Positions 1 through 64,000 of a stretch of DNA of 64,000 nt are shown one piece after another. Origin of the DNA: an uncultured Candidatus Saccharibacteria bacterium (GTDB lineage: Bacteria; Patescibacteriota; Minisyncoccia; Minisyncoccales; CAYZYK01). The stretch's first letter is position 1. Every line of letters begins with the position of its first letter. The stretch covers positions 2,144 to 66,143 of the forward strand of contig CAYZYK010000001.1 in assembly GCA_964482615.1 (NCBI GenBank). The letters run 5' to 3'. The position numbers were made by a program, and so were the translations under genes. Under the pieces are notes generated by a model. The model saw only the letters and a list, made by a program, of their open reading frames with translations, did not search any database and was not told the origin of the DNA.

Positions 1-875
1 ACGGAAAGACTGAACATGGGACTCTTTATAACTCAAATCCCCAAATTCAAACTACCTTTAGAAAATATATAGAAAAACTTTTTGGTATTTCTACTAAATT
101 AGTTAAAAGAAAAACAGGATATAAAATTGTAAACAAAGGCTGGAAAACAATGACTAGATTCCTGGTTGATATTGCGGATTTTCCATTAGAGAAGAAGAGT
201 AAAAAAATAAAATTTCCAGAATTATTTTGGACCCCCTCTTTTAGTAAAGGATTTATAGCCGGATGGTTTGATACAGATGGTTATATTTCTCAATCTAATC
301 ATTCCATTGAATTTGTCTCAAAAAGCCAAATATTAGTTAAAAAGATTTCTATCTATCTTTTATATTTTGGTATTCACTCTGCAATATATAAGAATAGGAA
401 AAAAGCTCCTGGTTGGAACAAAAAAAAGACATATTTTTCTCTAAGAATTGCTAATAAGCCTTATCTGTTGAAATTTTTTAAAAATTTTCCAGTGAAACAC
501 CAAAAAAAGAAAGAAAAAATTAAAGAAGCTTTATCAAAGACTTCGACTAGTCGGATTTTTGACCTAACTCCACTTCCTGGTAAAAACTTAAAATCTTTTT
601 ATATTGATGAGCACTTATTTCCGTATTTTTCTAAATATCGCTCTTATGAGTTTTTATCCAGACATTTTTTGAAAAAATTATTAAAATGGAAGAATAAAAT
701 TGTTCTTCCGGAAATATTTTCTTTGCCAGCAGTGAAAAACCTACTTAATCCTGGAGAAATTAGTTGTGTGAAGGTAAAAAATAAAAAAAGAATTGAAAAT
801 AAATCTAAGTTTGTCTACGACCTTACTGTTTCTGAGTCACATAATTTTGTAGCTGAGAGGATGTTTATTCATAAC
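1..875 (+). mobile_element. Intein (C-terminal portion with homing-endonuclease domain) inserted between K and T of the GKT P-loop of IF-2. The intein N-terminus lies upstream of the window.
   Basis: The intein terminal HN (codons ending at 875) is followed by a +1 Thr. Host extein resumes as TAILDYIR, which corresponds to GHVDHGK|T SLLDYIR in canonical IF-2. A LAGLIDADG-like motif FIAGWFDTDGYIS and the C-terminal splicing block are visible. Confidence 0.8.
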
Positions 876-2288
876 ACAGCGATTTTAGATTATATTAGAA
901 AATCTAATATCATAGCAGGGGAAGCAGGAGGAATTACTCAACATATTGGAGCTTACGAAGTTGAACATAAAGGGAAAAAGATTACTTTTATTGATACTCC
1001 GGGACATGAAGCTTTCTCTGCCATGAGATCCCGGGGAGCCAAAACAGCAGATATCGCTATTTTAGTGGTTGATGCTGCAGAAGGAGTCCGAGAACAGACC
1101 AAAGAAGCAATTTTAGCTGTCAAGAAAGCAGAAATTCCTATGATAGTTGCTTTGAATAAAATAGATAAGCCCAAAGCAGATCCAGAGAAAGCAAAAAGAG
1201 AATTGTCAGAGAGTGAAGTTTTGGTAGAATCTATGGGGGGTGATATCCCCTCTGTTGAGACCTCAGCAAAAACCAAAGAAGGTATTGATGAACTTTTGGA
1301 ACTAGTCTCTTTGGTTGCTGAAATGGAAGAACTCAAAAGAGATACAGAATCTCCTTCTGAGGGTACAGTAATTGAAGCCCATTTGGATCATTTCAAAGGT
1401 CCTATGGCAACTTTAATTTTAAAAAAAGGAACCTTAAAAGAAAAAGATATTATTGGAACTCATACAACCTATGCTAAAATTAAAAGTTTGGAGGATTTTC
1501 AGGGAAAAAGAATAAAAGAATCTTTTCCTTCCCAGCCCGTTATTGTTTTAGGGTTTGAAAAAGTCCCTCAGATAGGAGATAGATTTAAGGTCTACTCTTC
1601 TGTTGAGGAGGCCTTAGAGAGGATAGAAAAAGAGAAAGGAACTCCTTCTCAAGTGTTTGTAAAAGAAGAAAACAAAGAGGTTCTTAATATAATTTTGAAG
1701 GCAGATGTCTCTGGTTCTTTAGAGGCAATTGAAAATGTTTTAAAAAATTTACCCCAAGAGAAAGTAACTTTAAGGATTTTAAAAAGTGAGGTTGGGGAAA
1801 TTACAGACTCTGATGTGAAATTAGCTGAAATGTCAAGTGCTTACATTGCGGGGTTTAGGGTAAAAGTAAATCAATCAGCAGAAAAAGCTCTCAGAAAATA
1901 CAAAGAAAAACCGAAGATAAAAACATACGATATTATTTACGAATTAATTCAGGGAGTAAGAGGGGCCATGGAGAAAAAAATAACTCCAAAAATAGTAAGA
2001 GAAGACCTAGGGAAGGTTAGGGTTTTGGTAATCTTTAGAACCAGGAAAACCCGTCAGATAATAGGTGGTAAAGTAATAGAAGGGGAGGCAAGAAAAGGAG
2101 CTAAGATAGAGATTGTCAGAGACGAAGAAAAAATTGGAAAAGGTAAGGTTGTTAGTCTCCAACAAAACAAAAGAGATGCAGAGAAGTTAAAAAAAGGAGA
2201 AGAATGTGGAATATTGTACGAAGGAGATACTAAAATACAGAAGGGAGATACCTTGCTTTTATACACAGAAGAAAAAAAGAAAATTTAA
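1..2288 (+). CDS. infB: Translation initiation factor IF-2, 5'-truncated at the window edge. The reading frame is open from nt 3. The first ~290 codons in the window are the C-terminal part of an intein inserted in the P-loop.
   Basis: After the splice junction the protein reads ...FIHN|TAILDYIRKSNIIAGEAGGITQHIGAY...FIDTPGHEAFSAMRSRGA...LNKIDKP..., a canonical IF-2 G domain, followed by IF-2 domains II-IV. The upstream part has LAGLIDADG-type endonuclease character (GWFDTDGYIS) and the intein C-terminal block VYDLTVSESHNFVAERMFIHN. rbfA follows immediately, which is the conserved order. Confidence 0.9.
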   Translation, partial: GKTEHGTLYNSNPQIQTTFRKYIEKLFGISTKLVKRKTGYKIVNKGWKTMTRFLVDIADFPLEKKSKKIKFPELFWTPSFSKGFIAGWFDTDGYISQSNHSIEFVSKSQILVKKISIYLLYFGIHSAIYKNRKKAPGWNKKKTYFSLRIANKPYLLKFFKNFPVKHQKKKEKIKEALSKTSTSRIFDLTPLPGKNLKSFYIDEHLFPYFSKYRSYEFLSRHFLKKLLKWKNKIVLPEIFSLPAVKNLLNPGEISCVKVKNKKRIENKSKFVYDLTVSESHNFVAERMFIHNTAILDYIRKSNIIAGEAGGITQHIGAYEVEHKGKKITFIDTPGHEAFSAMRSRGAKTADIAILVVDAAEGVREQTKEAILAVKKAEIPMIVALNKIDKPKADPEKAKRELSESEVLVESMGGDIPSVETSAKTKEGIDELLELVSLVAEMEELKRDTESPSEGTVIEAHLDHFKGPMATLILKKGTLKEKDIIGTHTTYAKIKSLEDFQGKRIKESFPSQPVIVLGFEKVPQIGDRFKVYSSVEEALERIEKEKGTPSQVFVKEENKEVLNIILKADVSGSLEAIENVLKNLPQEKVTLRILKSEVGEITDSDVKLAEMSSAYIAGFRVKVNQSAEKALRKYKEKPKIKTYDIIYELIQGVRGAMEKKITPKIVREDLGKVRVLVIFRTRKTRQIIGGKVIEGEARKGAKIEIVRDEEKIGKGKVVSLQQNKRDAEKLKKGEECGILYEGDTKIQKGDTLLLYTEEKKKI

Positions 2289-2294
2289 GTTTCT

Positions 2295-2639
2295 ATGTCA
2301 GATAGAATTAGGAAAGTAAACGAATTGATAAAAAGAGAGCTTTCGGATATAATCTTGGAGAAAGCAAGCTTTCCCAAAGATGTTTTGGTTACTTTAACTA
2401 GAGTAGAAACCTCACTTGATTTAAACAAAACTAAAGTATACATAAGTGTTATACCAGAAAAACACTTTGAGAATATTATTAAATTTTTGAATCAAAACAG
2501 GAGAAAACTGCAAAAAAAATTAGGCAAAAGAATAAAAACAAAGCAAACCCCTAAAATTGAATTCAAAGAAGAGAAAAAAACAAGAGAAGCAGATAGAATT
2601 GAAAAGATTCTAGATAAGATAAAAAAGAAGAAAAAATAA
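2295..2639 (+). CDS. rbfA: Ribosome-binding factor A
   Basis: 114 aa; MSDRIRKVNELIKRELSDII...VTLTRVETSLDL...KVYISV is the typical RbfA N-terminal region. Position immediately downstream of infB. Confidence 0.85.
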   Translation: MSDRIRKVNELIKRELSDIILEKASFPKDVLVTLTRVETSLDLNKTKVYISVIPEKHFENIIKFLNQNRRKLQKKLGKRIKTKQTPKIEFKEEKKTREADRIEKILDKIKKKKK

Positions 2640-2650
2640 AATAAAAATAA

Positions 2651-2678
2651 TTGAAAAAAGGGTTGAAAATGCTAAAAT
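2651..2678 (+). promoter_or_regulatory. Candidate sigma70-type promoter (TTGAAA-16-TAAAAT) for the tRNA-Cys/tRNA-Leu pair
   Basis: -35 TTGAAA at 2651-2656, -10 TAAAAT at 2673-2678, about 8 nt upstream of the tRNA-Cys 5' end. AT-rich background makes false positives likely. Confidence 0.3.
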
Positions 2679-2686
2679 TAAAAGGT

Positions 2687-2758
2687 GGCGCGGTAGCCAA
2701 GTAGCAAGGCATCGGTTTGCAAAACCGACATACGCGAGTGCAAATCTCGCCCGCGCCT
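2687..2758 (+). tRNA. tRNA-Cys (anticodon GCA)
   Basis: Acceptor GGCGCGG/CCGCGCC, anticodon stem TCGGT/ACCGA with loop TTGCAAA, T-stem GCGAG/CTCGC; 72 nt. Confidence 0.8.
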
Positions 2759-2762
2759 CAAA

Positions 2763-2850
2763 GCCCGGGTGCTGGAATTGGCATACAGGGTTGACTTAAA
2801 ATCAACTGGGATTATATCCCATGTGGGTTCGAGTCCCACCTCGGGCACCA
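2763..2850 (+). tRNA. tRNA-Leu (anticodon UAA), long variable arm, CCA encoded
   Basis: Acceptor GCCCGGG/CTCGGGC (one G-U pair), anticodon stem GGTTGA/TCAACT with loop CTTAAAA, variable arm GGGATTATATCCCAT, T-arm GTGGG-TTCGAGT-CCCAC, 3' ACCA. Confidence 0.8.
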
Positions 2851-2995
2851 AAGAGTACTAAGTTAGTACTTTTTATTATAAAAAGAATATATCTCAAATA
2901 TTTCTTCAAAATATTTAATTTTACCCATTTTTACTTAAAATATTTTTTCCACTTTGGGGGTCTTGACATTAATCTATTTTTTGAGATAATAGGTA

Positions 2996-3022
2996 TATCC
3001 CGCCTAAAGCGGGATTTTAAGA
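2996..3022 (+). other. Stem-loop (ATCCCGC-CTAAA-GCGGGAT followed by TTTTAAG). Possible terminator for the upstream tRNAs, or a 5'-UTR structure of the next gene.
   Basis: Perfect 7-bp inverted repeat with a 5-nt loop and a short T-run. It lies 14 nt before the ATG at 3036 and just after a TTGACA-17-ATAATA promoter-like motif (2964-2992). Confidence 0.35.
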
Positions 3023-3035
3023 TATAAGGCTATTT

Positions 3036-4433
3036 ATGGTTGGTTCAAACAAAAAAACAAAGAAAAACGGTTCAAAAAGAAGTAGAAAGAAGAAAAGACC
3101 CCTCAAAAGATTAAAACTAGGATTTGAGGGAGAATTTCTGATTTTAGATGAAAAAGGCAAACCAGCTAACAAAGCTGATCTCTTGCTTAAAAAAGTTAAT
3201 CCAAAAAAGAGCAAGACAGGAAACGAGATTAGAAAAGAATGTGGGAAAAGCGAGATAGAAATCGGAAGTTATCCTAGCCACGAAGTTACAGATACTGCTA
3301 AGACCTTCCTTGATAATTTGAAAAACCTTCTTTATGTTGCCGAAAAAGAGAATTTAACACTTTGTCCCTTGGGAACTTATCCCGGCAAATTTGTTCCCAA
3401 AATGAGAAAAAAAGAATATAAGGTTGCAGCAGGGTTGTTTGGAAGAAAATTTATTAGATCTGGGCGTGTTTTCGGTTATCATTGTCATTATGTTCTCCCC
3501 AGGGGTACATTTAACAGTAAAAAATTAACCCTAAAGAGAATGATTGGTTCTAAGGTTCAGAAAACCCTAGTTGATTCTTATAATTTCCTGATTGCTGCTG
3601 ATCCCGCTTTGACCACTTTCATGCAATCCTCTCCTTTTTATCAAGGATATCACTTTGCTAAAGATGCAAGAGCAATAATTTACAGAAGAGACGAATGTTT
3701 AAAACCAAGTGGAGGAGTTCCTTTTAGATTCCAATTTGATTCTCCTATGTCCAAAATATTACCTTCCTACCAAAGAACAGTTACAGACATACTTCATTTT
3801 ATTGAAAATCTTTACGAAGATAGAACGAGTTCATGCAAAGAGGCGGGATTTAAACCAAATTATAAGTCGAAACTAATTACAAACTGGACACCAGTCAAGG
3901 TTAATACTCATGGCACCTTAGAACAAAGAGGTATGGATATGAACCACCCCATGAATATAATGTCTGTTTCTTTTCTTGTTAAATCAATACTTAAGACAAT
4001 CCAACAGGGATTTTATAAAGTTAAAGTTTCAGAAGTAGCCATTAAAAGACCTTTCTATTTGAAGAGAAAGACAATTCATATACCTCCTTTTTCTTATGTT
4101 AAAAAAACCCTCCAGAGGGCTTCAGTTTTAAAGGGGTTTGATGAAAAAATTATTCTTAATTATTCCCAGAAATTATTTGATTTAGCTGAATCTTTCACCC
4201 TCAAAAAGAAAAGAAAACTTTTGGGTCCCTTAGAGAAAATGTTAAAAGACAAGAAGACGCTTTCTGATGAAATTATTTGCGAAGCCAAAAAACTGGGACA
4301 CAAAAATCTTAAAGAAAGATTATCACAAAATATTGCTTCTAAAATTGCCTTTAACCATTCCAAGAAGCTCTTCAAAGAAATAGTTTTAGTTCAGAAATTA
4401 GTTGAAGAAGTTTCTTTATTAAATGGATCTTAA
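3036..4433 (+). CDS. Carboxylate-amine ligase, glutamate-cysteine-ligase family 2 (YbdK-like), with a 25-aa K/R-rich N-terminal extension
   Basis: 465 aa; LGFEGEFLILDEKG, EIEIGSYPS and GYHCHY resemble GCS2/YbdK conserved blocks. Recognised from motif memory only. Confidence 0.55.
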   Translation: MVGSNKKTKKNGSKRSRKKKRPLKRLKLGFEGEFLILDEKGKPANKADLLLKKVNPKKSKTGNEIRKECGKSEIEIGSYPSHEVTDTAKTFLDNLKNLLYVAEKENLTLCPLGTYPGKFVPKMRKKEYKVAAGLFGRKFIRSGRVFGYHCHYVLPRGTFNSKKLTLKRMIGSKVQKTLVDSYNFLIAADPALTTFMQSSPFYQGYHFAKDARAIIYRRDECLKPSGGVPFRFQFDSPMSKILPSYQRTVTDILHFIENLYEDRTSSCKEAGFKPNYKSKLITNWTPVKVNTHGTLEQRGMDMNHPMNIMSVSFLVKSILKTIQQGFYKVKVSEVAIKRPFYLKRKTIHIPPFSYVKKTLQRASVLKGFDEKIILNYSQKLFDLAESFTLKKKRKLLGPLEKMLKDKKTLSDEIICEAKKLGHKNLKERLSQNIASKIAFNHSKKLFKEIVLVQKLVEEVSLLNGS

Positions 4434-4738
4434 AAGTAAATTAGAAAACTAACTATTTAATGAAATAAGACGAACCCAAGAGAGCGGTCTAGGGTTCAGA
4501 GAAAATAATATTCAAAGAAGAACTTATTAAACAATCCGAGAAATATTCCTTAAATTTAGAGGAAATAAGGTAAAATTTTTCAAGAAAAAGTTAATCATAA
4601 CGCTTTGGTTTTAAACAAAAAGCATACTACCTGTTTAACCAGAATCTCTAATTCTTATATTTCAAATATTGCTCGGGGAGGAATAGCGGTTCCTACTTTC
4701 GTGGTTAAAGAATAGAAAACAGAAAAAACAATAAAAAT

Positions 4739-4761
4739 ACCGGTATGAAACCGGCTTTTTT
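4739..4761. terminator. Bidirectional rho-independent terminator-like hairpin (ACCGGT-ATGAA-ACCGGC flanked by A-run and T-run)
   Basis: Seen in sequence. It lies 3' of the minus-strand 3D-domain gene stop at 4780. Confidence 0.5.
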
Positions 4762-4779
4762 AATTTCTATTTTAAAAAA

Positions 4780-5301
4780 TTATATCTCCAAAATCTCAAT
4801 ATGAGTTGTTTGAGCCCCAAAGTTTTTTGCTTCAGAATAAGAAGGAAACCAAATATCTATTTGATAATTTCCTTTTCTCCAGTTCATTCTATCTTCGACT
4901 GTAAATATTTTATCACCAAAAAGGTCTGGAATTTTTATCTTTGTGCCAAAGGGTAAATAATTATTTGCTACTATTCCGTCTCTAACTCTTGTTCCAGCTG
5001 CAGTAATAAAAGGGGTGTCATCGGTTTGCCAAACAGAGCTTGAATAAGCAGTAGCAATTACTCTTACTTTCTGGACGGGTTTTGAATCAGGGCTTGTAAC
5101 CTTAGATATTGAAAAAAGACTATTGTTTCCAACAAAAACTAAATTTCCCTCCGATAAAGCAAGGATTTCTTTAATATTAGAACTTACTGTATTTGCTTCA
5201 AACGTTGGCAAAATTCCCAATAAAACTATTGTTCCCATTGAAATAGTTAGGATGTATTTCAAATTGAAAAGATATTTTATATTCTTGTTCATTCTTTTCA
5301 T
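4780..5301 (-). CDS. 3D-domain protein (RlpA/MltA-like cell-wall-binding or lytic domain) with N-terminal signal/TM
   Basis: 173 aa; VIATAYSSSVWQTDDTPFITAAGTRVRDGIVANNYLPFGTKIKIPDLFGDKIFTVEDRMNWRKGNYQIDIWF matches the 3D domain signature (three conserved Asp). Confidence 0.7.
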   Translation of the reverse strand: MKRMNKNIKYLFNLKYILTISMGTIVLLGILPTFEANTVSSNIKEILALSEGNLVFVGNNSLFSISKVTSPDSKPVQKVRVIATAYSSSVWQTDDTPFITAAGTRVRDGIVANNYLPFGTKIKIPDLFGDKIFTVEDRMNWRKGNYQIDIWFPSYSEAKNFGAQTTHIEILEI

Positions 5302-5340
5302 TATATTTATCTAAAATTAACTGTCAACTCCCTTTTTTAA

Positions 5341-5366
5341 AAAAGGTTCCAAAAGGAACCCTTTTA
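5341..5366 (-). terminator. Rho-independent terminator of the minus-strand tRNA operon (GGTTCC-AAAA-GGAACC followed by T-run on the minus strand)
   Basis: Perfect 6-bp stem and 4-nt loop immediately 3' of tRNA-Gly, flanked by A6/T6 runs. Confidence 0.6.
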
Positions 5367-5374
5367 AAATTATG

Positions 5375-5446
5375 AGCGGGAGACGGGATTTGAACCCGCG
5401 ATCTTCTCGTTGGCAACGAGACGCTCTACCACTAAGCTACTCCCGC
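5375..5446 (-). tRNA. tRNA-Gly (anticodon GCC)
   Basis: Minus-strand read: GCGGGAG-TA-GCTTAGTGGTAGAGC-G-TCTCG-TTGCCAA-CGAGA-...-CGGGTTCAAATCCCG-TCTCCCGC. Confidence 0.85.
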
Positions 5447-5452
5447 CCTTTG

Positions 5453-5526
5453 TGCCGCGGATCAGACTTGCACTGATGAACCTTCGCTTTTTCAGAGCGA
5501 CGCTCTACTACCTGAGCTACCGCGGC
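5453..5526 (-). tRNA. tRNA-Phe (anticodon GAA)
   Basis: Acceptor GCCGCGG/CCGCGGC, D-arm TAGCTCAGGTAGTAGAGC, anticodon loop CTGAAAA. Confidence 0.85.
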
Positions 5527-5563
5527 ATATATAAATTGTAACAGATTTTAAAATAAATTTAAG

Positions 5564-5635
5564 TGGGCGGCATAGGATTTGAACCTATAACCTTCGCGAT
5601 GTAAACGCGACGCTCCACCGTTGAGCTAGCCGCCC
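5564..5635 (-). tRNA. tRNA-Val (anticodon UAC)
   Basis: Acceptor GGGCGGC/GCCGCCC, anticodon stem TCGCG/CGCGA with loop TTTACAT, T-arm TAGG-TTCAAAT-CCTA. Confidence 0.85.
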
Positions 5636-5655
5636 ATAAGGAATTTCTTCTCTTG

Positions 5656-5739
5656 TGGGCGAGGAGGGACTTGAACCCTCACGTCTATAAAGACCTACGG
5701 CCCTCAACCGCAGCTGTCTGCCAATTCCAGCACTCGCCC
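5656..5739 (-). tRNA. tRNA-Leu (anticodon GAG), long variable arm
   Basis: Acceptor GGGCGAG/CTCGCCC, D-arm as in Leu tRNAs (CTGGAATTGGCAGACAG), anticodon loop TTGAGGG, variable arm GTCTTTATAGAC, T-arm GAGGG-TTCAAGT-CCCTC. Confidence 0.8.
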
Positions 5740-5747
5740 ATTTAAGT

Positions 5748-6365
5748 TTATATTCTTTTTGCTCCTTTGTTATCTGTTCTTAAAATAGTTTTTATTTTCT
5801 TGCGCTTACGTTCAAGACAGGGTAAATTTCTTTTGTAATATATTTTTGAGATTAATATTTTTGATTCCTTTTTGGCATATTTTAATTGGTAAAGATAATT
5901 TTTGCTGTGTCTGCTTAAGCAATCTAAACTGCCGCTTATATGTAATAGTTTGTTTATTTTAAATCTAAGCCAGAGAATATGTTTTTTGCTCGCGGAAGTA
6001 AATTTAGTATAAAACATAAAACTGCTATTCCATCTATTGTCTCAATAACCATTACAAGAGCCATCACTATCAAAAACCCCTCTTAAAAAATCGAAAAAAT
6101 ATTTGTTGGGAATTCTTAATTTACCTATTGTTTTTGCTTTGTTTGGGGTTAAACCTATTTTCAAGAGCCGTCTATAAAGCATTACATCTCCGAGTTGGAT
6201 ATGATGATAATCTTTTTTTATTGAAAGACCGTTACTTCTTGGGCCGATTTTGTTTTTTAAATTAAGACACCTCTTAAAAGTTTTTAATAATTGAATATCT
6301 TTAGACACAAGGACTATATGATATCCATCAATAGATAAACTTCCATCTGTTGTAATAAGACCCAC
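5748..6365 (-). pseudogene. Free-standing LAGLIDADG homing endonuclease gene interrupted by a single in-frame TGA. The two ORFs 6365..6042 and 6017..5748 are in the same frame. It lies directly upstream of the tRNA-Leu/Val/Phe/Gly operon.
   Basis: First ORF carries both dodecapeptide motifs (GLITTDGSLSIDGY and FLRGVFDSDGSCNGY). The stop on the minus strand is TGA at 6044-6042. Reading through it gives ...SCNGY*DNRWNSSFMFYTKFTSASKKHILWLRFKINKLL..., 205 aa in all, the size of a single-chain two-motif LAGLIDADG enzyme. Confidence 0.65.
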
Positions 6366-6472
6366 AGCACAAGCAAGATTTAGCGACCATTTAATCTTTT
6401 CTTTTGGGTTTCATCTTTTTTTATTTCCGTCTTCTTGTCTTTGGTGGATGTTGACTCCTTTTGTTCTTTTTT

Positions 6473-6928
6473 TTATTCTGATCCTTTCTTTTCCTTTTCC
6501 TTTGGTTTTTTTTCGAGTTTTTTCTCCTTTTGTTTTTTTTCGGCTTTTTCTTTTAGCTTTTCCCAAACAAGAGTTTCTTTAAGGTCTTTCTTTTTTAGTC
6601 TTGCTCTTTTCCCTTTGGCTTTTCTTAAAAAGTAAAGTTTAGCTTTTCTTGGTTTGGTTCTCTTTAAAACCTCTATTTTTTCAATAATAGGGGAATGGAC
6701 CGGAAAGATTCTTTCAACCCCCACTCCCGATATTTCTGTTCTTAGAGTAATGGTTGATGATATTCCTTCACCATGTTTTTTAGCTAAAACAAGACCTTCA
6801 AACATTTGAGTTCTTTCTTTCTCACCCTCTTTAATCTTCTGGTGAATTCTAACAGTATCACCGGGTTTTATTTTAGGCAATCCTTCTTTTAACTGAGATT
6901 TAAGAAATGTTTTGACTTCAGCTGACAT
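6473..6928 (-). CDS. rplS: 50S ribosomal protein L19 with a lysine-rich C-terminal tail
   Basis: 151 aa; KPGDTVRIHQKIKEGEKERTQMFEGLVLAKKHGEGISSTITLR...GVGVERIFPVHSPIIEKIEVLKR...KAKLYFLR matches L19 throughout. Confidence 0.9.
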   Translation of the reverse strand: MSAEVKTFLKSQLKEGLPKIKPGDTVRIHQKIKEGEKERTQMFEGLVLAKKHGEGISSTITLRTEISGVGVERIFPVHSPIIEKIEVLKRTKPRKAKLYFLRKAKGKRARLKKKDLKETLVWEKLKEKAEKKQKEKKLEKKPKEKEKKGSE

Positions 6929-6952
6929 AATTTTGGAATTTTAATTTTATAA

Positions 6953-7663
6953 TTAAGATTTAATATTTTCAATAGCTTTATTTAATTCTTTGGGCAAAGG
7001 AGATTTAAATTCTCTTTCTTCTTTTTCAGAAACATTTATTTTAAGCAGAGAAGCATGTAAAAACATACGATTAAGACCCTTTGGAGATAGTTGATTTTTA
7101 AAACCATATTTTTTATCTCCAATAACTGGATGATTGATATAAGACAAATGGACTCTTATTTGATGTTTTCTGCCCGTTTTTGGAAAAACCTCCAATAAGG
7201 TGTATTTGTCGAATTCTTCTAAAATCTTATATCTAGTTATTGCCTCTCTTTTGCCTTTGCTTTTGGGGCCCCTGGATAAATAAACCTTTTGTTTTTTTCC
7301 GTTTCTGTTTGCTCTTCCTATCTGAGTTTTTATTTCTCTTGAAGATATCTTTACTTTTCCTGAGACTAAAGCAAGATATTTTTTTAAAACCTTTCTTTTT
7401 TTGAATTGGCCCTGCAAGAATTTTAAGATTTCGTTATTTTTTGCTATCAACAAAATTCCTGAGGTTTCCTTGTCTATTCTATGAACTAGCCCGTATCTTG
7501 GTTTTTTCCCTGCTTTTTTTAACTCCAGCCCCTCTTTTATTGCCAAATCAATTAAAGTTTTTTCTTTTGTTTTTCCTGTAGGGGAAACAACAATACCTGC
7601 GGGTTTATCAACAACTAAGATATTACTATCTTCGAAGATAATTTTCAATTTTGAATTTACCAT
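6953..7663 (-). CDS. RluA-family 23S rRNA pseudouridine synthase
   Basis: 236 aa; ILVVDKPAGIVV, catalytic block YGLVHRIDKETSGILLIAKN, and C-terminal KHQIRVHL... are RluA/RluD family signatures. Confidence 0.85.
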   Translation of the reverse strand: MVNSKLKIIFEDSNILVVDKPAGIVVSPTGKTKEKTLIDLAIKEGLELKKAGKKPRYGLVHRIDKETSGILLIAKNNEILKFLQGQFKKRKVLKKYLALVSGKVKISSREIKTQIGRANRNGKKQKVYLSRGPKSKGKREAITRYKILEEFDKYTLLEVFPKTGRKHQIRVHLSYINHPVIGDKKYGFKNQLSPKGLNRMFLHASLLKINVSEKEEREFKSPLPKELNKAIENIKS

Positions 7664-7671
7664 TTTTCCTG

Positions 7672-7745
7672 TGGGCGGTACAGGACTTGAACCTGTGACC
7701 TCCTCAATGTCAATGAGACGCTCTAGCCAGCTGAGCTAACCGCCC
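7672..7745 (-). tRNA. tRNA-Val (anticodon GAC)
   Basis: Acceptor GGGCGGT/ACCGCCC, D-arm TAGCTCAGCTGGCTAGAGC, anticodon loop TTGACAT, T-arm ACAGG-TTCAAGT-CCTGT. Confidence 0.8.
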
Positions 7746-7746
7746 C

Positions 7747-7822
7747 TGGTGCGCGTGGATGGATTTGAACCATCGACCTTTCGCTTATAAGACGAATGCT
7801 CTAACCCCTGAGCTACACGCGC
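7747..7822 (-). tRNA. tRNA with anticodon UAU (AUA-decoding tRNA-Ile), CCA encoded
   Basis: Acceptor GCGCGTG/CACGCGC + ACCA. D-stem GCTC/GAGC. Anticodon stem TTCGT/GCGAA enclosing loop CTTATAA, so positions 34-36 are TAT. T-arm GATGG-TTCAAAT-CCATC; 76 nt. Confidence 0.7.
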
Positions 7823-10800
7823 TTATTTTTTCTTCTTTTTCTTCTTGTTTTTTTGTATTTTCCGATTATATTTTCGAATTCTTCTCTTTCTATAGTTTCT
7901 TTTTCAATTAAAGTTTGAGCTAACTTATTAAGTAGTTTTTTATTTTTCTTTAAAACCTTTGTTGCTTCTTTTTCAGCAGCCTTTATAAATTTACTTATTT
8001 CTTTATCAATCTTAGAAGCTACTTTTTCAGAATAATCTTTTTGTTCTGCCATTTCATTGCCCAAAAATACCATTTCTTCTTCTGATCCGTAGGTTACAGG
8101 CCCTAGAGAAGACATACCATATTTTTTAACCAATTTACGAGCTAATTGAGTTGCTGTCTTAAGGTCGTTTGATGCTCCGGTAGTTATTTCTCCAAACTTT
8201 ATATTCTCAGCACAATATCCACCCAATAAGGTGGTGAGTTCTGCTGAAAATTCAGACTTAGTTTTCATTTTTTTCTCCTCTCTTGGCATTTTCAAAGTAT
8301 AGCCCGCTGCCATGCCCCTGGCAATTATTGATATTTTCCTAACAGGTTCTGCTTTGGGAGAGAAAGTAGAAGCTAAAGCATGTCCTGCCTCGTGAAAAGC
8401 AGCTATTTTCTTTTCTTGCTCAGACAAAACGTGACTTTTTCTTTCGGGTCCCAAGAGAACCTTTTCAATTGATTCTAATAATTCTTCTTGATGAACTTTA
8501 GATTTGTTTCTTTTTGCAGCAAGTATAGCTGCTTCGTTCATTAAATTGGCTAAATCAGCTCCCGAAAATCCTGGAGTTCTTTCTGCTACTTCTCTTAAAT
8601 TACAATCCGAATCTAAAGGTTTTCCTTTAGAATGAATTTTTAATATCTTTTCTCTGTCATTTATATCAGGTAGATTTAAGACCACTCTCCTGTCAAACCT
8701 CCCTGGTCTCAAAAGAGCGGGGTCTAAGACATCGGGTCTGTTCGTTGCTGCAGCAACGATAATAGAAGATTCTCTCTCAAAACCATCCATTTCAGTTAAA
8801 ATCTGATTCAATGTTTGTTCTCTTTCATCGTGACCCCCACCAATTCCAGCTCCTCTTCTTCTGCCAACAGCATCCAGTTCATCAATGAAAACAATGGCTG
8901 GTTGGTTCTTTTTGGCAGTAGAAAATAAATCTCTTACTCTACTGTTGTGCAAAAGAGTTGGTTTTTCTCCACCAAAGAAAGCTTCATTTTGGCAACCACA
9001 AAGATCATAAACATAGCCAGAGTAGGGTCTTTTTGTAACCTTTTTAACAATTGGTTTCTTGAGTTGATTGGGGGAATTTTTAATTTTTCTAAATGGATGA
9101 GAGGTCTTTCCAATTCTAAGAACCCAATAGGTAGTCTGAGGAAGGGGTCTGTCCTTAGTTTTTCTTCCTTTTTTAGTTTTGGCCTCTCTAATACTTGCTT
9201 GTATTCCATGCATTGCACAAAGCCAAGCTAATTCTTTGATAAGTTGATGACTCACAGAACTGACAGTTAGCCTTCCTTCTTGGGTAGTGTATCCATCTCC
9301 TCTATAAAGCCCCTTTAAATAATTTAAAAAGTAATTTTTGGGTAGTTCCCATAGGAATTCAGGAATATGCTTGTGGTGACTACCATTTCCACAATGTTTT
9401 TCAAAAAATTCTCCCAATACTTTACCAAAAAAAGCAATTCTACAACTATTGTCTTCAGTAAAAGTTACATATGGTTCTTGGTTAGTTAATAATTTATTCA
9501 TTAAAGAAATACAATCTTGATGAAGTTTTTTTTCATGGCTGCCAAATATAAATTCTACTCCATATTCAATTTTTCTTCCTTCAGCGGTATAATATCCTAG
9601 AAGTTTCATTAAAGAGGGGGTGGTTTTTATTTCCTGAGGAATTTCTCTTTCCTGATAATTCTTCGCTAACCAAAGGTCCCTAGGTTGATATTTATTTCTT
9701 TGCCAATTGCTGATTGTTGTTTGAGATACTCCAAGTTGGTCAGCTAATTCATGTTGGTAAACTTTTCCTTGTCTAGCTAAAGCAAAACTAAATTTTTCTT
9801 CTAACTCCTCAATCTCAAAATTTTTATTCCATATCGGTAGAACCTTCTTTTTTGTTTTTTTGAATTGATGAGATTTTACTTTGTGGGTTGTTCCAACTCC
9901 AGGCACAAAAGTACTTCTTACCTTGAAAGGTAAATTAACTAGGATATCTCCAGGATTTAAGTCTTTTGCTTTTTTTGGGGTAATAAGATTTCTAGCTCGC
10001 ACAAACACGCTGTGATCACCGGTGGTTTTAATTTTTCCTCCTAAATATTTAATTTCATAAATTTCATCAACTTTATGGCGATAAACACCTTTTATTTGTT
10101 GCCAACAACTTCTTCCAAAAAACTTCTTAGTTGAGTTTTTAGAAGCACTCCCAAATTTTGTATCTAAAGATTTGTATCCTAAAGTTTTTATCCCTATAAC
10201 TGGAATTACATAATCGTCTTTTTTTTGAGGGTAGAATTGATCAACAAGCTCTGAGATTGGCAAAAGCTTGGTCTCGTTTTCAGTTTTAACTAATATTGGA
10301 GTATCACCAGTTACACTGGCTCCGACTCCGACAAATAACTCAATAAATTCAGAACCAGAAATTGAATAAAAGGGTACTTTAGCTTCGTTTGCTACCGCTC
10401 TGGCTAATAAGGTTTTTCCGGTTCCAGGAGCGCCCACCAGTAGTATTCCTTTAGGAATTCTTGCCCCCATTTTTAAATATTTCTTTGGCTTTTTTAAAAA
10501 ATCAACTACCTCTTTTAATTCTTCTTTGGCGTTTTCAAGTCCTGCAACGTCGTCAAAAGTAACCTTTTCTTTAGTTCCGCCCTTGGCCCCAAACAAACGG
10601 GCTTTTGCTTTCGAAAAATCAAGAGCCTGCATAGCTCCACCCTTAGCGCGCCTTAAGAGCAACCAAAAGAAAATTCCGAAGACAGCCAGAGGTAATATTC
10701 CAAAAATTAATAAAGGAAATAACCAAGAACTTAAACTTTCTTTTTTTTCTTCAACCTCAATTGTTAATTGGTTTGATTCTGTTAATTGGTTTAATTTTTC

Positions 10801-11070
10801 TTTTTCGGTCCCATAGGTTACAAGGGCTTCAAACAGGGGAGTGTCTGATTCTTTTCGGGAGATTGCCTTTTCATCATTTTTGTAGAAAACAGTTAATTCT
10901 TCCCCCGCAACAATAATTTTTTTAACCTCTTCTTGATTAATTTTTTTTGCTAATTCTGTTATACTAATCTTATTTTCGGACTCAAAGGGCTGGGCAACTA
11001 AACTAAAAACGCCTCCGATTATGAGAAAAATCAGGATTATGAAAATAAAGTTTTTAATTAATTTATTCAT
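7813..11070 (-). CDS. ftsH: ATP-dependent zinc metalloprotease FtsH, containing a ~458-aa intein between Walker A and Walker B
   Basis: N-terminal TM plus GILLVGAPGTGKTLLARAVANEAKVPFYSISGSEFIELFVGVGA|[intein]|SRVRDLFSTAKKNQPAIVFIDELDAVGRRRG...; zinc site FHEAGHAL; C-terminal protease domain. The stop TAG at 7815-7813 overlaps the 5' end of the adjacent tRNA by ~10 nt. Confidence 0.9.
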   Translation of the reverse strand: MNKLIKNFIFIILIFLIIGGVFSLVAQPFESENKISITELAKKINQEEVKKIIVAGEELTVFYKNDEKAISRKESDTPLFEALVTYGTEKEKLNQLTESNQLTIEVEEKKESLSSWLFPLLIFGILPLAVFGIFFWLLLRRAKGGAMQALDFSKAKARLFGAKGGTKEKVTFDDVAGLENAKEELKEVVDFLKKPKKYLKMGARIPKGILLVGAPGTGKTLLARAVANEAKVPFYSISGSEFIELFVGVGASVTGDTPILVKTENETKLLPISELVDQFYPQKKDDYVIPVIGIKTLGYKSLDTKFGSASKNSTKKFFGRSCWQQIKGVYRHKVDEIYEIKYLGGKIKTTGDHSVFVRARNLITPKKAKDLNPGDILVNLPFKVRSTFVPGVGTTHKVKSHQFKKTKKKVLPIWNKNFEIEELEEKFSFALARQGKVYQHELADQLGVSQTTISNWQRNKYQPRDLWLAKNYQEREIPQEIKTTPSLMKLLGYYTAEGRKIEYGVEFIFGSHEKKLHQDCISLMNKLLTNQEPYVTFTEDNSCRIAFFGKVLGEFFEKHCGNGSHHKHIPEFLWELPKNYFLNYLKGLYRGDGYTTQEGRLTVSSVSHQLIKELAWLCAMHGIQASIREAKTKKGRKTKDRPLPQTTYWVLRIGKTSHPFRKIKNSPNQLKKPIVKKVTKRPYSGYVYDLCGCQNEAFFGGEKPTLLHNSRVRDLFSTAKKNQPAIVFIDELDAVGRRRGAGIGGGHDEREQTLNQILTEMDGFERESSIIVAAATNRPDVLDPALLRPGRFDRRVVLNLPDINDREKILKIHSKGKPLDSDCNLREVAERTPGFSGADLANLMNEAAILAAKRNKSKVHQEELLESIEKVLLGPERKSHVLSEQEKKIAAFHEAGHALASTFSPKAEPVRKISIIARGMAAGYTLKMPREEKKMKTKSEFSAELTTLLGGYCAENIKFGEITTGASNDLKTATQLARKLVKKYGMSSLGPVTYGSEEEMVFLGNEMAEQKDYSEKVASKIDKEISKFIKAAEKEATKVLKKNKKLLNKLAQTLIEKETIEREEFENIIGKYKKTRRKRRKNKRV
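8944..10317 (-). mobile_element. Intein in FtsH (Ser1 ... HN, +1 Ser) with a LAGLIDADG homing-endonuclease domain and an HTH motif
   Basis: Extein sequence FVGVGA / SRVRDLF is contiguous in intein-free FtsH. The insert starts SVTGDTPILVK and ends YVYDLCGCQNEAFFGGEKPTLLHN. Internal motifs are LLGYYTAEGR and YLKGLYRGDGY (LAGLIDADG pair) and HELADQLGVSQTTISNWQRN (HTH). Boundaries were checked at nucleotide level: codon AGT at 10317-10315 and AAC at 8946-8944. Confidence 0.8.
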
Positions 11071-11180
11071 TCTTTCTTAAAACTAATATTAGACGATTAT
11101 TTTTATCCTCTATGCCTTATACAATAGCAGAAAAATTCTCAGAAATCAACTCTAAATTATAATTAAATTAAAAAGAAAAG

Positions 11181-11945
11181 TCCCCCGCGGGATAGCGCAA
11201 GGGACTCGGGATAGACAGGGATTATAGGTTTGTAAGAGGTTAGTTGGCGTTCACGACGTTCTCCAGGAAGCTGATAGCTTTCTGGAACGTCCTAAGAATT
11301 TTATACGTGCGGTTGCCCTCGACTTTCTCCCAGAAGGCTTTCTTTCTCTGGGCAGCCTTCTGTTTGAGGTCGCTTAGGTAGATGCTCTTCTTTTCGCAGG
11401 CAAACTCCAATTCGGCCCAGGCGACGTTAAAGGCCACTTGGTCCAAGATTCGGTATCCCTCCCACACCCGGGGATACATAGCTTTGCACCTTCGCAGAGT
11501 TTCCTCGGGTATGGAACTTGCTGCGGTCCTTCGGGCCCACTCCGTCAAGGAATTGGTACCCTCGATCTCCTCGATTTCCTCAAGAGAACCGGAGATGAGA
11601 AGTTGTTCTATCTCCTTTCTCTGGTCCTCAAAAGAGCTGTAGCAGGCCCCACAGACGATGTCCTGTATTTTCTGCTTCTCCTCCCCGCAGACCGGACAGG
11701 ACCGGATTAGCTTTTCGGCCTCGTCCAGGACCGGGTTGAGCTCTTTCTCAACCCATGCGCGAAGATCTTCGCGGCTGGCGCCGTAGCCCAGATTCTGGGG
11801 AACCTGGGGGTCTTCCTGTCCGTTTATTTCTTTCACGTAAGGGCTTTGCTGATGGGTGTTGGTACCCATTTGATTCTTCCTCCTTGAGGTTGGATTGCGT
11901 CGAAACTACGCTACTGTGGACCTATCCCTATCCCTGTCTATATTA
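11181..11945 (-). mobile_element. Compositionally foreign GC-rich island (about 55% GC against ~33% background) bounded by imperfect inverted repeats sharing ATAGACAGGGAT (left 11205-11225, right 11920-11945). It contains one ORF and its own terminator.
   Basis: The GC shift is abrupt at both edges. Left end: GGGATAGCGCAAGGGACTCGGGATAGACAGGGATTATAGG. Right end is the reverse complement of CCTAATATAGACAGGGATAGGGATAGG. Hairpin AGTCCC...GGGACT (11181-11207) is followed on the minus strand by TTTTCTTTTT, a terminator for the internal ORF. No transposase was recognised. Confidence 0.55.
11240..11869 (-). CDS. Hypothetical 209-aa acidic protein with a C-x2-C-x11-C-x2-C zinc-ribbon. Foreign GC3-rich codon usage, perfect Shine-Dalgarno.
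   Basis: AAGGAGGAAGAATCAAATG start context. Codons are mostly G/C-ending (cag, ccc, ggc, cgc, ctg), unlike all neighbouring genes. Motif SCPVCGEEKQKIQDIVCGAC. No family recognised. The overlapping plus-strand ORFs in the track are high-GC artefacts. Confidence 0.6.
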   Translation of the reverse strand: MGTNTHQQSPYVKEINGQEDPQVPQNLGYGASREDLRAWVEKELNPVLDEAEKLIRSCPVCGEEKQKIQDIVCGACYSSFEDQRKEIEQLLISGSLEEIEEIEGTNSLTEWARRTAASSIPEETLRRCKAMYPRVWEGYRILDQVAFNVAWAELEFACEKKSIYLSDLKQKAAQRKKAFWEKVEGNRTYKILRTFQKAISFLENVVNAN

Positions 11946-11957
11946 GGTACTATTCCT

Positions 11958-11986
11958 ATTATAACTTAAAACAAAAAACTTGTCAA
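11958..11986 (-). promoter_or_regulatory. Consensus sigma70 promoter (TTGACA-17-TATAAT) on the minus strand, reading into the island. Its -35 overlaps the 3' stem of the rpsA terminator hairpin.
   Basis: Minus-strand read: CTTGACAAGTTTTTTGTTTTAAGTTATAATAGG. -35 at 11986-11981, -10 at 11963-11958. The rpsA terminator ACTTGTC-N9-GACAAGT+T-run (11977-12000) overlaps it. Confidence 0.45.
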
Positions 11987-12030
11987 GAGTTTAGACAAGT
12001 TAATAGAAATTTATTATTTCCAAAAAGATA

Positions 12031-13107
12031 TTATTCCTCTGTTAAAGTTAAAGTTACTCTATATTGTTCTGGTTCAATTGATAAGATTTTGAATTTGTAT
12101 TTTTTCCCTATTTCCAACGTATTTTCCATTTTTTCTTTTGTTCTAAACTCAGAAATATGACAAAGACCTTGAATTTTAGGGGTGATTTGAACAAAAGCAC
12201 CAAAAGGATTAAACTTTGTGACTTCTCCCTCAACAACATCTCCTTTTTGGTGTTCTTTCTCGAATTCTTTCCAGGGATCCTTTTTCAATCTTTTCAAAGA
12301 CAAGAAAACCTGGTTGTTTTCATCAATTTTAATAATCTGAGCTTGAATAGTATCTCCCACTTTAACTATATCTGAAGGGTCTTCAATTAGTTGCCAATCT
12401 AGTTCTGATATATGACAAAGACCTTCAATTTGAGAAGTTTCTTTTTTTTCTTCTGCTGGGAACTTTATAAACGCTCCAAAATCTGCAATACCACTTATTT
12501 TACCTTTTATTACATCTCCCTCTTTGTATTCTTTCAATACTTCTTTGATTTCCTCTTTTGTTTTTGCTTTTTCAGATAGAATTAATTTATCTTCTTTTTT
12601 GTCCAAATCAAGTATTTTAACTTCTAAAGTTTCTCCAATAAACTCTTGAAGTTTCTTGAGAATCTTTTCTTTATTTCCATCTTCAACTCTTGGATAGTGT
12701 TCTGGTGAAAGCTGGGAAACAGGTAAAAAGGCCTTAATACTTTTTACTTTAGATAAAAGTCCTCCTTTGTTTGCCCCCAGGATTTGGACATCTATAGTTT
12801 CTCCTTTTTTCTTTTTCTCTTTTAATTTTTCCCAAGCCATTTCTTTTTCAGCTTGACTCAGAGAAAGTTCTCTGTATCCATCTTCGTTTTCTAAGTCAAC
12901 TATTTTAGCTGAGACCTTATCTCCCAAATCAACCTTTTTTAAAGAGTCTCTTGCTCTTTGATACTCCCTGCCGTAGATTATACCGGTTCCGTAAAGCCCC
13001 AAATCAACAAAAACAGCAGCTCTGTCTCTAGCTATAATTTCTCCTTCAACTATCTCTCCCACAGAAGGTGGTCCTATTAAATTTTTAGTCTTTTTCATAT
13101 TTTGCAC
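12031..13107 (-). CDS. rpsA: 30S ribosomal protein S1 (short, four S1 domains)
   Basis: 358 aa with four S1-fold repeats (GEIVEGEIIARDRAAVFVDLG..., DVQILGANKGGLL..., GDVIKGKISGIADFGAFIKF..., GDVVEGEVTKFNPFGAFVQI...). Confidence 0.8.
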   Translation of the reverse strand: MQNMKKTKNLIGPPSVGEIVEGEIIARDRAAVFVDLGLYGTGIIYGREYQRARDSLKKVDLGDKVSAKIVDLENEDGYRELSLSQAEKEMAWEKLKEKKKKGETIDVQILGANKGGLLSKVKSIKAFLPVSQLSPEHYPRVEDGNKEKILKKLQEFIGETLEVKILDLDKKEDKLILSEKAKTKEEIKEVLKEYKEGDVIKGKISGIADFGAFIKFPAEEKKETSQIEGLCHISELDWQLIEDPSDIVKVGDTIQAQIIKIDENNQVFLSLKRLKKDPWKEFEKEHQKGDVVEGEVTKFNPFGAFVQITPKIQGLCHISEFRTKEKMENTLEIGKKYKFKILSIEPEQYRVTLTLTEE

Positions 13108-13230
13108 AATAATGACATAATATAATATTATTGCATTTTTTTCAAGTCAACCCCCAAATCAGAAGTTGAATTTTTGTAAAAATTTTGTTAAAATTGAAGA
13201 ATAAAACAAGAATTAAAAAACTGATATACT

Positions 13231-13881
13231 ATGAAAATTACTTGGGCAGGTCAATCCTGCTTTAAAATTATTGTTTCAAAAGGAAGAAAGAAAGTAAAAA
13301 TAGCAATTGATCCCTTTGATAAGAAAGTAGGACTTAAAACACCCTCTTTTTCAGCTGACATTTTACTTGTAACTCATGATCATCACGACCATAATAATAC
13401 AAAAGCCATAAAAGGCAATCCCTTTTTGATTGATGGTCCGGGAGAGTATGAGGTAAAGAAGATTTTTATTAAAGGCATTTCTTCTTTTCATGACGATATT
13501 AAGGGGAAAGAGAGGGGAAAAAACACGATTTATACTATCAGAAATGGGGCAATGACACTATGTCACCTGGGAGACTTGGGACAGAAAGAATTAACCGATT
13601 CACAAGTTGAGAAGATAGGAACAGTTGATATTTTACTTGTTCCCGTAGGGGGAAATTTTACTATTTCAGCCCGAGAAGCTCAAGGCATAATTTCTCAGAT
13701 TGAACCTAAAATTGTTATCCCTATGCATTACAAAATTCCTAAACTTAAAGCAAAATTGGATAGTTTAAACAAATTCTTGAAGGTCATGGGTCAGAATTCA
13801 GTAAAAAAACAACCCAGCCTTTCCATTAAAGAAAAAAAACTGCCCAAAGAAAAAATGGAAATAGTGGTTCTTCATTCCTGA
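13231..13881 (+). CDS. Metallo-beta-lactamase-fold metal-dependent hydrolase (UPF0173-like)
   Basis: 216 aa; LLVTHDHHDHNN (HxHxDH zinc motif), later conserved His/Asp, overall YtkL/UPF0173-like. Confidence 0.65.
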   Translation: MKITWAGQSCFKIIVSKGRKKVKIAIDPFDKKVGLKTPSFSADILLVTHDHHDHNNTKAIKGNPFLIDGPGEYEVKKIFIKGISSFHDDIKGKERGKNTIYTIRNGAMTLCHLGDLGQKELTDSQVEKIGTVDILLVPVGGNFTISAREAQGIISQIEPKIVIPMHYKIPKLKAKLDSLNKFLKVMGQNSVKKQPSLSIKEKKLPKEKMEIVVLHS

Positions 13882-14315
13882 TGAAAAAAAAAGAGAAATT
13901 AAAAGAATTATTAAAGAAGAGTCAGAAACTATCCAAAAGGAAAAAAGAAGCAATTTTAATTTTAATAGTTGCTATCCTGGCATTAATCCTTGGTTATGTC
14001 TGGTTAAAACAAACCAAACAAAGACTAGAAGAATTCAGAAAAGAAGATTTAAGAGGAGAATATAATATTTCATCAATTAAAAAAGAAATAGAGAAGAACT
14101 TTCAGGAAATAAATCTTCCGGATATTGGGATAGAGAAAGAGAGAGTAGAAAGATTAAGAAAATTGATAGAAGAGAACCCAGAAGAGGCAGAGCTTTTACT
14201 TGAAAGAATAAAACAGGACCCCGAGAAAACAAATCAATTAATAGAAGATTTTGAAAAATCTTTAACAGAAAACGAAGAGAAAAGCTCTGTTGAAAACGAA
14301 CTAAAAAAAGAATAA
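13881..14315 (+). CDS. Hypothetical membrane-anchored K/E-rich coiled-coil protein
   Basis: 144 aa; one TM helix ([19 protein letters not shown]) then charged low-complexity sequence. Start overlaps the previous stop. Confidence 0.4.
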
Positions 14316-14317
14316 AA

Positions 14318-16789
14318 ATGGTAAAATCTACAGAACAAAAAAACAAAATAGGCGAGGTTAAAGAGAGGAGAATAACAGAGGAGATGAAAGAAAGTTACAT
14401 TGATTATGCAATGTCTGTTATTATTTCAAGGGCTTTACCCGACGTAAGGGATGGATTGAAACCTGTTCACCGTAGGATTCTTTATGCTATGTACGAGATG
14501 GGACTGAGACACAATGGCAGGTTTAGAAAATCAGCTACTGTGGTTGGTGACACCTTGGGTAAATACCACCCTCACGGCGATGTAGCAGTTTATAATGCTC
14601 TAGTAAGAATGGTACAAGATTTTTCATTAAGATTGCCCCTTATTAGCGGCCAAGGAAACTTTGGGTCTCTTGATTCTGATCCCGCAGCCAGCATGAGATA
14701 TACAGAGTGCAGATTATCTCCAATTGGCGAGGGAATGTTAGCAGATATTGAAAAAGACACCGTTGATTTTATAGATAACTATGATGGAACAAGAAAAGAA
14801 CCCGTTGTTCTTCCTTCTCCCGTTCCTCAACTTTTATTAAACGGAGCTTTAGGAATTGCTGTTGGAATGGCAACCAGCATTCCTCCTCATAATCTATCTG
14901 AAATATGTAATGCTTGTTCTCATCTTATTGACAATCCCGATACTGAAACCTCAGATCTTTTTCAATTCATTAAAGGGCCTGATTTTCCTACTGGGGGAAT
15001 AATTTACAATAAAAAAGGAATGATTTCTGCTTACTCCCAGGGCAAAGGAAAGATTGTTTCCAGGGGAAAGGCTGATATAAAGAAAAAAAAGAAAGGTGGC
15101 GCTCAAATTGTGATTACTGAAATTCCTTATCAAGTTCAAAAGTCCAGCTTGGTTCAGAAAATGGCTGATTTAGTTTCCAACAAGAAGATAAAAGGAATAA
15201 GAGATATTAAAGATCTATCTGACAGGGAGGGTATGAGAATTTTGATAGATGTTAAAAAAGGAACTTCCCCTCGCAGGGTTTTAAATCGTCTCTACAAATT
15301 CACTGATCTTCAAAAGAATTTCTACTTGAATATGTTGGCTTTAGTTGATGGAATCCAACCCAAAATTCTTTCTTTAAGCGAAGCTCTCAATTACTTTATT
15401 GAGCATCGAAAGGAGGTTGTGAAAAGAAGAACTAAATTTGATTTGGAAAAAGCTAAGACAAGAGCTCATATTCTTGAAGGATTAAGTATTGCCATAAAGA
15501 ATATTGATAATGTTATAGCAACAATTAAAAAATCATCTAACAGGGATAAGGCAAAAACTAACTTAAAAAAGAAGTTTAAACTTTCCAACAAACAAGCAGA
15601 AGCTATTTTACAGATGAGGCTCCAATCTTTGGCCAAGCTTGAGAGAGAAAATATTGAGAAAGAACTTAAAGAAATAAAAGAAAAGATTAAAGAGTTAACC
15701 ACTATTCTAAAAAGCAAAAAGAAAATAAAAGGAATTATTAAAAAAGAACTTGAAGAAATAAAGAAAGAATACGGCGATGAAAGAAGAACAGAAGTTATTA
15801 TTGGAGGAATAAAAGAAATAAAAGAAGCAGATCTAGTCCCCCTTCAAGAAACCATTATTACTTTAACCGAAGGAGGTTATATTAAAAGATTAAAGCCCGG
15901 AACCTATAAGATTCAGAAAAGGGGAGGTAAAGGAATAATAGGAATGAAAACTATGAAGGGTGATATAGTAAAACATTTTGTCTCGGCCTCAACCCATGAT
16001 AAACTGCTTTTTTTCACCGACACAGGAAAGGCCTTTCAAACTAAAGTTTATGAGATTCCAGAAGGGAAGAGGGTAGCCCGAGGAAGAGGATTGGTTAACT
16101 TCTTGGATATTTCACCAAGAGAAAATGTACTTTCTTTGGTTCCCTTAAAGAAAGAAGAAGAGAAGGGGATAAAATATTTGGTTATGGTCACCAAAAATGG
16201 TAAAATTAAGAAAACGAAATTAGAGAAATTTAAAAACGTCAGAAGAACTGGAATCAGAGCTATAAAGTTGGGAAAAGGAGATTTGGTAAGAAAAGTCGTA
16301 AAAACAACAGGAAAAGATGAAATAATCTTAATTACCAAGAAAGGAAAATCAATAAGATTCAAAGAAAAAGAAGTAAGATCTATGGGAAGGGCAACTTATG
16401 GCGTAACAGGAATAAAACTGAGAAAGGGAGATGAAGTCATAGGTATGGATGTTATTCATAAAAAAGAAGACAAAAAGACAAAGAAGAAAAAATCAGTATT
16501 GGTAGTTACAGAAAAAGGTTATGGAAAAAGAACTAAACTTTCAAAGTACAGGACCCAAAAAAGAGGTGGAATAGGAATTAAGACAGCAAATATTACCAAA
16601 AAGACAGGAGAGATAGTTATCTCCAAAGTTCTGAGTTCAGAAGAGAAAGATCTGATTGTTATTTCTCGAAGAGGTCAGGTGATAAGAATTAAAATTAATT
16701 CTATCTCAACTCACAACAGAGCCACTCAGGGAGTAAGAATAATGAGATTGAAAGAAGGAGACGAGGTGGCTTCTGGAACCTGTATCTAA
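14318..16789 (+). CDS. gyrA: DNA gyrase subunit A (no intein)
   Basis: 823 aa; [33 protein letters not shown], active-site Tyr region, C-terminal beta-pinwheel repeats. Confidence 0.9.
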
Positions 16790-16802
16790 TTAACTCTATA
16801 TT

Positions 16803-17315
16803 ATGCTTAACCCAGAACAGGTTTTAAATAACCTTCAGTTAAAAGCAAATATGTCAGCTACAGAATTTGGTTCTGGAGCTGGAGGATTCAGTATTCCCCT
16901 AGCTAAAAGACTGAGACAGGGAAAGGTTTATGCTTTGGATATTCTAGAAGAGAAACTATCTGCTTTGAAGAATAAAGCAACCTTAGAAAAAATAGCAAAC
17001 ATTGAAACTATAATTTGTAACTTGGAAGCAGAAAAAGGATCTACCCTGCACAGAGAAAGCCAGGACATAGTTTTAATACCTAATATTTTGTTTCAAGCAG
17101 AAGATGAGGAGTCTATGATGAAAGAAGCTAAAAGAATCTTAAAACAAGGAGGTGAACTCCTTGTTTTAGATTGGAAAAAAGAATCTCCGCTTGGTCCCAG
17201 AGAGGGGAGAATTTCAAAAGAAGAAGTTAAAGAAATTGCAGAGAAAATAGGCTTGAAACTAAAGAAGGAATTTTCACCGGGTGATTACCATTATGGTTTG
17301 ATTTTTACAAAATAA
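16803..17315 (+). CDS. Class I SAM-dependent methyltransferase
   Basis: 170 aa; motif I EFGSGAGGFSIPLAK, acidic residue after beta-2 (YALDIL), LVLDW motif. Confidence 0.65.
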   Translation: MLNPEQVLNNLQLKANMSATEFGSGAGGFSIPLAKRLRQGKVYALDILEEKLSALKNKATLEKIANIETIICNLEAEKGSTLHRESQDIVLIPNILFQAEDEESMMKEAKRILKQGGELLVLDWKKESPLGPREGRISKEEVKEIAEKIGLKLKKEFSPGDYHYGLIFTK

Positions 17316-17333
17316 TTAATTTATAATATATTA

Positions 17334-17663
17334 ATGAAAAAATTAATTCTTCTTTTAATAATATTGACCGGTTTATCATTTTTTTCATTTACCGAAGCCG
17401 TTAAAATAAAGAACCCTTTAAATGTTGACACTTTTGACGATCTCATTGATGCAATCGCGGGAATAATTGAATTAATTGTTGGTTCTCTGGCTGTTTTAAT
17501 GTTAATAATTGCTGCGATTTATTTTATTACAGCAGCAGGGGATCTCAACCAGATTAGCCAAGCAAAAACTATGGTAAAATATGCCATAATAGGAGTTATT
17601 ATTGCTTCTATGGCCCGAGCTATAGGGACCGTAGTTGAATCTCTTTTAAAAACAGCTCCCTAA
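17334..17663 (+). CDS. Small secreted two-helix membrane protein, TrbC/VirB2 (T4SS-pilin)-like, array member 1
   Basis: 109 aa; signal peptide then two hydrophobic helices around loop ITAAGDLNQISQAKTMVKYA. Same architecture as members 2-9. Confidence 0.45.
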   Translation: MKKLILLLIILTGLSFFSFTEAVKIKNPLNVDTFDDLIDAIAGIIELIVGSLAVLMLIIAAIYFITAAGDLNQISQAKTMVKYAIIGVIIASMARAIGTVVESLLKTAP

Positions 17664-17774
17664 GTTATTAACAGCGCCCTGTTGATAAGTTTCTTAATAT
17701 CCTCTAAAATATTACAATATAAAACCTAAAGGTCGAAATAAAGATTTTATAAATTACAAAAATAAATATTAATC

Positions 17775-18095
17775 ATGAAAAGAATAATATCTACCTTAAT
17801 TCTCAGCAGTCTATTGGCTTTACCTGTCGTGGCTGCAGCTCAAATTGGAGAACCCTCCCCACCCACTGACATTATTGCTATTCTTCAGACAATAAAATCA
17901 ATAATCTGGGCTGCCTTCACTGTTTTTGCTATCATTATGTTTATTTATGCTGGAATACTTTTCTTTACCGCAGGTGGTGATCCCGAAAAAGCAGCCAAAG
18001 CAAAAAGCGCTGTTATTTTCGGTGTAGCTGGAATAGCAATAGCTGTGTTGGGATATGGAATAGTTCAGATCGTTATGGGTATTATGGGTGCTTAA
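17775..18095 (+). CDS. T4SS-pilin-like small membrane protein, array member 2
   Basis: 106 aa; MKRIISTLILSSLLALPVVAAAQ signal, then helix-loop (FTAGGDPEKAAKAKSAVIFG)-helix. Confidence 0.45.
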   Translation: MKRIISTLILSSLLALPVVAAAQIGEPSPPTDIIAILQTIKSIIWAAFTVFAIIMFIYAGILFFTAGGDPEKAAKAKSAVIFGVAGIAIAVLGYGIVQIVMGIMGA

Positions 18096-18235
18096 TACTG
18101 AATTTAAGCTAATTTTTCTAACAACAATGAATTCTAAGCCATGATTTTGAAGGTGGCTTAGAATTCATTTATTATGTATAATAGATTATAATAAAAGTCG
18201 AGTACCATCATTATAATAAGACACAAAGAAAAATC

Positions 18236-18556
18236 ATGAAAAGAATAATATCTACCTTAATTCTCAGCAGTCTATTGGCTTTACCTGTCGTGGCTGCAGC
18301 TCAAATTGGAGAACCCTCCCCACCCACTGACATTATTGCTATTCTTCAGACAATAAAATCAATAATCTGGGCTGCCTTCACTGTTTTTGCTATCATTATG
18401 TTTATTTATGCTGGAATACTTTTCTTTACCGCAGGCGGTAATCCAGATAGCGTTGCTAAAGCAAAAAGCGCTGTTATCTTTGGAGCAGCAGGAATAGCAA
18501 TAGCTGTGTTGGGATATGGAATAGTTCAGATCGTTATTGGCATTATGGGTGCTTAA
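18236..18556 (+). CDS. T4SS-pilin-like small membrane protein, array member 3. Near-identical to member 2 except in the inter-helix loop.
   Basis: 106 aa; first ~68 codons are DNA-identical to member 2, then GNPDSVAKAKSAVIFGAAG replaces GDPEKAAKAKSAVIFGVAG. Confidence 0.45.
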   Translation: MKRIISTLILSSLLALPVVAAAQIGEPSPPTDIIAILQTIKSIIWAAFTVFAIIMFIYAGILFFTAGGNPDSVAKAKSAVIFGAAGIAIAVLGYGIVQIVIGIMGA

Positions 18557-18714
18557 AAGAGAAGTAACACAGAGAATTCAATTGAAGTTGAATTTGACAA
18601 ATTTCAATTCAAAGATTAAATTTAGAGAATAGAAAATAATTTTAAATTTTTGGTATTCAAAAGGTCGCTAAACCCTGTTAAGGTAAAATTTAAGCTATAA
18701 AAATAAAAGAGAAC

Positions 18715-19041
18715 ATGAAAAGATTACTGTTATTTTCGGTTATTGTTTCTCTTGTGGGATTACCTTTGGTGACGGCTGCTCAAAACCCCCCTGGTTCAGG
18801 TTGGGCGTCAAGCTTTAGTGATATGTTTAATAATGTGATAGCTGAAGTATGGTTGATTTTCGTTGCTCTTGCTATTGTCCTGTTCATTTATGCGGGTGTT
18901 TTGTTTCTGACAGCATCCGGGAATCCAGAAAGAATCACCAAGGCGAAAAGCGCTTTTTTGTGGGGTATAGCTGGTGTTGCAGTGGCTATAATTGCTTTCA
19001 CAATAATTCAACTTGTGGGAAATTTGTTGGGAGCTTATTAA
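18715..19041 (+). CDS. T4SS-pilin-like small membrane protein, array member 4
   Basis: 108 aa; YAGVLFLTASGNPERITKAKSAFLWGIAGVAVAII. Confidence 0.45.
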   Translation: MKRLLLFSVIVSLVGLPLVTAAQNPPGSGWASSFSDMFNNVIAEVWLIFVALAIVLFIYAGVLFLTASGNPERITKAKSAFLWGIAGVAVAIIAFTIIQLVGNLLGAY

Positions 19042-19216
19042 CCAGAGATAAGAGATATAGAATCCCTGTTTAAAAAATTTGTTTTAATAAAGAATGAATA
19101 AGCTCTAATCCATTATAATTTTTGGATTGAGCTTATTTTATTAGACAAGATTTTTCTTTTAAGATAAAATAGAGGAAGCAAAAGGCAGAAATCAAAGATC
19201 TAAATAATATTTTAAG

Positions 19217-19531
19217 ATGAAAAAAATATTGATTACTTTAATATTATTAAGCATCTCAATATTTCCCTTGGGAGCTGAAGCCCAGATTATTATAGGTAAT
19301 ATTACTTGGCCTCAGCTTGTGCTTGGTCTTACAACAGCTATGTGGTCTGTTTTTGTTGGAGTTACAATAATAGCCTTTTTATACGCTGGTATATTATTTC
19401 TTACTGCCTCGGGAGATCCTCAGAAAATCGATAAAGCAAAAAAGGCGGTTATCTGGGGAATTGCTGGAGTAGCAGTAGCTTTTCTTGCTTATACTATAAT
19501 TAATATAGTAGGATATATGTTGGGGGCTTAA
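19217..19531 (+). CDS. T4SS-pilin-like small membrane protein, array member 5
   Basis: 104 aa; YAGILFLTASGDPQKIDKAKKAVIWGIAGVAVAFL. Confidence 0.45.
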   Translation: MKKILITLILLSISIFPLGAEAQIIIGNITWPQLVLGLTTAMWSVFVGVTIIAFLYAGILFLTASGDPQKIDKAKKAVIWGIAGVAVAFLAYTIINIVGYMLGA

Positions 19532-19572
19532 ACCCCTTAAAGTCAAAGAAACTTTAATCTAAAAGATAAAAG

Positions 19573-19884
19573 ATGAAAAAAAACTTATTTCCCATATTTT
19601 GTTTGGTATTTTTAATAATCCCCGCAATCATGTCTGCTGCTGTAGTCAGCAGTGGAAGCTCAAGTTTAGACAAAATAATTATAGGTGTTGTAAATGCGGT
19701 AGCCGCTGTAGCTACTGCAGCAGCGGTTATTAGTCTTCTTTATGCTGCAATACTTTTTCTTACTGCTTCTGGTGAACCAGACAAAATTACAAAAGCAAAA
19801 AAAGCTTTTCTTTGGGGTATAGCTGGTGTAATAATAGCAATTATAGCAAGCTCTATATTTACTATAGTTGGCTATTTTTTATAA
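19573..19884 (+). CDS. T4SS-pilin-like small membrane protein, array member 6
   Basis: 103 aa; YAAILFLTASGEPDKITKAKKAFLWGIAGVIIAII. Confidence 0.45.
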   Translation: MKKNLFPIFCLVFLIIPAIMSAAVVSSGSSSLDKIIIGVVNAVAAVATAAAVISLLYAAILFLTASGEPDKITKAKKAFLWGIAGVIIAIIASSIFTIVGYFL

Positions 19885-19902
19885 AAATAAAAAAACCAAG
19901 AG

Positions 19903-20292
19903 ATGAAAATTAAAAAAACTTTCTTTTTTCTAATCTGTGTTTTTCTTTTCTCTTTGCCTTTTGTAACTAATGGGTTAGATATTCAAGAGACAGCGCCAGG
20001 ACCCAAGCATTGGGCTTTTGTAGAGAGCGGATTGGCTAACATATTGAGTTGGGTTGCCACTATTGTGGTTTTGGGATTTCTTGTTTACGCTGCTATTTTG
20101 TTTGCTATAGCAGCAGGGGAACCAGACAAGATTTCCAAAGCAAAGAAAATGTTTCTTTATGCGATAATAGGAATAGTGGTGATCCTAATAGCGTTTATAA
20201 TTAGAATAATAACAAGCGAAACATTTAAAAACTTTACTTGGGAATTCAATGCTTGGGAGCCTATAAAAGATTTTTTAAAAGGTATTTTTTAG
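19903..20292 (+). CDS. T4SS-pilin-like small membrane protein, array member 7 (with extra C-terminal tail)
   Basis: 129 aa; YAAILFAIAAGEPDKISKAKKMFLYAIIGIVVILI plus C-terminal ETFKNFTWEFNAWEPIKDFLKGIF. Confidence 0.45.
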   Translation: MKIKKTFFFLICVFLFSLPFVTNGLDIQETAPGPKHWAFVESGLANILSWVATIVVLGFLVYAAILFAIAAGEPDKISKAKKMFLYAIIGIVVILIAFIIRIITSETFKNFTWEFNAWEPIKDFLKGIF

Positions 20293-20325
20293 TCTTAATA
20301 AATCTTTAATTTTTTATCTCTAATA

Positions 20326-20667
20326 ATGAAAATTGAAAAATATTTTTCTGTATCTATCCTCCTAATGATTTTTTTACCTTTATTACCCGCTGCAGTCATG
20401 GCAGCTTGGGGAATACAGGATGCACCTACTGCAATAGATAGCTGGAATAAAATAGGTAACGCTATTCTCCTTCCAATTTACGCTATTGCTGTGGCAACAA
20501 TAGTAATCATGTTTTTTTACTCAGCTATTTTGTTTGCTACGGCAGCAGGGGAACCAGACAAGATTTCCAAAGCAAAGAAATCGTTTCTCTGGGGATTAGT
20601 TGCCGTGATTGTTTTGATTATTGTTCCCGTTATAATCACAATAATGAGAGAGATAACAGGCATTTAA
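20326..20667 (+). CDS. T4SS-pilin-like small membrane protein, array member 8
   Basis: 113 aa; YSAILFATAAGEPDKISKAKKSFLWGLVAVIVLII. Confidence 0.45.
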   Translation: MKIEKYFSVSILLMIFLPLLPAAVMAAWGIQDAPTAIDSWNKIGNAILLPIYAIAVATIVIMFFYSAILFATAAGEPDKISKAKKSFLWGLVAVIVLIIVPVIITIMREITGI

Positions 20668-20723
20668 CCTTTAATCAAAAAATGTTAGATTTTTTAAAAA
20701 GATTAACTAAAAGCTATTTAAAT

Positions 20724-21023
20724 ATGAAAAAGACTTTACTCTTTTCAATTATTCTTGTTGTTCTGGTCTTTCCTCTTGTAACTGATGCTGTTGATGTTAC
20801 TCCGATTAAAGAAAAAATAGAAAGCGTTTCGGATGTAGCTTGGACTATTGCTGGTACACTTGCTGTTGTCATGCTTATTTATGCTGGAATTTTATTTGTT
20901 ACAGCAACAGGAGAACCAGAAAAACTAGGGAAAGCAAAAAAAGCTTTCATTTGGGGTATTACGGGATTGATTCTAGCTATTTTAGCTAATACGATAGTAA
21001 GTATGATAGTAGATAATTTATAA
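20724..21023 (+). CDS. T4SS-pilin-like small membrane protein, array member 9. ATG at 20724 (MKKTLLFS...) preferred over the track start at 20682.
   Basis: YAGILFVTATGEPEKLGKAKKAFIWGITGLILAIL. The signal peptide is only sensible from the internal ATG. Confidence 0.45.
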   Translation: MKKTLLFSIILVVLVFPLVTDAVDVTPIKEKIESVSDVAWTIAGTLAVVMLIYAGILFVTATGEPEKLGKAKKAFIWGITGLILAILANTIVSMIVDNL

Positions 21024-21034
21024 GCAAAAATTCT

Positions 21035-21115
21035 GTCCCTGTGGCGGAATGGCAGACGCGCGTGGTTTAGGACCACGTCCCGCGAGGGGTGCAGGTTCGA
21101 ATCCTGCCGGGGACA
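21035..21115 (+). tRNA. tRNA-Leu (anticodon UAG), long variable arm
   Basis: Acceptor GTCCCTG/CGGGGAC (one G-U), D-arm TGGCGGAATGGCAGACGCG, anticodon stem CGTGG/CCACG with loop TTTAGGA, variable TCCCGCGAGGGGT, T-arm GCAGG-TTCGAAT-CCTGC. Confidence 0.8.
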
Positions 21116-21146
21116 CAAAAAACCCAGTTAACTAACTGGGTTTTTA
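21116..21146. terminator. Bidirectional terminator hairpin (ACCCAGTTA/TAACTGGGT flanked by A6 and T5)
   Basis: Perfect 9-bp inverted repeat between tRNA-Leu (+) and the hsp20 gene (-). Confidence 0.55.
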
Positions 21147-21165
21147 GAATTGAGAATTCTCATTT

Positions 21166-21582
21166 CTATTTCACATCTATCTTCTGTTTTTCTTCTTTTT
21201 GAAGTTTGGGTAATTCTACTTTGAGGATTCCATTTTCCATTGAAGCATCTATCTTTGAAGTATTTACGTTTTGGGGTACTATTATTTTTCTTGAAAAAGG
21301 ACCCCAATAGCATTCTTTGTAAAAATATTTTTTATCATCTTGTTGAACGGGATTTTCTCTACTTCCTTTTATAATCAACATATCTTTTTCAACAGAAACA
21401 TTAATATCCTTTGTTGATATTCCCCCAACAGCAGCTAAAACAACAAAGCTTGAGTCAGTCTCATAAACATCGACAGCTAATTTTCCTTCTGGCTGAAGCC
21501 AGGACTTTTCTTTCCCTCCCTCTTTCTTACCGGAGGAAAGTTTCTTTTTTGGTTTTGATTTTGTTTTCTTCGAAAAAAACAT
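21166..21582 (-). CDS. Hsp20/alpha-crystallin family small heat-shock protein
   Basis: 138 aa; alpha-crystallin domain AVDVYETDSSFVVLAAVGGISTKDINVSVEKDMLIIKGSRE...ASMENGILKVELPK, with a basic N-terminal tail. Confidence 0.8.
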   Translation of the reverse strand: MFFSKKTKSKPKKKLSSGKKEGGKEKSWLQPEGKLAVDVYETDSSFVVLAAVGGISTKDINVSVEKDMLIIKGSRENPVQQDDKKYFYKECYWGPFSRKIIVPQNVNTSKIDASMENGILKVELPKLQKEEKQKIDVK

Positions 21583-21585
21583 AAT

Positions 21586-22308
21586 TTATTTTATTTTACA
21601 AACACTTTTTATTTTTTTAAGTTTCTTTAATGCCCGAGAAACAAAGAAAGCTAAAAACACAATAATGGCTACGGGGATAATAACCTTTAATGCTCCCTTA
21701 CTCTCTATTATAGAAAAATTATAAGCTCCATGCAAAAAAACAGCTAATAAAATTCCAGAGAAAAGAAACCTTTTTCTTTTTTTAATATTCAAAAAAGAAA
21801 GAGCCAAAAAGTAACCTAGGAGAGCAGAAGATAAAGCATGTAAAAAAGTAGCTGAGATGAATCGGAATACAGCCAATCCCACAGTTTGTAATAAATAAGG
21901 ATAATTAGTTAAGAAAAGAAAAATATTCTCTAAAGCGGCAAAACCAAGCCCAGCGATTATCATATAAAGCATAACATCTATTGGTTCATCAAGTTCAGAA
22001 TTTCTGAGAACTTTCCATTTAACTACTAGATATTTTAATATTTCTTCTGTGAAAGCAACCACCACAAACCAATCAAAAACCACAATTAAAGGAATTAATA
22101 AATCTAATTTGAATATGTTTTTGAATTCTACCAATGAAAATTCAACTAATATTTCTATTATTGCCGCAGGAATAGCTATTACCATCCCATAAAAAAATAT
22201 TTTAAGAATCATCCCGTTTGATTCTGGATGAACATCTGCCCTTAAATAAAATAAGAGCCAGATTATGCTGGGTAAAATCCCCAAAAGAATGTAAAAAAGA
22301 TAATCCAT
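21586..22308 (-). CDS. PrsW-family intramembrane metalloprotease (CPBP-related)
   Basis: 240 aa polytopic; conserved EExxK (FTEEILKYL), FxxxH (FLHALSSALLGYF) and HxxxN (FLHGAYNF) motifs. Confidence 0.7.
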   Translation of the reverse strand: MDYLFYILLGILPSIIWLLFYLRADVHPESNGMILKIFFYGMVIAIPAAIIEILVEFSLVEFKNIFKLDLLIPLIVVFDWFVVVAFTEEILKYLVVKWKVLRNSELDEPIDVMLYMIIAGLGFAALENIFLFLTNYPYLLQTVGLAVFRFISATFLHALSSALLGYFLALSFLNIKKRKRFLFSGILLAVFLHGAYNFSIIESKGALKVIIPVAIIVFLAFFVSRALKKLKKIKSVCKIK

Positions 22309-22316
22309 AAATAATA

Positions 22317-24491
22317 TTATTTCTTACTCTTTTTTGGTTCCGGCCACCTCTCAATTAATAATAATTCTTTTTCTTTTATTGGTAATTTCCCGTAAATCTC
22401 TTCTGTAATAAAGGGACAGAAAGGATGTAGAAGTTTCAAGGAATTAATCAGAGTATATAATAAGATCTTTTCTGTATTTTCTTTTTGTTCATCCTTTTTT
22501 AATTGTTCCTTGCTTTCTTCAATATAGTTATCACAGAAATCATGCCAGAAAAAATCGTAAAGTTTATGAGCTGCTTGTCCAAATTCAAATTCATCCAAGT
22601 CCTTGTTTATCTCTTTTATGTTTTTGTTTAATTTATTTATTATTTTCTTATCTGAATCAGTCAAGGTTTTGAAATCTAAGATTTCTTTTAAATTCTTGAA
22701 ATTAGATCCTTTAATGTTTTCCAGAAGGAAGCGAGTAGCGTTCCATATTTTGTTGCAGAATTTTTCTCCCATAGCAATATTATCTTCAACAAAACGAATA
22801 TCTTGTCCGCCCATAATTTGATAAGCTATTCCAAATCTTGTAGAGTCAGCACCATATTTTTCAATTAATTCCATTGGATCAATTCCAGTCCCCAGAGATT
22901 TTGACATTCTTCTACCATCTCTGGTTAAAATTGTTGCATGGATAATGACATCAGAAAAAGGGATTTTTTTCATAAATTCCATTCCCGAAAAGATCATTCT
23001 TAATACCCACAAATTTATTATATCTCTTGCTGTAATTAAAATGTCAGTGGGGTAAAAAGATTTTAAGTCCTTTGTTTTTTTTGGCCAACCTAAAGTAGCA
23101 AAAGGCCATAGAGCTGAACTGAACCAGGTATCCAGAACATCTTTGCTTTGAGTTGGGCTGCATCTTTTACAAATTTTACACTCTTTTGGCTTTTCAACAG
23201 AAGCGAAGAATTTTTCTTTTTTTGAATTTTCACATTTAAAAATAGGCAACCTGTGACCCCACCAGATTTGCCTTGAAATACACCAATCCCTTATATTATC
23301 CAACCAATCAAAATACGGTTTTTTAAAGTTGGAAGGATTAAATTTTATTTTGCCTTTTTTAACCGGTTTTTTTGCTTTTTTAGCTAACTTGTCCATTTTT
23401 AAAAACCACTGCCAAGAAGGAATAAACTCAATTGTTGTTCCACACCTGTAACATTTTGGGATTTTGGTTTCATAATCTTCTGTTTTTTCTAAAAGATTTT
23501 TTTCTTCTAAATCTCTTACAATTTCTTTTCTGGCTTCTTTAACATTAAGTCCTTGATATTTTTGAGGAGCATTTTTTGTTATCTTTCCTTCTTTATTTAT
23601 AACTTGGATTTTTTCTAGATTATGTTTTTCCCCTATCTTGTAATCTGTAAAATCATGAGCTGGTGTAACTTTAACAGCTCCTGTTCCAAATTCTGGGTCA
23701 ACCAAAATATCTTTAACTATAGGTATTTCTTTTTTAACTAAAGGTAAAATAGCTTTTTTGCCTACTAACTTCTTGTATCTTTTATCTTTAGGATTAACAG
23801 CAACTGCTGTATCTCCAAGCATTGTTTCTGGTCGGGTGGTTGCAACTTTAATATATTTTTCTTCAGCTCCTTTCAGAGGATAAAGGATATACCAGAGTTT
23901 CCCTTTTTTTTCTTCATATTCTAGTTCAAGATTAGATAAACTAGTAGAGCATCTTGAGCACCAGTTAACCACCCTCTTTCCTCGGTAAATCCAACCCTTT
24001 TTATGATAATGAACAAAAGCTTCTCTAACCGCCCTACTGTAATCTTTATCCATGGTAAATCTAGTCCTTGACCAGTCACAAGAACAGCCTAGTTTTTTTA
24101 ACTGGTTTAAGATAATATGGCCGTATTTTTCTTTCCATTCCCAAACTTTCTCAATGAACTTTTCACGACCAAGATCAAATCTTGTTTTGCTATCTTTTTT
24201 TAATTTTTTCTCAACCACATTTTGAGTAGCAATTCCCGCATGATCTGTTCCTGGCAACCAAAGGGTTCTGTAACCTTGCATTCTTTTCCTTCTAATTAAA
24301 ATGTCATGGATAACAGAATTTAAAGCATGGCCCATATGTAGATTGCCCGTTACATTGGGTGGGGGAATAGTAATACAATAATTTCCTTTCTCTCCAGAAT
24401 TGTTGTCTGGATTGAAAAACCCTGATTCTTCCCAAATCTTATAGATTCTATCTTCAACTTTTTTTGGATTGTAGATTTTTGGAAGTTCCAT
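22317..24491 (-). CDS. valS: Valine-tRNA ligase (short form lacking the long C-terminal coiled coil)
   Basis: 724 aa; YNPKKVEDRIYKIWEE, PPPNVTGNLHMGHA (HIGH), CP1 editing region, RMSKSLGTG (KMSKS). Confidence 0.8.
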   Translation of the reverse strand: MELPKIYNPKKVEDRIYKIWEESGFFNPDNNSGEKGNYCITIPPPNVTGNLHMGHALNSVIHDILIRRKRMQGYRTLWLPGTDHAGIATQNVVEKKLKKDSKTRFDLGREKFIEKVWEWKEKYGHIILNQLKKLGCSCDWSRTRFTMDKDYSRAVREAFVHYHKKGWIYRGKRVVNWCSRCSTSLSNLELEYEEKKGKLWYILYPLKGAEEKYIKVATTRPETMLGDTAVAVNPKDKRYKKLVGKKAILPLVKKEIPIVKDILVDPEFGTGAVKVTPAHDFTDYKIGEKHNLEKIQVINKEGKITKNAPQKYQGLNVKEARKEIVRDLEEKNLLEKTEDYETKIPKCYRCGTTIEFIPSWQWFLKMDKLAKKAKKPVKKGKIKFNPSNFKKPYFDWLDNIRDWCISRQIWWGHRLPIFKCENSKKEKFFASVEKPKECKICKRCSPTQSKDVLDTWFSSALWPFATLGWPKKTKDLKSFYPTDILITARDIINLWVLRMIFSGMEFMKKIPFSDVIIHATILTRDGRRMSKSLGTGIDPMELIEKYGADSTRFGIAYQIMGGQDIRFVEDNIAMGEKFCNKIWNATRFLLENIKGSNFKNLKEILDFKTLTDSDKKIINKLNKNIKEINKDLDEFEFGQAAHKLYDFFWHDFCDNYIEESKEQLKKDEQKENTEKILLYTLINSLKLLHPFCPFITEEIYGKLPIKEKELLLIERWPEPKKSKK

Positions 24492-24531
24492 ATTTAAGAA
24501 TATTTTAACACAGACAGTACAATTATTAAAT

Positions 24532-25701
24532 TTATTTTAATCTAAGATTTGGTTCGGCTTTTATTTCCTGCCAGGATTTTTTGTTTTCTCTGCGGAAAAA
24601 TCCCGTAACTGCTATTATTAAAGCGTTATCACCAGAATATTTAATATTCGGAACTAAAAACTCTGTTTTGGGTATTTCTTTTTTTATTTTCTCTTTGAGC
24701 TGTTTTCTTAATTCTTTGTTTGCTGTTACCCCACCACCCAAAAGAATGCTTTTTGCTTTTTTATCTTTTGCTGTCTTTATTGTTTTTTTAATTAAAACAT
24801 CAATTATTGCTTGTTGTATTTCTTTTGCCATTTCTTTGATATATTGTTCCGATTCTTTTTCCTCTTTTTTTCTTTCTTTAAAATCATACAATACAGCAGT
24901 TTTTAAACCAGAAAAACTGAAATCATAATTTTTACTGTTAATCATTGGTCTTGGCAGTTCAATTTTAAATTTAAATTTTCCTTCCTTCTTTTTTGCTTTT
25001 TTTTCAATAATAGGGCCCCCGGGATAGGGAAGACCGAGTATCCTTGCTGTTTTATCGAAACATTCACCAGCTGCATCGTCTCTTGTTTCTCCAATTATTT
25101 CGTAATTACCTATTTTTTTGCTTAAAATTAATTGAGTGTGTCCTCCACTAATAATCAAAGATATGGCAGGGAAAAGTTCATTTCTGGGTTTTCTTTTCAC
25201 AAAATTAGATAGAATGTGAGCTTCAATATGGTTTACTGGAACAACAGGTAAATTCCAACTTAAAGCTAAAGCTTTAGTGAGATTAATTCCTGTCCATAAA
25301 CAAGGATCAAGCCCTGGGCCTGTTGTTGCAGCAATTAAATCTATTTTTGGTTTTTTGGTTTTTTTAAGGAATATTTTTAAGTTATTTAGAAGATTTTTTT
25401 CTCTTTTTAAGATATTTTTTATCTTTTCTTTTTTGAGTTTTATTTTTTTCTTTGGTTTGGAAAAAAGATCAGCTTCTTTTAAGGATTTTTCAAGAACGGG
25501 GATTAAGTTTTTTTGATGTTCTCTTTTTGCTAAGGTAGGATAAACTCCACCATATTTTTTGTGGATTTCAACTTGAGAGGAAACAATATTCGATAAGATT
25601 TTAAAATCAGCCTCTTTTTTGTTTAAGACCTCAATTACAGCCACACAAGTGTCATCACAAGATGTTTCAATTCCTAATATTTTCATAAATTTAAAAAACA
25701 A
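24532..25701 (-). CDS. tsaD: tRNA N6-adenosine threonylcarbamoyltransferase TsaD (Kae1/Gcp family) with a lysine-rich internal insertion
   Basis: 389 aa; ILGIETSCDDTCVAVIE, HIEAHI, GGVTANKELR. Confidence 0.85.
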   Translation of the reverse strand: MFFKFMKILGIETSCDDTCVAVIEVLNKKEADFKILSNIVSSQVEIHKKYGGVYPTLAKREHQKNLIPVLEKSLKEADLFSKPKKKIKLKKEKIKNILKREKNLLNNLKIFLKKTKKPKIDLIAATTGPGLDPCLWTGINLTKALALSWNLPVVPVNHIEAHILSNFVKRKPRNELFPAISLIISGGHTQLILSKKIGNYEIIGETRDDAAGECFDKTARILGLPYPGGPIIEKKAKKKEGKFKFKIELPRPMINSKNYDFSFSGLKTAVLYDFKERKKEEKESEQYIKEMAKEIQQAIIDVLIKKTIKTAKDKKAKSILLGGGVTANKELRKQLKEKIKKEIPKTEFLVPNIKYSGDNALIIAVTGFFRRENKKSWQEIKAEPNLRLK

Positions 25702-25777
25702 AGAAAAAATGAGTAATATTTATGTTATCTGAGATATTGATTTTTTTCAATTTTTGAGATAAGATTAAAATATTGTT

Positions 25778-25849
25778 GGCCCCATCGTCTAACGGACAGG
25801 ACGTTTGATTTTCAATCAAGTAATAGGGGTTCGATTCCCCTTGGGGCCA
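25778..25849 (+). tRNA. tRNA-Glu (anticodon UUC)
   Basis: GGCCCCA-TC-GTCT-AACGG-ACAGGAC...; anticodon stem TTTGA/TCAAG with loop TTTTCAA; T-arm AGGGG-TTCGATT-CCCCT; acceptor TGGGGCC. Confidence 0.8.
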
Positions 25850-25850
25850 C

Positions 25851-26540
25851 ATGACCCCCAGAAATAAAAGCAAATATAAAAAGGCGTTTAATCTACGAAT
25901 TAAAGGAAAGAGTTATAGAGAAATAAAAGGAGCTTTGGGAATTCCCAAAAGCACGCTTAGTAGTTGGTTTAAAGGTCTGGAATTGCCTAAATCTGCCCAA
26001 AAGATTCTTAAAGAAAAAGACAAGAAGGGCAGAAAAAAATTATTAGAATTTAATAAAAAACGCAGCTAGAGAATCTATCTTGAAAATCAGAGAATAAGAA
26101 AAAATGTCGCTAACAGAATCAAAGATTTTTCAGAATATGAACTGTTGTTGGTTGGAAGCGCTCTTTATTGGGCAGAAGGATATAAAAAACAACAAAATAC
26201 AAATTCGTCTTGTGTTTGTTTCGTTAATTCTGATCCGGCAATGATTCTTTTGTTTTTGCGATTTCTTCGAAGGATTATCAAAGTTCCCGAAAAAAGAATA
26301 AGGCTATCAATTCAAACACACCCAAATCTTAATAAGAAATCTATTATTAATTTTTGGGCAGGTATAACTAACATTTCTCAAGAACGGATTAGAACTAAAA
26401 GGTGTAAAAGTCGGGCAAGTAAGGGGAAATGTCCCAGAAACACCCTTCCTTATGGTACAGTAGACGTAAGAGTAAGTAAGCGTCAATATTTTTTTAAGAT
26501 TAGGGGATGGATTGATGGAATTAAAAAATTCAATACCTGA
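25851..26540 (+). pseudogene. HTH-containing homing-endonuclease-like gene starting 2 nt after tRNA-Glu, interrupted by a single in-frame TAG. ORFs 25851..26069 and 26145..26540 are in the same frame.
   Basis: N-terminal HTH (SYREIKGALGIPKSTLSSW). TAG at 26067-26069. Read-through gives ...EFNKKRS*RIYLENQRIRKNVANRIKDFSEYELLLVGSALYWAEGYK... (LAGLIDADG-like ...LVGS....EG). 229 aa in total. Family assignment is tentative. Confidence 0.45.
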
Positions 26541-28107
26541 AATAAATTGGTTGTTTGTTTTCTCTTATCATCCTATGTCTAAAAAATACTTAGAAGTTGG
26601 TCATGCTCCAGACTTTGAAGATCCAAAAAGAAAAAACCTTTATCGTTTCTTTGAAATAATTCCTGGGGTTATAAGTTTGGGAACCTTAATTGGGGTTCTC
26701 GTTTTTTCTTGGATTTTGCCGTCATTTGTTGCTATTTTTATAATTCTCTTTTGTTTCTTTTATCTTTGTAAAATCTGTTATTTCTCTATCCACCAAATAG
26801 CAACCTATATTAAAATGAAGAGGAATTTGAAAACTAATTGGCAAAAAAAGCTTAAAGAATTGAAAGACAAAGACTGGAAAGATATTTATCATTTAATAGT
26901 TTTACCAACCTACAAAGAGAAACCAGAGATAATAAAAAGTAGCTTAAATGCTTTGATTGGTTCTGATCATCCTAAAGATAAAATGATTATAGTTCTTGGT
27001 CTTGAAGAAAGAGCAGGTAAAGAAGCTCAGGAAAGGGCAGATGAAATAAAAAAAGAATATGAAGATAGTTTCTATCAGTTCTTAATTACAGTTCACCCAA
27101 AAGATATTCCAGGTGAGCTTGCAGGAAAAGGATCTAATGAAAAGTGGGCTGTAAGAGAAGCGAAAGAAAAAATAATAGACAAATTAAATATTCCTTATAA
27201 AAACATTATCGTTTCAAGTTTTGATATTGACACTAAAGTTTATCCTCGATACTTTTCTTGCTTAACTTATCATTTTTTAACAGTTGAAAATCCACAAAAA
27301 ACAAGTTACCAGCCTGTTCCTGTTTATAACAATAATATTTGGAAAGCTCCTGCTTTCAGTAGATTGGTTGCTACTTCAAACACTTTCTGGCAGATGGTTC
27401 AACAAGGAAGATCAGAGAAACTAGTAACTTATTCTTCCCATTCTATGCCTTTCTGGATATTTGAAGAGGTAGGTTATCCTAACAACATGGTTTCTGATGA
27501 CTCAAGAATTTTTTGGAAATCTTACCTTTATTACAATGGAGATTACAAAGTCGTACCCTTGTATTATCCTGTTTCAATGGATGCTGTTTTGGCTGATAAT
27601 CTTTGGAAGACAATAATAAATCAATACAAACAGCAGAGAAGATGGGCCTGGGGGTGTGAAGAAATACCCTATTTGATATATGGGTTTTTAAAGAACAAAA
27701 AAATTTCTCTTCCAGAAAAATTAAAACATTTGTTTACCATATTAGATGGTTACTGGTCTTGGGCAACATCCACCCTTTTAATATTTATTTTGGGTTGGTT
27801 GCCTTTAATTTTAGGGGGTGAGAAATTCAGTAGAAGTTTACTTTCTTACAACTTACCAAGATTAACAGGGAGGATTATGACTCTTGCTATGATCGGTATG
27901 ATTGTCTCTGCTATTTTAAGTATGCTCCTTTTGCCTCCTCGGCCAGAAGAGACAAGTAAAACGAAATATTTATTTTTATTATTACAATGGGTTCTTTTGC
28001 CTGTTACTTTGATCGTTTTTGGTTCTTTTCCTGCTTTAGATGCCCAAATCCATTTAATGTTGGGAAAATATATGGGATTTTGGGTTACAGAAAAGGCTAG
28101 AAAATAG
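26512..28107 (+). CDS. Membrane-embedded family-2 glycosyltransferase (processive, QxxRW type). True start may be the internal ATG near 26575.
   Basis: 531 aa; multiple TM helices flanking a cytoplasmic GT-A domain (DxD-like SSFDID, QQRRWAWG). Confidence 0.65.
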   Translation: MMELKNSIPEINWLFVFSYHPMSKKYLEVGHAPDFEDPKRKNLYRFFEIIPGVISLGTLIGVLVFSWILPSFVAIFIILFCFFYLCKICYFSIHQIATYIKMKRNLKTNWQKKLKELKDKDWKDIYHLIVLPTYKEKPEIIKSSLNALIGSDHPKDKMIIVLGLEERAGKEAQERADEIKKEYEDSFYQFLITVHPKDIPGELAGKGSNEKWAVREAKEKIIDKLNIPYKNIIVSSFDIDTKVYPRYFSCLTYHFLTVENPQKTSYQPVPVYNNNIWKAPAFSRLVATSNTFWQMVQQGRSEKLVTYSSHSMPFWIFEEVGYPNNMVSDDSRIFWKSYLYYNGDYKVVPLYYPVSMDAVLADNLWKTIINQYKQQRRWAWGCEEIPYLIYGFLKNKKISLPEKLKHLFTILDGYWSWATSTLLIFILGWLPLILGGEKFSRSLLSYNLPRLTGRIMTLAMIGMIVSAILSMLLLPPRPEETSKTKYLFLLLQWVLLPVTLIVFGSFPALDAQIHLMLGKYMGFWVTEKARK

Positions 28108-28108
28108 T

Positions 28109-30214
28109 TTATTCAAAGTGAATTCTTTTTTCAAAATGTTTTACTCTTTCTTTTAGAACAGGGTATTTTTTTAATTCTGGGTTCTCGTCTAAGATTTCTT
28201 TGGCTGACTCTCTGGTTTTTTCAACTAGTTCTGTATTTTTTAAGTTTGCCATAGCCAAATCAGGAATTCCCCATTGACGAGCCCCGTAAAGTTCCCCGGG
28301 TCCCCTTATTTCTAAGTCTTTCTCTGCTAGTTCAAATCCATCTTCTGAATGTTTTAAAGCTTTTAATCTTTTTCTTGTTTTTTTTGTTGTAGAATCAGCG
28401 AGCAAGAAACAATAAGATTGAAATTTTGATCTTCCCACTCTTCCTCTGAACTGATGGAGTTGGGCTAAACCAAATCTATCAGCTCCCTCGATCATCATAA
28501 CGGTGGCTCTTGGAATATCAATTCCAACCTCAACCACCGAAGTCGAAACCAAAATATCAATTGAGCCGGTTTTAAAAGCTCGCATTATTTTCTCTTTTTC
28601 TCTTGTTTTCATTTTTCCGTGTAACATTCCAATTTTTAAATTAGGGAAAACCTCTTCAGATAATTTTTCATATTCTTCTTTTACTGCTTTAACATCTCCC
28701 CAGCCTGTTTTATCCTCTTCTTTTTTAGTTGGTTCAATTCTGGGGCAGATAACGAAAATACCATGTTCTTTTTCAGCTTCTTTTTTGATGAAATTATAGG
28801 TTTCTTTTCTTTTTTTAGGTGAGATAATTTTTGTCTTGACCTTTTTTCTTTCTTTGGGTAGTTCTGTAATTAAAGACAGATCAAGATCACCATAAACAGT
28901 TAAAGCTAGAGTTCTGGGGATTGGGGTTGCCGTCATAGACAAAAGATGAGGGATAAATTCTTTTTGTTCACAAAGCCTTGCTCTTTGTTCGACCCCAAAT
29001 CTGTGTTGTTCATCTACTATTACCAAAGCCAAATCCTTGAATTTAACTTTTTCTTGAATCAAAGCATGAGTTCCTATTAAAATGTTCACTTCTCCTTTCT
29101 TTAATTTTTCCAACAATCTTCTTCTTGAAATTTCCAAGACATCATTTTTTAATTTAACAGTATTTATTTTATCTTGTTTTCCAGTTAAAAATCCTATCTT
29201 CAACTTAAAATCATCTAAAAGTTTTCTTACTTCTCTGAAATGCTGTTTAGCTAAAATTTCAGTTGGAGCCATAAAAGCTACCTGATGACCGGCTTTGGCC
29301 GTGTTTAAAGCGGCCATTGTGGCAACTACAGTTTTACCGCTCCCTACATCTCCCTCAAGCAGTCTTGACATAGGGTATGGTTTTTCTAAATTTTTTAATA
29401 TTTGCCAAGCTGACTTTTTTTGAGAATCAGTGAGGGTGAAAGACAAAGAATCAGTGAATTTTTTCATTAATTCAGCATCTAAAGGACAAGAAATTGCTTG
29501 TTTTTTCTTTATTCTTAGTTTTTCTTTTAAAACAGAGATTTGAATTAAAAAAAGTTCCTCAAAAGCAAATCTCTCTTGAGCTTTCTTTGCTTTTTTTAAA
29601 GAATTAGGAAAATGAATTTGAACTAAAGCTTCTCTGACAGGGATTAAATTGTGCTTTTTCCTTTGTTCTTCTGGCAAGGGATCTTGAATCTTTTCTTTAA
29701 ATTCATCTATTAAGGGTTTAATAATGTATCTTAACCAACGGGAAGATAATCCTTCTGTTGCTGGATAAACAGGAATTATTCTCCCGGTATGAATTAATTT
29801 TTCTTTCTCAAATATTTTTTCATAAATGGGGTTGTTTAAATAAATACCATCCTTTCTTAAGCTTATTTTCCCTGCTAAACAAACAGTTGTTCCTTCCTTT
29901 AGGGTTTTTTCTAAATAAGGTTGATTGAACCATATTACCTTTAAGGGGGCTGTTTTATCTTGAACAATTGCTTCTGTTATAACCATTCTTTTTTTCCAAG
30001 TTCTGGTATTTTTTATCTCTTTTATTTTTCCTTTTATACAAACATTTTTGTTTGGTTTAATTTCTGATATTGAAGAAATATTTGAAAAATCCTCGTAGCG
30101 GTGGGGAAAATGAAAGAGTAAGTCCCGGACTGTTTTTATTCCGAGTTTTTCTAATCTTTTTTGGTATTTTGGACCGATCTGTGATATTTTTTTGATCTGA
30201 GTTGATAACTCCAT
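28109..30214 (-). CDS. recG: ATP-dependent DNA helicase RecG
   Basis: 701 aa; N-terminal wedge domain (LFHFPHRYEDFS), helicase motifs GDVGSGKT, DEQHRFGV, and C-terminal helicase domain. Confidence 0.9.
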   Translation of the reverse strand: MELSTQIKKISQIGPKYQKRLEKLGIKTVRDLLFHFPHRYEDFSNISSISEIKPNKNVCIKGKIKEIKNTRTWKKRMVITEAIVQDKTAPLKVIWFNQPYLEKTLKEGTTVCLAGKISLRKDGIYLNNPIYEKIFEKEKLIHTGRIIPVYPATEGLSSRWLRYIIKPLIDEFKEKIQDPLPEEQRKKHNLIPVREALVQIHFPNSLKKAKKAQERFAFEELFLIQISVLKEKLRIKKKQAISCPLDAELMKKFTDSLSFTLTDSQKKSAWQILKNLEKPYPMSRLLEGDVGSGKTVVATMAALNTAKAGHQVAFMAPTEILAKQHFREVRKLLDDFKLKIGFLTGKQDKINTVKLKNDVLEISRRRLLEKLKKGEVNILIGTHALIQEKVKFKDLALVIVDEQHRFGVEQRARLCEQKEFIPHLLSMTATPIPRTLALTVYGDLDLSLITELPKERKKVKTKIISPKKRKETYNFIKKEAEKEHGIFVICPRIEPTKKEEDKTGWGDVKAVKEEYEKLSEEVFPNLKIGMLHGKMKTREKEKIMRAFKTGSIDILVSTSVVEVGIDIPRATVMMIEGADRFGLAQLHQFRGRVGRSKFQSYCFLLADSTTKKTRKRLKALKHSEDGFELAEKDLEIRGPGELYGARQWGIPDLAMANLKNTELVEKTRESAKEILDENPELKKYPVLKERVKHFEKRIHFE

Positions 30215-30286
30215 GTTTTATTTTTATCCTATTTTTTAGTAAACTATATATTGTAAGATAAATCAAAGTTTAATAAACGAAATAAA

Positions 30287-31249
30287 ATGGAATTTAAAAA
30301 ACACGGTCCTGTATTAACAGCTGAAATTAAAGATAATTTTGGGGTTATATTTAATTGCGGAGCAGCAGAATACAAAGACAAAATTTATTTACTTCCCCGG
30401 GTTATTGAGAAAGGATACAAAAAAAGAAAAAAGGGAGGTTATGATAAGTATATATCAAAAGTTTATTTAGCTGAAAGTGATGATGGAAAAAACTTTAAAA
30501 TATCAAAAAACCCCTTTTTGTCTCCTGGGGAAAATTATGATAAATATGGATGTGAAGACCCACGAGTAACAAAACTGAAAGACAGATTTTTTATAACTTA
30601 TACTGCCCTCTCTCGTCCTGCTTATTCTGGAAAAGGCAAGAGAATAGGGTTAGCCTCAACAAAAGATTTCTCTGAAATTAAGAAACACGGAATCATGGGT
30701 CCGAATATTGAAGACAAAAATACTGTCATTTTCCCGGAGACTATTAAGAGAAAGGTTGTTGTCCTGCATAGAGCAGAACCAGAAATTCAGATAATATTTT
30801 TTGATAGTATTGAAGACTTAATTGCAAACAAAACAGCAGGTTTTTGGGAATCTTACCTTGAGAATATAGAAGATCATCTGTTTTTGAAGAGGGAATATAA
30901 ATGGGAGACAGCTAAAATTGGAGCAGGACCACCACCCATTAAAACAGAGAAAGGATGGCTATTGATATATCACGGTGTTGATTCTGAAGAAGTATACAGA
31001 GCGGGAGTTGTTCTTTTGGATCTTAAAGATCCCCAGAAAATAATTGCAAGAAGCCCAACTCCTATTTTGGAGCCCAGCGAAGATTATGAGAAAGAAGGTC
31101 ATGTTCCTTTTGTTGTTTTTCCAACAGGCGCTGTAATAAAAGGAGGAGATCTTTTCTTATATTATGGCGCAGCAGACGAAAAGTGTTGTCTTGCAACGTG
31201 CAATTTAGAAAAGCTAATAGACTTTCTTCTTAAAAAAAGAAATAAATAA
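30287..31249 (+). CDS. GH130/DUF377-family glycosidase or glycoside phosphorylase (beta-propeller)
   Basis: 320 aa; CEDPRV, FFITYTAL, GWLLIYHGVD, LFLYYGAADE blocks typical of DUF377/GH130. Confidence 0.6.
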   Translation: MEFKKHGPVLTAEIKDNFGVIFNCGAAEYKDKIYLLPRVIEKGYKKRKKGGYDKYISKVYLAESDDGKNFKISKNPFLSPGENYDKYGCEDPRVTKLKDRFFITYTALSRPAYSGKGKRIGLASTKDFSEIKKHGIMGPNIEDKNTVIFPETIKRKVVVLHRAEPEIQIIFFDSIEDLIANKTAGFWESYLENIEDHLFLKREYKWETAKIGAGPPPIKTEKGWLLIYHGVDSEEVYRAGVVLLDLKDPQKIIARSPTPILEPSEDYEKEGHVPFVVFPTGAVIKGGDLFLYYGAADEKCCLATCNLEKLIDFLLKKRNK

Positions 31250-31251
31250 TT

Positions 31252-31941
31252 ATGAAAAAAGATTTAATTGTAATTTCTGTTGGTGGCTCTCTTATTTTCC
31301 CAGAAAAGATCGATATTTCTTTTTTGCAATCTTTCAAAGATATTATTCTGAAACAAATAAAAAAAGGAAAAAGATTTGTTATTGTTTGTGGAGGAGGATC
31401 TTTAGCAAGAAATCTTCAATCAGCCGTTAAATCATTTGAGGGAATTGAAAAAGAAGATGCTGATTGGGTTGGAATTCAAGCCACCATCGTTAACGCTTAT
31501 CTTTTAAAAATAATATTTAAAGAACAAGCTTACCCCGATATTATTAAAGATCCTACCCAGAAAATAAATTTTAAAGAAAAAGTTCTTTTAGCAGCAGGCT
31601 GGAAACCAGGGTTTAGTACAGACCATGATGCTGTCTTGTTGGCTGAGAACTTTGGAACAAAAAAACTGCTTAATCTAACTGACATAAATTATATCTATGA
31701 TAAAGATCCAGATAAGTTTAAAGATGCTGTTCCTCTAAAAAAAATCTCCTGGAAAGACTTCAGGAAACTAGCACCGAAAGAATGGAGCCCTGGTTTGAAC
31801 TTTCCTTTTGATCCTATTGCTGCAAAAAGAGCGGAAGAATTGAACCTTGAAGTTGTTATTATTAACGGAAAGAAACTAGAAAGACTGAAAAATTACTTTG
31901 AAGATAAGGATTTTACAGGAACAGAAATAACTCCAAATTAA
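31252..31941 (+). CDS. pyrH: Amino-acid-kinase-fold enzyme, most like archaeal-type UMP kinase
   Basis: 229 aa; VISVGGSLIFPE, VIVCGGGSLARNL, GIQATIVNAYLL. Confidence 0.55.
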   Translation: MKKDLIVISVGGSLIFPEKIDISFLQSFKDIILKQIKKGKRFVIVCGGGSLARNLQSAVKSFEGIEKEDADWVGIQATIVNAYLLKIIFKEQAYPDIIKDPTQKINFKEKVLLAAGWKPGFSTDHDAVLLAENFGTKKLLNLTDINYIYDKDPDKFKDAVPLKKISWKDFRKLAPKEWSPGLNFPFDPIAAKRAEELNLEVVIINGKKLERLKNYFEDKDFTGTEITPN

Positions 31942-32067
31942 AAATTTAATCTCATCTGGATTTCGTTGCTCTGTTTCATTTCACATTTTTTGTAAAAAGG
32001 AATTAATGTTGATAAGCCTAGAAATTTAGCCAAGTCAGTAACTGTTGAGTAAAAACAATAAAATTAA

Positions 32068-32095
32068 AAAACAGAAGTAAGTTCCTGTTTTTTAA
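32068..32095 (+). terminator. Terminator-like hairpin (AAACAG-N10-CTGTTT followed by TTTT) downstream of the pyrH-like gene
   Basis: Seen in sequence; coordinates approximate. Confidence 0.35.
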
Positions 32096-32213
32096 TCTTG
32101 TGTATCTATACAACGTGGCGCAAACTCACTTTAGCAAAAATCTCTGAAAAATCCAATTCGTCCCGTCCCGCCGCCGCTCACTGACGCTCGTCAGCCCGCG
32201 AAAAGTCATGTTT

Positions 32214-32289
32214 TGGTGCCCTCGATAGGAGTCGAACCTATAGTTACTTCCTCCGCAAGGAAGCGTTTTATCCATTAAACTACGAGGGC
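32214..32289 (-). tRNA. tRNA-Arg (anticodon GCG), CCA encoded
   Basis: GCCCTCG-TA-GTTT-AATGGATA-AAAC-G-CTTCC-TTGCGGA-GGAAG-TAACT-ATAGG-TTCGACT-CCTAT-CGAGGGC-ACCA. Confidence 0.75.
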
Positions 32290-32333
32290 TGAAGCTGTGA
32301 TGTTTTACGCCTTGCACCCTATTTTCTAACTAG

Positions 32334-32420
32334 CGGAGGGGGTGGGACTCGAACCCACAAGGGTGTAAACACCCGCCGGTTTTCAAGACCGGTTCCTTAG
32401 CCAATTCGGAGCACCCCTCC
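32334..32420 (-). tRNA. tRNA-Ser (anticodon UGA), long variable arm
   Basis: Acceptor GGAGGGG/CCCCTCC, anticodon stem CCGGT/ACCGG with loop CTTGAAA, variable CGGGTGTTTACACCCTTGT, T-arm GTGGG-TTCGAGT-CCCAC. Confidence 0.8.
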
Positions 32421-32434
32421 AATATCTATAGGGG

Positions 32435-32523
32435 CGGAGGAGGTGGGACTCGAACCCACAAGCGACTTTTTACACCGCTACGGATTAGCAATCCGCTGCC
32501 TTACCAATTCGGCGCACTCCTCC
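32435..32523 (-). tRNA. tRNA-Ser (anticodon GCU), long variable arm
   Basis: Acceptor GGAGGAG/CTCCTCC, anticodon stem CGGAT/ATCCG with loop TGCTAAT, variable GTAGCGGTGTAAAAAGTCGCTTGT, T-arm GTGGG-TTCGAGT-CCCAC. Confidence 0.8.
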
Positions 32524-32566
32524 TCTTTCCTCTGTATTTTACTTTAAGAAAATCGTAAAGTCAATT

Positions 32567-33232
32567 TTATTCTTCTCTTATTAAGCTGATTCCCCAGACT
32601 TTTTTTATACCTTTTTTCTTTAAGATTTTTACTGTTTTTTCCATTAATTCTTCCTTATTATAAGTATCGTTAACTAAAAAAACCTTCTTATTCTTTATTT
32701 TCTTTAAACTTTGACTTTTTGAGGAAAAACAATTTTTTAAAACAGAAACAAAACAAGAATAATTTTTAAGACTTTTAGACAAAGATTTGGCAATCTCTTC
32801 TGCCTGGTTGAAACCCTTTCTTTTGTTTTCTTTTATGTCTTGGGGGCAGGGAATAATGACACCATTTTTGAAAACTTTCTTAAGTTTTATTCCAGACAAA
32901 AGAAGATGGTCTATTATTAAAGAAGAGAGGGGATGGGATAGCTCTTTAATATAAGGTTCTTTTTTGAATCTTGAAATTAATTTTCTAGCGAGAAAATTCT
33001 TTTTAAAAGAAAGAGCAAAATAGAGACCAGATAATTGTTTTGAAGAACACTTTTTACACTTTCCAGCTCCCTTGATTCTTTTTGGGTTTTTATTACAAAG
33101 ACAATATTGCGTTTCTAGAATATCAAGGGTTGCTTTACAATCTTCACAAAGATAAGTTCCTTCTTTTTTACAACCCAAACAGAATTTAGGAAAGAGAATC
33201 TCTTTTATGAAGTCTACAATCGAATAGATCAT
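32567..33232 (-). CDS. comFC: ComF-family protein (ComFC-like phosphoribosyltransferase with N-terminal Zn finger), competence-associated
   Basis: 221 aa; N-terminal FPKFCLGCKKEGTYLCEDC zinc-finger, C-terminal PRTase-like region (KVFLVNDTYN...). Divergent from pilM. Confidence 0.65.
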   Translation of the reverse strand: MIYSIVDFIKEILFPKFCLGCKKEGTYLCEDCKATLDILETQYCLCNKNPKRIKGAGKCKKCSSKQLSGLYFALSFKKNFLARKLISRFKKEPYIKELSHPLSSLIIDHLLLSGIKLKKVFKNGVIIPCPQDIKENKRKGFNQAEEIAKSLSKSLKNYSCFVSVLKNCFSSKSQSLKKIKNKKVFLVNDTYNKEELMEKTVKILKKKGIKKVWGISLIREE

Positions 33233-33274
33233 TTTGATTTAAAGATTACGAATTTTGAGGTATAATAAAAAAAT

Positions 33275-34339
33275 ATGTTTTTCAATCCTTTTAAATTTCT
33301 TTTTCCCAAAAAATTTGTGGGAGTTGATATTGGAACTTCAGCAATTAAACTTGTTGAAGTTTCCCGTTGGGGAAAAGGAAGAACCCTGGAAAATTATGGG
33401 GAAATAAAATCTCAAGCTCTTTTTGAGGAGCAATTTCGTACTTTTGAAAAAACAACCCATTTAATTTCAGAACAGTTTGTGGGGAGAGCGCTGAAAGCTA
33501 TTCTTAGAGAAGCTAAGATTAAAAACAAGTCAGCCATCTTTACTTTACCTGATTTTTCTACTTTTATCACCACCTTTGAATTGCCCCCAATGACAGAAAG
33601 GGAAATTCCAGACGCTGTTCGTTACACCGCTCCTCGTTATACGCCCCTTCCTTTATCTGAAACTACTTTGGATTGGAAATTAATCGGGGGAACTCCCGGA
33701 GGCAATAATCATCTTAAAATACTTTTAATTGCTATTCCAAACGAAGTTGTTGAAAAATATCAAAAAACAGCAGAATTAGCTGGTCTTGATCTTTATGCTC
33801 TGGAAGCTGAAGTTTTAGCGATAGCAAGGGCTGTGATTAAAAAAGAAAAAGACATTATTTGCTTGGTTGATATTGGGGCTCAAAGCACAACTATAAGTGT
33901 AGTAGACAAAGGTAATTTAAAAAGAAGTTACAGTTCAGAATTTTCCAGTAACAAATTGACTTTTGCTATTAGCTCTTCTTTGAATTTAGATTATGCTGAA
34001 GCAGAAGAGATTAAACAAGAGAAGGGTTTAATCTCTTCTCAAAAAGAAATTAAAAGAAGCCTTTCTCTTTTGATTGATCCTTTTTTAGCTGAGATTGAAA
34101 AAGTTTCAGATGAATTTTCCCGCAAAACAGGAAAAGAGGTTAATAAAATATATTTATCTGGTGGAGGGGCGAATTTGCCAGGATTAAGAGAATATGTGGA
34201 AAAAGAGACAGGAAAAGAAACTAAAGTTCCCAACTGTTTCTCTGATTTACTCTACCCGCCTATTTTAGGAAAAACCTTAAAACAAGTAGGACCTCGTTTT
34301 TCAGCAGCTGTTGGTGTTGCTTTACAGGAACTTCAATAA
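33275..34339 (+). CDS. pilM: Type IV pilus assembly protein PilM (actin-like ATPase fold)
   Basis: 354 aa; VGVDIGTSAIKLVEV, VDIGAQSTTISVV, SGGGANLPGL. Confidence 0.8.
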   Translation: MFFNPFKFLFPKKFVGVDIGTSAIKLVEVSRWGKGRTLENYGEIKSQALFEEQFRTFEKTTHLISEQFVGRALKAILREAKIKNKSAIFTLPDFSTFITTFELPPMTEREIPDAVRYTAPRYTPLPLSETTLDWKLIGGTPGGNNHLKILLIAIPNEVVEKYQKTAELAGLDLYALEAEVLAIARAVIKKEKDIICLVDIGAQSTTISVVDKGNLKRSYSSEFSSNKLTFAISSSLNLDYAEAEEIKQEKGLISSQKEIKRSLSLLIDPFLAEIEKVSDEFSRKTGKEVNKIYLSGGGANLPGLREYVEKETGKETKVPNCFSDLLYPPILGKTLKQVGPRFSAAVGVALQELQ

Positions 34340-34407
34340 TTAAAGTATAGGTTGGATATTTAATCTAGATTATTATATAATGAGTAAAGTAATAAAATAA
34401 ACAAACT

Positions 34408-34959
34408 ATGGCTCCTTGGTATGATTTTCTCTACAAACTAAAGACTAAAGAATATTGGTGGCTAGATTTAGTTCTTTATTTTGTTTTATCTTTGTTAGTT
34501 GCTTCGGTTATTTGTTATTTTCTCTTTGGTCTTAAAATCTCCTTTCAAAAAAAACATCTCCAAGAATTAGACCAGAAAATAGTAGAAACTGGAACGGAAC
34601 AACAAAAGGACCTGGAACAGCAGGTTTTTCGTTTTCAAAGAAAACTAGAAGATTTTACTGTTATATTTGAGGACCATAAAATATCCTCAAACCTATTTGC
34701 TTTAATTGAAAGTTCAACCATTCCTAATGTTTGGTTTTCAAGCTTTGGCCTCAGCTCCCAAGGTTATAGTGTAAGAGTAAGAGGGGACACAGATGATTTC
34801 CAAAGTTTAGCTCGCCAGATTTTTTATTTTGAAGAAAATAAATTAATTAAGGAAGTAAATACATTATCTACAACCTTAACAGAAGATGGAAATATTAATT
34901 TTAGTTTGAGCCTTTTGTTTGAACCGAATCTGTTAAGTCAATTTAAAGGAACAGAATAG
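34408..34959 (+). CDS. pilN: PilN-like bitopic pilus alignment protein
   Basis: 183 aa; single N-terminal TM, coiled coil, periplasmic domain. Placed between pilM and a PilO-like gene. Confidence 0.5.
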   Translation: MAPWYDFLYKLKTKEYWWLDLVLYFVLSLLVASVICYFLFGLKISFQKKHLQELDQKIVETGTEQQKDLEQQVFRFQRKLEDFTVIFEDHKISSNLFALIESSTIPNVWFSSFGLSSQGYSVRVRGDTDDFQSLARQIFYFEENKLIKEVNTLSTTLTEDGNINFSLSLLFEPNLLSQFKGTE

Positions 34960-35025
34960 AAAATTATATTCTTTAAAAAACCTCTTGTATCTGAAACAAT
35001 TACCCAATAAATATTATTTAAGACA

Positions 35026-35565
35026 ATGAAATTAGATAGACCAATCGCTATAGCAGTTATTGTCTTTATTATTTTAGCTGTGATCTTTTATTTCGTTTTG
35101 CCAAGATACAGAGAGATCAGAGAATTTCAAATTAAAATTGCAGAAAAAGAAGCCGAACTAAAAGGAAAAGAAGATTATTTCCGGGGGATAGCTGAAGTCT
35201 ATCAAAAGTTAGTTGAAAATGAAGAGAATATAAAGAAAATTAATACTGCTTTACCCGATAAAATAAATTATCCTGCTCTTATTTCATTTCTTCAAGAAAA
35301 AAGCCAAGAAAATGGTTTAGTCCTAAGAACGGTTAACCTAGGGGGAACTTCCCAAGCCAGAGGAAAGGAGAAACTTAACCAGACTAATTTCTCTCTTCGG
35401 GTTGATGGTTCTTATTCTGCTTTCCGTAACTTTATTTCTAGCCTGGAAAATTCATCCCGAATTATTGAACTAGATAATGTCTCTTTTTCAAGTAGAGCAA
35501 CAAGAACAGAAGAAGAACCGAATATTTATCAATTTAGTTTAGGAATAAGAGTTTATTCTTATTAA
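35026..35565 (+). CDS. pilO: PilO-like bitopic pilus alignment protein
   Basis: 179 aa; N-terminal TM (IAIAVIVFIILAVIFYFVL), coiled coil, C-terminal ferredoxin-like domain; operon context. Confidence 0.5.
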   Translation: MKLDRPIAIAVIVFIILAVIFYFVLPRYREIREFQIKIAEKEAELKGKEDYFRGIAEVYQKLVENEENIKKINTALPDKINYPALISFLQEKSQENGLVLRTVNLGGTSQARGKEKLNQTNFSLRVDGSYSAFRNFISSLENSSRIIELDNVSFSSRATRTEEEPNIYQFSLGIRVYSY

Positions 35566-35568
35566 TCT

Positions 35569-35982
35569 ATGGCTATTGTATTTATATCTCCTAAAAGATC
35601 ACAGACGGTGCTGATTTCTGCCATTATTGGAATAGTATCTTTGGGTCTTATTATCATTCTTCTTGTTGTTTTTTTAAGTAAGCCCCAGTCCATAGCACCA
35701 GAGAGAGTTTTCAAACCAAAAGAAGTTAAGATTAATTTTGATATTCTAAAATCACAGCGATTAAAGGAACTTTCTCTTTTTCCTACAGAAATAAAGAAAG
35801 AATTTAATTATATAGCAGAAACAGAAGACGGAATAGACCGATCTGGAAAAATTTTAGCCGTTTCAGAAAGCGAAGCTGAAATATTATTAGAAGAGACGGG
35901 ACTTGAGAATATTGAGATTAAGAAAACAGAAATCGGCAGAAAAAATCCTTTTGTTCCTCCTCAAATAGCAACAGAAGAATAA
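35569..35982 (+). CDS. Small membrane-anchored pilus-locus protein (PilP-like?)
   Basis: 137 aa; one TM. C-terminal GRKNPFVPP resembles the conserved proline/NPF region of PilP. Weak assignment. Confidence 0.35.
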   Translation: MAIVFISPKRSQTVLISAIIGIVSLGLIIILLVVFLSKPQSIAPERVFKPKEVKINFDILKSQRLKELSLFPTEIKKEFNYIAETEDGIDRSGKILAVSESEAEILLEETGLENIEIKKTEIGRKNPFVPPQIATEE

Positions 35983-36021
35983 AACATTAAAAAAACTTTA
36001 AGAAAACCATAAATCTTCATT

Positions 36022-37746
36022 ATGGAGGGTTTGATTAAACAATTAACCAAAGAAGGAGTAATAGACAAATCAAAAGCCAAGGATTTGCAGCTAGAGAAAA
36101 AAAGAACCGGGAAGAAAGAAGAAGATATAATTTTAGAAAAAAATATTGTTCCCGAGGACTTTTTATTTAAGCTAAAGAGTAAACTTTTAAAAATTTCTCT
36201 GAAGGAAATTGTTCCAGAGGAAATACCCCTGGAAACTTTAAAATTAATCCCAGAAAGCTCTGCTTTAAGTTATAATATGATTCCTTTATCTGAGAAAGAC
36301 GATACGGTAGAGATAGGAATGGTTTATCCAGAAGATACTCGTTCAAAAGAAGCTCTTCGATTTATAGCAAGACAGGGTAAATTTGATTACAAAGTTTACT
36401 TAATTAGTCAAAAGAATTTTGAAGAACTTTTAAAACAATACAGAACTTTAAAAAGAGAAGCTAAAACGGCTCTGGAGGCTTTGGAAGAAGAAGAAATAGG
36501 CGTTCCACCAAGAAGAGAAGAACTGCCCGACATGGAAAGGGTGGCTAAGGACGCTCCAATTGTTAAAATGACTTCTGTTGTTTTAAAACACGCTGTTGAA
36601 GGTAAGGCTTCTGATATTCACATCGAGCCCACCAGAGAAAAGCTTAAAATTAGATTCAGGCTAAATGGTATTCTGTACTCAAGCTTGTTTCTGCCCACCA
36701 GGGTTCATTCAGCTATTGTGGCTAGAATCAAAATTTTAGCCAAGTTAAAAATTGATGAAACTAGAATTCCTCAAGATGGCAGATTTTCTACAGAAATTAA
36801 TGGGAAAAAAATTGATTTTCGCGTTTCGACCTTCCCTACTGTTTTGGGTGAGAAGGTGGCAATAAGGGTTCTTGATCCCACGGAAGGTCTTAAATCTTAC
36901 AAAGAACTAGGGCTCTCTGAAAGAAACATTGAATTAGTTGAAAAAGCAGCTAAAGATCCCTTTGGTTTAATTTTAGCCACAGGACCAACAGGATCTGGAA
37001 AAACAACAACTCTTTACGCCATAATGAGATTTTTGAACAAAGATAAAGTTAACATTGTAACCCTTGAAGACCCAGTTGAATATTCTATTAAGGGTGTAAA
37101 CCAATCTCAAGTTAAGCCCGAAATTAATTATACTTTTGCTAGGGGGCTGAGACATATTTTAAGACAAGATCCGGACATCATTATGGTTGGTGAAATCAGA
37201 GACGAAGAAACAGCAGCCTTGGCAATTCACGCTGCCTTAACCGGACATCTTGTTTTATCAACCTTACACACTAACAACGCTACCGGAGTTATTCCCAGAT
37301 TAATTGATATGGGCATAAAACCATTTCTTCTTTCTCCCACTTTAAATATTGCTATTTCCCAGAGATTAATAAGGGCTCTTTGTCCTTATTGTAAAAAGAA
37401 AGTTAAAGCAGACAAAAAAATTAAAAAATACATATTAGAACAAATTGAAAAACTTCCTTCAAAAGCTAAGAAAGAAATAGATACCTCCAAAACTATTTAT
37501 GTATACAGAGCAGAAGGTTGTGATAAATGCAACTTCAAAGGTTACACTGGAAGAACTGGGATTTTTGAGGTTTTGGAAATGACAGACCAGTTATCTGGTG
37601 CTATCTCAGAGAAAATATCTCCAGAGCAAATACGAAAAAAAGCTTTAGAACATGGAATGATAACTATGGCTCAAGATGGTGTTTTGAAAGCCCTCAAAGG
37701 AGTAACTACAGTTGAGGAGGTAATGAAATCAACTCAAATAAGATAA
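36022..37746 (+). CDS. pilB: Type IV pilus assembly (extension) ATPase PilB/GspE
   Basis: 574 aa; N-terminal GSPII_E_N-like region, Walker A GPTGSGKTTTLYA, Asp box, Walker B IIMVGEIRDEETA, His box, tetracysteine CPYC...CDKC. Confidence 0.85.
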   Translation: MEGLIKQLTKEGVIDKSKAKDLQLEKKRTGKKEEDIILEKNIVPEDFLFKLKSKLLKISLKEIVPEEIPLETLKLIPESSALSYNMIPLSEKDDTVEIGMVYPEDTRSKEALRFIARQGKFDYKVYLISQKNFEELLKQYRTLKREAKTALEALEEEEIGVPPRREELPDMERVAKDAPIVKMTSVVLKHAVEGKASDIHIEPTREKLKIRFRLNGILYSSLFLPTRVHSAIVARIKILAKLKIDETRIPQDGRFSTEINGKKIDFRVSTFPTVLGEKVAIRVLDPTEGLKSYKELGLSERNIELVEKAAKDPFGLILATGPTGSGKTTTLYAIMRFLNKDKVNIVTLEDPVEYSIKGVNQSQVKPEINYTFARGLRHILRQDPDIIMVGEIRDEETAALAIHAALTGHLVLSTLHTNNATGVIPRLIDMGIKPFLLSPTLNIAISQRLIRALCPYCKKKVKADKKIKKYILEQIEKLPSKAKKEIDTSKTIYVYRAEGCDKCNFKGYTGRTGIFEVLEMTDQLSGAISEKISPEQIRKKALEHGMITMAQDGVLKALKGVTTVEEVMKSTQIR

Positions 37747-37842
37747 TTTCTCAAGTTAATTTATTTTGTAAAGGTCAGAAAAATTTAAAATTCTTTTCCT
37801 GAATATAATTAGTTTAAAAATTAATTCCTACAATCTAATATT

Positions 37843-38208
37843 ATGAAATCAATTTTATTAGTTGAAGATGACCCCTTTTTAGTGGATATCTATGTCACTA
37901 GATTAAAAGAAGAGGAGTATGAAATAAGGGTGGCAGAAAACGGAGAAAAAGCTTTAAAAGAGTTAAAAAAGAAAAAACCAGACCTTCTTCTATTAGATAT
38001 TGTTTTGCCTAAAATGGATGGTTGGCAACTATTGGAAAAGATGACAGAAGATAATAAACTCAAGAAAGTAAAGGTAGTTATTCTTTCTAATTTGGGAGAA
38101 AAAGATGAAATTAAAAAAGGCTTTGATTTGGGGATAGTAGAATATTTAGTTAAAGCAAACTATACTCCAACTGAAGTAGTTGAGGAAGTAAAAAAGATAC
38201 TCAAATAA
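37843..38208 (+). CDS. Single-domain CheY-like response-regulator receiver embedded in the pilus locus
   Basis: 121 aa; LLVEDDPFL, phosphoacceptor DLLLLDIVLPKMDG, and conserved K in the last beta-alpha unit (VVILSNLGEKDEIKKG). Confidence 0.8.
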   Translation: MKSILLVEDDPFLVDIYVTRLKEEEYEIRVAENGEKALKELKKKKPDLLLLDIVLPKMDGWQLLEKMTEDNKLKKVKVVILSNLGEKDEIKKGFDLGIVEYLVKANYTPTEVVEEVKKILK

Positions 38209-38257
38209 ATCTGATTGTGTTCTTAAACTCATAACTGAAATTTAGTTTAAACAATAC

Positions 38258-39322
38258 ATGAACTATTCTATAAAACTTAAAAACCTTTTATCTCAGGTTT
38301 TCAGAGAAAAAGCATCTGATTTACATATTTCGGTAGGTCATCCTCCAACCTTAAGGATAACCGGAAGATTAACTCCCCTGATAAAAGAAAAAGAGATTAC
38401 CCAAAAAGATGCTCAAGGTTTGGCTATCGCCTTGATGACCGATTTTCAATGGAAAAGATTCCAAGAAGACAAAGAAATTGATTTTTCTTATGGTTTTGAG
38501 CAAAAAGCAAGGTTTCGAGTTAATATTTTTTACCAAAGAGGAAATATTAGCATTGTTTTAAGGCTTATTCCTTTTAAAATAAAAAGCATTGAAGAATTAA
38601 ATCTTCCTCCGGTTTTACATGAATTTACCAGAAGACCCCAAGGGCTTGTTTTAATAACCGGCGCCTCAAGTCAAGGAAAATCCACCACTTTAGCAGCTTT
38701 GGTTGAAGAAATAAATGAAACCAAACCAGTTCATATAATAACGATTGAGGATCCCATAGAATATGTTTTTCGCGACAAACAAGCTATTGTTGATCAAAGA
38801 GAGGTCTATCATGATACTGCAAGTTTTAATAAGGCCTTAAGATCTACCTTCCGTCAAGACCCTGATGTAATTATGGTAGGGGAGATGAGGGATTTGGAAA
38901 CAATCTCAGGCGTTATTACAGCAGCAGAAACAGGTCATTTAGTTTTTGCTACTTTACACACTAATTCAGCCTCTCAAACTATTCACCGCGTTGTTGATGT
39001 TTTTCCCCCAGAGCAACAAAACCAGATAAGATATCAATTATCTGGATCACTGCTTGGGGTAGTTTCTCAAAGATTAATTCCCTCAATTGAGGGTGGTTTT
39101 GTTCCAGCTTGTGAAATAATGTTTGCCACCTCAGCCGTTGAAACGTTAATTAGAGAAAATAAGGTTCATGAAATACCAGCGGTTATTGAAACCTCTGCTA
39201 AAGAAGGAATGGTTTCTTTAAACAGAGCTTTGGCTGATTTGGTGAGAAAGAAAAAAATATCCGTAAAAAACGCTGTTAGATATTCTCTGAGGCCAGTCGA
39301 ATTAAGAAACATATTGGGTTAA
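38258..39322 (+). CDS. pilT: Twitching-motility / pilus retraction ATPase PilT
   Basis: 354 aa; ASDLHISVGHPPTLRITG, Walker A GASSQGKSTTLAA, Walker B VIMVGEMRD, AIRE-like motif. Confidence 0.85.
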   Translation: MNYSIKLKNLLSQVFREKASDLHISVGHPPTLRITGRLTPLIKEKEITQKDAQGLAIALMTDFQWKRFQEDKEIDFSYGFEQKARFRVNIFYQRGNISIVLRLIPFKIKSIEELNLPPVLHEFTRRPQGLVLITGASSQGKSTTLAALVEEINETKPVHIITIEDPIEYVFRDKQAIVDQREVYHDTASFNKALRSTFRQDPDVIMVGEMRDLETISGVITAAETGHLVFATLHTNSASQTIHRVVDVFPPEQQNQIRYQLSGSLLGVVSQRLIPSIEGGFVPACEIMFATSAVETLIRENKVHEIPAVIETSAKEGMVSLNRALADLVRKKKISVKNAVRYSLRPVELRNILG

Positions 39323-39327
39323 AGTTT

Positions 39328-40542
39328 ATGAAATTTTCTTATCAAGCAAGAGACAAAGAAGGAACATTAAAAACAGGCAAAATAGAAGCTTCCTCGGGGG
39401 AGGCAGCAACTGAGGTTCTGAGGAAAAGAGGGCTTTTTATTACTTCATTAAGGAAGGAAAGAAGCTCTTTTCTTTCTTTTGAAAAGATAAAATCAAAAAT
39501 ATTCAAAGGTGTTTCTTCAAAAGAAGTTGCTATATTCTCTCACCAATTGGGAGTGATGCTCGATTCTCGAGTTCCTATTGTTCAGAGCCTTTTGACTTTG
39601 AGCTCTCAAATGTCCAATACAAACTTTAAAGAAAAAGTATTGAAGATCAGTGAAGCAGTTGAAGGTGGAAGTTCTTTGTCCGATGCTTTTTCTGTTTACC
39701 CTGAAATTTTTGATAATTTCTATATTAGTTTACTTGAGTCAGGGGAAGCCGCAGGAAAGATTTCAGAATCATTACATTATCTGGGAGATCATCTGGAAAG
39801 GGAATACAATATTAAGAGCGATATTAAAAAAGCGATGCTCTATCCTGTTTTAGTTTTAATTGTTTTTTTGGTAGCTATCACAGTTATAGTTTTCTTCGTT
39901 ATTCCTCCTTTCAGTGAAATATTACAAGAAGCCGGGGGAGAGATTCCCCTTATTACCAGATTAATGTTTGGTTTTTATGAATTTCTAAAAAATTTCGGCT
40001 GGGTTTTAATTTTAGCTTTTGGGGGGTTGATTGTTTTTTTGATTTATTATCTGAAGACCGAAAAAGGAAGAAAAATTTACGATAAAATTATTATCAACCT
40101 TCCTTTTTTAGGTAATTTTTTCCAAAAAATATTTATGACTCGTTTTGCCGAGAATCTTTCAAGCTTAATTAAGGCTGGAATTCCCATAACCCAGGCCCTG
40201 AGAATAAACAAAAAGATAATAGGAAATTTCGTTTATCAAGAGATTTTGAAAGAAACAGAAAAGAGGGTAGCCCAAGGAGAGCAAATAAGCTATGTTTTGG
40301 TAAAATATCCTGAGGTTATTCCATCTTTTGTGACCCAAATGGTAAAAGTTGGAGAAAAAACAGGTAGATTAGAAAGTTCTTTGTCTGAAGTAGTAAAATT
40401 TTACCAAAAAGAGATACAAAGAAGCACAGAAACTTTTATGACTTTAATCGAACCCATATTAATAATTTTCTTGGGTGGTATTGTTGCTCTTCTGGCAGTT
40501 TCTGTTTTCGGGCCCCTTTATGGTATGATCGGTGGTTTTTAA
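39328..40542 (+). CDS. pilC: Type IV pilus platform protein PilC/GspF
   Basis: 404 aa; two GspF repeats each followed by TM helices. Typical PilC motifs (LSSLIKAGIPITQAL, VGEKTGRLESSL). Confidence 0.85.
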   Translation: MKFSYQARDKEGTLKTGKIEASSGEAATEVLRKRGLFITSLRKERSSFLSFEKIKSKIFKGVSSKEVAIFSHQLGVMLDSRVPIVQSLLTLSSQMSNTNFKEKVLKISEAVEGGSSLSDAFSVYPEIFDNFYISLLESGEAAGKISESLHYLGDHLEREYNIKSDIKKAMLYPVLVLIVFLVAITVIVFFVIPPFSEILQEAGGEIPLITRLMFGFYEFLKNFGWVLILAFGGLIVFLIYYLKTEKGRKIYDKIIINLPFLGNFFQKIFMTRFAENLSSLIKAGIPITQALRINKKIIGNFVYQEILKETEKRVAQGEQISYVLVKYPEVIPSFVTQMVKVGEKTGRLESSLSEVVKFYQKEIQRSTETFMTLIEPILIIFLGGIVALLAVSVFGPLYGMIGGF

Positions 40543-40545
40543 TTA

Positions 40546-40580
40546 TTCACATTGATTGCTTGATTTACTTGTAGTATAAT
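40546..40580 (+). promoter_or_regulatory. Near-consensus sigma70 promoter (TTGATT-17-TATAAT) for the major pilin gene
   Basis: -35 at 40552-40557, -10 TATAAT at 40575-40580, ~50 nt upstream of the pilin ATG. Confidence 0.4.
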
Positions 40581-40632
40581 TTAATAAATAAAGTATAAAT
40601 TTAAAGGTCGGCTATAAAATCTGTAAAATTAA

Positions 40633-41139
40633 ATGAAAATGAAAATTTTTGAGAAAAAGTCTAGAGGTTTTACTTTAATTGAACTTTTGGTGGTTATCGC
40701 AATCATTGGTATTTTAGCAGGTATTGTTTTGGTTAATGTCAGAAGCGCAAGGAACAAAGCAAAAGATGGTGCTATCAAGGCCGATATGTCTGGTTTAGCA
40801 CCAACAGCTGAGATATTTTATGACACTGCTGGAACCTACACGGGTTTTTGTTCTGATACAGAAGAACAAAGAATTGAAGGAGCAATAGCTGAATTAGTTC
40901 CCGGTGGTTCTTCTGGCGATACTTGTGCAACTACTGGGGTTGATTGTCACTGTTGGGTTGATGGTGAAACCATGGTAACTTCTGACACCGGTGAAGCTTG
41001 GTACTTTTGTGCAAGAATGAACAGTGCTGATTATTGGTGTACTGATAATACCGGAAGAGCTCTGAAGACAACAAGTTGTCCTTCTGCTCCCGCAGATAAC
41101 AATTCAGACGGTCAATTAGACTGCAGAGACCTGTTATAA
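40633..41139 (+). CDS. pilA: Type IVa major pilin (class III signal peptide, N-methyl-Phe type) with cysteine-rich C-terminal domain
   Basis: 168 aa; KSRG|FTLIELLVVIAIIGILAGIV prepilin cleavage/methylation motif with Glu+5. Eight Cys in the C-terminal 100 aa. Confidence 0.85.
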   Translation: MKMKIFEKKSRGFTLIELLVVIAIIGILAGIVLVNVRSARNKAKDGAIKADMSGLAPTAEIFYDTAGTYTGFCSDTEEQRIEGAIAELVPGGSSGDTCATTGVDCHCWVDGETMVTSDTGEAWYFCARMNSADYWCTDNTGRALKTTSCPSAPADNNSDGQLDCRDLL

Positions 41140-41221
41140 TTTTGAATTAGAAAATATTATATCCAAAACCCTGCCTGGGGCGGGGTTTTGTTTTAAGAGA
41201 AAAATATATTAGAATAGAAAA

Positions 41222-42040
41222 ATGATAGTTATTTTTTTAACAATCTTTACGTTTATCTTCGGGCTTTTTGTGGGGAGTTTTTTAAATTGTGTAGTTTACA
41301 GATTACCAAGAAAGGAATCTTCTCTAAAGGGAAGATCAAAATGTCCCGAATGTGGTCATAAATTGGACTGGCATGATTTAATTCCTGTTTTAAGTTTTTT
41401 GATTCAAAGGGGGAGATGTGGGTATTGTAAAAAAAAGATTTCCCTTCAGCACCCCTTAGTTGAGCTTATTACTGGATTGTTGTTTGTTCTAATTTTAAGA
41501 TTTTCTTTTTTTACCCTTGGTTTTTGGGGAAAAGAATTATTGATTTTTCAGAATATTATACATTTTTTCTATCTTTTAATAATCTTCTCTTTTTTAATAA
41601 TAATTTTTATTTCTGATCTTAAAAGGTTTATTATTCCAGATAGAATTATATTCCCCGCTATTTTATTAACTTTTGTTTTTCACCTTTATCTTTCTTTTTT
41701 AAGAGGAGATTTCACTGCCCTTAAAGAAAGACTATTAAGCTCTATTTTAGTGAGCTTGTTTTTTTTAATCTTATTCCTTTTCTCTCGGGGGAAATGGATA
41801 GGATTTGGGGATGTAAAATTTAGTTTCTTTATGGGGGGTTTTTTGGGGTTTCCCGGTGTTTTGGTTGCTTTGTTTTTGAGTTTCCTTATTGGTGGTATAA
41901 TAGGATTGGGACTGATTTTATCTGGTAAAGCTGGTCTGAGAACTGAGATTCCTTTCGGTCCCTTTTTAATAACAGGTACTTTTATGGCTTTTTTTGAAGG
42001 GCAAAGCTTTATTAATTGGTATTTTTCTTTAATCTTTTAA
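41222..42040 (+). CDS. pilD: Prepilin peptidase PilD (A24 family) with N-terminal zinc-binding CxxC...CxxC
   Basis: 272 aa; CPECGHKL...CGYCKK, polytopic, catalytic Asp-containing helices (FISDLKRFIIPD, GFGDVKF). Confidence 0.8.
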   Translation: MIVIFLTIFTFIFGLFVGSFLNCVVYRLPRKESSLKGRSKCPECGHKLDWHDLIPVLSFLIQRGRCGYCKKKISLQHPLVELITGLLFVLILRFSFFTLGFWGKELLIFQNIIHFFYLLIIFSFLIIIFISDLKRFIIPDRIIFPAILLTFVFHLYLSFLRGDFTALKERLLSSILVSLFFLILFLFSRGKWIGFGDVKFSFFMGGFLGFPGVLVALFLSFLIGGIIGLGLILSGKAGLRTEIPFGPFLITGTFMAFFEGQSFINWYFSLIF

Positions 42041-42044
42041 TTCT

Positions 42045-42644
42045 GTGTTTACAAAAAACAAAGGATTCACTTTAGTTGAAGTTATAGTTGTTATCTCTGT
42101 GGTTATCATAATCTCTACAATTTTAATTGCTAATTTTCCAAAGTTCAGGGAGCAAAAGAAACTTCAAATGTCAAGCCATAGATTAATTCAGGATTTAAGA
42201 AGGATTCAAGAAAGGGCTCTTTCACCCTCAGGGGACAAAGAGAAGATTTGTGGTAATACAGCATCAGTAGAGGAGATAGAAGGTTTAGTAGTAGGAGCTT
42301 TTTTTGACGAACAGAATCCTGATTTTTATAGATTATTTGTGGATTGTGATGAAAATTATATCTACAGTTCTCCCGATAAAGAACTTTCCCCAATAGGTCT
42401 TGAAAAAAAAGTAAAGATTAAAAACTTATCTCCTCCCAATCTTAACGGTAATCTACATATTGTATTTGTTCCTCCTAACCCCCAACTTTTTATTAACGGC
42501 TCTCCAGCAGACTCAGTCTTAGCTCCTGGGGTGAATGTTAGGATTGAAATTTGTTTAGATAATGGCTGTTTAGAAGACAGCTCAGATTCATTAAAAACAA
42601 GAACCATTGAAATTAACAAAAGCGGTTTGGTGGAGCTAAAATAA
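42045..42644 (+). CDS. Minor pilin / pseudopilin (GspH/FimT-like)
   Basis: 199 aa; KG|FTLVEVIVVISVVIIISTIL class III signal. Confidence 0.65.
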   Translation: MFTKNKGFTLVEVIVVISVVIIISTILIANFPKFREQKKLQMSSHRLIQDLRRIQERALSPSGDKEKICGNTASVEEIEGLVVGAFFDEQNPDFYRLFVDCDENYIYSSPDKELSPIGLEKKVKIKNLSPPNLNGNLHIVFVPPNPQLFINGSPADSVLAPGVNVRIEICLDNGCLEDSSDSLKTRTIEINKSGLVELK

Positions 42645-42663
42645 TTTAGATTAATTTATACTT

Positions 42664-43179
42664 ATGATTTCATCTTTTTCCAAAAAAGGATTTACTCTTC
42701 CTGAGGTTATAATAGCTGCTAGTATTTTATTGGCTGGTATTGTTGTTTTTTCGATTGTTTTCACAAGAATTGTCTCTTTGCTTCCCCTTATTTCTTTTAA
42801 ATTTACAGCTGCATATCTAGCCCAAGAAGGGGTTGAAATAGTAAGAAACATTCGGGACACAAATTGGCTGGAAGGTGAGAGCTGGAAAAATGGACTTACT
42901 GTTTGTTCAGCAAGTGAGGGTAATTTCTGTGAAGTTGATTATGATGACACAGAACTAACACCCAAAGATCAATCTTCCCAACTATCCTATCTTGAAACCA
43001 CAGATGGTGCCTTTTTTGCTTATAATCAAGGGGTTACAGAAACGAGATTTAAAAGAAAAATTATTATTGAAGAAATAATAGGAAAAGAAGCTTTAGATGT
43101 TACTGTTTTCGTGGAATGGGAAGTGAAGGGTAAACCATACGAGATTCAAGTAAACGAACATTTATATAATTGGTTTTAA
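42664..43179 (+). CDS. Minor pilin (PilV/GspI-like)
   Basis: 171 aa; KG|FTLPEVIIAASILLAGIVVFS class III signal. Confidence 0.6.
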   Translation: MISSFSKKGFTLPEVIIAASILLAGIVVFSIVFTRIVSLLPLISFKFTAAYLAQEGVEIVRNIRDTNWLEGESWKNGLTVCSASEGNFCEVDYDDTELTPKDQSSQLSYLETTDGAFFAYNQGVTETRFKRKIIIEEIIGKEALDVTVFVEWEVKGKPYEIQVNEHLYNWF

Positions 43180-43196
43180 TAAAATAAATTAATTTT

Positions 43197-43745
43197 ATGA
43201 GGAATAAAGCTTTTACTGTAATTGAGTTATTGGTGGCTTTTATGATTTTTTCTTTAGTCATTGGTTCCTCCATATCTGCCTTTCTTTTAATTGTCCGTCA
43301 CCAGAGAAAAGTCCTACTTAAACAAGAAATTATAAACCAGACAAGTTATGCTACAGAATTTATGAGTAGGGCTCTGAGAATGGCAAAAAAAGATGATTTG
43401 GGAGAATGTTTGAGTCAGGGGGGATTGAATTATGAAAACACAGATGAAGAAGCTTTCAGAATAAGATTTATAAACCATCTTCAAGATGACGAATGTCAGG
43501 AGTTTTTTCTTGAAAACGGTCAACTGAAGCACAAAAGGAAAATTAGTTCTGGACAAGAGACCCTTGATTTAACTTCAGACAAGTTTCAGATCAGTTCACT
43601 TGAGTTCAATATTCTTGGAGAGTCAGAGCAAGATAATTTACAGCCCAGGGTGACCTTCCTCTTGGAGATTAAAGCGAAGGGGGCAGGAGATCAACCTGGC
43701 TTAAAAGTCCAAACTACAATCTCTCAAAGAAATTTAGATATTTGA
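43197..43745 (+). CDS. Minor pilin (PilW/GspJ-like)
   Basis: 182 aa; NKA|FTVIELLVAFMIFSLVIGS class III signal. Confidence 0.6.
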   Translation: MRNKAFTVIELLVAFMIFSLVIGSSISAFLLIVRHQRKVLLKQEIINQTSYATEFMSRALRMAKKDDLGECLSQGGLNYENTDEEAFRIRFINHLQDDECQEFFLENGQLKHKRKISSGQETLDLTSDKFQISSLEFNILGESEQDNLQPRVTFLLEIKAKGAGDQPGLKVQTTISQRNLDI

Positions 43746-43753
43746 AATAATTT

Positions 43754-44671
43754 ATGATGGGAAATAAACAAAAAGGGATTTCTATTTTTATTGCTATATC
43801 TTTAATATCTATAATCCTTATTATTGTTTTAGGGTTAGTTTTAATTTTAATAAGTGAAGTTAAGATAATAAGAGAAGTGGGAGAATCTGTGGTTGCTTTC
43901 TTTGCCGCAGATACAGGAATTGAAGAAACCTATTATCAAGACAGGAAACAGGGGCCTGGAGGCGAAGTGAGCGGTCTTTGTGCTAGTTGTGTTGATAATC
44001 CTGACTGGTGTTCTGGGATTGATTGTAATTCCCAAGCTTGTACAAACTGTAATATTGAGTTTCCTACTCGTTCTTTTGATGGAAAAGAATATGAGGTTAC
44101 GATTGATATTTCTTCCCAAAATAATTTTTTGGTAACTACTATTAAATCTTATGGAAAGTATAAAAAAGCAACCAGGGCGATTAGGTTAAGATACTTAAAG
44201 AGACTTCCTTATATTGATCCCGAAGAAGATCTTTTTAATCTCGGTTTGGAATGGAATTCTACAAGTTTTGATCATTATACTGAGATAGATGACAAGATAA
44301 GACAGCCAAACATTCTTTCTTCCGGTGACGGACTGAACGATTATATCTATACCGAAAACAGCGGCAGTAGCGACTATTTTGGAATGACAACAATAGATAT
44401 TAAGGGAGATTCCATAGACGAAGTTAGGGTTTGGGTTTATGGTGAAAAAGGACTCGATGGTGGAGATGCTACAATTGATATTTTTATGGGGGGAGCATGG
44501 CAGGGATCTCAATCTTTGGGCCTGACTGTTTCTCCTTCTTGGCATAGTGTTTCTTTTCCTGGAAACTGGAATCAAACAGACCTTGATAATTTAAAAGTAA
44601 AGATTACTAGGGTCGTAGAGGGGACAGCTCAGACTCGAGTTTATGCTATGTATGCTGAAATAAGTTATTGA
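43754..44671 (+). CDS. PilX-like minor pilin with large Cys-rich C-terminal domain (candidate tip-associated protein)
   Basis: 305 aa; N-terminus MMGNKQKGISIFIAISLISIILIIVLGLVLILISE resembles the PilX N-terminal domain. C-terminus has CASCVDNPDWCSGIDCNSQACTNCN. Confidence 0.5.
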   Translation: MMGNKQKGISIFIAISLISIILIIVLGLVLILISEVKIIREVGESVVAFFAADTGIEETYYQDRKQGPGGEVSGLCASCVDNPDWCSGIDCNSQACTNCNIEFPTRSFDGKEYEVTIDISSQNNFLVTTIKSYGKYKKATRAIRLRYLKRLPYIDPEEDLFNLGLEWNSTSFDHYTEIDDKIRQPNILSSGDGLNDYIYTENSGSSDYFGMTTIDIKGDSIDEVRVWVYGEKGLDGGDATIDIFMGGAWQGSQSLGLTVSPSWHSVSFPGNWNQTDLDNLKVKITRVVEGTAQTRVYAMYAEISY

Positions 44672-44678
44672 TTTTTAA

Positions 44679-47836
<3,158 letters not shown>

Positions 47837-47869
47837 TAAGACAAAAAATGATTTTAGGTTAATTTGGGC

Positions 47870-47897
47870 TTGACAAAACTTTTAAAAAGAATATAAT
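47870..47897 (+). promoter_or_regulatory. Consensus-like promoter (TTGACA-16-TATAAT) about 260 nt upstream of rpoB
   Basis: -35 at 47870-47875, -10 at 47892-47897. Followed by a small hairpin AAATGCT-GAAA-AGCATTT at about 47934-47952. Confidence 0.35.
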
Positions 47898-48158
47898 AAG
47901 AGGGAATTCTCAAAATAATATAAACTAGACAAAAATGCTGAAAAGCATTTTAATTTTAAGTTAAATTAAAATCCCAAATATCCCTCCTTTTTCTCAAACT
48001 TTAGATTTATACTATAATTTCCCGCCATCTTCTTTTAGCTCCTAAATATTTTCCTTGATTTCCAGATTATCAAAAGCATTATAAATAGAAAGCGGGGGGA
48101 TAACCCTAATAAACAAACTTAGGGTTTTTGTGCTTTTTATTCTCTTTTTAATATTGTT

Positions 48159-51100
48159 ATGGCAGAAGATATCAACAATATCACCAAAACAAAAAGTTTC
48201 TCAAAATCAAAAGTTTCTTTTCCCCTCCCCAAACTAACTTATCTTCAAAGACAGGCCTGGAAAGATTTTTGGGAAGTAAGATTAAAGGAACTTTTCTCTG
48301 AGGTTTCTCCTATTTTAGATCATAATGGAGATGAATTTGAGCTTTGGTTTTTAGATTATAAGCTGGGCAAGTCAAAATACAAGAATGGTCTTGAAGCTAA
48401 ACTTAACGACGATTCTTATGAAGCTCCTCTAAGAGCTAAAGTTAAATTGGTAAATCTTAGGAGCAAAGAGATAAAAGAACAGGAAGTTTTCTTAACTAAT
48501 TTTCCCCTTATGACAGAAAAGGGGACTTTTGTCGTTAATGGGGTGGAAAGAGTGGTTGTTTCTCAAATTATCCGGTCTCCGGGTGCTTTCTTTACTGTCA
48601 ACAGATACAAAGGGAAAGAATACTTCGGGGCAAAAATTGTTCCCAATAGAGGAGCTTGGCTTGAATTTTCAACTGAAAGTTCAGGTTTTATTGGGGTTAA
48701 AATTAACAGAAAAAGAAAAGTTGCCGCTACCACTCTTCTTCGAGCTTTTGGAATAGAGAAAGATAAAGAGATTAAAGAAAAATTTAAAGATTTAGACAAG
48801 GGGGAGGTAAAATATATTGAGAAAACTTTAAAAAGAGACAATTCTTCTGATCAAGGTGAAGCATTAATGGAGATTTATGGCAGGTTAAGACCCGGAGCTT
48901 ATGTTACTCCAGATAATGCTAAAAGCTTGATTTTTAATATGTTCTTTAATTTCAACAGGTATGATTTAGCTAAAGTTGGAAGGTGGAAAACCTATCAAAG
49001 ATTACCACAACTTGCCCCCAAGAAGAAAAGCAAAGATATTAAAAAAGGAGAAAGGGTATTGAAAGTAGAAGATGTTGTTGAGGTGATAAGAGAAATTATT
49101 AGATTAAACAATAATCCTCAAGCAGAACCTGATCAAATTGACCATTTAGCTAATAGAAGAGTAAGGACATCAGCCGAACTTTTGGAAAACAGGCTTAGGG
49201 TGGGGATGATGAGAATGATGAGGATAATAAAAGACAGAATGTCAACTCTAGATACAGCAACTGTTACCCCAGTTCAGCTTATTAACTCAAGACCTTTTAT
49301 GGCGGTCGTTAGACAATTCTTCTTCTCTTCTCAGTTTTCTCAGTTTATGGATAACGAAAATCCTTTAGCTGAGATTGAACACAAAAGAAGAATTACAGCA
49401 ACAGGACCCGGAGGATTAACTAGAAGAAGGGCAGGGTTTGAAGTAAGAGATGTTCAGCCCTCACACTACGGTAGGATCTGCCCCATTCAAACCCCAGAGG
49501 GTCCTAATGTGGGATTAGTTAATCACCTAGCTTGTTTTGCCAGAATCAATCCTTTCGGTTTCATAGAAACTCCCTATTTCAAAGTAGAGAAAGGGAAAGT
49601 TACTGATAAAGTAGAATATCTTTTAGCTAACGAAGAAGAAAAATACAATATCGCTCCAGGATCAGTTCCTTTAGACAATAAAGGTAATATTGTTGCTAAA
49701 AAAGTGGAAGCCAGGATAAAAGGGAAACCAGGAGAGATTGAAGCTAAAAAGATTGATTTTGTTGATGTTTCTTCCAAACAATTTATTAGCGTGGCTACAT
49801 CCCTTGTTCCTTTTTTACAGAATGATGATGCAGCCCGCGCTCTTATGGGATCTAATATGCAGAGACAATCAGTTCCATTGGTTAACCCAGAACCACCTCT
49901 TGTTGGTACAGGGGTGGAAAGAAATGTTGCTCAGGATTCTGGACAACAGATTTTTGCTGAAGAAGCAGGAAAAATAAAAGAAGTAGATGCTGAGCATATT
50001 AAGATAAAAGTAAAAAACAAAAGAAAAGAGAGAGAATACAAAATTCATTCTTTTGTTCGTAGTAACCAATATACTTGTTTCCACCAAAGACCCCAAGTGA
50101 AGAAAGGACAAACTATCAAAAAGGGAGATGTTCTAGTAGATGGTGCTGCTATTTCTAAGGGAAGATTAAGTTTAGGTAAAAATATTTTAGTTGCTTTTCT
50201 TCCCTGGAGAGGAGGGAATTATGAAGATGCTATTGTGGTTTCAGAAAGATTAGTTAAAGATGACGTTTTTACCTCTATTCACATTCAGGAATTTACTTGT
50301 GATGTAAGGGAAACAAAACTCGGTCCTGAGATTACAACCTCTGACATTCCTAATGTTGGGGAAGAGAAATTGAAAGATTTGGACGAAGAGGGAATTATAA
50401 GTATTGGAGCTGAGGTGGGGCCAAACGATATTTTAGTTGGCAAAATTTCACCGAAAGGAGAAACAGAACTTACAGCAGAAGAGAGATTGCTCAGAGCAAT
50501 TTTTGGTGAAAAAGCAAAAGAAGTAAAAGATACATCCTTAAGAATGCAGCACGGAAAGAAAGGTAAAGTGGTGGGGGTTAAAGTATTTTCTAGAGAAAAG
50601 GGCCAGAGACTAGATCCCGGAGTAATAAAAAGGATAAGGGTTGAGGTTGCTGAAATCAGAAAAGTTAAAGTTGGAGATAAGATTTCTGGAAGACACGGAA
50701 ATAAAGGTGTTATTTCTAAGATTTTACCGCCCGAGGAGATGCCTTTCTTGAAAGATGGAACACCAATTGATCTTATCTTAAGTCCTCTTTCTGTTCCTTC
50801 TCGCATGAATATTGGTCAGATTTTGGAAACTCATTTGGGTTGGGCAGCTAAAAAATTGGGCTATCTTGCTATCTCACCTGCTATGCTTGGAGCAAGCGAA
50901 GAAGACATTAAAGAAGAATTAGAGAAAGCAGGCCTTCCAAGATCAGGACAAATAACCCTATATGATGGAAGAACAGGAAAACCTTTCCCCAGAGAAGTTA
51001 CCGTAGGATATATGTATATGCTTAAGCTTATTCACATGGTTGACGATAAAGCACATGCTCGTTCTATCGGACCCTATTCTTTAATAACCCAACAACCTCT

Positions 51101-51374
51101 TGGTGGAAAAGCTCAATTTGGAGGCCAAAGGTTTGGGGAAATGGAAGTTTGGGCCTTGGAAGGATATGGAGCAGCTCACTCTCTCCAGGAGATGTTAACT
51201 ATCAAATCCGATGATGTTCAAGGAAGAGGAGAGCTTTATCAGTCAATTCTGAAAGGGGAACCGATAAAAAATCCAAATATTCCAGCCTCTTTTAATCTTA
51301 TGGTAAATGAACTTAAAGCTTTAGGACTCAATGTAATATTAAAGGAAGAGGAAGAAAAAAAGAAAAAGAAATAA
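48159..51374 (+). CDS. rpoB: DNA-directed RNA polymerase subunit beta
   Basis: 1071 aa; conserved blocks throughout (PLMTEKGTFVVNGVERVVVSQ, NMQRQSVPL, GRHGNKGV, LGGKAQFGGQRFGEMEVWALE). Confidence 0.95.
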   Translation: MAEDINNITKTKSFSKSKVSFPLPKLTYLQRQAWKDFWEVRLKELFSEVSPILDHNGDEFELWFLDYKLGKSKYKNGLEAKLNDDSYEAPLRAKVKLVNLRSKEIKEQEVFLTNFPLMTEKGTFVVNGVERVVVSQIIRSPGAFFTVNRYKGKEYFGAKIVPNRGAWLEFSTESSGFIGVKINRKRKVAATTLLRAFGIEKDKEIKEKFKDLDKGEVKYIEKTLKRDNSSDQGEALMEIYGRLRPGAYVTPDNAKSLIFNMFFNFNRYDLAKVGRWKTYQRLPQLAPKKKSKDIKKGERVLKVEDVVEVIREIIRLNNNPQAEPDQIDHLANRRVRTSAELLENRLRVGMMRMMRIIKDRMSTLDTATVTPVQLINSRPFMAVVRQFFFSSQFSQFMDNENPLAEIEHKRRITATGPGGLTRRRAGFEVRDVQPSHYGRICPIQTPEGPNVGLVNHLACFARINPFGFIETPYFKVEKGKVTDKVEYLLANEEEKYNIAPGSVPLDNKGNIVAKKVEARIKGKPGEIEAKKIDFVDVSSKQFISVATSLVPFLQNDDAARALMGSNMQRQSVPLVNPEPPLVGTGVERNVAQDSGQQIFAEEAGKIKEVDAEHIKIKVKNKRKEREYKIHSFVRSNQYTCFHQRPQVKKGQTIKKGDVLVDGAAISKGRLSLGKNILVAFLPWRGGNYEDAIVVSERLVKDDVFTSIHIQEFTCDVRETKLGPEITTSDIPNVGEEKLKDLDEEGIISIGAEVGPNDILVGKISPKGETELTAEERLLRAIFGEKAKEVKDTSLRMQHGKKGKVVGVKVFSREKGQRLDPGVIKRIRVEVAEIRKVKVGDKISGRHGNKGVISKILPPEEMPFLKDGTPIDLILSPLSVPSRMNIGQILETHLGWAAKKLGYLAISPAMLGASEEDIKEELEKAGLPRSGQITLYDGRTGKPFPREVTVGYMYMLKLIHMVDDKAHARSIGPYSLITQQPLGGKAQFGGQRFGEMEVWALEGYGAAHSLQEMLTIKSDDVQGRGELYQSILKGEPIKNPNIPASFNLMVNELKALGLNVILKEEEEKKKKK

Positions 51375-51388
51375 CTTTTAGCTAAAAA

Positions 51389-54300
51389 ATGAAAGTATCC
51401 AATTTAAAATCAATAACAATAAAACTTACTTCTCCAGATGAAATAATGAACTGGAGTCATGGAGAAGTAACAGAGCCAGAAACTATCAATTATAGGACCC
51501 AGAAACCAGAGAAAGATGGTTTATTTGACGAAAGAATTTTCGGCCCGGTAAAAGATTACGAATGTGCTTGTGGTAAATACAAAAGAATTCGCTACAAAGG
51601 AGTTGTCTGTGATAGATGTGGAGTTGAAGTTACTAAATCCCGGGTGAGGAGAGAAAGAATGGGTCATATTAAACTGGCAGTTCCTGTTAGTCATATTTGG
51701 TTTCTGAGAGGAATTCCATCAAAAATGGGAATAATTTTGGATAAATCTTCTCGAAAAATGGAAAGAGTAATCTATTTTTCTTCCTATATTGTAACTAAGG
51801 TTGATAAAGAAGCCAAAAAAAGGGTATTAAAAGAGATTAAAAAAGAAGCTAAAGTCAAACTAAAGGAAGCTAAGAAAAAAGAAAAAACAAAGATTAAAAA
51901 AGCAGAAGATAAAGCTGAAAAACAACTAAAGAGTATTAAAAGATTAAAAGTTTTATCTGAACACAACTACCGTAAATTATCTTTAAAATATGGAGAAATA
52001 TTTGAAGCAGGTACAGGAGCAGAAACTGTTTATAAGATTTTTGAAAAAATGGACCTTAAAAAGAGAATTAAAAAACTCAAAAAGAAATCTAAATCTATTC
52101 CAGCCAGCAAAAGAAAGAAAATACTAAGAAAATTAAAATTATTTGAAAAAATGGAAAGGGGAGGGGTCAAACCAGAATGGATGTTTTTGAAGGTTTTACC
52201 TGTTTTACCTCCTGATTTGCGCCCCATGGTTCAATTGGACGGGGGAAGATATGCCTCTTCTGATCTCAATGATCTTTACAGGAGAGTAATTAATAGAAAC
52301 AATCGTTTAAAATATCTTCTTGAGATTTCAGCTCCAGAAGTTATTGTAAGAAACGAAAAAAGAATGCTTCAGGAAGCAGTCGATGCTTTAATTGATAATA
52401 ATATGAGGAAGGGAGTAACAACCACAGCAACCACTGGTCAAAGAAGGTTGTTAAAATCTCTAGCTGATATGCTCAAAGGAAAACAAGGTAGGTTCCGTCA
52501 GAATCTTTTAGGAAAAAGAGTAGATTATTCGGGAAGATCTGTTATTGCTGTGGGGCCTGAACTTCATTTTTATCAGTGCGGGCTTCCCAAAACAATGGCC
52601 CTTGAGATTTTCAAACCTTTTGTAATTAGAGAAATTTTAGACCAAGAACTAGCTTATAATATTAAAGGAGCAACAAGGTTAATAGAAGAACATAAACCAG
52701 AAGTCTGGGCAATTTTAGAAGAAATAGTTAAAGACAAATTGGTTCTTTTAAACAGGGCGCCAACCTTACATAGATTAGGGGTTCAAGCTTTTCAGCCGGT
52801 TTTGATTGAGGGGGAGACAATAAAAGTTCATCCCCTGGTTTGTGAAGCATTTAATGCTGATTTTGATGGAGACCAAATGGCTGTTTTCTTACCCTTATCA
52901 GAAGAAGCCCAGAAAGAAGCAAGAGAAATTATGTTATCTAGTTTGAATGTTCTTAAGCCAGCTACTGGCCGACCCATAATCGGGCCTTATAGAGAAATTG
53001 TCTTGGGAAGTTATTATCTTACAAAAACAAAAGAAGACATTGAAGAGGGTGAGAAGACAGAGGAAAAACCGAGGATATTTTCTAGTGTTTTTGAAGCAGA
53101 ATTAGCTTATGAGAACAGAGATATAGATATTAGGCAGAAAATAAAGATTCCAGAACCGAAGGCAAAAGAATCAAAACTTATTGAAACTACAGTAGGAAGA
53201 GTTATTTTCAACGATGCTTTGCCAGAAGATTATCCTTTCCAAAATAAGTTATTTACCTCAGGTAAGCTTAAAGACCTTATCAGCGATCTTATTAAAAAAT
53301 ATTCTTCTGAGAAAATACCCAAAATCTTGGACGATATTAAAGATATGGGATTTGAATATTCAACCTTATCTGGAATAAGCTGGGGGATGGATGATTTAAT
53401 TATCCCAGAAGAAAAAGAAGGATTAATTAAAGAAGCTGATAAGAAGGTTGAGGAGATTGATGGCTATTTTAAAAAAGGACTTCTCACTTACAGCGAAAAG
53501 ATTTCTCAAGAGATTTCTGTTTGGCAGAAGGTTAAAACAGAAATTGAGAAATTGTTAAAAGAGAAAACCCTTCCCAGGGATGGATCAGTTTATTCTATTA
53601 TTAGTTCTGGGGGAAGAGCTTCTTGGACCCAACCTGTTCAAATGGCTGGAATGAAAGGTCTGGCAGTTAACCCAGCGGGAGAAATAATTGAATTACCTAT
53701 CAAAAGTTCTTTTAAGGAAGGTTTTAATGTTTTAGAATATTTTATTTCCACCCATGGCGCAAGGAAAGGGACAGCAGATACTGCCTTGCGGACCTCAACT
53801 GCTGGTTATTTAAGTCGAAGATTAATTGATGTTGCCCACGATATGATAATTACAGAGAAAGATTGTAAAGAAAAAAAAGGAATGACAATTTTAAGAGAAG
53901 ATGCAGACGAAATCGAACAAGACTTCTTTTTTAAAATTGTAGGAAGGGTTTGTGCTCAGGATATAAAAGAGGGAAGAAAGAAATTAGCAAAGAAAGGAGA
54001 AGTTATTGATTGGGACAAAGCAAAGAAAATAAGCAAAGCAAAAATTAATGAAGTTCAGGTTTATTCTCCTTTAAGTTGTAAAAGTCGCCAGGGAATTTGT
54101 CAGAAATGTTACGGCTGGGATCTATCCCGCAATGAATTAGCTAAGATGGGAGAACCGGTGGGGGTGGTGGCAGCTCAATCAATAGGGGAGCCAGGAACCC
54201 AGCTTACCTTGAGAACCTTTCATTTAGGTGGAGTTGCAGGAAAAGGAGATATTACTCAGGGTTTACCCAGAGTAGATGAAATTTTTGAAACAAGAAGTCC

Positions 54301-54958
54301 TAAGGGTAAAGCACCAATAACTCAATTTGATGGGAAAATAACAGATGTTGATACAGAAAAAGGTATAATAAAAGCCCGTCCTGTTTCTGAAAAAACCCCT
54401 TCATCTAAAAAAGAAATAAGCTATAAGATTCCTGCTGACAGGGCGGTTTGGGTTCAAAAAGGAGAAGAAGTAAAAGCAGGACAGCCTCTTTGTGAGGGAA
54501 GTTTAGACCTTGAGAAGTTTTTTCGGATAACAGATAAAGAAAGAACCCAACGTTATATTGTCAAAGAGATTCAGAAGATTTACGTTTCCCAAGGAGTTGA
54601 TGTTCACGATAAACACATTGAGGTTATCGTTCATAAGATGTTTTCTCGGATGAAGATTATGAAGGGAGGAGATAGTCCTTGGACCAAAGGAGAGATTATT
54701 GAAAAACCAGTTTTTGAAAAAGAGGTTAAAAACCTTAAATCCCAGAAAAAAACTCCTCCAAAAGCTAAACAAATAATCCTTGGAATTTCCAAAGTAGCAC
54801 TTACCTCAGATAGCGTTCTTTCTGCAGCCTCATTTCAACAGACCGCTAGGGTTTTAATTAAGTCAGCTCTTGAAGCTAAAGAAGATGAGCTTAAAGGATT
54901 AAAAGAGAACGTTATTATAGGTAAACTTATTCCTGTGGGAACTGGCTTCAGAAAATAA
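51389..54958 (+). CDS. rpoC: DNA-directed RNA polymerase subunit beta'
   Basis: 1189 aa; zinc-binding CxxC cluster (CACGKYK...CDRCGVEV), NADFDGDQMAV catalytic loop, trigger-loop and bridge-helix blocks. Confidence 0.95.
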   Translation: MKVSNLKSITIKLTSPDEIMNWSHGEVTEPETINYRTQKPEKDGLFDERIFGPVKDYECACGKYKRIRYKGVVCDRCGVEVTKSRVRRERMGHIKLAVPVSHIWFLRGIPSKMGIILDKSSRKMERVIYFSSYIVTKVDKEAKKRVLKEIKKEAKVKLKEAKKKEKTKIKKAEDKAEKQLKSIKRLKVLSEHNYRKLSLKYGEIFEAGTGAETVYKIFEKMDLKKRIKKLKKKSKSIPASKRKKILRKLKLFEKMERGGVKPEWMFLKVLPVLPPDLRPMVQLDGGRYASSDLNDLYRRVINRNNRLKYLLEISAPEVIVRNEKRMLQEAVDALIDNNMRKGVTTTATTGQRRLLKSLADMLKGKQGRFRQNLLGKRVDYSGRSVIAVGPELHFYQCGLPKTMALEIFKPFVIREILDQELAYNIKGATRLIEEHKPEVWAILEEIVKDKLVLLNRAPTLHRLGVQAFQPVLIEGETIKVHPLVCEAFNADFDGDQMAVFLPLSEEAQKEAREIMLSSLNVLKPATGRPIIGPYREIVLGSYYLTKTKEDIEEGEKTEEKPRIFSSVFEAELAYENRDIDIRQKIKIPEPKAKESKLIETTVGRVIFNDALPEDYPFQNKLFTSGKLKDLISDLIKKYSSEKIPKILDDIKDMGFEYSTLSGISWGMDDLIIPEEKEGLIKEADKKVEEIDGYFKKGLLTYSEKISQEISVWQKVKTEIEKLLKEKTLPRDGSVYSIISSGGRASWTQPVQMAGMKGLAVNPAGEIIELPIKSSFKEGFNVLEYFISTHGARKGTADTALRTSTAGYLSRRLIDVAHDMIITEKDCKEKKGMTILREDADEIEQDFFFKIVGRVCAQDIKEGRKKLAKKGEVIDWDKAKKISKAKINEVQVYSPLSCKSRQGICQKCYGWDLSRNELAKMGEPVGVVAAQSIGEPGTQLTLRTFHLGGVAGKGDITQGLPRVDEIFETRSPKGKAPITQFDGKITDVDTEKGIIKARPVSEKTPSSKKEISYKIPADRAVWVQKGEEVKAGQPLCEGSLDLEKFFRITDKERTQRYIVKEIQKIYVSQGVDVHDKHIEVIVHKMFSRMKIMKGGDSPWTKGEIIEKPVFEKEVKNLKSQKKTPPKAKQIILGISKVALTSDSVLSAASFQQTARVLIKSALEAKEDELKGLKENVIIGKLIPVGTGFRK

Positions 54959-55007
54959 GAAAAATCTGTTAAAATAAGGGTAGCAGGCATATAACAAGAA
55001 ATCATCT

Positions 55008-57170
55008 ATGGTCAAAAGGAAAAAGTCAAAAAAGAAAAAGAAAAAAACTAAGGCAAAAAAAGAAAAAAAGAAAGCTATTTTAAGCCTAGCTACCAAACAA
55101 AAAATAAAGGCCTTAGTTATGTTCGTGGTTGGGATAATTTTTATTCTTTCTTTACTGGAATTGGCTGGCCCCGCCGGAGAAGCAATCGACAGGGGTTTTG
55201 TTTTTTTAATAGGCAAGGCAGTTTTTGCTGTTCCCTTGCTTTTTATAATTACTGGCTTGATTTTTCTGAAACCGAAACAGAAAGGAAAACTCTTCCCTTT
55301 AATTTTAGGTATTTTTATTTTAATTCTGGGCATGACAGGAATCTTAGGAGCTTTCGATACAATGGAAAGACAAGCTGTTAATGAATTCGTTTGGAATTGG
55401 GCAGGAAAAGGGGGATTTTTAGGAAATCTCCTAAGCTGGCCTCTATTACATTATTTTGGCGTCTTTGTAACTAATATCATTTTTGGGGCGGTTATTATAG
55501 GAGGCCTTTTAATATTCTTTCAATTTATAGAAAAAGAAATAGTAGAAAAAGAAAAACCCTCTGAAATAACCCAGAAAATAAAAAGGGCTATTACTCCAGC
55601 CGCAAGAAGAATAAAAGAAGCAGCCTCTTCAAGAAAAAAAATTAAAGAAACAGAACCCAAAATATCAAGATTTAGAGAGAAGATTGATTTGAGTAACAAC
55701 ACTTCTTCCAAAAAAGGAAAATATGTTTTACCCCCACTGGAGCTTTTAAAAGAAGAAAAAGGTAATCCTACTAGCGGAGATATAAAGAAGAACTCAAAAA
55801 TAATAAAAAAGACATTGGAGAATTTTGGTATTGCAGTTGAAATGGCTGAGGTTAATATAGGGCCAACTGTTACCCAATATAGCTTTAGGCCAGCTGAAGG
55901 AATAAAATTATCAAGAATTACTACTTTATCGCGAAATCTCTCTTTGGCCCTGGCAGCCCATCCTCTTCGAATTGAAGCTCCAATTCCTGGAAAGGATTTG
56001 GTTGGAATTGAAATTCCCAACAGCCAGAGAAGTCAAGTTCGTCTCCGCAACCTGATAGCCAACCCTACCTTTCAGAATTCTTCTTCTTCATTGCTTTTCT
56101 GTTTGGGAAGAAGTGTTTCTGGAGATCCCATGTATGCTGATTTGGGGAAAATGCCCCATCTTTTAGTGGCTGGATCTACAGGAAGTGGTAAAACAGTCTT
56201 TTTAAACAATCTGGTTTTAAGTTTTCTTTATAGAAATTCGCCGCGTAGGTTAAATTTCATTTTGGTTGATCCCAAAAGAGTAGAATTTCAGAGTTATAAT
56301 CATTTTCCTCACCTTTTAACACCTGTTATTACTAATGTTGATATTGCAATAAATGCTCTAAACTGGCTGGTTCAGGAAATGGAAAGAAGATTTGAGGTTT
56401 TTTCTACTATTCCTACTCGGAATATATCCACTTACAACAGCATGAAATCAGTCAAAGAGTCGGGGGCCCAATTACCCTATATTGTTCTTATTGTAGATGA
56501 GCTAGCAGACTTTATGGCTTCTAAGGGAAGAGAAATGGAAGCAGCGATTGTAAGATTAGCTCAAATGGCAAGAGCAACTGGAATTCATTTGATAGTTGCA
56601 ACTCAAAGACCGTCAGTTGAAGTTATTACCGGTCTTATTAAAGCGAATATAACAGCTAGAGTTACTTTTCAGGTAGCATCTCAAGTTGACTCAAGGACTG
56701 TTTTGGATATGGCTGGTGCAGAAAGTCTTTTGGGGGATGGTGATATGCTCTATATCTCCTCTCAAATGACAAAACCAAAGAGAATCCAAGGAGCTTATGT
56801 TTCAGAAAAAGAAGTAAAGAAAGTTACTCAATTTATTAAAAAAGAAAAAGACAAAGCTCGTCCTCCTTCCGATCTTTCTCAGAGTTTGAAGAACCATCTT
56901 GAGAAAGAGAAACAAAAACCTCAGAGTTTTGAGGTGGGAGAGGATGAACTTTATGAAGATGCAAAAGAATTAGTAATTGATGCCGGGAAAGGTTCAGCAA
57001 GCTTACTTCAACGGAGATTAAGAATAGGTTATGCTAGAGCAGCTCGTCTTCTGGATATGTTACAGGAGAAAGGAATAGTAGGTCCCGCTAGGGGATCAAA
57101 ACCAAGGAAAGTTTTAGCTGAAGAAGAATACGATGAAGAAGATGATTTTGGTGATGAATTAGAGTCCTAA
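55008..57170 (+). CDS. ftsK: DNA translocase FtsK/SpoIIIE
   Basis: 720 aa; N-terminal TM domain, Walker A LLVAGSTGSGKT, Walker B LIVDELADF, gamma winged-helix domain (LLQRRLRIGYARAARLLDMLQEKGIVGP). Confidence 0.9.
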   Translation: MVKRKKSKKKKKKTKAKKEKKKAILSLATKQKIKALVMFVVGIIFILSLLELAGPAGEAIDRGFVFLIGKAVFAVPLLFIITGLIFLKPKQKGKLFPLILGIFILILGMTGILGAFDTMERQAVNEFVWNWAGKGGFLGNLLSWPLLHYFGVFVTNIIFGAVIIGGLLIFFQFIEKEIVEKEKPSEITQKIKRAITPAARRIKEAASSRKKIKETEPKISRFREKIDLSNNTSSKKGKYVLPPLELLKEEKGNPTSGDIKKNSKIIKKTLENFGIAVEMAEVNIGPTVTQYSFRPAEGIKLSRITTLSRNLSLALAAHPLRIEAPIPGKDLVGIEIPNSQRSQVRLRNLIANPTFQNSSSSLLFCLGRSVSGDPMYADLGKMPHLLVAGSTGSGKTVFLNNLVLSFLYRNSPRRLNFILVDPKRVEFQSYNHFPHLLTPVITNVDIAINALNWLVQEMERRFEVFSTIPTRNISTYNSMKSVKESGAQLPYIVLIVDELADFMASKGREMEAAIVRLAQMARATGIHLIVATQRPSVEVITGLIKANITARVTFQVASQVDSRTVLDMAGAESLLGDGDMLYISSQMTKPKRIQGAYVSEKEVKKVTQFIKKEKDKARPPSDLSQSLKNHLEKEKQKPQSFEVGEDELYEDAKELVIDAGKGSASLLQRRLRIGYARAARLLDMLQEKGIVGPARGSKPRKVLAEEEYDEEDDFGDELES

Positions 57171-57175
57171 TTAAC

Positions 57176-57204
57176 TTGTCAAATTAGCTAAAATTAGCTA
57201 CAAT
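57176..57204 (+). promoter_or_regulatory. Candidate promoter (TTGTCA-17-TACAAT) ending 9 nt before the recA ATG, implying a leaderless or near-leaderless recA mRNA
   Basis: TTGTCA 57176-57181, TACAAT 57199-57204, ATG 57214. No SD-like purine tract between them. Confidence 0.3.
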
Positions 57205-57213
57205 TAAACTATT

Positions 57214-58233
57214 ATGCCAAAAAAGAAAACTAAAAACAAAGAAGAAAAAGAAAAAGAGTTAAAAGAAACCCTGGAAGGAATAAAAAGTAAATTTGGAGAA
57301 GGGGCTTTAATGAAACTTAAAGAAATACAACCAGTTGATGTTGATGCAATTCCTACAGGATCTATTTCTTTAGATCTTGCTTTGGGAGTGGGGGGAGTTC
57401 CCCGCGGAAGAGTAATAGAAGTTTTTGGTCCTGAAGCGTCTGGCAAAACAACCCTAGCTTTACATATTTTAGCTGAAGCTCAAAAGAAAGGGGGCGTAGT
57501 AGCTTTTATTGATGCTGAAAATGCTCTAGATCCTGATTATGCTAGAAAGATTGGGGTAAGAGTTGACGATATTTTAATTTCCCAGCCCGATTCAGGCGAA
57601 CAGGGATTACAAATTGTTGAAGCTTTGGTTCGTTCAGGTACAATTGATATAATTGTGGTTGATTCTGTTGCTGCTTTAACCCCCAAAGCAGAAATTGAAG
57701 GAGAAATAGGGGATCAACAAATCGGTCTTCAGGCTAGATTGATGAGTCAGGCTTGTCGTATGCTCTCTAAAATAATTTCTGATACAAAGACAACAGTTTT
57801 ATTTCTCAACCAAACCAGGATGAAAATAGGAGTTATGTTTGGTAATCCAGAAACCACCCCAGGAGGATTAGCTTTAAAGTTCTATTCTTCAGTAAGAATT
57901 AATTTGAGAAGAAGAGCTCAAATTAAACATAAAGATGAGATTATAGGTAATAGAGTGAAAGCTAAAATTGTGAAAAATAAAGTAGCTCCACCCTTCAAAA
58001 CAGCGGAATTCGACATTTATTATAACGAGGGTATTTCCAGAACAGGGGATATTATTAGAGCAGGGCTGGAGACAGGGATTCTTAAACAGTCAGGTAGCTG
58101 GTACAAATATGAAAAAAAGAAATTAGGTCAGGGGATGGCAGGAGCTAAGAAATTTTTGAAAGAAAACTCAAAGATAGCAAAAGAAATAGAAAAAAGAATT
58201 TGGCAGGAATCCCAGCAAACACAAGAAGTATAA
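57214..58233 (+). CDS. recA: Recombinase RecA (no intein)
   Basis: 339 aa; [27 protein letters not shown]2 loop region. K/E-rich N-terminal tail. Confidence 0.95.
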
Positions 58234-58248
58234 AGTTTATTTTTAAAT

Positions 58249-58279
58249 AAAAAAACAACTCTTTGGGAAGTTGTTTTTT
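58249..58279. terminator. Bidirectional terminator hairpin between recA (+) and rpsR (-)
   Basis: AACAACT-N8-AGTTGTT flanked by A-run and T-run. Confidence 0.5.
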
Positions 58280-58296
58280 GTTTTCAGGTTAAAATC

Positions 58297-58494
58297 TTAT
58301 TTGGGCATATAGGGGAAAAGGCCTAATTGTCTTGCTCTTTTAATCGCTCGGGCAACTTTTTTCTGATGATCAGCACAGAGATATGTTCTTTTTCTTGGTT
58401 TAATTTTAAAAATATCATTGGTAAATTTACGAAGTAACTCCGTATTTTTAAAATCAACCTCTTCTTTGTTCTTTTGACAGAAATAGCAAGGCAT
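58297..58494 (-). CDS. rpsR: 30S ribosomal protein S18
   Basis: 65 aa; CYFC...IDFKN.ELLRKF...RKRTYLCA.HQKKVARAIKRARQLGLFPY. Confidence 0.9.
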   Translation of the reverse strand: MPCYFCQKNKEEVDFKNTELLRKFTNDIFKIKPRKRTYLCADHQKKVARAIKRARQLGLFPYMPK

Positions 58495-58532
58495 AGTAAT
58501 AAATAAAATTAATTTTTATTCTTAATTAATGG

Positions 58533-59033
58533 TTAAAAAGGAATGTCTTCCACGTCAATTTCATCTTCGTTTTGATCGGTCTTTTTTCTCTTTGATTCTT
58601 TCTTTTTGGAAGAAGGATTATAATCTTCTTCAATGACTGGAATTTCTTCCTGTTTGGTTTTCTTTTGGGATTTCTTTGGAGTGTTTCCTGTTGCTGCAGG
58701 CCCCCATGATTTTGGAGGAAGTTGAATATTCTGAGCTACTATTTCAGTACGATATTGTCTGTTGCCTGAGGAATTTTCCCAAGATCTTGTTCTTAATCTT
58801 CCTTCAACTAAAGTAAGCGACCCTTTTTTTAAGTATCTTGAACAAATATCAGCTAGTTTTCCAAAAGCTACTACATTGTGAAATTGGCTATCTTGTTGCT
58901 TTTCTCCTGAGCTATCAGTATAGAATCTATTTGTAGCTAAAGAAAAATTAACCACGGACTGACCACTTGGTAAGGCTCTTTCTTCTGGATCTCGGGTTAA
59001 ATTTCCCAAAACAAAAACTTTATTTAAATTCAT
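58533..59033 (-). CDS. ssb: Single-stranded DNA-binding protein
   Basis: 166 aa; OB fold MNLNKVFVLGNLTRDPE...FHNVVAFGKLA...LVEGRLRTRSWE; acidic C-terminal tail ending DIPF. Confidence 0.9.
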   Translation of the reverse strand: MNLNKVFVLGNLTRDPEERALPSGQSVVNFSLATNRFYTDSSGEKQQDSQFHNVVAFGKLADICSRYLKKGSLTLVEGRLRTRSWENSSGNRQYRTEIVAQNIQLPPKSWGPAATGNTPKKSQKKTKQEEIPVIEEDYNPSSKKKESKRKKTDQNEDEIDVEDIPF

Positions 59034-59090
59034 GTTTTTAAAATTAATTATTTACTGTTTTAAGTAAAATAGACCTTTGTTTTTAAGTTT

Positions 59091-59549
59091 TTATTCTCCT
59101 AAGATCTCATCTAGTTTCTTTTCTATTTCTTCAAGTTTTTCTTTTTCTTCTTCTTTTGTTTTCTTTTCTGCTTTTTCAATAGAAGTTGCTCTGTCTGTGA
59201 TTTTAACTTCGGCTGGTTTGGTCTTGAATCTGCGTCTGGTGGTGGATATTCTTTTTCTTTCTGGTTTTTGAGAGTGTAAAATAAATCTTAAAACATTGTC
59301 ATTTTCTTTTAATCCCTTTCTTAAATCGTCTAATTTTGAAGAGTCAGTTCGCAAGTCTAAGCTGACTAAATAGGCCTGTTTTTGGTCGTTGACAGGATAA
59401 GCTAAGTCTCTTTTTATGGGTGATTCAGATTTAACTATAATTGCTTTATTTTTATCTCTTAAAAAAGAAACTATTTCTTCGGCTGTTCTTTTTGCTTCCT
59501 CTTCTGTTAATTCGCTTGAAACTAAGTAGTTTAATTGATAATAGGGCAT
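59091..59549 (-). CDS. rpsF: 30S ribosomal protein S6 with charged C-terminal extension
   Basis: 152 aa; MPYYQLNYLVSSELTEEE...RDLAYPVNDQKQAYLVSLDL. rpsF-ssb-rpsR operon order. Confidence 0.85.
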   Translation of the reverse strand: MPYYQLNYLVSSELTEEEAKRTAEEIVSFLRDKNKAIIVKSESPIKRDLAYPVNDQKQAYLVSLDLRTDSSKLDDLRKGLKENDNVLRFILHSQKPERKRISTTRRRFKTKPAEVKITDRATSIEKAEKKTKEEEKEKLEEIEKKLDEILGE

Positions 59550-59552
59550 AAT

Positions 59553-60650
59553 TTAGTAAATTTTAAATTCTATTATATCACCATCTTGGACTATATAATC
59601 TTTTCCTACTGTTTTGACTTGACCTTTCTTTTTTGCTTTTTTCCAAGAACCAGCTTGAATTAGTTTATCTGAAGAAATAACTTCAGCTTTAATAAAATTG
59701 TCCTCAAAATCAGAATGGACGACTCCTCCAGCGGTTGGACATTTTCCTCCCTTCTTTAAGGTCCAAGCTCTTGTTTCTTTACCTCCGGTGATGGTATAAA
59801 AGGTGATTAAATCAAGAGTATTGTAACAAGCAGTTATTAATGAGTCAAGCTCGGAGGTGAGTCCAAGCTCTTTTTCTTCTTCTTTTTTAAGATTAGAGAT
59901 TTCTCTTTCTAGTTCAAGATTAAGTTTTAAAAAAGAATCTTCAGAGATTGTTTCTTTAATTTTATCTTCGAGTTCCTTTTCTGTTTTTTGAGAAACGTTT
60001 AAAACGAAAACGTGGGGTTTTGAAGTTAAAAACTGAAAATCTTTTATTAAATCAATTTCCTCTTTATTTAACTCAAGACCGGTGATTTTTTTTCCTTGGG
60101 AAAGTTGATTTTTAATTTTTTCAAAGAGGTCTATCTTCTTTGTTGTCTTTTTATCTTGAGAAACACTTTCTTTTTTTAATCTGGTAAGGACTTTCTCTAT
60201 TGTTCCCAGGTCTTTCATTATCATTTCAGTTTCTAAAACTTCAATATTTTTTTTTGGTTCGGGCTTTTCCCAAAGCTGGTATTGTGGTTCTTTATCTTCT
60301 TGAGGGGGTGTTTTTTCTTGGGAGATAGAAAAGCCCCTGATTACCTCCAAAATAGCGTCACATTCTCTGATGTGGCTTAGAAACTGATTTCCCAAACCCT
60401 CTCCCTTATGAGCCCCCTTTACTAAGCCCGCAATATCAACAAATTTAATTATAGTAGGGGTTGTTTTTTCTGGCTTTACAATTTCTGAGATTTTTTCTAA
60501 TCTTTTATCGGGGACAGCAACTACTCCCATGTTAGGATCTATGGTTGTGAAAGGATAATCAGCTATATCAACCTTATTTTTAGTTAAAGCAGAAAATAGA
60601 GTTGATTTGCCTACGTTTGGCAAACCAACAATTCCTACAGAAAAACTCAT
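59553..60650 (-). CDS. ychF: Ribosome-binding ATPase YchF (Obg family)
   Basis: 365 aa; GIVGLPNVGKSTLFSALT, DIAGLVKGA, TGS C-terminal domain. Confidence 0.9.
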   Translation of the reverse strand: MSFSVGIVGLPNVGKSTLFSALTKNKVDIADYPFTTIDPNMGVVAVPDKRLEKISEIVKPEKTTPTIIKFVDIAGLVKGAHKGEGLGNQFLSHIRECDAILEVIRGFSISQEKTPPQEDKEPQYQLWEKPEPKKNIEVLETEMIMKDLGTIEKVLTRLKKESVSQDKKTTKKIDLFEKIKNQLSQGKKITGLELNKEEIDLIKDFQFLTSKPHVFVLNVSQKTEKELEDKIKETISEDSFLKLNLELEREISNLKKEEEKELGLTSELDSLITACYNTLDLITFYTITGGKETRAWTLKKGGKCPTAGGVVHSDFEDNFIKAEVISSDKLIQAGSWKKAKKKGQVKTVGKDYIVQDGDIIEFKIY

Positions 60651-60742
60651 ATATATAGATGATAACTTTGGGTTGCTTTATTGTCAACTTAGATATATTC
60701 TTTTTGTTGGAAAATTCTCAAGAAAACTTATATAATACTTAT

Positions 60743-61681
60743 ATGTCAAAGAAAATAACTACAGTCGGAGGGGGTACAGGACAGTATACTCTTTTGAGGG
60801 GGCTGAAAAAGTATAATGTTTCCCTGTCAGCCATTGTTTCTATGATTGATGATGGGGGAAGTACGGGAAAGCTGAGAGATGAATTTGGTGTTTTGCCCCC
60901 TGGAGACTTGAGAAGATGTTTAGTTGCTTTATCTCAAGAATCAAAAGAATTGAGAGAGCTTTTTGAGTACCGGCTTGGAGAAGATTGTGTTGGGAATATG
61001 ATAATCGCTGGCTTACAAGAGATTGTAGGAAAAGAAAATTATATTCAACAAGCATCAAAAATTTTAAATACATCAGGAACCGTTCTTCCTATTACCACAA
61101 ACGAGACAAATATTTTTGGGAAAACAGAAAAAGGCAAAAAACTGAAAGGACAAACAGAAGTAAGTTATAATATCAGCAAAAACGAGAAAATAGAAAAGCT
61201 TTGGTTAGAACCTAAAGCTTCTCTTTTTGGAGAAGCTAAAAAAGCATTTAAAGAATCAGATTTGGTAATAATTTGCCCTGGTGATTTATACGGCAGTATT
61301 ATTCCTAATTTTTTGGTTGAAGGCTCACCTGAAACTATTCAGAACTCTAAAGCTAAAATAGTTTATGTCTGTAATTTGGTGACTAAACAGGGGACCTATA
61401 AATTCTCTGCTAGTGATTTTGTGAAAGAAATTGAAAAATATCTGGGAAGAAAAATAGATTATGTTGTTTTAAATAAAAAAAGACCTACTCAAAAAATTGT
61501 TGATAAGTACAAAGGGGAAGATTCCTTTTTCGTTGTTCCTGACGTTAACAATCTTAAAAGGGAATTCATTGAAGGTGATCTTCTGATTGAACATAAAATA
61601 AATGGTAAAATAATTGCCAGACACAATCCAACAAAAACAGCAGAATTGATTATAAGTTTGTTAAATAAACCAGAAAAATAA
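60743..61681 (+). CDS. YvcK/CofD-family protein (gluconeogenesis-factor-like / 2-phospho-L-lactate-transferase-like). The internal ATG at 60743 is preferred over the track start at 60659.
   Basis: ITTVGGGTGQYTLLRGLK N-terminal glycine-rich motif characteristic of the CofD/YvcK (UPF0052) family. Confidence 0.55.
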   Translation: MSKKITTVGGGTGQYTLLRGLKKYNVSLSAIVSMIDDGGSTGKLRDEFGVLPPGDLRRCLVALSQESKELRELFEYRLGEDCVGNMIIAGLQEIVGKENYIQQASKILNTSGTVLPITTNETNIFGKTEKGKKLKGQTEVSYNISKNEKIEKLWLEPKASLFGEAKKAFKESDLVIICPGDLYGSIIPNFLVEGSPETIQNSKAKIVYVCNLVTKQGTYKFSASDFVKEIEKYLGRKIDYVVLNKKRPTQKIVDKYKGEDSFFVVPDVNNLKREFIEGDLLIEHKINGKIIARHNPTKTAELIISLLNKPEK

Positions 61682-61682
61682 A

Positions 61683-63023
61683 GTGTCAAAAAAACAAAAT
61701 ACAATTTTTAAAACCTATGATGTGCGAGGTATTTACCCCTCAGAAATTAATGAAAGTAAAGCTAGAAAGATAGCTAAAGCTATTGTTGAAGAGACAAAAG
61801 CAAAAGAAGTTGTAATTGGAAGAGATGCAAGAAACTCTTCAGTTCAGCTTTCTGAAGCACTGATAGAGGGAATTCTAGAGCAGGGAAGCGATGTTGTGGA
61901 TATAGGGCAAGTATCAACTGATTGTCTATATTTTACTTTGGGTTACCACGGTTATCCTGCGGGAATTATGACGACAGCCTCTCATAACCCACCAGAACAC
62001 AACGGATTTAAAATAATGAGAAGGCAAAAAAGGGGAATCTTGCCGTTTAGGGGTATTGAAATAGGAAAAAAAATAGAAAACAAGATACCTTCTTCTGAAA
62101 AAAGGGGTACTGTTCAAAAAAAAGATATCTGGGAAGATTATTTGAAACATGTGGTTTCTTTTGTTGAAACAGAGAAGATAAAGCCTTTTCGGGTGGTAAT
62201 AGATGCATCAAATGGTATGGCGGGCAAGGTTATTCCAGAAATTGTAGATAAAATACCTATTGAGATTATTCCTTTAAATTTTAATTTAGATGGAAATTTC
62301 CCCGCTCATTCTCCAAACCCCTTAAAAGAGAGTTCAACAGAGGGAATAAAAAATAGGATTAAGGAAAAGAAAGCTGATTTTGGCTTTATTTTTGATGGAG
62401 ACGCAGATAGAGTGTTTTTGATTACAGAAGAGAGTGATTTTGTTTCAGCTGATATAACTCTTCTCCTTTTGGCTAAATATTTTTTAGAGAAAAATCCTGG
62501 AGATAAAATTGTTTACAATCTTATTTGTTCTCGAGCTGTACCCGAGTTTATTAAAAAATGGGGCGGGGAGCCGGTACGCAGCCAAGTTGGTTATGTTAAT
62601 ATTTGGAAGAATATGCAAAAAAAAGAAGCAATAATGGGGGGTGAATTATCCGGCCATTATGCTTTTCGGGAAAATTTCTATACGGATTCAGGGTTTATAA
62701 GTTTTCTGATTCTCTTGGAGATAATTTCCAAATCTGAGAAAAAAGTTTCAGAGCAGGTTAATCAGCTGAGCCCTTATGCCAAAAGCCCAGAGATAAATTT
62801 TGAAATAAAAGATAAAGAAAAGACTTTAGAAAAAATTAAAAAGAAATATTCAGACGGAAAGCAGGATTTTTTAGACGGAATTACAGTAGAGTATGAGAGC
62901 TGGTGGTTTAATACTCGTCCTTCCCATACAGAACCTCTTTTGAGATTAACTATTGAAGCTGACAATAAAAACATTTTAAGAGAAAAAAAGAAAGAACTTG
63001 TTTCTTTTATTGGGGGAAGATAG
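61683..63023 (+). CDS. Phosphomannomutase/phosphoglucomutase (alpha-D-phosphohexomutase), GTG start
   Basis: 446 aa; phosphoserine loop TASHNPPEHNGFK, metal-binding FDGDADR, GELSGH sugar-binding loop. Confidence 0.85.
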   Translation: MSKKQNTIFKTYDVRGIYPSEINESKARKIAKAIVEETKAKEVVIGRDARNSSVQLSEALIEGILEQGSDVVDIGQVSTDCLYFTLGYHGYPAGIMTTASHNPPEHNGFKIMRRQKRGILPFRGIEIGKKIENKIPSSEKRGTVQKKDIWEDYLKHVVSFVETEKIKPFRVVIDASNGMAGKVIPEIVDKIPIEIIPLNFNLDGNFPAHSPNPLKESSTEGIKNRIKEKKADFGFIFDGDADRVFLITEESDFVSADITLLLLAKYFLEKNPGDKIVYNLICSRAVPEFIKKWGGEPVRSQVGYVNIWKNMQKKEAIMGGELSGHYAFRENFYTDSGFISFLILLEIISKSEKKVSEQVNQLSPYAKSPEINFEIKDKEKTLEKIKKKYSDGKQDFLDGITVEYESWWFNTRPSHTEPLLRLTIEADNKNILREKKKELVSFIGGR

Positions 63024-63083
63024 AATTTAAGAAAACAAAAAAACAACCATTAATATTTTAGATTGTTTTTTTATTTCTGTTTC

Positions 63084-64000
63084 TTATACCAACCCCATTT
63101 TTTTTCTTGTGTCAGTCATTGTTTTTTCAGCTATTTTTTTTGCTTTCTTTGCTCCTTCTTTAAGAGATTTTTCAATATATTCTTTGTTCTTTGATAATTC
63201 TTTTCTCTTTTTTCGAAAAGAAGCTAGTTTTTCAGTTAAGAGTTGAACTAATGATTTTTTAAATTCAGCGTATCCTCTATTTTTAAATTCTTTTTCTATT
63301 TCACTTATCTCTCTATTTGAAAACAGGCTATAAATTAAAAGAAGGTTTGAAATACCCGGTTTAGTTTTTGGCTTATATTTAATTTCTTTTCCAATATCTG
63401 TTTTAGCTGACATTATTTTTTGTTTTATTTCTTTTGGGGAATCAAACAAAAAGATACAGCCCTTTTCTTTATCACTTTTTGACATCTTATTCTTGGGATT
63501 TTCCAAACTCATAATTTTAGCTCCAACCTTGGGAAGCATGGCTTCGGGTACGGTGAAGGTTTCTCCGAATCTCTGATTGAATTTTCTTGCTATAGTTCTG
63601 GTCAGTTCAATATGCTGGATTTGATCTTTTCCAACAGGAACTTTTTCTGTTTGATAAATTAAAATATCTGCTGCTTGCAAGACAGGATAATTAAGGAGGC
63701 CAGCGTTTATATTCTTTTTAAATTTTCCTGACTTTTCCTTGTATTGGGTCATTCTTTCAAGTTCAGAAACAGGAGAGACGGTGTTTAAAAGCCAAGCAAG
63801 TTCAGTATGCTCTTTTATTTCAGATTGAACAAAGAAAATGCTTTTTTTGGGGTCAATTCCAACCGCAAAATGAGCCAAGACGGCTTCATAAATATTCTTT
63901 TGAAGCTCTTTGGGGTTATAAGGTACGGTTAAAGAGTGTAAATCAGCAATGAAGAAGATGCATTTATTTTTTTCTTGAAGCTTGACCCAGTGTTTTATAG
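63084..64000 (-). CDS. trpS: Tryptophan-tRNA ligase. The N-terminus runs beyond the window end; the frame stays open upstream of the track's TTG start at 63878.
   Basis: YPVLQAADIL, KMSKS (NKMSKSD). The upstream in-frame extension reads ...CIFFIADLHSLTVPYNPKEL..., matching the TrpRS N-terminal half. Confidence 0.85.
   Translation of the reverse strand, partial: IKHWVKLQEKNKCIFFIADLHSLTVPYNPKELQKNIYEAVLAHFAVGIDPKKSIFFVQSEIKEHTELAWLLNTVSPVSELERMTQYKEKSGKFKKNINAGLLNYPVLQAADILIYQTEKVPVGKDQIQHIELTRTIARKFNQRFGETFTVPEAMLPKVGAKIMSLENPKNKMSKSDKEKGCIFLFDSPKEIKQKIMSAKTDIGKEIKYKPKTKPGISNLLLIYSLFSNREISEIEKEFKNRGYAEFKKSLVQLLTEKLASFRKKRKELSKNKEYIEKSLKEGAKKAKKIAEKTMTDTRKKMGLV

Follow-up and report, generated by a model that had tools for sequence, protein, structure and literature searches.

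A probable class 1 homing intein adjoins the pore loop of FtsH in a CPR-type bacterium

The window analysed here is a 64,000-nucleotide stretch of DNA from a small-genome bacterium of the CPR/Patescibacteria type. On its minus strand lies ftsH, the gene for an essential membrane protease, which contains a long in-frame insert within its ATPase module. Plus-strand translation of the coordinates of the insert yields many stops, and the coding strand is the minus strand. The host gene has the following parts.

7813-11070, minus strand: ftsH precursor gene, 1085 amino acids (N-extein, intein and C-extein), one uninterrupted open reading frame
10318-11070, minus strand: N-extein, amino acids 1-251, with Ala as the -1 residue
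10411-10434, minus strand: Walker A motif GAPGTGKT, within the N-extein
10327-10338, minus strand: pore-1 loop LFVG, within the N-extein
7813-8943, minus strand: C-extein, 376 amino acids plus stop
8941-8943, minus strand: codon of the +1 Ser, start of the C-extein
8872-8895, minus strand: Walker B motif IVFIDELD, within the C-extein
8731-8748, minus strand: sensor-1 motif ATNRPD, within the C-extein
8380-8394, minus strand: zinc site HEAGH, within the C-extein

With the FtsH profile TIGR01241 the precursor reaches 755.8 bits (cut-off 600), in two matching stretches that lie one on each side of the insert, and the precursor matches the Pfam families FtsH_ext (PF06480), AAA (PF00004), AAA_lid_3 (PF17862) and Peptidase_M41 (PF01434). 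Walker A and B, sensor-1, the arginine fingers, HEXXH and an N-terminal membrane/periplasmic region can all be located. When the insert is removed, a 627-amino acid FtsH remains that aligns with Thermotoga maritima FtsH (7tdo) at E=1.4e-178, gapless across ...FVGVGA-SRVRDLF.... The insert itself occupies precursor residues 252-709 (8944-10317, minus strand), in frame, with flanks ...SEFIELFVGVGA | SRVRDLFSTAKK, and the junction peptide expected in spliced FtsH is ...FVGVGASRVRDLF.... In the precursor the site falls between A251 and S710, equivalent to A230|S231 in E. coli numbering, five residues past the pore-1 aromatic residue and three past the FVG motif, at the start of the helix that leads to Walker B. 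Neither a second ftsH nor a second copy of the intein was found in the 64-kb window. The G+C content of the intein (33.6%) does not contrast with that of the exteins (35.8%), and composition thus gives no sign of a recent arrival. The original prediction had described an FtsH that reads normally to FVGVGA, resumes at SRVRDLF and is split between Walker A and Walker B by a 458-residue insert with canonical intein termini, from SVTGDTPILV to TLLHN with Ser at +1. Translation of the open reading frame confirms the insert, the extein alignment bears out the reading of the host, and the motif coordinates agree with the position between the two nucleotide-binding motifs.

The insert can be divided into a splicing domain of two lobes and, between them, an accessory domain and an endonuclease.

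8944-10317, minus strand: insert, very probably a class 1 intein of 458 amino acids (Ser1 ... His-Asn, Ser+1)
9835-10317, minus strand: N-terminal HINT lobe, from alignment and the AF2 model
10288-10317, minus strand: block A, SVTGDTPILV, with the nucleophile Ser1
10000-10026, minus strand: block B, TTGDHSVFV, with T99 and H102 (T99-G-D-H102, a TxxH motif)
9649-9828, minus strand: helix-turn-helix (HTH) accessory domain, intein residues 164-223, with the N-terminal HINT lobe on one side and the endonuclease on the other
9679-9756, minus strand: HTH core QHELADQLGVSQTTISNWQRNKYQPR, intein residues 188-213
9112-9633, minus strand: LAGLIDADG homing endonuclease domain, LAGLIDADG_3 above cut-off
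9574-9603, minus strand: LAGLIDADG motif 1, LLGYYTAEGR, intein residues 239-248, acidic residue E246
9289-9321, minus strand: LAGLIDADG motif 2, YLKGLYRGDGY, intein residues 333-343, acidic residue D341
8944-9051, minus strand: C-terminal HINT lobe, from alignment and motif positions
8968-9015, minus strand: block F, YVYDLCGCQNEAFFGG, within the C-terminal HINT lobe
8944-8958, minus strand: block G, ending TLLHN (H457-N458), followed by Ser +1 (SRVRDLF)

An in-frame insert in a contiguous host, Ser1, the TxxH motif, the terminal HN with Ser at +1 and a HINT profile above threshold are all present. With 49.9-53.2 bits, the Pfam profile Intein_splicing (PF14890) clears its cut-off of 35.8, while TIGR01445, at 21-23 bits, falls slightly under its cut-off of 24.5. 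An AlphaFold2 model of the intein (pLDDT 92.2, pTM 0.90) finds PI-PkoII, TliVMA, PI-PfuI and PI-SceI in a Foldseek search (2cw7 at E=1.6e-22, 7qss, 1dq3 and 1vde). Every one of its top PDB matches is an intein-homing endonuclease, and the model also matches the mini-inteins 5o9i, 2lqm and 7oec. We are therefore highly confident that the insert is a bona fide class 1 intein with a LAGLIDADG homing endonuclease and an HTH accessory domain, in which splicing and cleavage would be the expected activities. One departure is that the block-F His usual elsewhere (HNF) is missing throughout the FtsH intein family, which has NEAFF instead, so the details of Asn cyclization may differ. The HINT fold is shared with bacterial intein-like (BIL) and other Hint domains. 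BIL domains are found in the variable parts of proteins that are not conserved, and they usually have neither a +1 nucleophile nor an endonuclease. A BIL domain was rejected here because the insert splits a conserved motif and has both Ser+1 and an endonuclease; a split gene was likewise rejected.

LAGLIDADG_3 (PF14528) reaches 31.7-34.4 bits, above its cut-off of 22.5, PI-PkoII aligns across intein residues 230-374, and Foldseek matches the endonuclease to I-DmoI and I-Tsp061I with a TM score (target) of about 0.6. Two motifs with acidic residues are thus accompanied by the profile match and, in the model, by the fold order alpha-beta-beta-alpha-beta-beta-alpha. The predicted target of the enzyme is the fused junction GAGTTATTTGTCGGAGTCGGAGCC^AGTAGAGTAAGAGATTTATTTTCT. 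In the accessory domain, the model places helices at residues 169-181, 188-195, 199-206 and 213-223. HTH_3 scores 19.2-21.6 bits in context and 23.1 bits for the 73-amino acid sub-domain alone, which is marginal against a cut-off of 23, and Phage_CI_repr scores 24.3 bits against 22 for the sub-domain. Among 22 homologous sub-domains, 11 match HTH_3 (best E 7.5e-7), and profile matches include the P22 C2 repressor (E=7e-5), HipB and 434 repressor/Cro. These matches support an HTH of the Cro/C1 (XRE) type. The original prediction had named both two LAGLIDADG motifs and an XRE-like HTH: the motifs are in place, and the HTH stands on its homologues and the P22 C2 match, with the window's own HTH_3 score remaining marginal.

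The same plan, a HINT domain split by a two-motif LAGLIDADG endonuclease and an accessory DNA-binding domain, is seen in PI-PkoII/PI-TkoII (2cw7), TliVMA and PhoVMA (7qss, 7qst) and PI-PfuI (1dq3). Archaeal LAGLIDADG inteins of this kind are the best sequence matches (E=6e-13) and fold matches (E about 1e-22) of the FtsH intein and, like it, occupy active-site regions of ATPases or polymerases. They share only 13-19% sequence identity with it, however, and the FtsH intein differs in its bacterial host protein and in its nucleophiles, Ser1 and Ser+1. HTH-like accessory domains have been described in TliVMA and PI-TkoII (PMC8966425). In VMA inteins the accessory domain follows the endonuclease and precedes the C-terminal HINT lobe (PMC8966425), whereas the HTH of the FtsH intein comes after the N-terminal HINT lobe and before the endonuclease. 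Inteins of other AAA+/P-loop ATPases, including the RFC small subunit, MCM, archaeal LonB, CDC48, DnaB and the clamp loader, have been surveyed (PMC4760082, PMC10710043); these, like the FtsH intein, interrupt conserved motifs of the ATPase in ring-forming enzymes. FtsH is absent from the top-15 lists and main text of both surveys, and the GVGA|S site is not discussed there. The intein of Chlamydomonas chloroplast ClpP, cited in PMC5784728 and PMC4760082, also has an ATP-dependent protease subunit as its host. As compared through the literature alone, it lies in the proteolytic subunit and not in the ATPase, and its site and intein lineage differ.

Full-text searches of the literature, which for the principal survey of bacterial inteins covered the main text, found no published description of an FtsH or YME1 intein. 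Papers that pair FtsH with an intein (on jumbo phage MIJ3, a chloroplast genome and Methylococcus) were set aside as coincidental co-mentions. The original prediction knew of no catalogued FtsH intein at this site; this agrees with the literature, but not with the public sequence data, in which such inteins are common. At least 309 GTDB species representatives from many phyla encode a relative, among them the cultured Glycomyces arizonensis DSM 44726. The FtsH intein is an ordinary kind of element and leaves the understanding of how inteins work unchanged; its host protein is one in which no published intein was found, yet the element is carried by hundreds of public genomes.

Its distribution is wide but sporadic. 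Nearly all of the 80 best genome loci have their intein at GVGA|S, and the 92 protein clusters that match the intein are for the most part FtsH with an insert at this position. Three further insertion sites are known in FtsH, assemblies of Kickxellomycotina fungi (Coemansia and Spiromyces) have a copy in YME1 at the same site as in the window, and relatives occur in CDC48-type proteins (P0053, P0075, P0082) and at the NA|SDERG site of RFC (P0092). Among the 120 closest FtsH orthologues, by contrast, an intein is found only in the window's own protein and in one other (P0133), where it sits at another site. A set of 60 full-length same-site inteins from many phyla, about 50% identical overall, was used to gauge conservation. 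T99, H102, D438, E246 and D341 are each present in 60/60; S1, HN and S/T at +1 are invariant as well, though these were required by the extraction pattern. Endonuclease-deleted mini-inteins of 176-212 amino acids occupy the GVGA|S site in P0062, P0064, P0065 and P0071 and represent the expected decay stage of a homing cycle. The nearest intein to that of the window is 64% identical in amino acids, and inteins from other phyla reach 50-55%, about as similar as the highly conserved AAA core. Together with the moderate correlation between intein and extein identities (r=0.43), this fits horizontal spread. A scan of IMG/VR for a viral carrier returned only distant inteins of 20-37% identity, mostly from giant-virus MAGs, and nothing closely related.

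P0095, the closest FtsH orthologue found, shows 90% identity and lies in a syntenic context. Its site is empty, with Gly at +1. Next to the intein, the two genomes share a further feature.

10388-11916, no strand assigned: 1,529-bp tract with 100% nucleotide identity to the intein-less relative, against a background of 70-85% identity

The tract ends 70 bp from the N-terminal junction of the intein and is probably a recent recombination tract. A Logan contig of the window's organism (L164) breaks at 11887, 30 bp inside the tract. With Gly at +1, this empty allele could take up a splicing intein only if that codon were co-converted, and it may be resistant to cleavage. In the window, the flanks next to the junctions gave no co-conversion signature: they resemble the intein-less relative at least as much as they resemble any intein-bearing allele in the data. 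None of those alleles is close enough to be the donor, which is absent from the data.

The FtsH intein is probably splicing-competent and recently mobile. The 1085-amino acid precursor would be translated as a single chain. Splicing would begin with an N-O acyl shift at Ser1, helped by Thr99 and His102 of block B, continue with transesterification to Ser+1 and cyclization of Asn458, helped by His457, and be completed by an O-N shift. The expected products are a 627-amino acid FtsH with native ...GVGA-SRVRD... and a free 458-amino acid endonuclease. Since the insert adjoins the pore loop and separates the nucleotide-binding motifs, an active hexamer is not expected from unspliced precursor, and the cell would thus rely on efficient splicing; an essential protease would then depend on it. 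In ftsH alleles without the intein, the free endonuclease would be expected to cut where the extein sequences are fused, while the HTH would provide additional contacts to the DNA, and the intein would be copied into the cut allele by double-strand-break repair. Such homing would make the element mobile in the host lineage now or in the recent past.

Other explanations can be weighed against this one. A domesticated or conditional intein, in which splicing regulated by redox state, temperature or nucleotide/substrate binding would act as a post-translational switch on FtsH, so that the element is not purely selfish, would suit a site that adjoins the pore-1 loop, within the active region of the ATPase, a kind of site argued to be functionally important (PMC4760082). 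The strong conservation of the intein across phyla, at about 50% identity, also points this way, as does a block-F Cys-Gly-Cys that is conserved (C440 in 58/60, C442 in 53/60) though neither splice nucleophile is Cys. We nevertheless regard this as improbable, given the sporadic spread, with no intein in 118 of the 120 nearest FtsH orthologues and an empty site in the closest relative, the full conservation of the endonuclease catalytic residues, which indicates selection for mobility, and the presence of decayed mini-intein forms.

There is very little likelihood that the insert is a non-splicing remnant, whether a degenerate intein kept as a permanent extra domain or part of an inactive gene backed by an ftsH copy elsewhere. 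The canonical block-F His is indeed absent and, with 64 kb of the genome visible, a second ftsH could lie beyond the window. On the other hand, the window itself holds no second copy, the open reading frame is uninterrupted, the splice-site residues are all intact and invariant across homologues, and structures such as 7tdo suggest that a 458-amino acid domain placed three residues away from the pore loop would clash sterically with the AAA+ ring. A chimeric join is hardly conceivable, even though the window comes from a metagenomic contig and the break of the same-organism Logan contig nearby, at 11887, implies ambiguity of the assembly graph in this neighbourhood: the insert keeps the reading frame exactly, its intein termini are perfect, and the identical architecture recurs at the same codon in hundreds of independent assemblies, among them that of the cultured Glycomyces strain.

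The reading as a splicing and homing intein can be extended to a broader scenario, which we offer tentatively and consider rather unlikely as a whole. The FtsH intein family would be actively homing in natural CPR populations now, and its endonuclease would have initiated the 1,529-bp tract shared by two co-occurring, otherwise ~77% identical species. The same family would have colonized a number of active-site positions in AAA+ proteins, among them GVGA|S in FtsH, the sensor-1 site in FtsH and CDC48, and RFC, and would have crossed into the nuclear YME1 of Kickxellomycotina. If the endonuclease did begin the tract, the intein would be driving gene conversion between species, and this in an essential gene.

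With FtsH, the list of intein hosts gains a central enzyme of proteostasis and membrane quality control, in which the insertion site directly adjoins the substrate-translocating pore loop. A family of at least 309 species-level genomes, with full-length and mini forms and a fungal YME1 allele, is a good system in which to study how inteins spread among distant lineages, how insertion sites are switched within one protein fold, and whether homing endonucleases promote the exchange of flanking sequence of essential genes between co-occurring uncultured bacteria. A cysteine-independent Ser1/Ser+1 intein with a compact, HTH-guided meganuclease may also be of use in protein engineering. Intein-bearing ftsH is often split or misnamed by gene callers and annotators, for instance as 'AAA family ATPase, partial' or 'LAGLIDADG family homing endonuclease'.

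The ftsH gene of the window is interrupted in frame by an insert that is very probably a genuine and splicing-competent intein. The coordinates in the original prediction were exact; the strand, which it had left out, is minus:

7813-11070, minus strand: ftsH, open reading frame for a 1085-aa protein
8944-10317, minus strand: intein, residues 252-709 of that product (458 aa)

Plus-strand translation of 8944-10317 meets stops throughout. The termini are those predicted, with the insert starting SVTGDTPILV after ...SEFIELFVGVGA and ending TLLHN, followed by SRVRDLF. Once the insert is removed, the 627-aa extein-only protein aligns end-to-end with solved FtsH structures (E=1.4e-178 for T. maritima 7tdo), and the 7tdo alignment is gapless across the junction, where ...fvgvgasrvrdlf... 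of the query pairs with FVGVGAARVRDLF. TIGR01241, the NCBIfam equivalog for FtsH, matches at 755.8 bits (cut-off 600) in two stretches flanking the insert. At the 3' end of the gene, a tRNA-Ile (anticodon UAU; 7747-7822, minus strand) shares 10 nt with the end of ftsH, stop codon (7813-7815) included, and a tRNA-Val lies directly downstream.

The insert scores 49.9-53.2 bits with Pfam Intein_splicing (cut-off 35.8) and 31.7-34.4 bits with LAGLIDADG_3 (cut-off 22.5), and among proteins of known structure its sequence is closest to PI-PkoII, an archaeal intein endonuclease (2cw7, E=6.4e-13), and to TFIIB mini-inteins. A confident AlphaFold2 model made with 38 homologues (mean pLDDT 92.2, pTM 0.90) has only intein-homing endonucleases as its top PDB matches, led by 2cw7 (E=1.6e-22) and including TliVMA (7qss, 7qsu), PhoVMA (7qst), PI-PfuI (1dq3) and PI-SceI; mini-inteins and then the free-standing LAGLIDADG enzymes I-DmoI and I-Tsp061I rank lower. 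Both predicted LAGLIDADG motifs are present in the following arrangement:

Domains of the FtsH intein, in intein residues
1-161: HINT N-lobe, with block A from Ser1 and block B T99-G-D-H102
164-223: helical bundle (HTH), between the HINT N-lobe and the LAGLIDADG domain
229-402: LAGLIDADG domain, motifs LLGYYTAE246GR and YLKGLYRGD341GY
Linker between the LAGLIDADG domain and the HINT C-lobe
423-458: HINT C-lobe, with block F YVYD438LCGCQNEAFFGG and block G ending H457-N458; Ser at +1

It is a standard class-1 intein with a Ser nucleophile at each splice junction and no mechanistic departure from the textbook intein. Block F (8968-9015) contains a Cys-Gly-Cys, DLC440GC442, of which C440 is kept in 58 and C442 in 53 of 60 same-site inteins, and the family at this FtsH site is missing the usual block-F His (NEAFF versus HNF of other inteins). 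The Cys-Gly-Cys could be a structural or redox/metal site, in an intein with two Ser nucleophiles.

The helix-turn-helix, originally described as XRE-like, can be accepted as Cro/C1-type: its own HTH_3 score is marginal, at 19-21 bits in whole-protein context (cut-off 23) and 23.1 bits for the 73-aa sub-domain alone, and homologues and profiles support it. The isolated sub-domain also reaches 24.3 bits with Phage_CI_repr (cut-off 22), HTH_3 is matched by half of the homologous sub-domains (11/22, best E 7.5e-7), and a profile made from these sub-domains matches the P22 C2 repressor (E=7e-5) as well as HipB, 434 repressor/Cro and a repressor of the LexA type. Its consensus reads ...SQxxIAxxxGVSQxTVxNWQRGxxxPR. 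Accessory DNA-binding domains, some of them HTH-like, are already known in the HEN-containing inteins TliVMA and PI-TkoII (PMC8966425). The VMA inteins have this domain after the endonuclease, whereas in the FtsH intein the HTH precedes it, which is a minor architectural variant.

The insert lies, as claimed, between Walker A and Walker B. The equivalent sequence of FtsH from E. coli K-12 (644-aa annotation; Walker A GTGKT 195-199, IDEID 250-254, ATNRPD 296-301), with a slash here and below marking the splice junction or insertion point, is M-F225-V-G-V-G-A230 / S231-R-V-R-D. The insertion point A230/S231 is five residues past the pore-1 aromatic residue and three past the FVG motif. The pore-1 Phe, numbered F228 in the older 647-aa annotation, has an established role in substrate translocation. 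A 458-aa domain at GVGA/S should keep a working ATPase ring from assembling, and FtsH function should then need splicing. This location in the ATPase active region agrees with the clustering of inteins in P-loop/AAA+ domains described in an earlier survey (PMC4760082).

A search with the intein alone against 5.8 billion protein clusters gave 92 matches, nearly all of them FtsH/AAA proteins with PF14890 and most with junctions at the same site (...[FL]VGVGA / SVTGDTP ... LLHN / SRVRD...). With each GTDB species represented by a single genome, at least 309 genomes encode a relative, and of the best 80 loci nearly all with readable junctions use the same FtsH site. Among the matches listed, carriers belong to Patescibacteria (Paceibacterales, Jorgensenbacteria, Levyibacteriota, Blackburnbacteria and many Saccharibacteria-labelled MAGs), Acidobacteriota, Chloroflexota, Planctomycetota, Eisenbacteria, Gemmatimonadota, Armatimonadota, Verrucomicrobiota, Clostridia and Actinomycetota, including the cultured Glycomyces arizonensis DSM 44726. 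All of 60 full-length same-site inteins share T99, H102, D438, E246 and D341 at an overall identity of only ~50%; Ser1, the terminal HN and Ser or Thr at +1 are invariant as well, in counts biased by an extraction pattern that required them. Other genomes have mini-inteins of 176-212 aa at this site, from which precisely the endonuclease and the HTH are missing (protein records P0062, P0064, P0065 and P0071). The classical homing cycle has three stages, and the full-length, mini and empty alleles represent them. Inteins of other phyla are 50-55% identical to that of the window, about as similar as the very conserved AAA core, and intein and extein-core identities are only moderately correlated across phyla (r=0.43). 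Horizontal spread fits these cross-phylum identities better than strict vertical descent.

All matches to the intein query are at most 800 aa long, and full-length intein-bearing FtsH proteins of ~1080 aa (P0093, P0133) are present in the same collection. Because many database entries are partial or begin inside the intein, intein-bearing ftsH is often fragmented or mis-called in metagenome annotation; the usual labels are 'AAA family ATPase, partial', 'FtsH' and 'LAGLIDADG family homing endonuclease'.

At least four FtsH intein sites exist in public data: GTGK/C..SHN/T, GVGA/S, AP/C...CHN/C and AA/TNRPD. The last, just ahead of the sensor-1 Asn, holds the same intein lineage at ~42% identity with the same HTH+LAGLIDADG plan. 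GVGA/S and sensor-1 inteins occur together in one gene (locus L003, protein P0004), and a Blastocatellia MAG (L017) has a second, unrelated intein in the Walker B strand, AP/C...CHN/CIIFVDEID. Relatives of the FtsH intein are also found at the sensor-1-equivalent site of CDC48-type proteins (VVIGA/SVTGDT; P0053, P0075, P0082), at NA/SDERG of an RFC small subunit (P0092) and in further P-loop ATPases, a GTPase/SIS protein (P0048) and FlaI (P0090). Such sequences suggest site switching within the AAA+ fold. Eight proteins labelled Kickxellomycotina, fungal in origin by database label, carry the same-site intein (YVGVGA / SVTGDT...LLHN / S[KR]) with degenerate LAGLIDADG motifs, e.g. LLGVYSARG and YLRGNG. 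The extein of one, P0073, is YME1, the mitochondrial i-AAA protease (568 bits to 6az0 versus 432 bits to FtsH).

Records of FtsH intein sites and fungal-labelled proteins
FtsH intein sites: P0023-P0029, P0035, P0047, P0058, P0066 and locus L033; sensor-1 examples P0023-26, P0028, P0029 and L033
Coemansia spp. and Spiromyces aspiralis: P0056, P0063, P0067, P0073, P0074, P0076, P0081 and P0085

Inteins are known in other AAA+ machines (RFC, MCM, LonB, CDC48) and in ClpP; FtsH is in neither the top-15 host lists nor the main text of published surveys. A literature search found no account of an intein inserted into FtsH or YME1, and the text of a 2018 eukaryotic intein survey does not mention a YME1 intein. 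The suggestion that the FtsH intein is uncatalogued therefore holds for the literature but not for public databases, where its sequences are abundant; it is probably under-described rather than unknown. Some added interest comes from how broad the family is, from its several FtsH sites and fungal YME1 allele, and from a probable recombination tract adjoining the homing site.

Among the 120 closest orthologues considered for the extein-only FtsH, all Patescibacteria-type, only the window's own protein and P0133 bear an intein, that of P0133 at a different site in the P-loop (GTGK/C...SHN/T). The closest orthologue found, P0095 (632 aa, 90% identical; GCA_964507665.1, contig CAZDPT010000001.1, also Logan SRR7048227), is without an intein, and its sequence at the site, GVGA-GRVRD, has Gly in place of the Ser+1 of the intein-bearing allele. 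Synteny of its locus with the window takes in S1 protein, 209-aa ORF, ftsH, pseudouridine synthase and L19, with 70-85% identity at the nucleotide level. GyrA of this relative (contig L165:1608-5456) contains a ~450-aa intein with a LAGLIDADG domain, AAMRY/CITGDS...GFISHN/TETK, at the classical MRY/C...SHN/T site adjoining the catalytic Tyr; in the window's gyrA (14318-16789, plus strand, 823 aa) that site is empty, AASMRY/TECR at 14701/14702. Of these two different inteins, each of the close relatives thus has one and lacks the other. Given the invariant catalytic residues and the empty site of the nearest relative, current activity of the FtsH intein's endonuclease is plausible, and the enzyme may well be active.

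Against the 70-85% background, 1,529 bp of the window (10388-11916) are 100% identical to the intein-less relative (L162, L165). This tract takes in the greater part of the N-extein, the intergenic region and the 209-aa ORF plus another 47 bp, and it ends 70 bp short of the intein N-junction; past the intein, identity is again ~80%. In the sister run SRR7048218, the window's organism has a Logan contig (L164) that is 100% identical to 11887-17800 and stops 30 bp into the tract. Given the k=31 of Logan assemblies, in our reading the contig is a de Bruijn path that stops where two co-occurring genomes converge on common sequence; if so, the tract is really shared and both organisms are in the same sample set. 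It is probably the product of a recent recombination between species that began at the intein site or was bounded by it. Such recombination may have been started by the endonuclease cutting at the homing site; alternatively, strand exchange may have been halted by the 1.4-kb heterology. By a rough estimate, assuming one tract per ~15 kb of comparable sequence, the chance of an end within 70 bp of the junction is ~2%, which is suggestive but no proof. Comparison of the window's flanks with the available intein-bearing alleles identified neither an intein donor nor a co-conversion signature.

A second intein lies in IF-2 (infB), at 1-875 of the window, plus strand, in an ORF that enters from the window start and ends at 2288. 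It scores 52.5 bits with LAGLIDADG_3 and 41.8 bits with Intein_splicing, and its N-terminal part is beyond the window start. The C-junction, ...VYDLTVSESHNFVAERMFIHN / TAILDYIRKS, is at 875/876, and by position this looks like the P-loop site of the G domain.

Follow-up and report, generated by a model that had tools for sequence, protein, structure and literature searches.

The GC-rich island between rpsA and ftsH in the window (the whole 64-kb stretch of DNA that was analyzed) is probably the native transcription unit of a gene here designated X, with a self-closing, structured mRNA and a fast-diversifying, recombining coding sequence. An earlier note had read the same island as a foreign, mobilized cargo gene bounded by terminal inverted repeats (TIRs).

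Gene X and its expression signals

In 200-nt windows, the GC content rose from 0.27–0.28 to 0.49–0.57 across approximately 11200–11900, in line with the jump described earlier; elsewhere in the 64-kb window, values of at least 0.50 were confined to tRNA clusters. The GC content of the host genome is 33%. The edges of the island coincide with those of the transcript, with no spill into rpsA or ftsH, and X is the single minus-strand gene in this interval. The codon-position GC values of the X ORF are.55 (GC1),.38 (GC2), and.68 (GC3), the third positions holding most of the excess. A GC3 of.254 ±.024 was determined for the other ORFs of at least 120 aa (n = 48; z = 18 for X), which confirms that the codon usage of X is unlike that of the other genes. 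In the orthologues here termed group B, the GC3 of X is.36–.46 versus.21–.33, compared with.68 versus.25 in the window lineage. The features of the unit, and the tract discussed further below, are as follows.

11978..12002, minus strand: intrinsic terminator hairpin of rpsA, from reading of the sequence
11958..11986, minus strand: sigma-70-type promoter TTGACA-17-TATAAT, 12 of 12 positions
11870..11951, minus strand: 5' UTR of X, transcription start inferred from the promoter
11941..11930, extensible to 11921, minus strand: 5' arm of the closing helix, in the 5' UTR of X
11885..11879, minus strand: Shine-Dalgarno sequence (SD) AAGGAGG, in the 5' UTR of X
11240..11869, minus strand: gene X, 209 aa, C4 zinc ribbon and predicted helical bundle
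11211..11228, minus strand: 3' arm of the closing helix, between stop codon and terminator
11168..11207, minus strand: intrinsic terminator of X, 12-pair stem 11207..11178, then U run
10388..11916, no strand assigned: 1,529-nt tract, 100% identical to loci L001/L002

The −35 element of the X promoter lies within the 3' arm of the rpsA terminator hairpin (AACTTGTC-N9-GACAAGTT and a T run in DNA letters, AACUUGUC-N9-GACAAGUU and a U run in RNA letters); the perfect promoter whose −35 element had been placed in this stem was recovered at 11986..11958 on the minus strand. Perfect TTGACA-17-TATAAT sequences occur three times in 64 kb versus 0.06 expected. The same arrangement of the −35 element in the rpsA terminator was found at L003, L004, L014, and L015, and the X promoter can be aligned with that of the group-B orthologues. 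The AAGGAGG sequence is the only strong SD among the 49 long ORFs of the window, 45 of which have none at all; the earlier claim of such an SD stands, its spacer to the ATG being 9 nt and not 7 nt. The reported hairpin and T-run terminator corresponds to the 12-pair stem at 11207..11178 with its T run. With its own promoter, SD, and terminator, X is indeed the self-contained unit with strong expression signals that had been proposed, and both the consensus promoter and the strong SD belong to its conserved features.

An exhaustive HMMER search with X retrieved a 160-aa homologue (BLASTP E = 1e-14), which has in common with the window protein the elements CPxCG..K..DIVCxxCY, W, PE, W..GN, and ISF. 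Distant homologues with about 25% identity derive from hot-spring CPR relatives, and the 160-aa homologue and its relatives occupy the same rpsA-X-ftsH slot. X was present in 10 of 10 loci, with rpsA and ftsH on either side in every case with recovered flanks, and all loci share the −35 element in the rpsA terminator, AAGGAGG, and a perfect UTR complement followed by a terminator. RpsA and GyrA of the homologue genomes are 60% and 63% identical to those of the window. Because the dN of X is approximately 12 times that of its neighbors, 25% identity in X is expected by vertical descent at 60% RpsA identity. A profile search of a 5.8-billion-protein set yielded no further members. Among the matches listed in an RpsA scan of genome contigs, only distant CPR genomes (43–48% identity) with different synteny appeared, and these could not serve as empty-site controls. 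X appears to be a native, single-copy, lineage-restricted gene of a small AT-rich CPR clade known largely from hot-spring samples.

Differences between X alleles by codon position followed the order third > first > second, and dN/dS values were 0.22–0.5; the dN/dS values, codon periodicity, and conserved SD and ATG ruled out that X is a non-coding RNA. The 209-aa ORF with one C4 zinc ribbon, described earlier at 11869..11240 on the minus strand, contains the motif C58-x2-C61-x11-C73-x2-C76, and CxxC-x11-CxxC is invariant in the X family. The protein has 160–209 aa across homologues, lacks a hydrophobic segment, and looks cytoplasmic; it is modeled as a small cytoplasmic protein composed of the C4 zinc ribbon and a helical bundle. 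AlphaFold2 gave a pLDDT of 78.5 with a six-sequence alignment and a poor model (46.7) from the single sequence. The window protein is acidic, as had been claimed (pI 5.24), versus basic group-B proteins (pI 9.2–9.5), from which it is also distinguished by a 45-aa N-terminal extension and a 13-aa insertion. In view of this flip from basic to acidic, the function may not be conserved.

The statement that the protein cannot be placed in a family holds across sequence and structure searches. No match above threshold came from Pfam, PHROGs, NCBIfam, or PADLOC, the zinc-ribbon models Zn_ribbon_3, DZR_2, and Prok-RING_1 scoring 13.3, 13.1, and 12.4 bits versus Pfam cut-offs of 27–29. The best E value in a PDB sequence search was at least 0.1, and no fold match was found. 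Weak matches to LmuB, Cas10, Flavi_capsid, and bL32 were taken as coiled-coil or zinc-finger noise, those to LmuB and Cas10 being all that PADLOC gave by way of a link to defence families. Relatives of X were absent from the viral contigs, phage records, and plasmid records searched.

Complementary UTRs and folding of the X message

The inverted repeat that had been noted at the island edges is real: ATAGACAGGGAT at 11211–11222 and its complement at 11930–11941 match perfectly over 12 nt (2 occurrences versus 0.21 expected), and GGGATAG units flank both arms. It does not form the edges themselves, as the GC-rich terminator of X (11178–11207) lies outside the left arm. In the transcript, the 3' arm is composed of AUCCCUGUCUAU at 11222..11211 and CCUAU at 11228..11224. 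The arms of the orthologues have another sequence and the same places, one between transcription start and SD and the other between stop codon and terminator; the perfect complements comprise 12 nt in the window, 11 nt in L003 (GCCAAATAGGG/CCCTATTTGGC), and 13 nt in L004. Duplex energies between 5' and 3' UTR were −27.0 (window), −20.6, and −24.1 kcal/mol, values matched by 1, 0, and 0 of 2000 shuffles, so that complementarity exceeded chance in all three transcripts. The closing helix was present in the minimum-energy and centroid folds of 3 of 3 transcripts, with a central-pair probability of 0.9–1.0 at 37–65 °C for the window.

Repeats at the same transcript positions with a different sequence are the signature of an RNA helix and not of transposon ends. 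Pairing was kept despite sequence change in two independent versions only (the window group and group B), the covariation amounting to one arm swap plus U-A/U-G changes; within group B, the helix varies by U-A to U-G only. Because distant homologues share the architecture of the locus, the "TIRs" are, by comparison of these sequences, the two arms of a conserved 5'UTR-3'UTR helix that joins the mRNA ends.

The coding region itself is abnormally structured. Folding energies per nt were −0.33 to −0.38 kcal/mol for X versus −0.18 to −0.23 kcal/mol for controls. Relative to dinucleotide shuffles, the z-scores of the coding sequence only were −6.2 for the window allele and −9.8, −7.9, and −9.1 for others, and −1.1 to +1.6 for eight control genes. 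Permutation of synonymous codons, which keeps protein and codon usage, gave z-scores of −4.4 (window), −6.7, −9.1, −9.4, and −6.7 for X alleles and −1.7 to +0.9 for controls. Local z-scores of the window allele reached only −1.1 to −2.9 in 300-nt windows. Covariation within the coding sequence was modest (6 pairs changed on both sides versus 2.4 ± 0.9 in the shuffle control). An internal fold common to both groups was rejected, since only 0–14 of about 150–200 pairs coincide between the window and group B. Sequestration of the SD by an internal CCUCC in group B was discarded as well, the motif not being kept in L004. The window 3' UTR starts with an anti-SD-like CCUCU, which pairs with the SD in RNAduplex; the motif is missing in L018, and the SD is unpaired in the L003 fold. 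Rfam gave nothing at gathering score in the window or L004, and at permissive E-values only chance-level matches (window island, 4.4–9.8; best for L003, 0.097 to a microRNA model).

We propose that the whole X message is selected for extensive base-pairing, and the GC enrichment may be the compositional footprint of this folding selection in an otherwise AT-rich (33% GC) genome, as for tRNAs. The predicted message is a discrete transcript of about 780 nt, from about 11951 to about 11170, with a high abundance relative to rpsA and ftsH. In a closed, compact mRNA, ribonucleases would encounter few AU-rich single-stranded sites and no free ends, so that the message should be long-lived. Initiation in the rest of the genome would proceed from unstructured, AT-rich leaders; this route would be closed to a structured leader, which would therefore need a strong SD, and the SD would also link stability to initiation in the manner of B. 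subtilis hbs. By analogy, we infer nuclease protection and SD dependence of the X mRNA.

Folding selection may not explain all of the GC3 of 0.68, given 0.36–0.46 in group B; import from a relative with higher GC content could contribute, as could GC-biased gene conversion if the locus is a recombination hotspot.

Allele exchange and alternative readings

Between close strains, X shows 5–20 differences per 100 nt versus 0–3 in the flanks, with the rise in divergence extending from about the start codon to the stop codon at the latest. For the pair L003/L015, dS and dN of X were.17 and.055, compared with.02–.04 and about.001 in the flanks. X haplotypes form mosaic blocks between nearly identical strains, and the four-gamete test was failed by 133 of 276 site pairs in five close alleles; metagenome consensus assembly could inflate this mosaicism. 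DGR hypermutation was ruled out by the substitution spectrum (transitions:transversions 40:16) and the haplotype blocks, and a reverse transcriptase was not found within ±10 kb of X.

From inside the 5' UTR of X, the 1,529-nt tract extends through X and the spacer behind it into ftsH, of which it covers the first 683 nt; about 70 nt separate its end from the intein insertion in ftsH (10318/10317). This intein is of the LAGLIDADG type and is absent from the L001 allele; cleavage of that allele by the intein endonuclease could explain why the tract stops there. The flanks of the window and L001/L002 are only 75–80% identical. The suggestion that the allele was acquired horizontally is supported by this complete identity to another species within flanks of such divergence. 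A native slot together with an identical tract in diverged flanks indicates that the locus is native and that alleles move by homologous recombination. The window allele was probably exchanged recently with the other species in a 1.5-kb conversion tract, and the X coding sequence diversifies quickly and is probably reshuffled among strains by homologous recombination.

Replacement of the native allele by a xenologous one is a somewhat unlikely alternative, in which the locus is native and the GC content is the composition of a donor, an unsampled GC-richer member of the clade. A GC3 far above that of the genome (.68 versus.25) and much above the group-B alleles would follow from it, as would the slightly raised GC1 and GC2 and the acidic protein with its 45-aa extension and 13-aa insertion; X alleles are mosaic and demonstrably cross species boundaries. 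However, neither donor nor intermediate was found in 5.8 billion clustered proteins, 1.84 billion representatives, or a JGI metagenome scan. The GC edges match the transcript, although rpsA and ftsH would have to serve as homology arms, and the promoter and 5' UTR start are AT-rich and alignable with group B. The 25% identity is already expected from vertical descent at the high dN of X, and the arrangement of synonymous codons in the window allele is still folding-optimized (z = −4.4).

That the RNA itself is functional is quite improbable; in this reading, a dual-function or "armored" transcript would serve as a decoy or scaffold or would join its own zinc-ribbon protein in an RNP, and the ORF would account for only half of the function. 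Structure z-scores have the size of those of structural RNAs in all alleles, the GC content is as high as in tRNAs, and the basic zinc-ribbon proteins of group B could plausibly bind nucleic acid, but internal helices differ between the two groups, Rfam gave no match, the window protein is acidic, and nothing demands more than stability.

An invertible, phase-variable cassette, with the repeats as recombinase sites and an outside promoter so that inversion switches X off, is very improbable. Its geometry would fit (promoter-repeat-ORF-repeat), the repeats are conserved in position, and X is hypervariable like many phase-variable genes. Against it, the assembled sequences show one orientation in 10 of 10 loci, no recombinase flanks X within ±10 kb, and the arms lie inside the predicted transcript and are paired in every predicted fold. 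Moreover, the outermost arm pair changes from U-A to U-G, which is tolerated in RNA and a mismatch in DNA.

Less probable still is a stable, inert mRNA of the hok/aapA1 type, silent until processed, with X as growth-arrest or abortive-infection effector. Long-distance 5'-3' pairing with very high structure is a hallmark of type I toxin mRNAs (PMC5416894), the anti-SD-like CCUCU of the window 3' UTR pairs with the SD, and X is hypervariable and horizontally exchanged. However, X is a soluble protein of 160–209 aa without a hydrophobic segment and not a hydrophobic peptide of less than 60 aa. On the opposite strand, promoter-like matches stayed at chance level, and neither a conserved antisense promoter nor an antisense RNA could be identified; X is also fixed at one locus in all relatives. 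The unpaired SD in the L003 fold and the lack of the anti-SD-like motif in L018 likewise argue against this reading.

The foreign cargo gene of the earlier note, bounded by TIRs and mobilized in trans, retains hardly any probability: the perfect 12-nt repeat, GC jump, self-contained expression signals, and identical X copy in a second species would suit it, but X homologues occupy the same slot in every sampled syntenic relative. Retention of the gene at its locus in relatives had been named in advance as speaking against mobility. The proposed TIRs are not at element boundaries, as the arms lie inside the predicted transcript with the GC-rich terminator outside, and the transferred tract (11916..10388) does not match the repeats, beginning inside the 5' UTR and reaching about 680 nt into ftsH. 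The suggested searches for traces of transposition revealed no copy beyond X itself within the 64-kb window, no target-site duplication (ACTCGGG and ATTAGGT, the outer flanks, do not form a direct repeat), and no empty site, 10 of 10 loci holding X. The noted lack of a transposase was confirmed within ±10 kb of X, and X has no phage, plasmid, or viral-contig relatives in the records searched.

Implications and comparison with known systems

Under the native-gene reading, islands of high GC content with inverted repeats at their ends should not automatically be annotated as mobile DNA in AT-rich genomes, as such an island can reflect selection on mRNA structure. X would represent unusually strong synonymous-site folding selection across a whole bacterial coding sequence (z down to −9.4). 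It joins folding of the coding sequence, a conserved UTR-UTR helix, and the lone strong SD of the 49 ORFs in the window and thereby offers a natural experiment on initiation and stabilization of structured messages.

X is clade-restricted, probably highly expressed, and hypervariable, with alleles that cross species boundaries, and by these properties it is a good candidate for involvement in interactions with phage or host. Such factors are, to our knowledge, almost unknown in CPR organisms. A conflict or regulator-type role had been suggested earlier, and the evolution of X is fast enough to fit. An unlikely but more far-reaching possibility is that X is a new kind of CPR conflict locus, in which a constitutively transcribed, "armored" self-closing message encodes a zinc-ribbon product that is under diversifying selection and exchanged between species. 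If so, compaction would be selected for itself, for example as protection against host-, phage-, or self-encoded ribonucleases or for persistence through dormancy or transfer. RNA architecture and protein hypervariability would then be one arms-race adaptation, the protein possibly binding its own RNA.

X resembles MITE- or IS-like cassettes in the short inverted repeats near both ends of a compositionally odd segment. It differs in being single-copy, with no target-site duplication, transposase, or empty site, and in having both repeats within the transcript, where their sequences differ in concert from one orthologue to the next. Recombining, hypervariable arms-race loci with conserved flanks include allele-swapping specificity or immunity genes. 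X is similar to these in that its divergence is about tenfold that of the flanks and confined to one gene, and in that its alleles are mosaic, with identical alleles across diverged backgrounds; unlike them, it has no match to a known defence, surface, or toxin family and looks cytoplasmic.

Type I toxin mRNAs such as hok and aapA1 are highly stable, compact, and closed by a long-distance 5'-3' interaction (PMC5416894), and the X mRNA is likewise predicted to be compact and closed between its 5' and 3' ends. The type I systems encode hydrophobic peptides of less than 60 aa, with control by antisense RNA and activation through 3' processing, whereas X is soluble with 160–209 aa. In Staphylococcus aureus icaR, a segment of the 3' UTR pairs with the 5' UTR on the same transcript (Ruiz de los Mozos et al. 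2013, PMC3868564); this duplex masks the SD, represses translation, and brings in RNase III (PMC3868564). The 3' UTR of the window allele, beginning with CCUCU, could pair with the SD in a similar manner, but the conserved arms of X are located upstream of the SD, and some alleles lack the anti-SD-like motif.

In B. subtilis hbs, a 14-bp interaction between 5' and 3' UTR modulates RNase access (Braun, Durand & Condon 2017, PMC5737220). This mRNA is monocistronic and encodes a small, abundant protein; the ribosome that initiates at its strong SD protects it (PMC5737220). X has a comparable UTR-UTR helix of 12–13 bp (extensible to 17 bp), AAGGAGG, and its own promoter and terminator. The X protein has no relationship to HU, and its hypervariability contrasts with the high conservation of hbs. 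In contrast to hbs, the whole X coding region is also abnormally structured and GC-enriched, and X is found in a genome otherwise devoid of strong SDs, as judged from the 49 ORFs of the window.

Island, expression signals and locus

In 200-nt windows, the GC content rose from 0.27–0.28 to 0.49–0.57 across approximately 11200–11900 and returned to 0.26–0.28; the GC3 of X, the zinc-ribbon ORF between rpsA and ftsH, was 0.68 versus 0.254 ± 0.024 over the remaining 48 long window ORFs (z = 18). The only other windows with at least 0.50 GC were tRNA clusters, and two protein-coding spots reached 0.47. A tRNA-Ile gene (anticodon UAU, 7747–7822, minus strand) lies in the tRNA cluster directly downstream of ftsH.

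Features of the X locus in the window
11986..11958, minus strand: promoter TTGACA-17-TATAAT, 12/12 match (promoter scan)
11930–11941: complement of the left repeat
11869..11240, minus strand: X ORF, 209 aa
11211–11222: left repeat, ATAGACAGGGAT
11207..11178, minus strand: X terminator, 12-pair stem (terminator scan)

Thus, the GC jump, the GC3-biased codon usage unlike that of other window genes, the perfect promoter, its −35 element within the rpsA terminator stem (in the 3′ arm of the hairpin), the separate hairpin terminator and the acidic protein (pI 5.24) with a single C-x2-C-x11-C-x2-C zinc ribbon, all claimed in an earlier note, were recovered. The AAGGAGG Shine-Dalgarno (SD) sequence was also confirmed, with a spacer to the ATG of 9 nt instead of the 7 nt claimed, and so was its rarity: 45 of the 49 long window ORFs lack an SD-like motif, and no other ORF has a comparable one. 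The alleged inverted repeats at the island edges form a perfect 12-nt repeat without further occurrence in the window; as the GC-rich terminator sits beyond the left copy, they do not bound the island. Three perfect consensus promoters were observed in the window versus 0.06 expected, indicating that this promoter type is native to the genome. The two others (TTGACA-N16–18-TATAAT) are at 5300–5327 (minus strand), overlapping the 5′ end of ORF 4780–5301 (a mechanical longest-ORF start, the true one being probably further downstream), and at 47870–47897 (plus strand), ~260 nt upstream of a large ORF starting at 48159.

Among 5.8 billion proteins, a word-indexed search gave an identical sequence as sole match to X, present on two contigs of another species (L001, NCBI GCA_964507665.1; L002, Logan SRR7048227), both with the order rpsA-X-ftsH. 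When 1.84 billion representatives were searched exhaustively with HMMER, a single true distant relative, P0004, was gained (pairwise BLASTP E = 1e-14, 25% identity); CPxCG, K, DIVCxxCY, W, PE, W..GN and ISF are among the invariant positions. In the small family of this protein (group B; P0004–P0008, with loci L014 and L015), X occupied the same slot at every locus with flanks recovered, in the order gyrA, small ORF, metallo-beta-lactamase-fold gene, rpsA-X-ftsH ... rplS. RpsA and GyrA of this group are 60% and 63% identical to those of the window, and one of its samples originates from the Chocolate Pots hot spring at 40–51 °C (PMC6137239). Synteny differs in more distant CPR genomes, and these are uninformative for this slot. 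The shared slot in group B speaks against a foreign origin and shows X to be native to the rpsA-ftsH locus; presence of the ORF at this locus in relatives was among the outcomes that the earlier note had named as refuting its reading. No target-site duplication, transposase, empty site or, within the window, second copy was found. The earlier reading of X as a mobilised, TIR-bounded foreign cargo gene is thus largely refuted.

Structure of the X message

The coding RNA of X was abnormally structured in every allele.

Folding of X coding RNA and control genes (L003, L004 and L015, group-B loci; L018, a further X locus)
CDS-only z versus dinucleotide shuffles: X, −6.2 (window), −9.8 (L003), −7.9 (L004), −9.1 (L018); eight control genes, −1.1 to +1.6
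Folding energy per nt (kcal/mol): X alleles, −0.33 to −0.38; control genes, −0.18 to −0.23
z versus synonymous-codon permutations: X, −4.4 (window), −6.7 (L003), −9.1 (L004), −9.4 (L018), −6.7 (L015); control genes, −1.7 to +0.9

Since the permutation test holds protein and codon usage fixed, the synonymous sites of X are arranged for base pairing. In a sliding scan of L003, four successive windows covering X scored low, at −3.3 to −6.5 (background −0.64 ± 1.75). The GC excess of X resides mostly in GC3, with 0.68 versus 0.25 in the window lineage and 0.36–0.46 versus 0.21–0.33 in group B. As the local z-scores of the window allele are modest (−1.1 to −2.9) and its GC3 is far above that of group B, part of its GC content may stem from GC-biased gene conversion or from import out of a relative richer in GC.

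Within group B, homologous helices were partly common, with some compensatory changes (6 pairs versus 2.4 ± 0.9 in the shuffle control). Internal helices were not common to the window allele and group B; thus, what is conserved is compaction and a closing helix and not a specific fold, which argues for a role of the RNA in stability or compaction rather than for a ribozyme-like RNA. An Rfam search with X RNA gave no family match. Other segments also folded much better than shuffled versions (z −3.6 to −6.6), most of them intergenic and one over rplS: 13951–14250, 19201–19500, 15601–15900, 16501–16800 and 3751–4050 in L003, and 16901–17350 and 17951–18400 (minus strand) in the window. Leaders, terminators or unannotated small RNAs may account for these segments.

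The group-B loci have the architecture of the window with different sequence: a −35 TTGACA inside the rpsA terminator stem, a AAAGGAGGA SD downstream of the promoter, a perfect complement between the 5′ UTR and the segment right past the stop codon (GCCAAATAGGG/CCCTATTTGGC in L003, a 13-nt version in L004), and a terminator hairpin immediately 3′ of the downstream arm. The 5′ UTR × 3′ UTR duplex energies were −27.0 (window), −20.6 (L003) and −24.1 kcal/mol (L004), equalled by 1, 0 and 0 of 2000 shuffles, respectively. In minimum-energy and centroid folds of each of the three complete transcripts, the ORF is enclosed by the paired arms; for the window helix, the predicted central-pair probability stays at 0.9–1.0 up to 65 °C. 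Group B shows no variation in the helix save for a U-A to U-G change at the outer pair, neutral in RNA and a mismatch in DNA, which supports pairing at the RNA level. Together with the lack of duplication, second copy, transposase and empty site, this leads us to conclude that a conserved helix closes the X mRNA and that the "TIRs" are its arms. The 3′ UTR opens directly past the stop with CCUCU in the window (11234–11239, minus strand) and CCUCC in L014–L017; RNAduplex predicts pairing of the anti-SD-like CCUCU with the window SD, and the motif is absent in L018.

Exchange and diversification of X alleles

The stretch 11916..10388 of the window is 100% identical to L001 10054–11582 over 1,529 nt, with flanks of 75–80% identity. 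The tract begins inside the X 5′ UTR, spans X, the X-ftsH spacer and the 5′-most 683 nt of ftsH, and decays ~70 nt ahead of the intein site in the window ftsH (7813–11070, minus strand); past the intein, divergence is ordinary. This intein of ~453 aa (nt 10317, codon 252, to approximately codon 705) contains a LAGLIDADG endonuclease domain (Pfam Intein_splicing, LAGLIDADG_3); ftsH is intein-free in L001, L002, L003, L004, L014 and L015. The tract resembles the product of a gene conversion that the intein heterology either limited or triggered. An assembly chimera is formally possible, but would need two joins through 20–26-nt identities, and the allele occurs independently in L001 and L002, each time in its own context. 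A gyrA intein is present in L001 and L002 and absent from the window gyrA (14318–16789).

Among five strains with 0–3 differences per 100 nt in the flanks, X differed by 5–20 per 100 nt; the rise starts at about the start codon and is over by the stop codon, the UTRs and arms being conserved. For L003/L015, dS and dN of X were 0.17 and 0.055, versus 0.02–0.04 and ~0.001 in the beta-lactamase-fold gene, rpsA and ftsH; the L003/L004 values were 1.11 and 0.25, versus 0.32–0.58 and 0.013–0.045. At the variable sites, haplotypes are mosaics of blocks; in five close alleles, the four-gamete test is failed by 133 of 276 site pairs. The excess of transitions over transversions (40:16) points to ordinary divergence and recombination, not DGR-type mutagenesis. 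The mosaic alleles and the identical tract in diverged flanks show that X alleles are exchanged among strains and across species through homologous recombination; the mobility proposed earlier thus holds for allele exchange, not for a TIR-bounded foreign cargo.

A PIG-L family gene (L003 12879–13583) sits in the ftsH-rplS interval of L003 and L015 and is absent from that position in L004, L001 and the window; apart from X, it alone among the genes of these SD-poor loci was seen with a strong SD, an AAGGAGG of its own. Short paralogous T4SS-pilin-like genes (PF18895) form tandem arrays (window ~17700–21000, L001 1–3015) that adjoin a methyltransferase gene and gyrA, with copy numbers differing among the window, L001, L003 and L004.

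Protein product and proposed fate of the message

X is a protein-coding gene: dN/dS was 0.22–0.5, differences by codon position followed 3rd > 1st > 2nd, and SD, ATG and zinc ligands are conserved. The AlphaFold2 model from a six-sequence alignment (pLDDT 78.5, pTM 0.68) comprises a zinc knuckle and, after it, long helices packed in a bundle; family and fold searches with the protein gave no significant match. Group-B proteins are basic (pI 9.2–9.5), whereas the window protein is acidic. X, a zinc-ribbon gene, is lineage-specific, hypervariable and exchanged horizontally; the rapid diversification of its protein and the cross-species exchange suggest, as a conjecture, that it takes part in some conflict, be it with phage, host or competitors.

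In the proposed mechanism, the strong native promoter would drive transcription from inside the rpsA terminator, and the nascent RNA would form many local helices; once the 3′ arm is synthesised, the mRNA ends would pair and the terminator would form. With few AU-rich single-stranded sites exposed and no free ends, the folded mRNA should be long-lived. As the leader is structured and GC-rich, initiation could not use the unstructured AT-rich leader route seen elsewhere in the genome and would depend on the strong SD.

The X message is an mRNA with predicted UTR-UTR pairing at the extreme of whole-message structuring. The icaR mRNA is one of its more distant analogues. Type I toxin mRNAs (PMC5416894) are likewise more distant; among characterised messages, B. 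subtilis hbs comes closest, which combines a strong SD with a 14-bp 5′/3′-UTR interaction controlling access of RNase Y and J1 (PMC5737220).

Follow-up and report, generated by a model that had tools for sequence, protein, structure and literature searches.

A gyrA-linked array of nine VirB2-like pilin genes in a patescibacterial chromosome

The nine genes and their family

The 64-kb stretch of DNA that we analyzed (the window) carries nine paralogous open reading frames (ORFs) of 103–129 aa, all on the + strand, that span 17334–21023 and are followed by a tRNA-Leu(UAG) gene. All nine match the Pfam T4SS_pilin family (PF18895), eight of them above its gathering score (GA 26.6). In order, they are g1 (17334–17663, 109 aa, 33.1 bits), g2 (17775–18095, 106 aa, 31.9 bits), g3 (18236–18556, 106 aa, 25.2 bits, the one slightly below GA), g4 (18715–19041, 108 aa, 37.3 bits), g5 (19217–19531, 104 aa, 41.2 bits), g6 (19573–19884, 103 aa, 36.5 bits), g7 (19903–20292, 129 aa, 32.0 bits), g8 (20326–20667, 113 aa, 33.5 bits), and g9 (20682–21023, 113 aa, 56.8 bits). 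The last of these additionally clears the cutoff of the TrbC/VirB2 model (PF04956; 30.7 bits, GA 27.9), and its true start, judging from the paralogue alignment, is likely the ATG at 20724, which would give a protein of 99 aa. A profile built from the nine proteins matched nine ORFs in the window, exactly those of the array (E 1e-36 to 5e-44). When array members from eight related genomes are included, PF18895 matches 51 of 52 and TrbC nine of 52, and at E ≤ 1e-3 the pilin family as a whole extends to 49,949 representative proteins. The NCBIfam model for a pilin-like conjugal transfer protein of Mycoplasma ICEs (NF045849) gives sub-threshold matches to all nine genes.

Small size and a pair of hydrophobic helices could also suggest an unrelated class of membrane protein, such as holins, bacteriocin immunity proteins, or type IV pilus (T4P) prepilins, and a T4P cluster does occur in the same window (33275–43745). 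We give this explanation almost no credence. The PHROGs phage-protein library, holin families included, yielded no match to the array proteins at E ≤ 0.01; no family in Pfam or NCBIfam outscored the pilin families; and the N_methyl prepilin motif, which is carried by the genuine T4P pilins of the cluster (40633, 42045, and 43197), occurs in none of the nine. The pilin HMM support, with no better family found, refutes a holin, immunity-protein, or prepilin identity and bears out the initial annotation, which had assigned the genes to the T4SS-pilin (TrbC/VirB2) family. On the evidence of its sequence, the region is an authentic array of nine VirB2-like T4SS_pilin-family genes. Solved conjugative pilins were out of reach of the array sequence profiles, and fold searches are uninformative for a helical hairpin; the fold is a generic membrane one, to which ATP-synthase c subunits (rank 5) are equally similar.

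Signal peptides and transmembrane helices were assessed solely by a home-made heuristic. By this measure, and by alignment, all nine proteins have the architecture originally described for them: a K/R n-region, hydrophobic h-region, and AXA-like site at about residues 22–28, then two further hydrophobic segments of 19 residues each, separated by a Lys-rich loop (consensus YAGILFxTAxGxPxKIxKAKKAFxWGIAG) in which F, A, G, A, and K are invariant. The net charge is 0 to +2 for the loop versus −3 to 0 for the mature N-terminus, consistent with the positive-inside rule. The mature N-terminal segment, which is predicted to face outward, is the most variable part of the paralogues and contains indels. 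An AF2 model of g9 (pLDDT 77) has three helices, namely the signal helix and the hairpin. Two members stand out in detail: g7 has an aromatic C-terminal extension of 25 aa, and g1 represents a conserved “NPL-motif” subtype (mature N-terminus ..KNPLNVDTFDDLIDAI..) that clusters with the first genes of five related arrays (L002–L006).

The proteins had also been described as highly divergent outside the loop. This does not hold uniformly, because pairwise identity averages 40%, yet g2 and g3 are near-duplicates (94% identical). The segment 17771–17974 on the g2 side matches the g3 copy at 100% of bases, and codons 1–66 of the two genes are identical, whereas codons 67–106 differ with dS 0.38 and dN 0.08; the 5′ 200 nt of g3 is homogenized with g2, and its 3′ portion is older. 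This is the sole recent duplicate pair, and its differing part is under purifying selection (dN/dS ∼0.2). The genes g7 and g8 share a 76-nt stretch of the loop region at 91% identity (repeat family D2).

Hairpins and transcription units

The initial annotation gave every gene its own hairpin and, from this, its own transcription unit. We found a hairpin only after g1 to g4, and these are of unequal quality. The one after g2 (18126–18169) has 16 perfect pairs and folds far better than shuffled sequence (spacer z −4.36); it likely serves as an intrinsic terminator, and its U tract is weak. It is kept in a relative, L002, with one A-U pair replaced by G-C and one by G-U (z −4.09). The g4 hairpin (19097–19137; about 15 bp, then UUUAUU; spacer z −3.05) is likely a terminator as well. 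That after g1 (17665–17688; 10-bp stem, 4-nt loop; spacer z −2.07) is not kept in L002. The weak 9-bp AU-rich stem after g3 (18574–18595) appears in both the MFE and centroid structures, but its spacer folds no better than shuffles (z +0.46), and it is thus indistinguishable from chance. No significant structure was detected in the spacers downstream from g5 to g8, relative to shuffles.

Promoter-like sites on the + strand precede the first five genes. They are consensus matches only, with a regional total not above that of shuffled sequence, and CPR promoters are poorly known. Two overlapping sigma-70-like matches lie 5′ of g1 (17298–17332; TTGATT-18-TATAAT and TTTACA-17-TATATT, both 10/12), and single sites lie 5′ of g2 (17682–17710; TTGATA-17-TAAAAT, 10/12), g3 (18147–18175; TTGAAG-17-TATTAT, 9/12, overlapping the 3′ arm of the g2 hairpin), g4 (18594–18622; TTGACA-17-TAAATT, 10/12), and g5 (19142–19170; TAGACA-17-TAAAAT, 10/12). 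The last of these is a candidate start for a longer unit. The genes g5 to g9 are separated by only 18–56 nt, and tRNA-Leu(UAG) (21035–21116, + strand) begins 11 nt past the g9 stop and is probably co-transcribed. Immediately after the tRNA is a bidirectional intrinsic terminator (21118–21145; A-tract, 12-bp stem, U-tract; z −3.86), the sole strong one downstream, which closes both the pilin/tRNA unit and a convergent hsp20 gene. Thus, g1, g2, g3, and g4 look like single-gene units, each preceded by a promoter-like site and followed by a hairpin, and g5 to g9 look co-transcribed with tRNA-Leu up to this terminator. Given the short spacers and lack of terminators, at least five paralogues are probably made together. 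The L002 array keeps the long-then-short spacer pattern, as well as the hairpins after gene 2 and after the tRNA (the latter with z −4.93).

A conserved chromosomal locus

Most of about 57 distinct related loci share the order GyrA–methyltransferase–[2–9 pilins]–tRNA-Leu–Hsp20–PrsW–ValRS–TsaD, with 51–81% GyrA identity among loci that do so. GyrA and the methyltransferase precede the array in 31 of the 33 informative loci, Hsp20, PrsW, and ValRS are downstream in 22 of 28, and all 24 loci that were scanned far enough downstream have tRNA-Leu(UAG) after the array. Pilin copy number varies from two to nine across lineages. A gyrA-linked conserved core pilin locus is possibly a new observation.

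The position of the array beside a tRNA gene, a classical integration site in the initial annotation, together with its tandem amplification, could suggest that the genes were brought in by a mobile element or genomic island inserted at tRNA-Leu(UAG). This is very improbable. The only copy of the tRNA 3′ end in the window is the tRNA itself (none expected by chance), no direct repeats bracket the array, and its neighbors yielded no integrase, relaxase, or transposase. The GC content of the array (0.33–0.37) lies within that of its flanks (0.29–0.41), so there is no compositional anomaly, and the shared gene order spans the GyrA divergence given above. Synteny, the missing att repeat, and the GC match effectively refute an island. 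We conclude that the array is a vertically inherited core-chromosome locus in a Parcubacteria-type Patescibacteria (CPR) bacterium, with tRNA-Leu as a conserved neighbor.

Comparison with L002, which also has nine genes, shows collinear reciprocal best hits at six array positions (1, 2/3, 4, 5, 6, and 9). The first genes are 72% identical, g6 and its counterpart 60%, and g4 and its counterpart 43% (mature part); g5 and g9 also pair reciprocally with genes 5 and 9. Such collinear retention of paralogues is possibly also new. The mature parts of g4 to g9 are only 43–60% identical versus 69–81% for flanking housekeeping proteins, and DNA similarity to L002 collapses over 18554–20836. This faster divergence is also what would be expected from host-driven diversification.

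Related organisms encode in-frame fusions in which 2–17 pilin modules follow one N-terminal signal peptide; as many as 34 TM helices are predicted in such proteins, and a seven-module fusion sits in the gyrA–methyltransferase-linked locus itself. Another gyrA-linked locus (L048) encodes a protein that joins a pilin module to Ig domains and to a lytic transglycosylase (SLT), whose activity is of the VirB1 type. To be noted in its own right is that natural in-frame “poly-pilin” fusions of up to 17 modules are possibly a new observation.

Possible roles of the array and published systems

The reading that we consider probable is that the products of this core-chromosome array are exported, feed a T4SS, and co-assemble as a pilus-like or conduit structure. 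Export would be via Sec, with removal of a signal peptide of roughly 22–28 residues, leaving a mature protein of about 80 residues that would form a membrane helical hairpin, both termini outward and the Lys-rich loop (GxPxKxxKAKK) toward the cytoplasm. A chromosomal patescibacterial T4SS (VirB4, VirB6, VirB3, VirB8) encoded elsewhere in the genome would then take up the subunits, a dependence on VirB4 that is assumed from the literature, and build the structure thought to be needed by episymbionts for host-cell contact. The nine paralogues would not be interchangeable spares; several would be produced at the same time and assemble jointly, whether into a heteromeric fiber or as major and minor subunits.

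Alternatively, the nine could be a repertoire of alternative major subunits, with only one or a few in use at any given time, that adapts attachment to host strains or provides escape from host or phage recognition. Antigenic or host-range variation, or redundancy, was the suggestion of the initial annotation; adaptation of pilin arrays to different host strains was proposed in a 2025 survey (PMC12102498), and virB2 paralogues of Bartonella and Anaplasma offer an analogy. The variable, predicted outward N-terminal segment, the low identity of g4 to g9 and loss of DNA similarity relative to L002, the copy number differences among lineages, and the separate promoter-like sites and hairpins of g1 to g4 (which would permit individual regulation) all fit such a repertoire. 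Even so, we think it unlikely. At least five paralogues are probably made at once, poly-pilin fusions oblige simultaneous production of all their modules, and L002 retains its paralogues position by position without turnover. The differences between g2 and g3 are under purifying selection, and we detected no invertible element at the array, nor silent cassettes or inverted repeats flanking it. A 2023 report, based on Tn-seq, that the pilin gene series of S. epibionticum is essential (PMC10633639; PMC12857230) also argues against redundancy. Although the divergence of g4 to g9 counts for variation, the conserved gyrA-linked locus, collinear retention, and fusions, along with probable co-expression, favor co-assembling, nonredundant subunits over interchangeable variants.

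A T4SS pilus might also not be involved at all, if these VirB2 homologues form a membrane-resident ring, channel, or envelope scaffold encoded by a virB4-independent housekeeping locus. The setting is deeply conserved and housekeeping in character (gyrA, valS, tsaD, tRNAs), and T4SS genes are far off: as had been noted, VirB4, VirD4, and VirB6 are absent from the window (17 kb upstream of and 43 kb downstream from the array), where annotation of all ORFs of at least 300 aa found housekeeping genes, the T4P cluster, or proteins without a Pfam match and unlike T4SS machinery. In about 40% of the assemblies that have the pilin, it is not close to virB4 (PMC12102498), the fold is generic, and no patescibacterial T4SS pilus has ever been visualized (PMC12857230). 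Poly-pilins resemble polytopic membrane proteins and are hard to square with subunit-by-subunit extraction into a fiber; they could instead form a membrane-resident assembly. We nevertheless regard this explanation as doubtful, given that the homologous array of S. epibionticum lies within its T4SS cluster (PMC10633639), virB4 adjoins the pilin in 1135 assemblies (PMC12102498), the transglycosylase fused to a pilin in L048 is a typical T4SS accessory activity, and g9 and eight relatives score above or close to the cutoff of the TrbC/VirB2 model.

Co-assembly into a T4SS-dependent structure, our preferred reading, can be set against what is known of Patescibacteria generally. The 2025 survey found VirB4 in 2417 of 3035 genomes and VirB2-like pilins in 1948 VirB4-positive assemblies (near virB4 in only the 1135 mentioned above), as well as 441 VirB2-like pilin arrays of two to 11 genes (PMC12102498). 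The array described here is not a new system; rather, it adds a large and well-preserved case to a kind already known from work published in 2023–2025.

Nine pilin genes and their family

The nine-paralogue array described in the initial annotation is real: ORF calling gives nine head-to-tail pilin ORFs on the + strand at 17334-21023 (g1 to g9 hereafter), and a tRNA-Leu(UAG) gene (21035-21116) begins 11 nt past the array end. Because a profile built from the nine genes recovers just those nine when run against all ORFs of at least 50 aa in the 64 kb window (E values from 1e-36 to 5e-44), the array is both discrete and complete. The products can be aligned over their whole length, with a conserved core (YAGILFxTAxGxPxKIxKAKKAFxWGIAG) and a variable region that comprises the first ~20 residues past the predicted signal peptide, where indels also occur. 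Pairwise identity is 28-49% (mean 40%), except for g2 and g3, which are 94% identical. Alignment with the paralogues and with the orthologue in the closest related locus (L002, also a nine-gene array) suggests that the true start of g9 is the ATG at 20724, not the ORF start at 20682. The same organism is present in SRR7048220, given that a 1632-bp contig of an independent public assembly (L001, from Logan) encodes proteins 100% identical to those of the window for g4-g6 and for the beginning of g7.

Many array members share a C-terminal ...(I/L/M)GA-COOH ending (e.g., g2, 18087-18092; g3, 18548-18553; g5, 19523-19528; and L002_2 to L002_4, the second to fourth pilins of L002), of which g4 has the variant GAY. 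Since VirB2 and TrbC undergo trimming and cyclisation at their ends, this shared ending is a candidate processing signal.

All nine proteins match PF18895 (T4SS_pilin), at 33.1, 31.9, 25.2, 37.3, 41.2, 36.5, 32.0, 33.5, and 56.8 bits for g1 to g9, respectively, and the matches run from positions 2-16 to positions 67-71 of this 71-position model (helix, loop, helix). Eight exceed the gathering score of 26.6; g3 falls short by 1.4 bits, yet is nearly the same protein as g2. Only g9 also passes PF04956 (TrbC/VirB2; 30.7 bits against a gathering score of 27.9), the other eight having no reported match, and TrbC matches at E <= 1e-3 were found for nine of the 52 array members from the window and its relatives. 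A single NCBIfam model, NF045849, is matched by all nine over nearly all of its 80 positions, at 18-31 bits and thus below its cutoff of 40. Searches of the nine pilins against PHROGs families returned nothing at E <= 0.01, and a phage or holin origin was rejected on this basis. An identity as type IV pilus (T4P) pilins was likewise rejected, as none of the nine carries N_methyl, whereas the genuine T4P pilins of the window (40633, 42045, 43197) do. The initial annotation had assigned the genes to T4SS pilins and named as its counter-case an absence of pilin HMM support combined with a better match to some other family. Since the pilin models do match and the PHROGs and N_methyl results are negative, the assignment stands and is correct.

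Among PDB chains, neither the nine-gene profile (A1) nor a 52-gene profile (A4) found a conjugative pilin; the best profile match was the phage G8P coat protein (E 0.03), mainly owing to likeness of the signal peptides. Foldseek with the AF2 model of g9 gave no significant match.

Signal peptides and membrane helices were judged by a heuristic, according to which each protein has two or three K/R within its first six residues and a hydrophobic h-region. An AXA-like site is predicted at ~residues 22-28 in each, together with two further hydrophobic 19-mers. The AF2 model of g9 (pLDDT 77) has helices at residues 2-23 (the signal peptide), 28-60, and 65-98. Net charge is -3 to 0 for the mature N-terminal segment and 0 to +2 for the loop. 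The positive-inside rule is established, and with these charges it would place the loop in the cytoplasm and both termini outside. VirB2/TraA-type pilins have a cytoplasmic loop and external termini before assembly, so the predicted topology of g1-g9 is the one known for that class.

Chromosomal address and transcription

Upstream of the array lie gyrA and a SAM-methyltransferase (MTase) gene, and downstream, on the other strand, lie hsp20, a PrsW-family protease gene, valS, and tsaD. With a four-sequence pilin alignment as the query, searches of public genomes and metagenomes gave 8 + 48 related loci, and three copies of one further locus were added via one fused protein, making ~57 related loci in all. 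Named relatives are Staskawiczbacteria (the nearest), Azambacteria, other Parcubacteria-group MAGs, and two Saccharibacteria-labelled MAGs. Every locus that is long enough has an array of 2-9 pilin genes, and the largest fully bounded array among the loci examined has nine, a number reached by both the window and L002. GyrA/MTase is upstream in 31 of 33 informative loci and Hsp20/PrsW/ValRS downstream in 22 of 28, and tRNA-Leu(UAG) follows the array in all 24 loci scanned that have enough downstream sequence. The more distant relatives additionally have an SBP_bac_1 gene in this locus, placed before the array. Because this gene order is common to loci whose GyrA is 51-81% identical to that of the window, the array was already at the gyrA-MTase/tRNA-Leu address in a deep ancestor.

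The initial annotation had hinted that the tRNA might be an integration site and proposed a check for att-like repeats of its 3' end. The hint is not borne out: tRNA-Leu is a syntenic neighbour, and a 23-mer of its 3' end, with up to three mismatches allowed, occurs in the window only in the tRNA itself. No direct repeats bracketing the array were found in a repeat search of the window, there are no mobility genes among the array neighbours, and array GC resembles that of the flanks. Together with the synteny in relatives, these results led us to reject a tRNA-integrated island.

VirB4, VirD4, and VirB6 are absent from the 64 kb window, and in those related loci that were inspected, none was found in the 10 kb around the array. 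All but one of the window ORFs of at least 300 aa have a Pfam assignment or glycosyltransferase-like sequence: IF-2 and FtsH (both with inteins), GyrA, ValRS, TsaD, RecG, a GH130 phosphorylase, a GT2-like membrane glycosyltransferase, LigA, FtsW, RpoB, RpoC, FtsK, RecA, YchF, CofD, phosphoglucomutase, a class I tRNA synthetase, and the members of a complete T4P cluster. The sole exception, a 305-aa protein without a Pfam match, is part of that cluster, which spans 33275-43745 and comprises PilM, PilO, PilB (36022), a response regulator (37843), PilT (38258), PilC (39328), a prepilin peptidase (41222), and the three N_methyl pilins. The cluster is unrelated to the T4SS pilins, and the two kinds of pilin gene set are <20 kb apart.

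Several other features of this region were seen along the way. IF-2 and FtsH (150-2288 and 7813-11070) have one intein each, with a LAGLIDADG endonuclease domain; these inteins are CPR-typical and fit the CPR (Patescibacteria) origin indicated by the taxonomy of the nearest relatives. The gyrA ORF is ~1,280-1,300 aa in L002 (3696-7544) and in the related locus L004 compared with 823 aa in the window, probably reflecting an intein that is missing from the window gyrA. A tRNA-Ile(UAU) gene at 7747-7822, beside tRNA-Val(GAC), is kept in relatives (L005, L016, L029, L034). A UAU tRNA for AUA is uncommon in bacteria, in which a lysidine-modified CAU tRNA is usual. Finally, ~1.2 kb (window 10719-~11900, L002 1-~1200), containing the ftsH end and a 209-aa ORF (11240-11869), is 99-100% identical to the Saccharibacteria-labelled MAG CAZDPT010000001, with a sharp fall to ~75% over the rest of the 20 kb. 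Either the two lineages recombined very recently or the assembly is chimeric.

Each intergenic spacer was folded and compared with dinucleotide shuffles (z), a procedure used in place of a simple terminator scan because the latter needs at least three G-C pairs and thus misses AT-rich hairpins. Hairpins follow g1 (17665-17688, z -2.1), g2 (18126-18169, 16 perfect pairs, z -4.4), and g4 (19097-19137, z -3.1), and a 9-bp AU stem follows g3 (18574-18595, z +0.5). By the same measure, the spacers after g5-g8 (18-56 nt) have no significant structure. A bidirectional terminator after the tRNA (21118-21145, z -3.9) is shared with the convergent hsp20. On the + strand, there are six sigma-70-like matches of 10/12: an overlapping pair immediately before g1, one at the g1 start, and one each immediately before g2, g4, and g5. 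The overall number of promoter-like matches is not above chance in the AT-rich array DNA. There is a 9/12 promoter-like match upstream of g3, and g6-g9 have only weaker 9/12 matches, which are within coding sequence. L002 repeats the spacer pattern of the window, its own spacers being 69, 147, 142, and 231 nt and then 36-77 nt. It also keeps the hairpin that follows gene 2, in which one pair differs by a compensatory change and another by a change to G-U, and likewise has the hairpin after the tRNA. The tRNA was the sole Rfam match in 17200-21300 at E <= 1, and the long spacers thus match no known RNA family.

From these features we infer five putative transcription units, namely g1, g2, g3, g4, and g5-g9 with tRNA-Leu. 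It had been claimed from the sequence that every gene is terminated by its own hairpin; this does not hold, because the g5-g8 spacers have no significant structure and the stem after g3 is no more stable than its shuffles (z +0.5). The related suggestion of independent transcription survives for g1-g4 and fails for g5-g9, which appear to form one unit with tRNA-Leu.

Paralogue history, pilin fusions, and possible readings

A matrix of scores between the pilins of the window and those of L002 has a clear diagonal, with reciprocal best hits in collinear order at positions 1, 2/3, 4, 5, 6, and 9 and an ambiguous outcome at positions 7 and 8. Because of this collinearity, the nine-gene array is older than the split between the window and L002 lineages, with every paralogue kept. 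The flanking proteins of L002 are 69-81% identical to those of the window, but the mature g4-g9 are just 43-60% identical, and DNA similarity collapses between 18554 and 20836. At the ~75% nucleotide identity to L002, synonymous sites of this AT-rich genome are saturated. g1 is of a conserved subtype with an NPL motif, and groups with the first genes of the L002-L006 arrays and the NPL-type genes of loci L007 and L009.

The g2/g3 pair has a different history. When 17771-18076 is compared with 18232-18537, the two genes are 100% identical over 204 nt (17771-17974), starting 4 nt before the ATG; past this they differ in a 55-nt patch that encodes the loop, and the spacers on either side show no relationship. 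In the 3' portion where they differ, dS is 0.38 and dN 0.08 (dN/dS ~0.2), and positive selection on the loop of this pair was therefore rejected. Given the identical 5' 200 nt and the unrelated spacers, the pattern is a gene-conversion tract confined to the coding sequence and under purifying rather than diversifying selection. Positions 2-3 of L002 hold an equally near-identical pair, which suggests concerted evolution at these array positions.

The nine-gene profile has 49,949 relatives at E <= 1e-3 among 1.84 billion representative proteins, and its top matches are mostly long proteins with 2-17 matched stretches each. These poly-pilins (e.g., the representatives P0005, P0006, P0011, P0013, P0018, and P0031) are in-frame chains of modules (helix, Lys loop, helix, and a linker of ~25 aa), such that 820 aa corresponds to eight modules and 1775 aa to 17. 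They have a single N-terminal signal peptide and no internal ones, so that all loops of a chain would lie on the same side of the membrane. One of them, P0006 (seven modules; locus L010, 10001-11821), is encoded directly downstream of gyrA-MTase-SBP amid single pilin genes, and thus shares the gyrA-MTase-linked locus of the window array. In more distant relatives, other large proteins of 283-907 aa encoded at this locus contain one pilin module (L048, 5591-8311; L031, 8921-10702; L036, 9233-10684; L047, 6950-8785; L007, 8597-9445). The L048 protein combines the pilin with four He_PIG Ig domains, fn3, and a C-terminal SLT lytic transglycosylase, and this SLT fusion links the locus to a VirB1-type activity. 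In L007, a sortase gene comes after the array. Because gene fusions are classic evidence of joint action, we infer that the fused pilin modules would act together.

Overall, we consider it probable, if far from settled, that g1-g9 are co-expressed, non-redundant VirB2-like subunits, which would leave the cell through Sec and be built into the pilus-like host-contact structure of this episymbiont by a T4SS whose genes lie elsewhere. An alternative is that the nine are interchangeable variant pilins. The variable N-terminal region of the mature proteins is what such variants might display, but the fixed address, the retention of paralogues, and the fusions, taken together, favour co-assembly over antigenic variation, and we regard interchangeable variants as unlikely. 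The products could also form a membrane-resident assembly independent of any T4SS. In its favour, the array has a conserved housekeeping neighbourhood in a window free of VirB4, VirD4, and VirB6; against it, g9 passes the TrbC/VirB2 model and L048 has a pilin module fused to an SLT transglycosylase, and an assembly of this kind seems to us rather improbable. We give next to no credence to a genomic island, for which there is an adjacent tRNA and against which stand the negative repeat searches and the synteny, and no more to a holin-type protein, small and membrane-spanning as these products are, given the empty PHROGs search.

A bolder version of the co-assembly reading is that the VirB2-like pilins of Parcubacteria-type CPR bacteria form a core-genome module, fixed between gyrA-MTase and tRNA-Leu(UAG) and physically uncoupled from virB4, and that the paralogues are obligate co-assembling heteromeric subunits rather than variants of a homopolymer. 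We hold this only tentatively and think it may well be wrong. The strongest hint is that 2-17 modules have been fused repeatedly, once in a locus of the window type, and the fusion with Ig domains and a transglycosylase points the same way. If true, there would be either a membrane assembly or a fibre or conduit whose subunits are chained covalently, perhaps to a defined length. To our knowledge, neither has precedent among known T4SS pili.

Patescibacteria, which live attached to other microbes, account for a substantial part of the bacterial diversity that is still uncultured. Few envelope systems have been shown to be essential for the episymbiont lifestyle, and the T4SS, together with the pilin series, is one of them (by Tn-seq in S. 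epibionticum). The window itself provides no new principle; it is a clear-cut example of nine genes whose transcription architecture can be resolved. The leads come from the ~57 loci, and the parts worth following are the gyrA-linked fixed locus (a chromosomal address that is apparently virB4-independent), position-wise retention of paralogues, and the poly-pilin and pilin-SLT fusions. If confirmed, they would guide structural work on the way in which a pilus-like host conduit is built by an ultra-small monoderm.

Relation to known systems

The proteins resemble VirB2 of Agrobacterium, TrbC of RP4, and TraA of F in having a signal peptide, a two-helix hairpin, a basic loop, and the same predicted topology. 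VirB2, TrbC, and TraA have leaders of ~36-51 aa, and VirB2 and TrbC are cyclised head-to-tail. However, classical pilins are usually encoded by a single gene in the T4SS operon of a diderm, whereas the window has a nine-gene array and a host presumed to be monoderm, and no solved conjugative pilin is detected by profiles of the window pilins.

A tandemly amplified and varied T4SS pilin gene in a host-dependent organism is also found in the virB2 clusters of Bartonella and Anaplasma phagocytophilum, to which the survey of Quinonero-Coronel et al. (2025, Microb Genom; PMC12102498) refers. These are diderm intracellular pathogens of animals in which the paralogues are linked to the virB operon, and their variation has been read as antigenic, directed against adaptive immunity; an episymbiont of microbes faces nothing comparable. 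The NF045849 family (Mbov_0395/MMCAP2_0565 of Mycoplasma ICEs), the only NCBIfam model matched by all nine, comes from a wall-less/monoderm system of the MPF-FATA type, a class related to patescibacterial VirB4 in the survey's account (PMC12102498). The Mycoplasma ICEs have a single pilin-like gene, not an array, and g1-g9 score below the cutoff and so are not NF045849 members. The match hints that a VirB2-like protein may have been part of the patescibacterial T4SS since its MPF-FATA-type ancestry, as opposed to the co-option from diderm systems that the survey considers (PMC12102498).

The only case with functional evidence is Ca. Southlakia epibionticum ML1, in which the pilin series of the cluster SEML1_0006-0019 is essential by Tn-seq (Wang et al. 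2023, Cell; PMC10633639). In both there are several sequence-divergent, structurally alike VirB2-like pilins side by side, and S. epibionticum is likewise a monoderm epibiont (PMC10633639). However, its six pilins are within the T4SS cluster, whereas the nine of the window lie among housekeeping genes, and its 64 kb include no T4SS gene. According to Wang et al., Gram-positive conjugative T4SSs usually lack a pilus (PMC10633639), and a role of the pilus as a signal or nutrient conduit is treated as speculation in a 2025 review (PMC12857230).

Tandem pilin arrays of Patescibacteria are, as a class of object, already published. The 2025 survey ran PF18895 and PF04956 on 3,035 Patescibacteria genomes, of which 2,417 (80%) have VirB4; VirB2-like pilins were present in 1,948 VirB4-positive assemblies and near virB4 in 1,135 (PMC12102498). 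It reports 441 arrays of 2-11 pilin genes in 383 assemblies, commonest in Microgenomatia and Saccharimonadia, and proposes adaptation to different host strains (PMC12102498). Its analysis was of virB4 neighbourhoods, and its main text has no mention of gyrA, tRNA, or fused pilins, and thus neither the gyrA-MTase...tRNA-Leu locus nor poly-pilins (PMC12102498). The window array fits the array definition given there (at least two PF18895/PF04956-positive genes in tandem or one gene apart) and is like the published arrays in Pfam family, tandem same-strand arrangement, phylum-level group, copy number within 2-11, and divergence of paralogues (PMC12102498). It belongs to a Parcubacteria-type lineage with Staskawiczbacteria as the nearest named relatives, and is less divergent, with a mean identity of 40% and one 94% pair compared with a mean of 25% and a maximum of 54% in the survey (PMC12102498), a contrast that is quantitative rather than qualitative.
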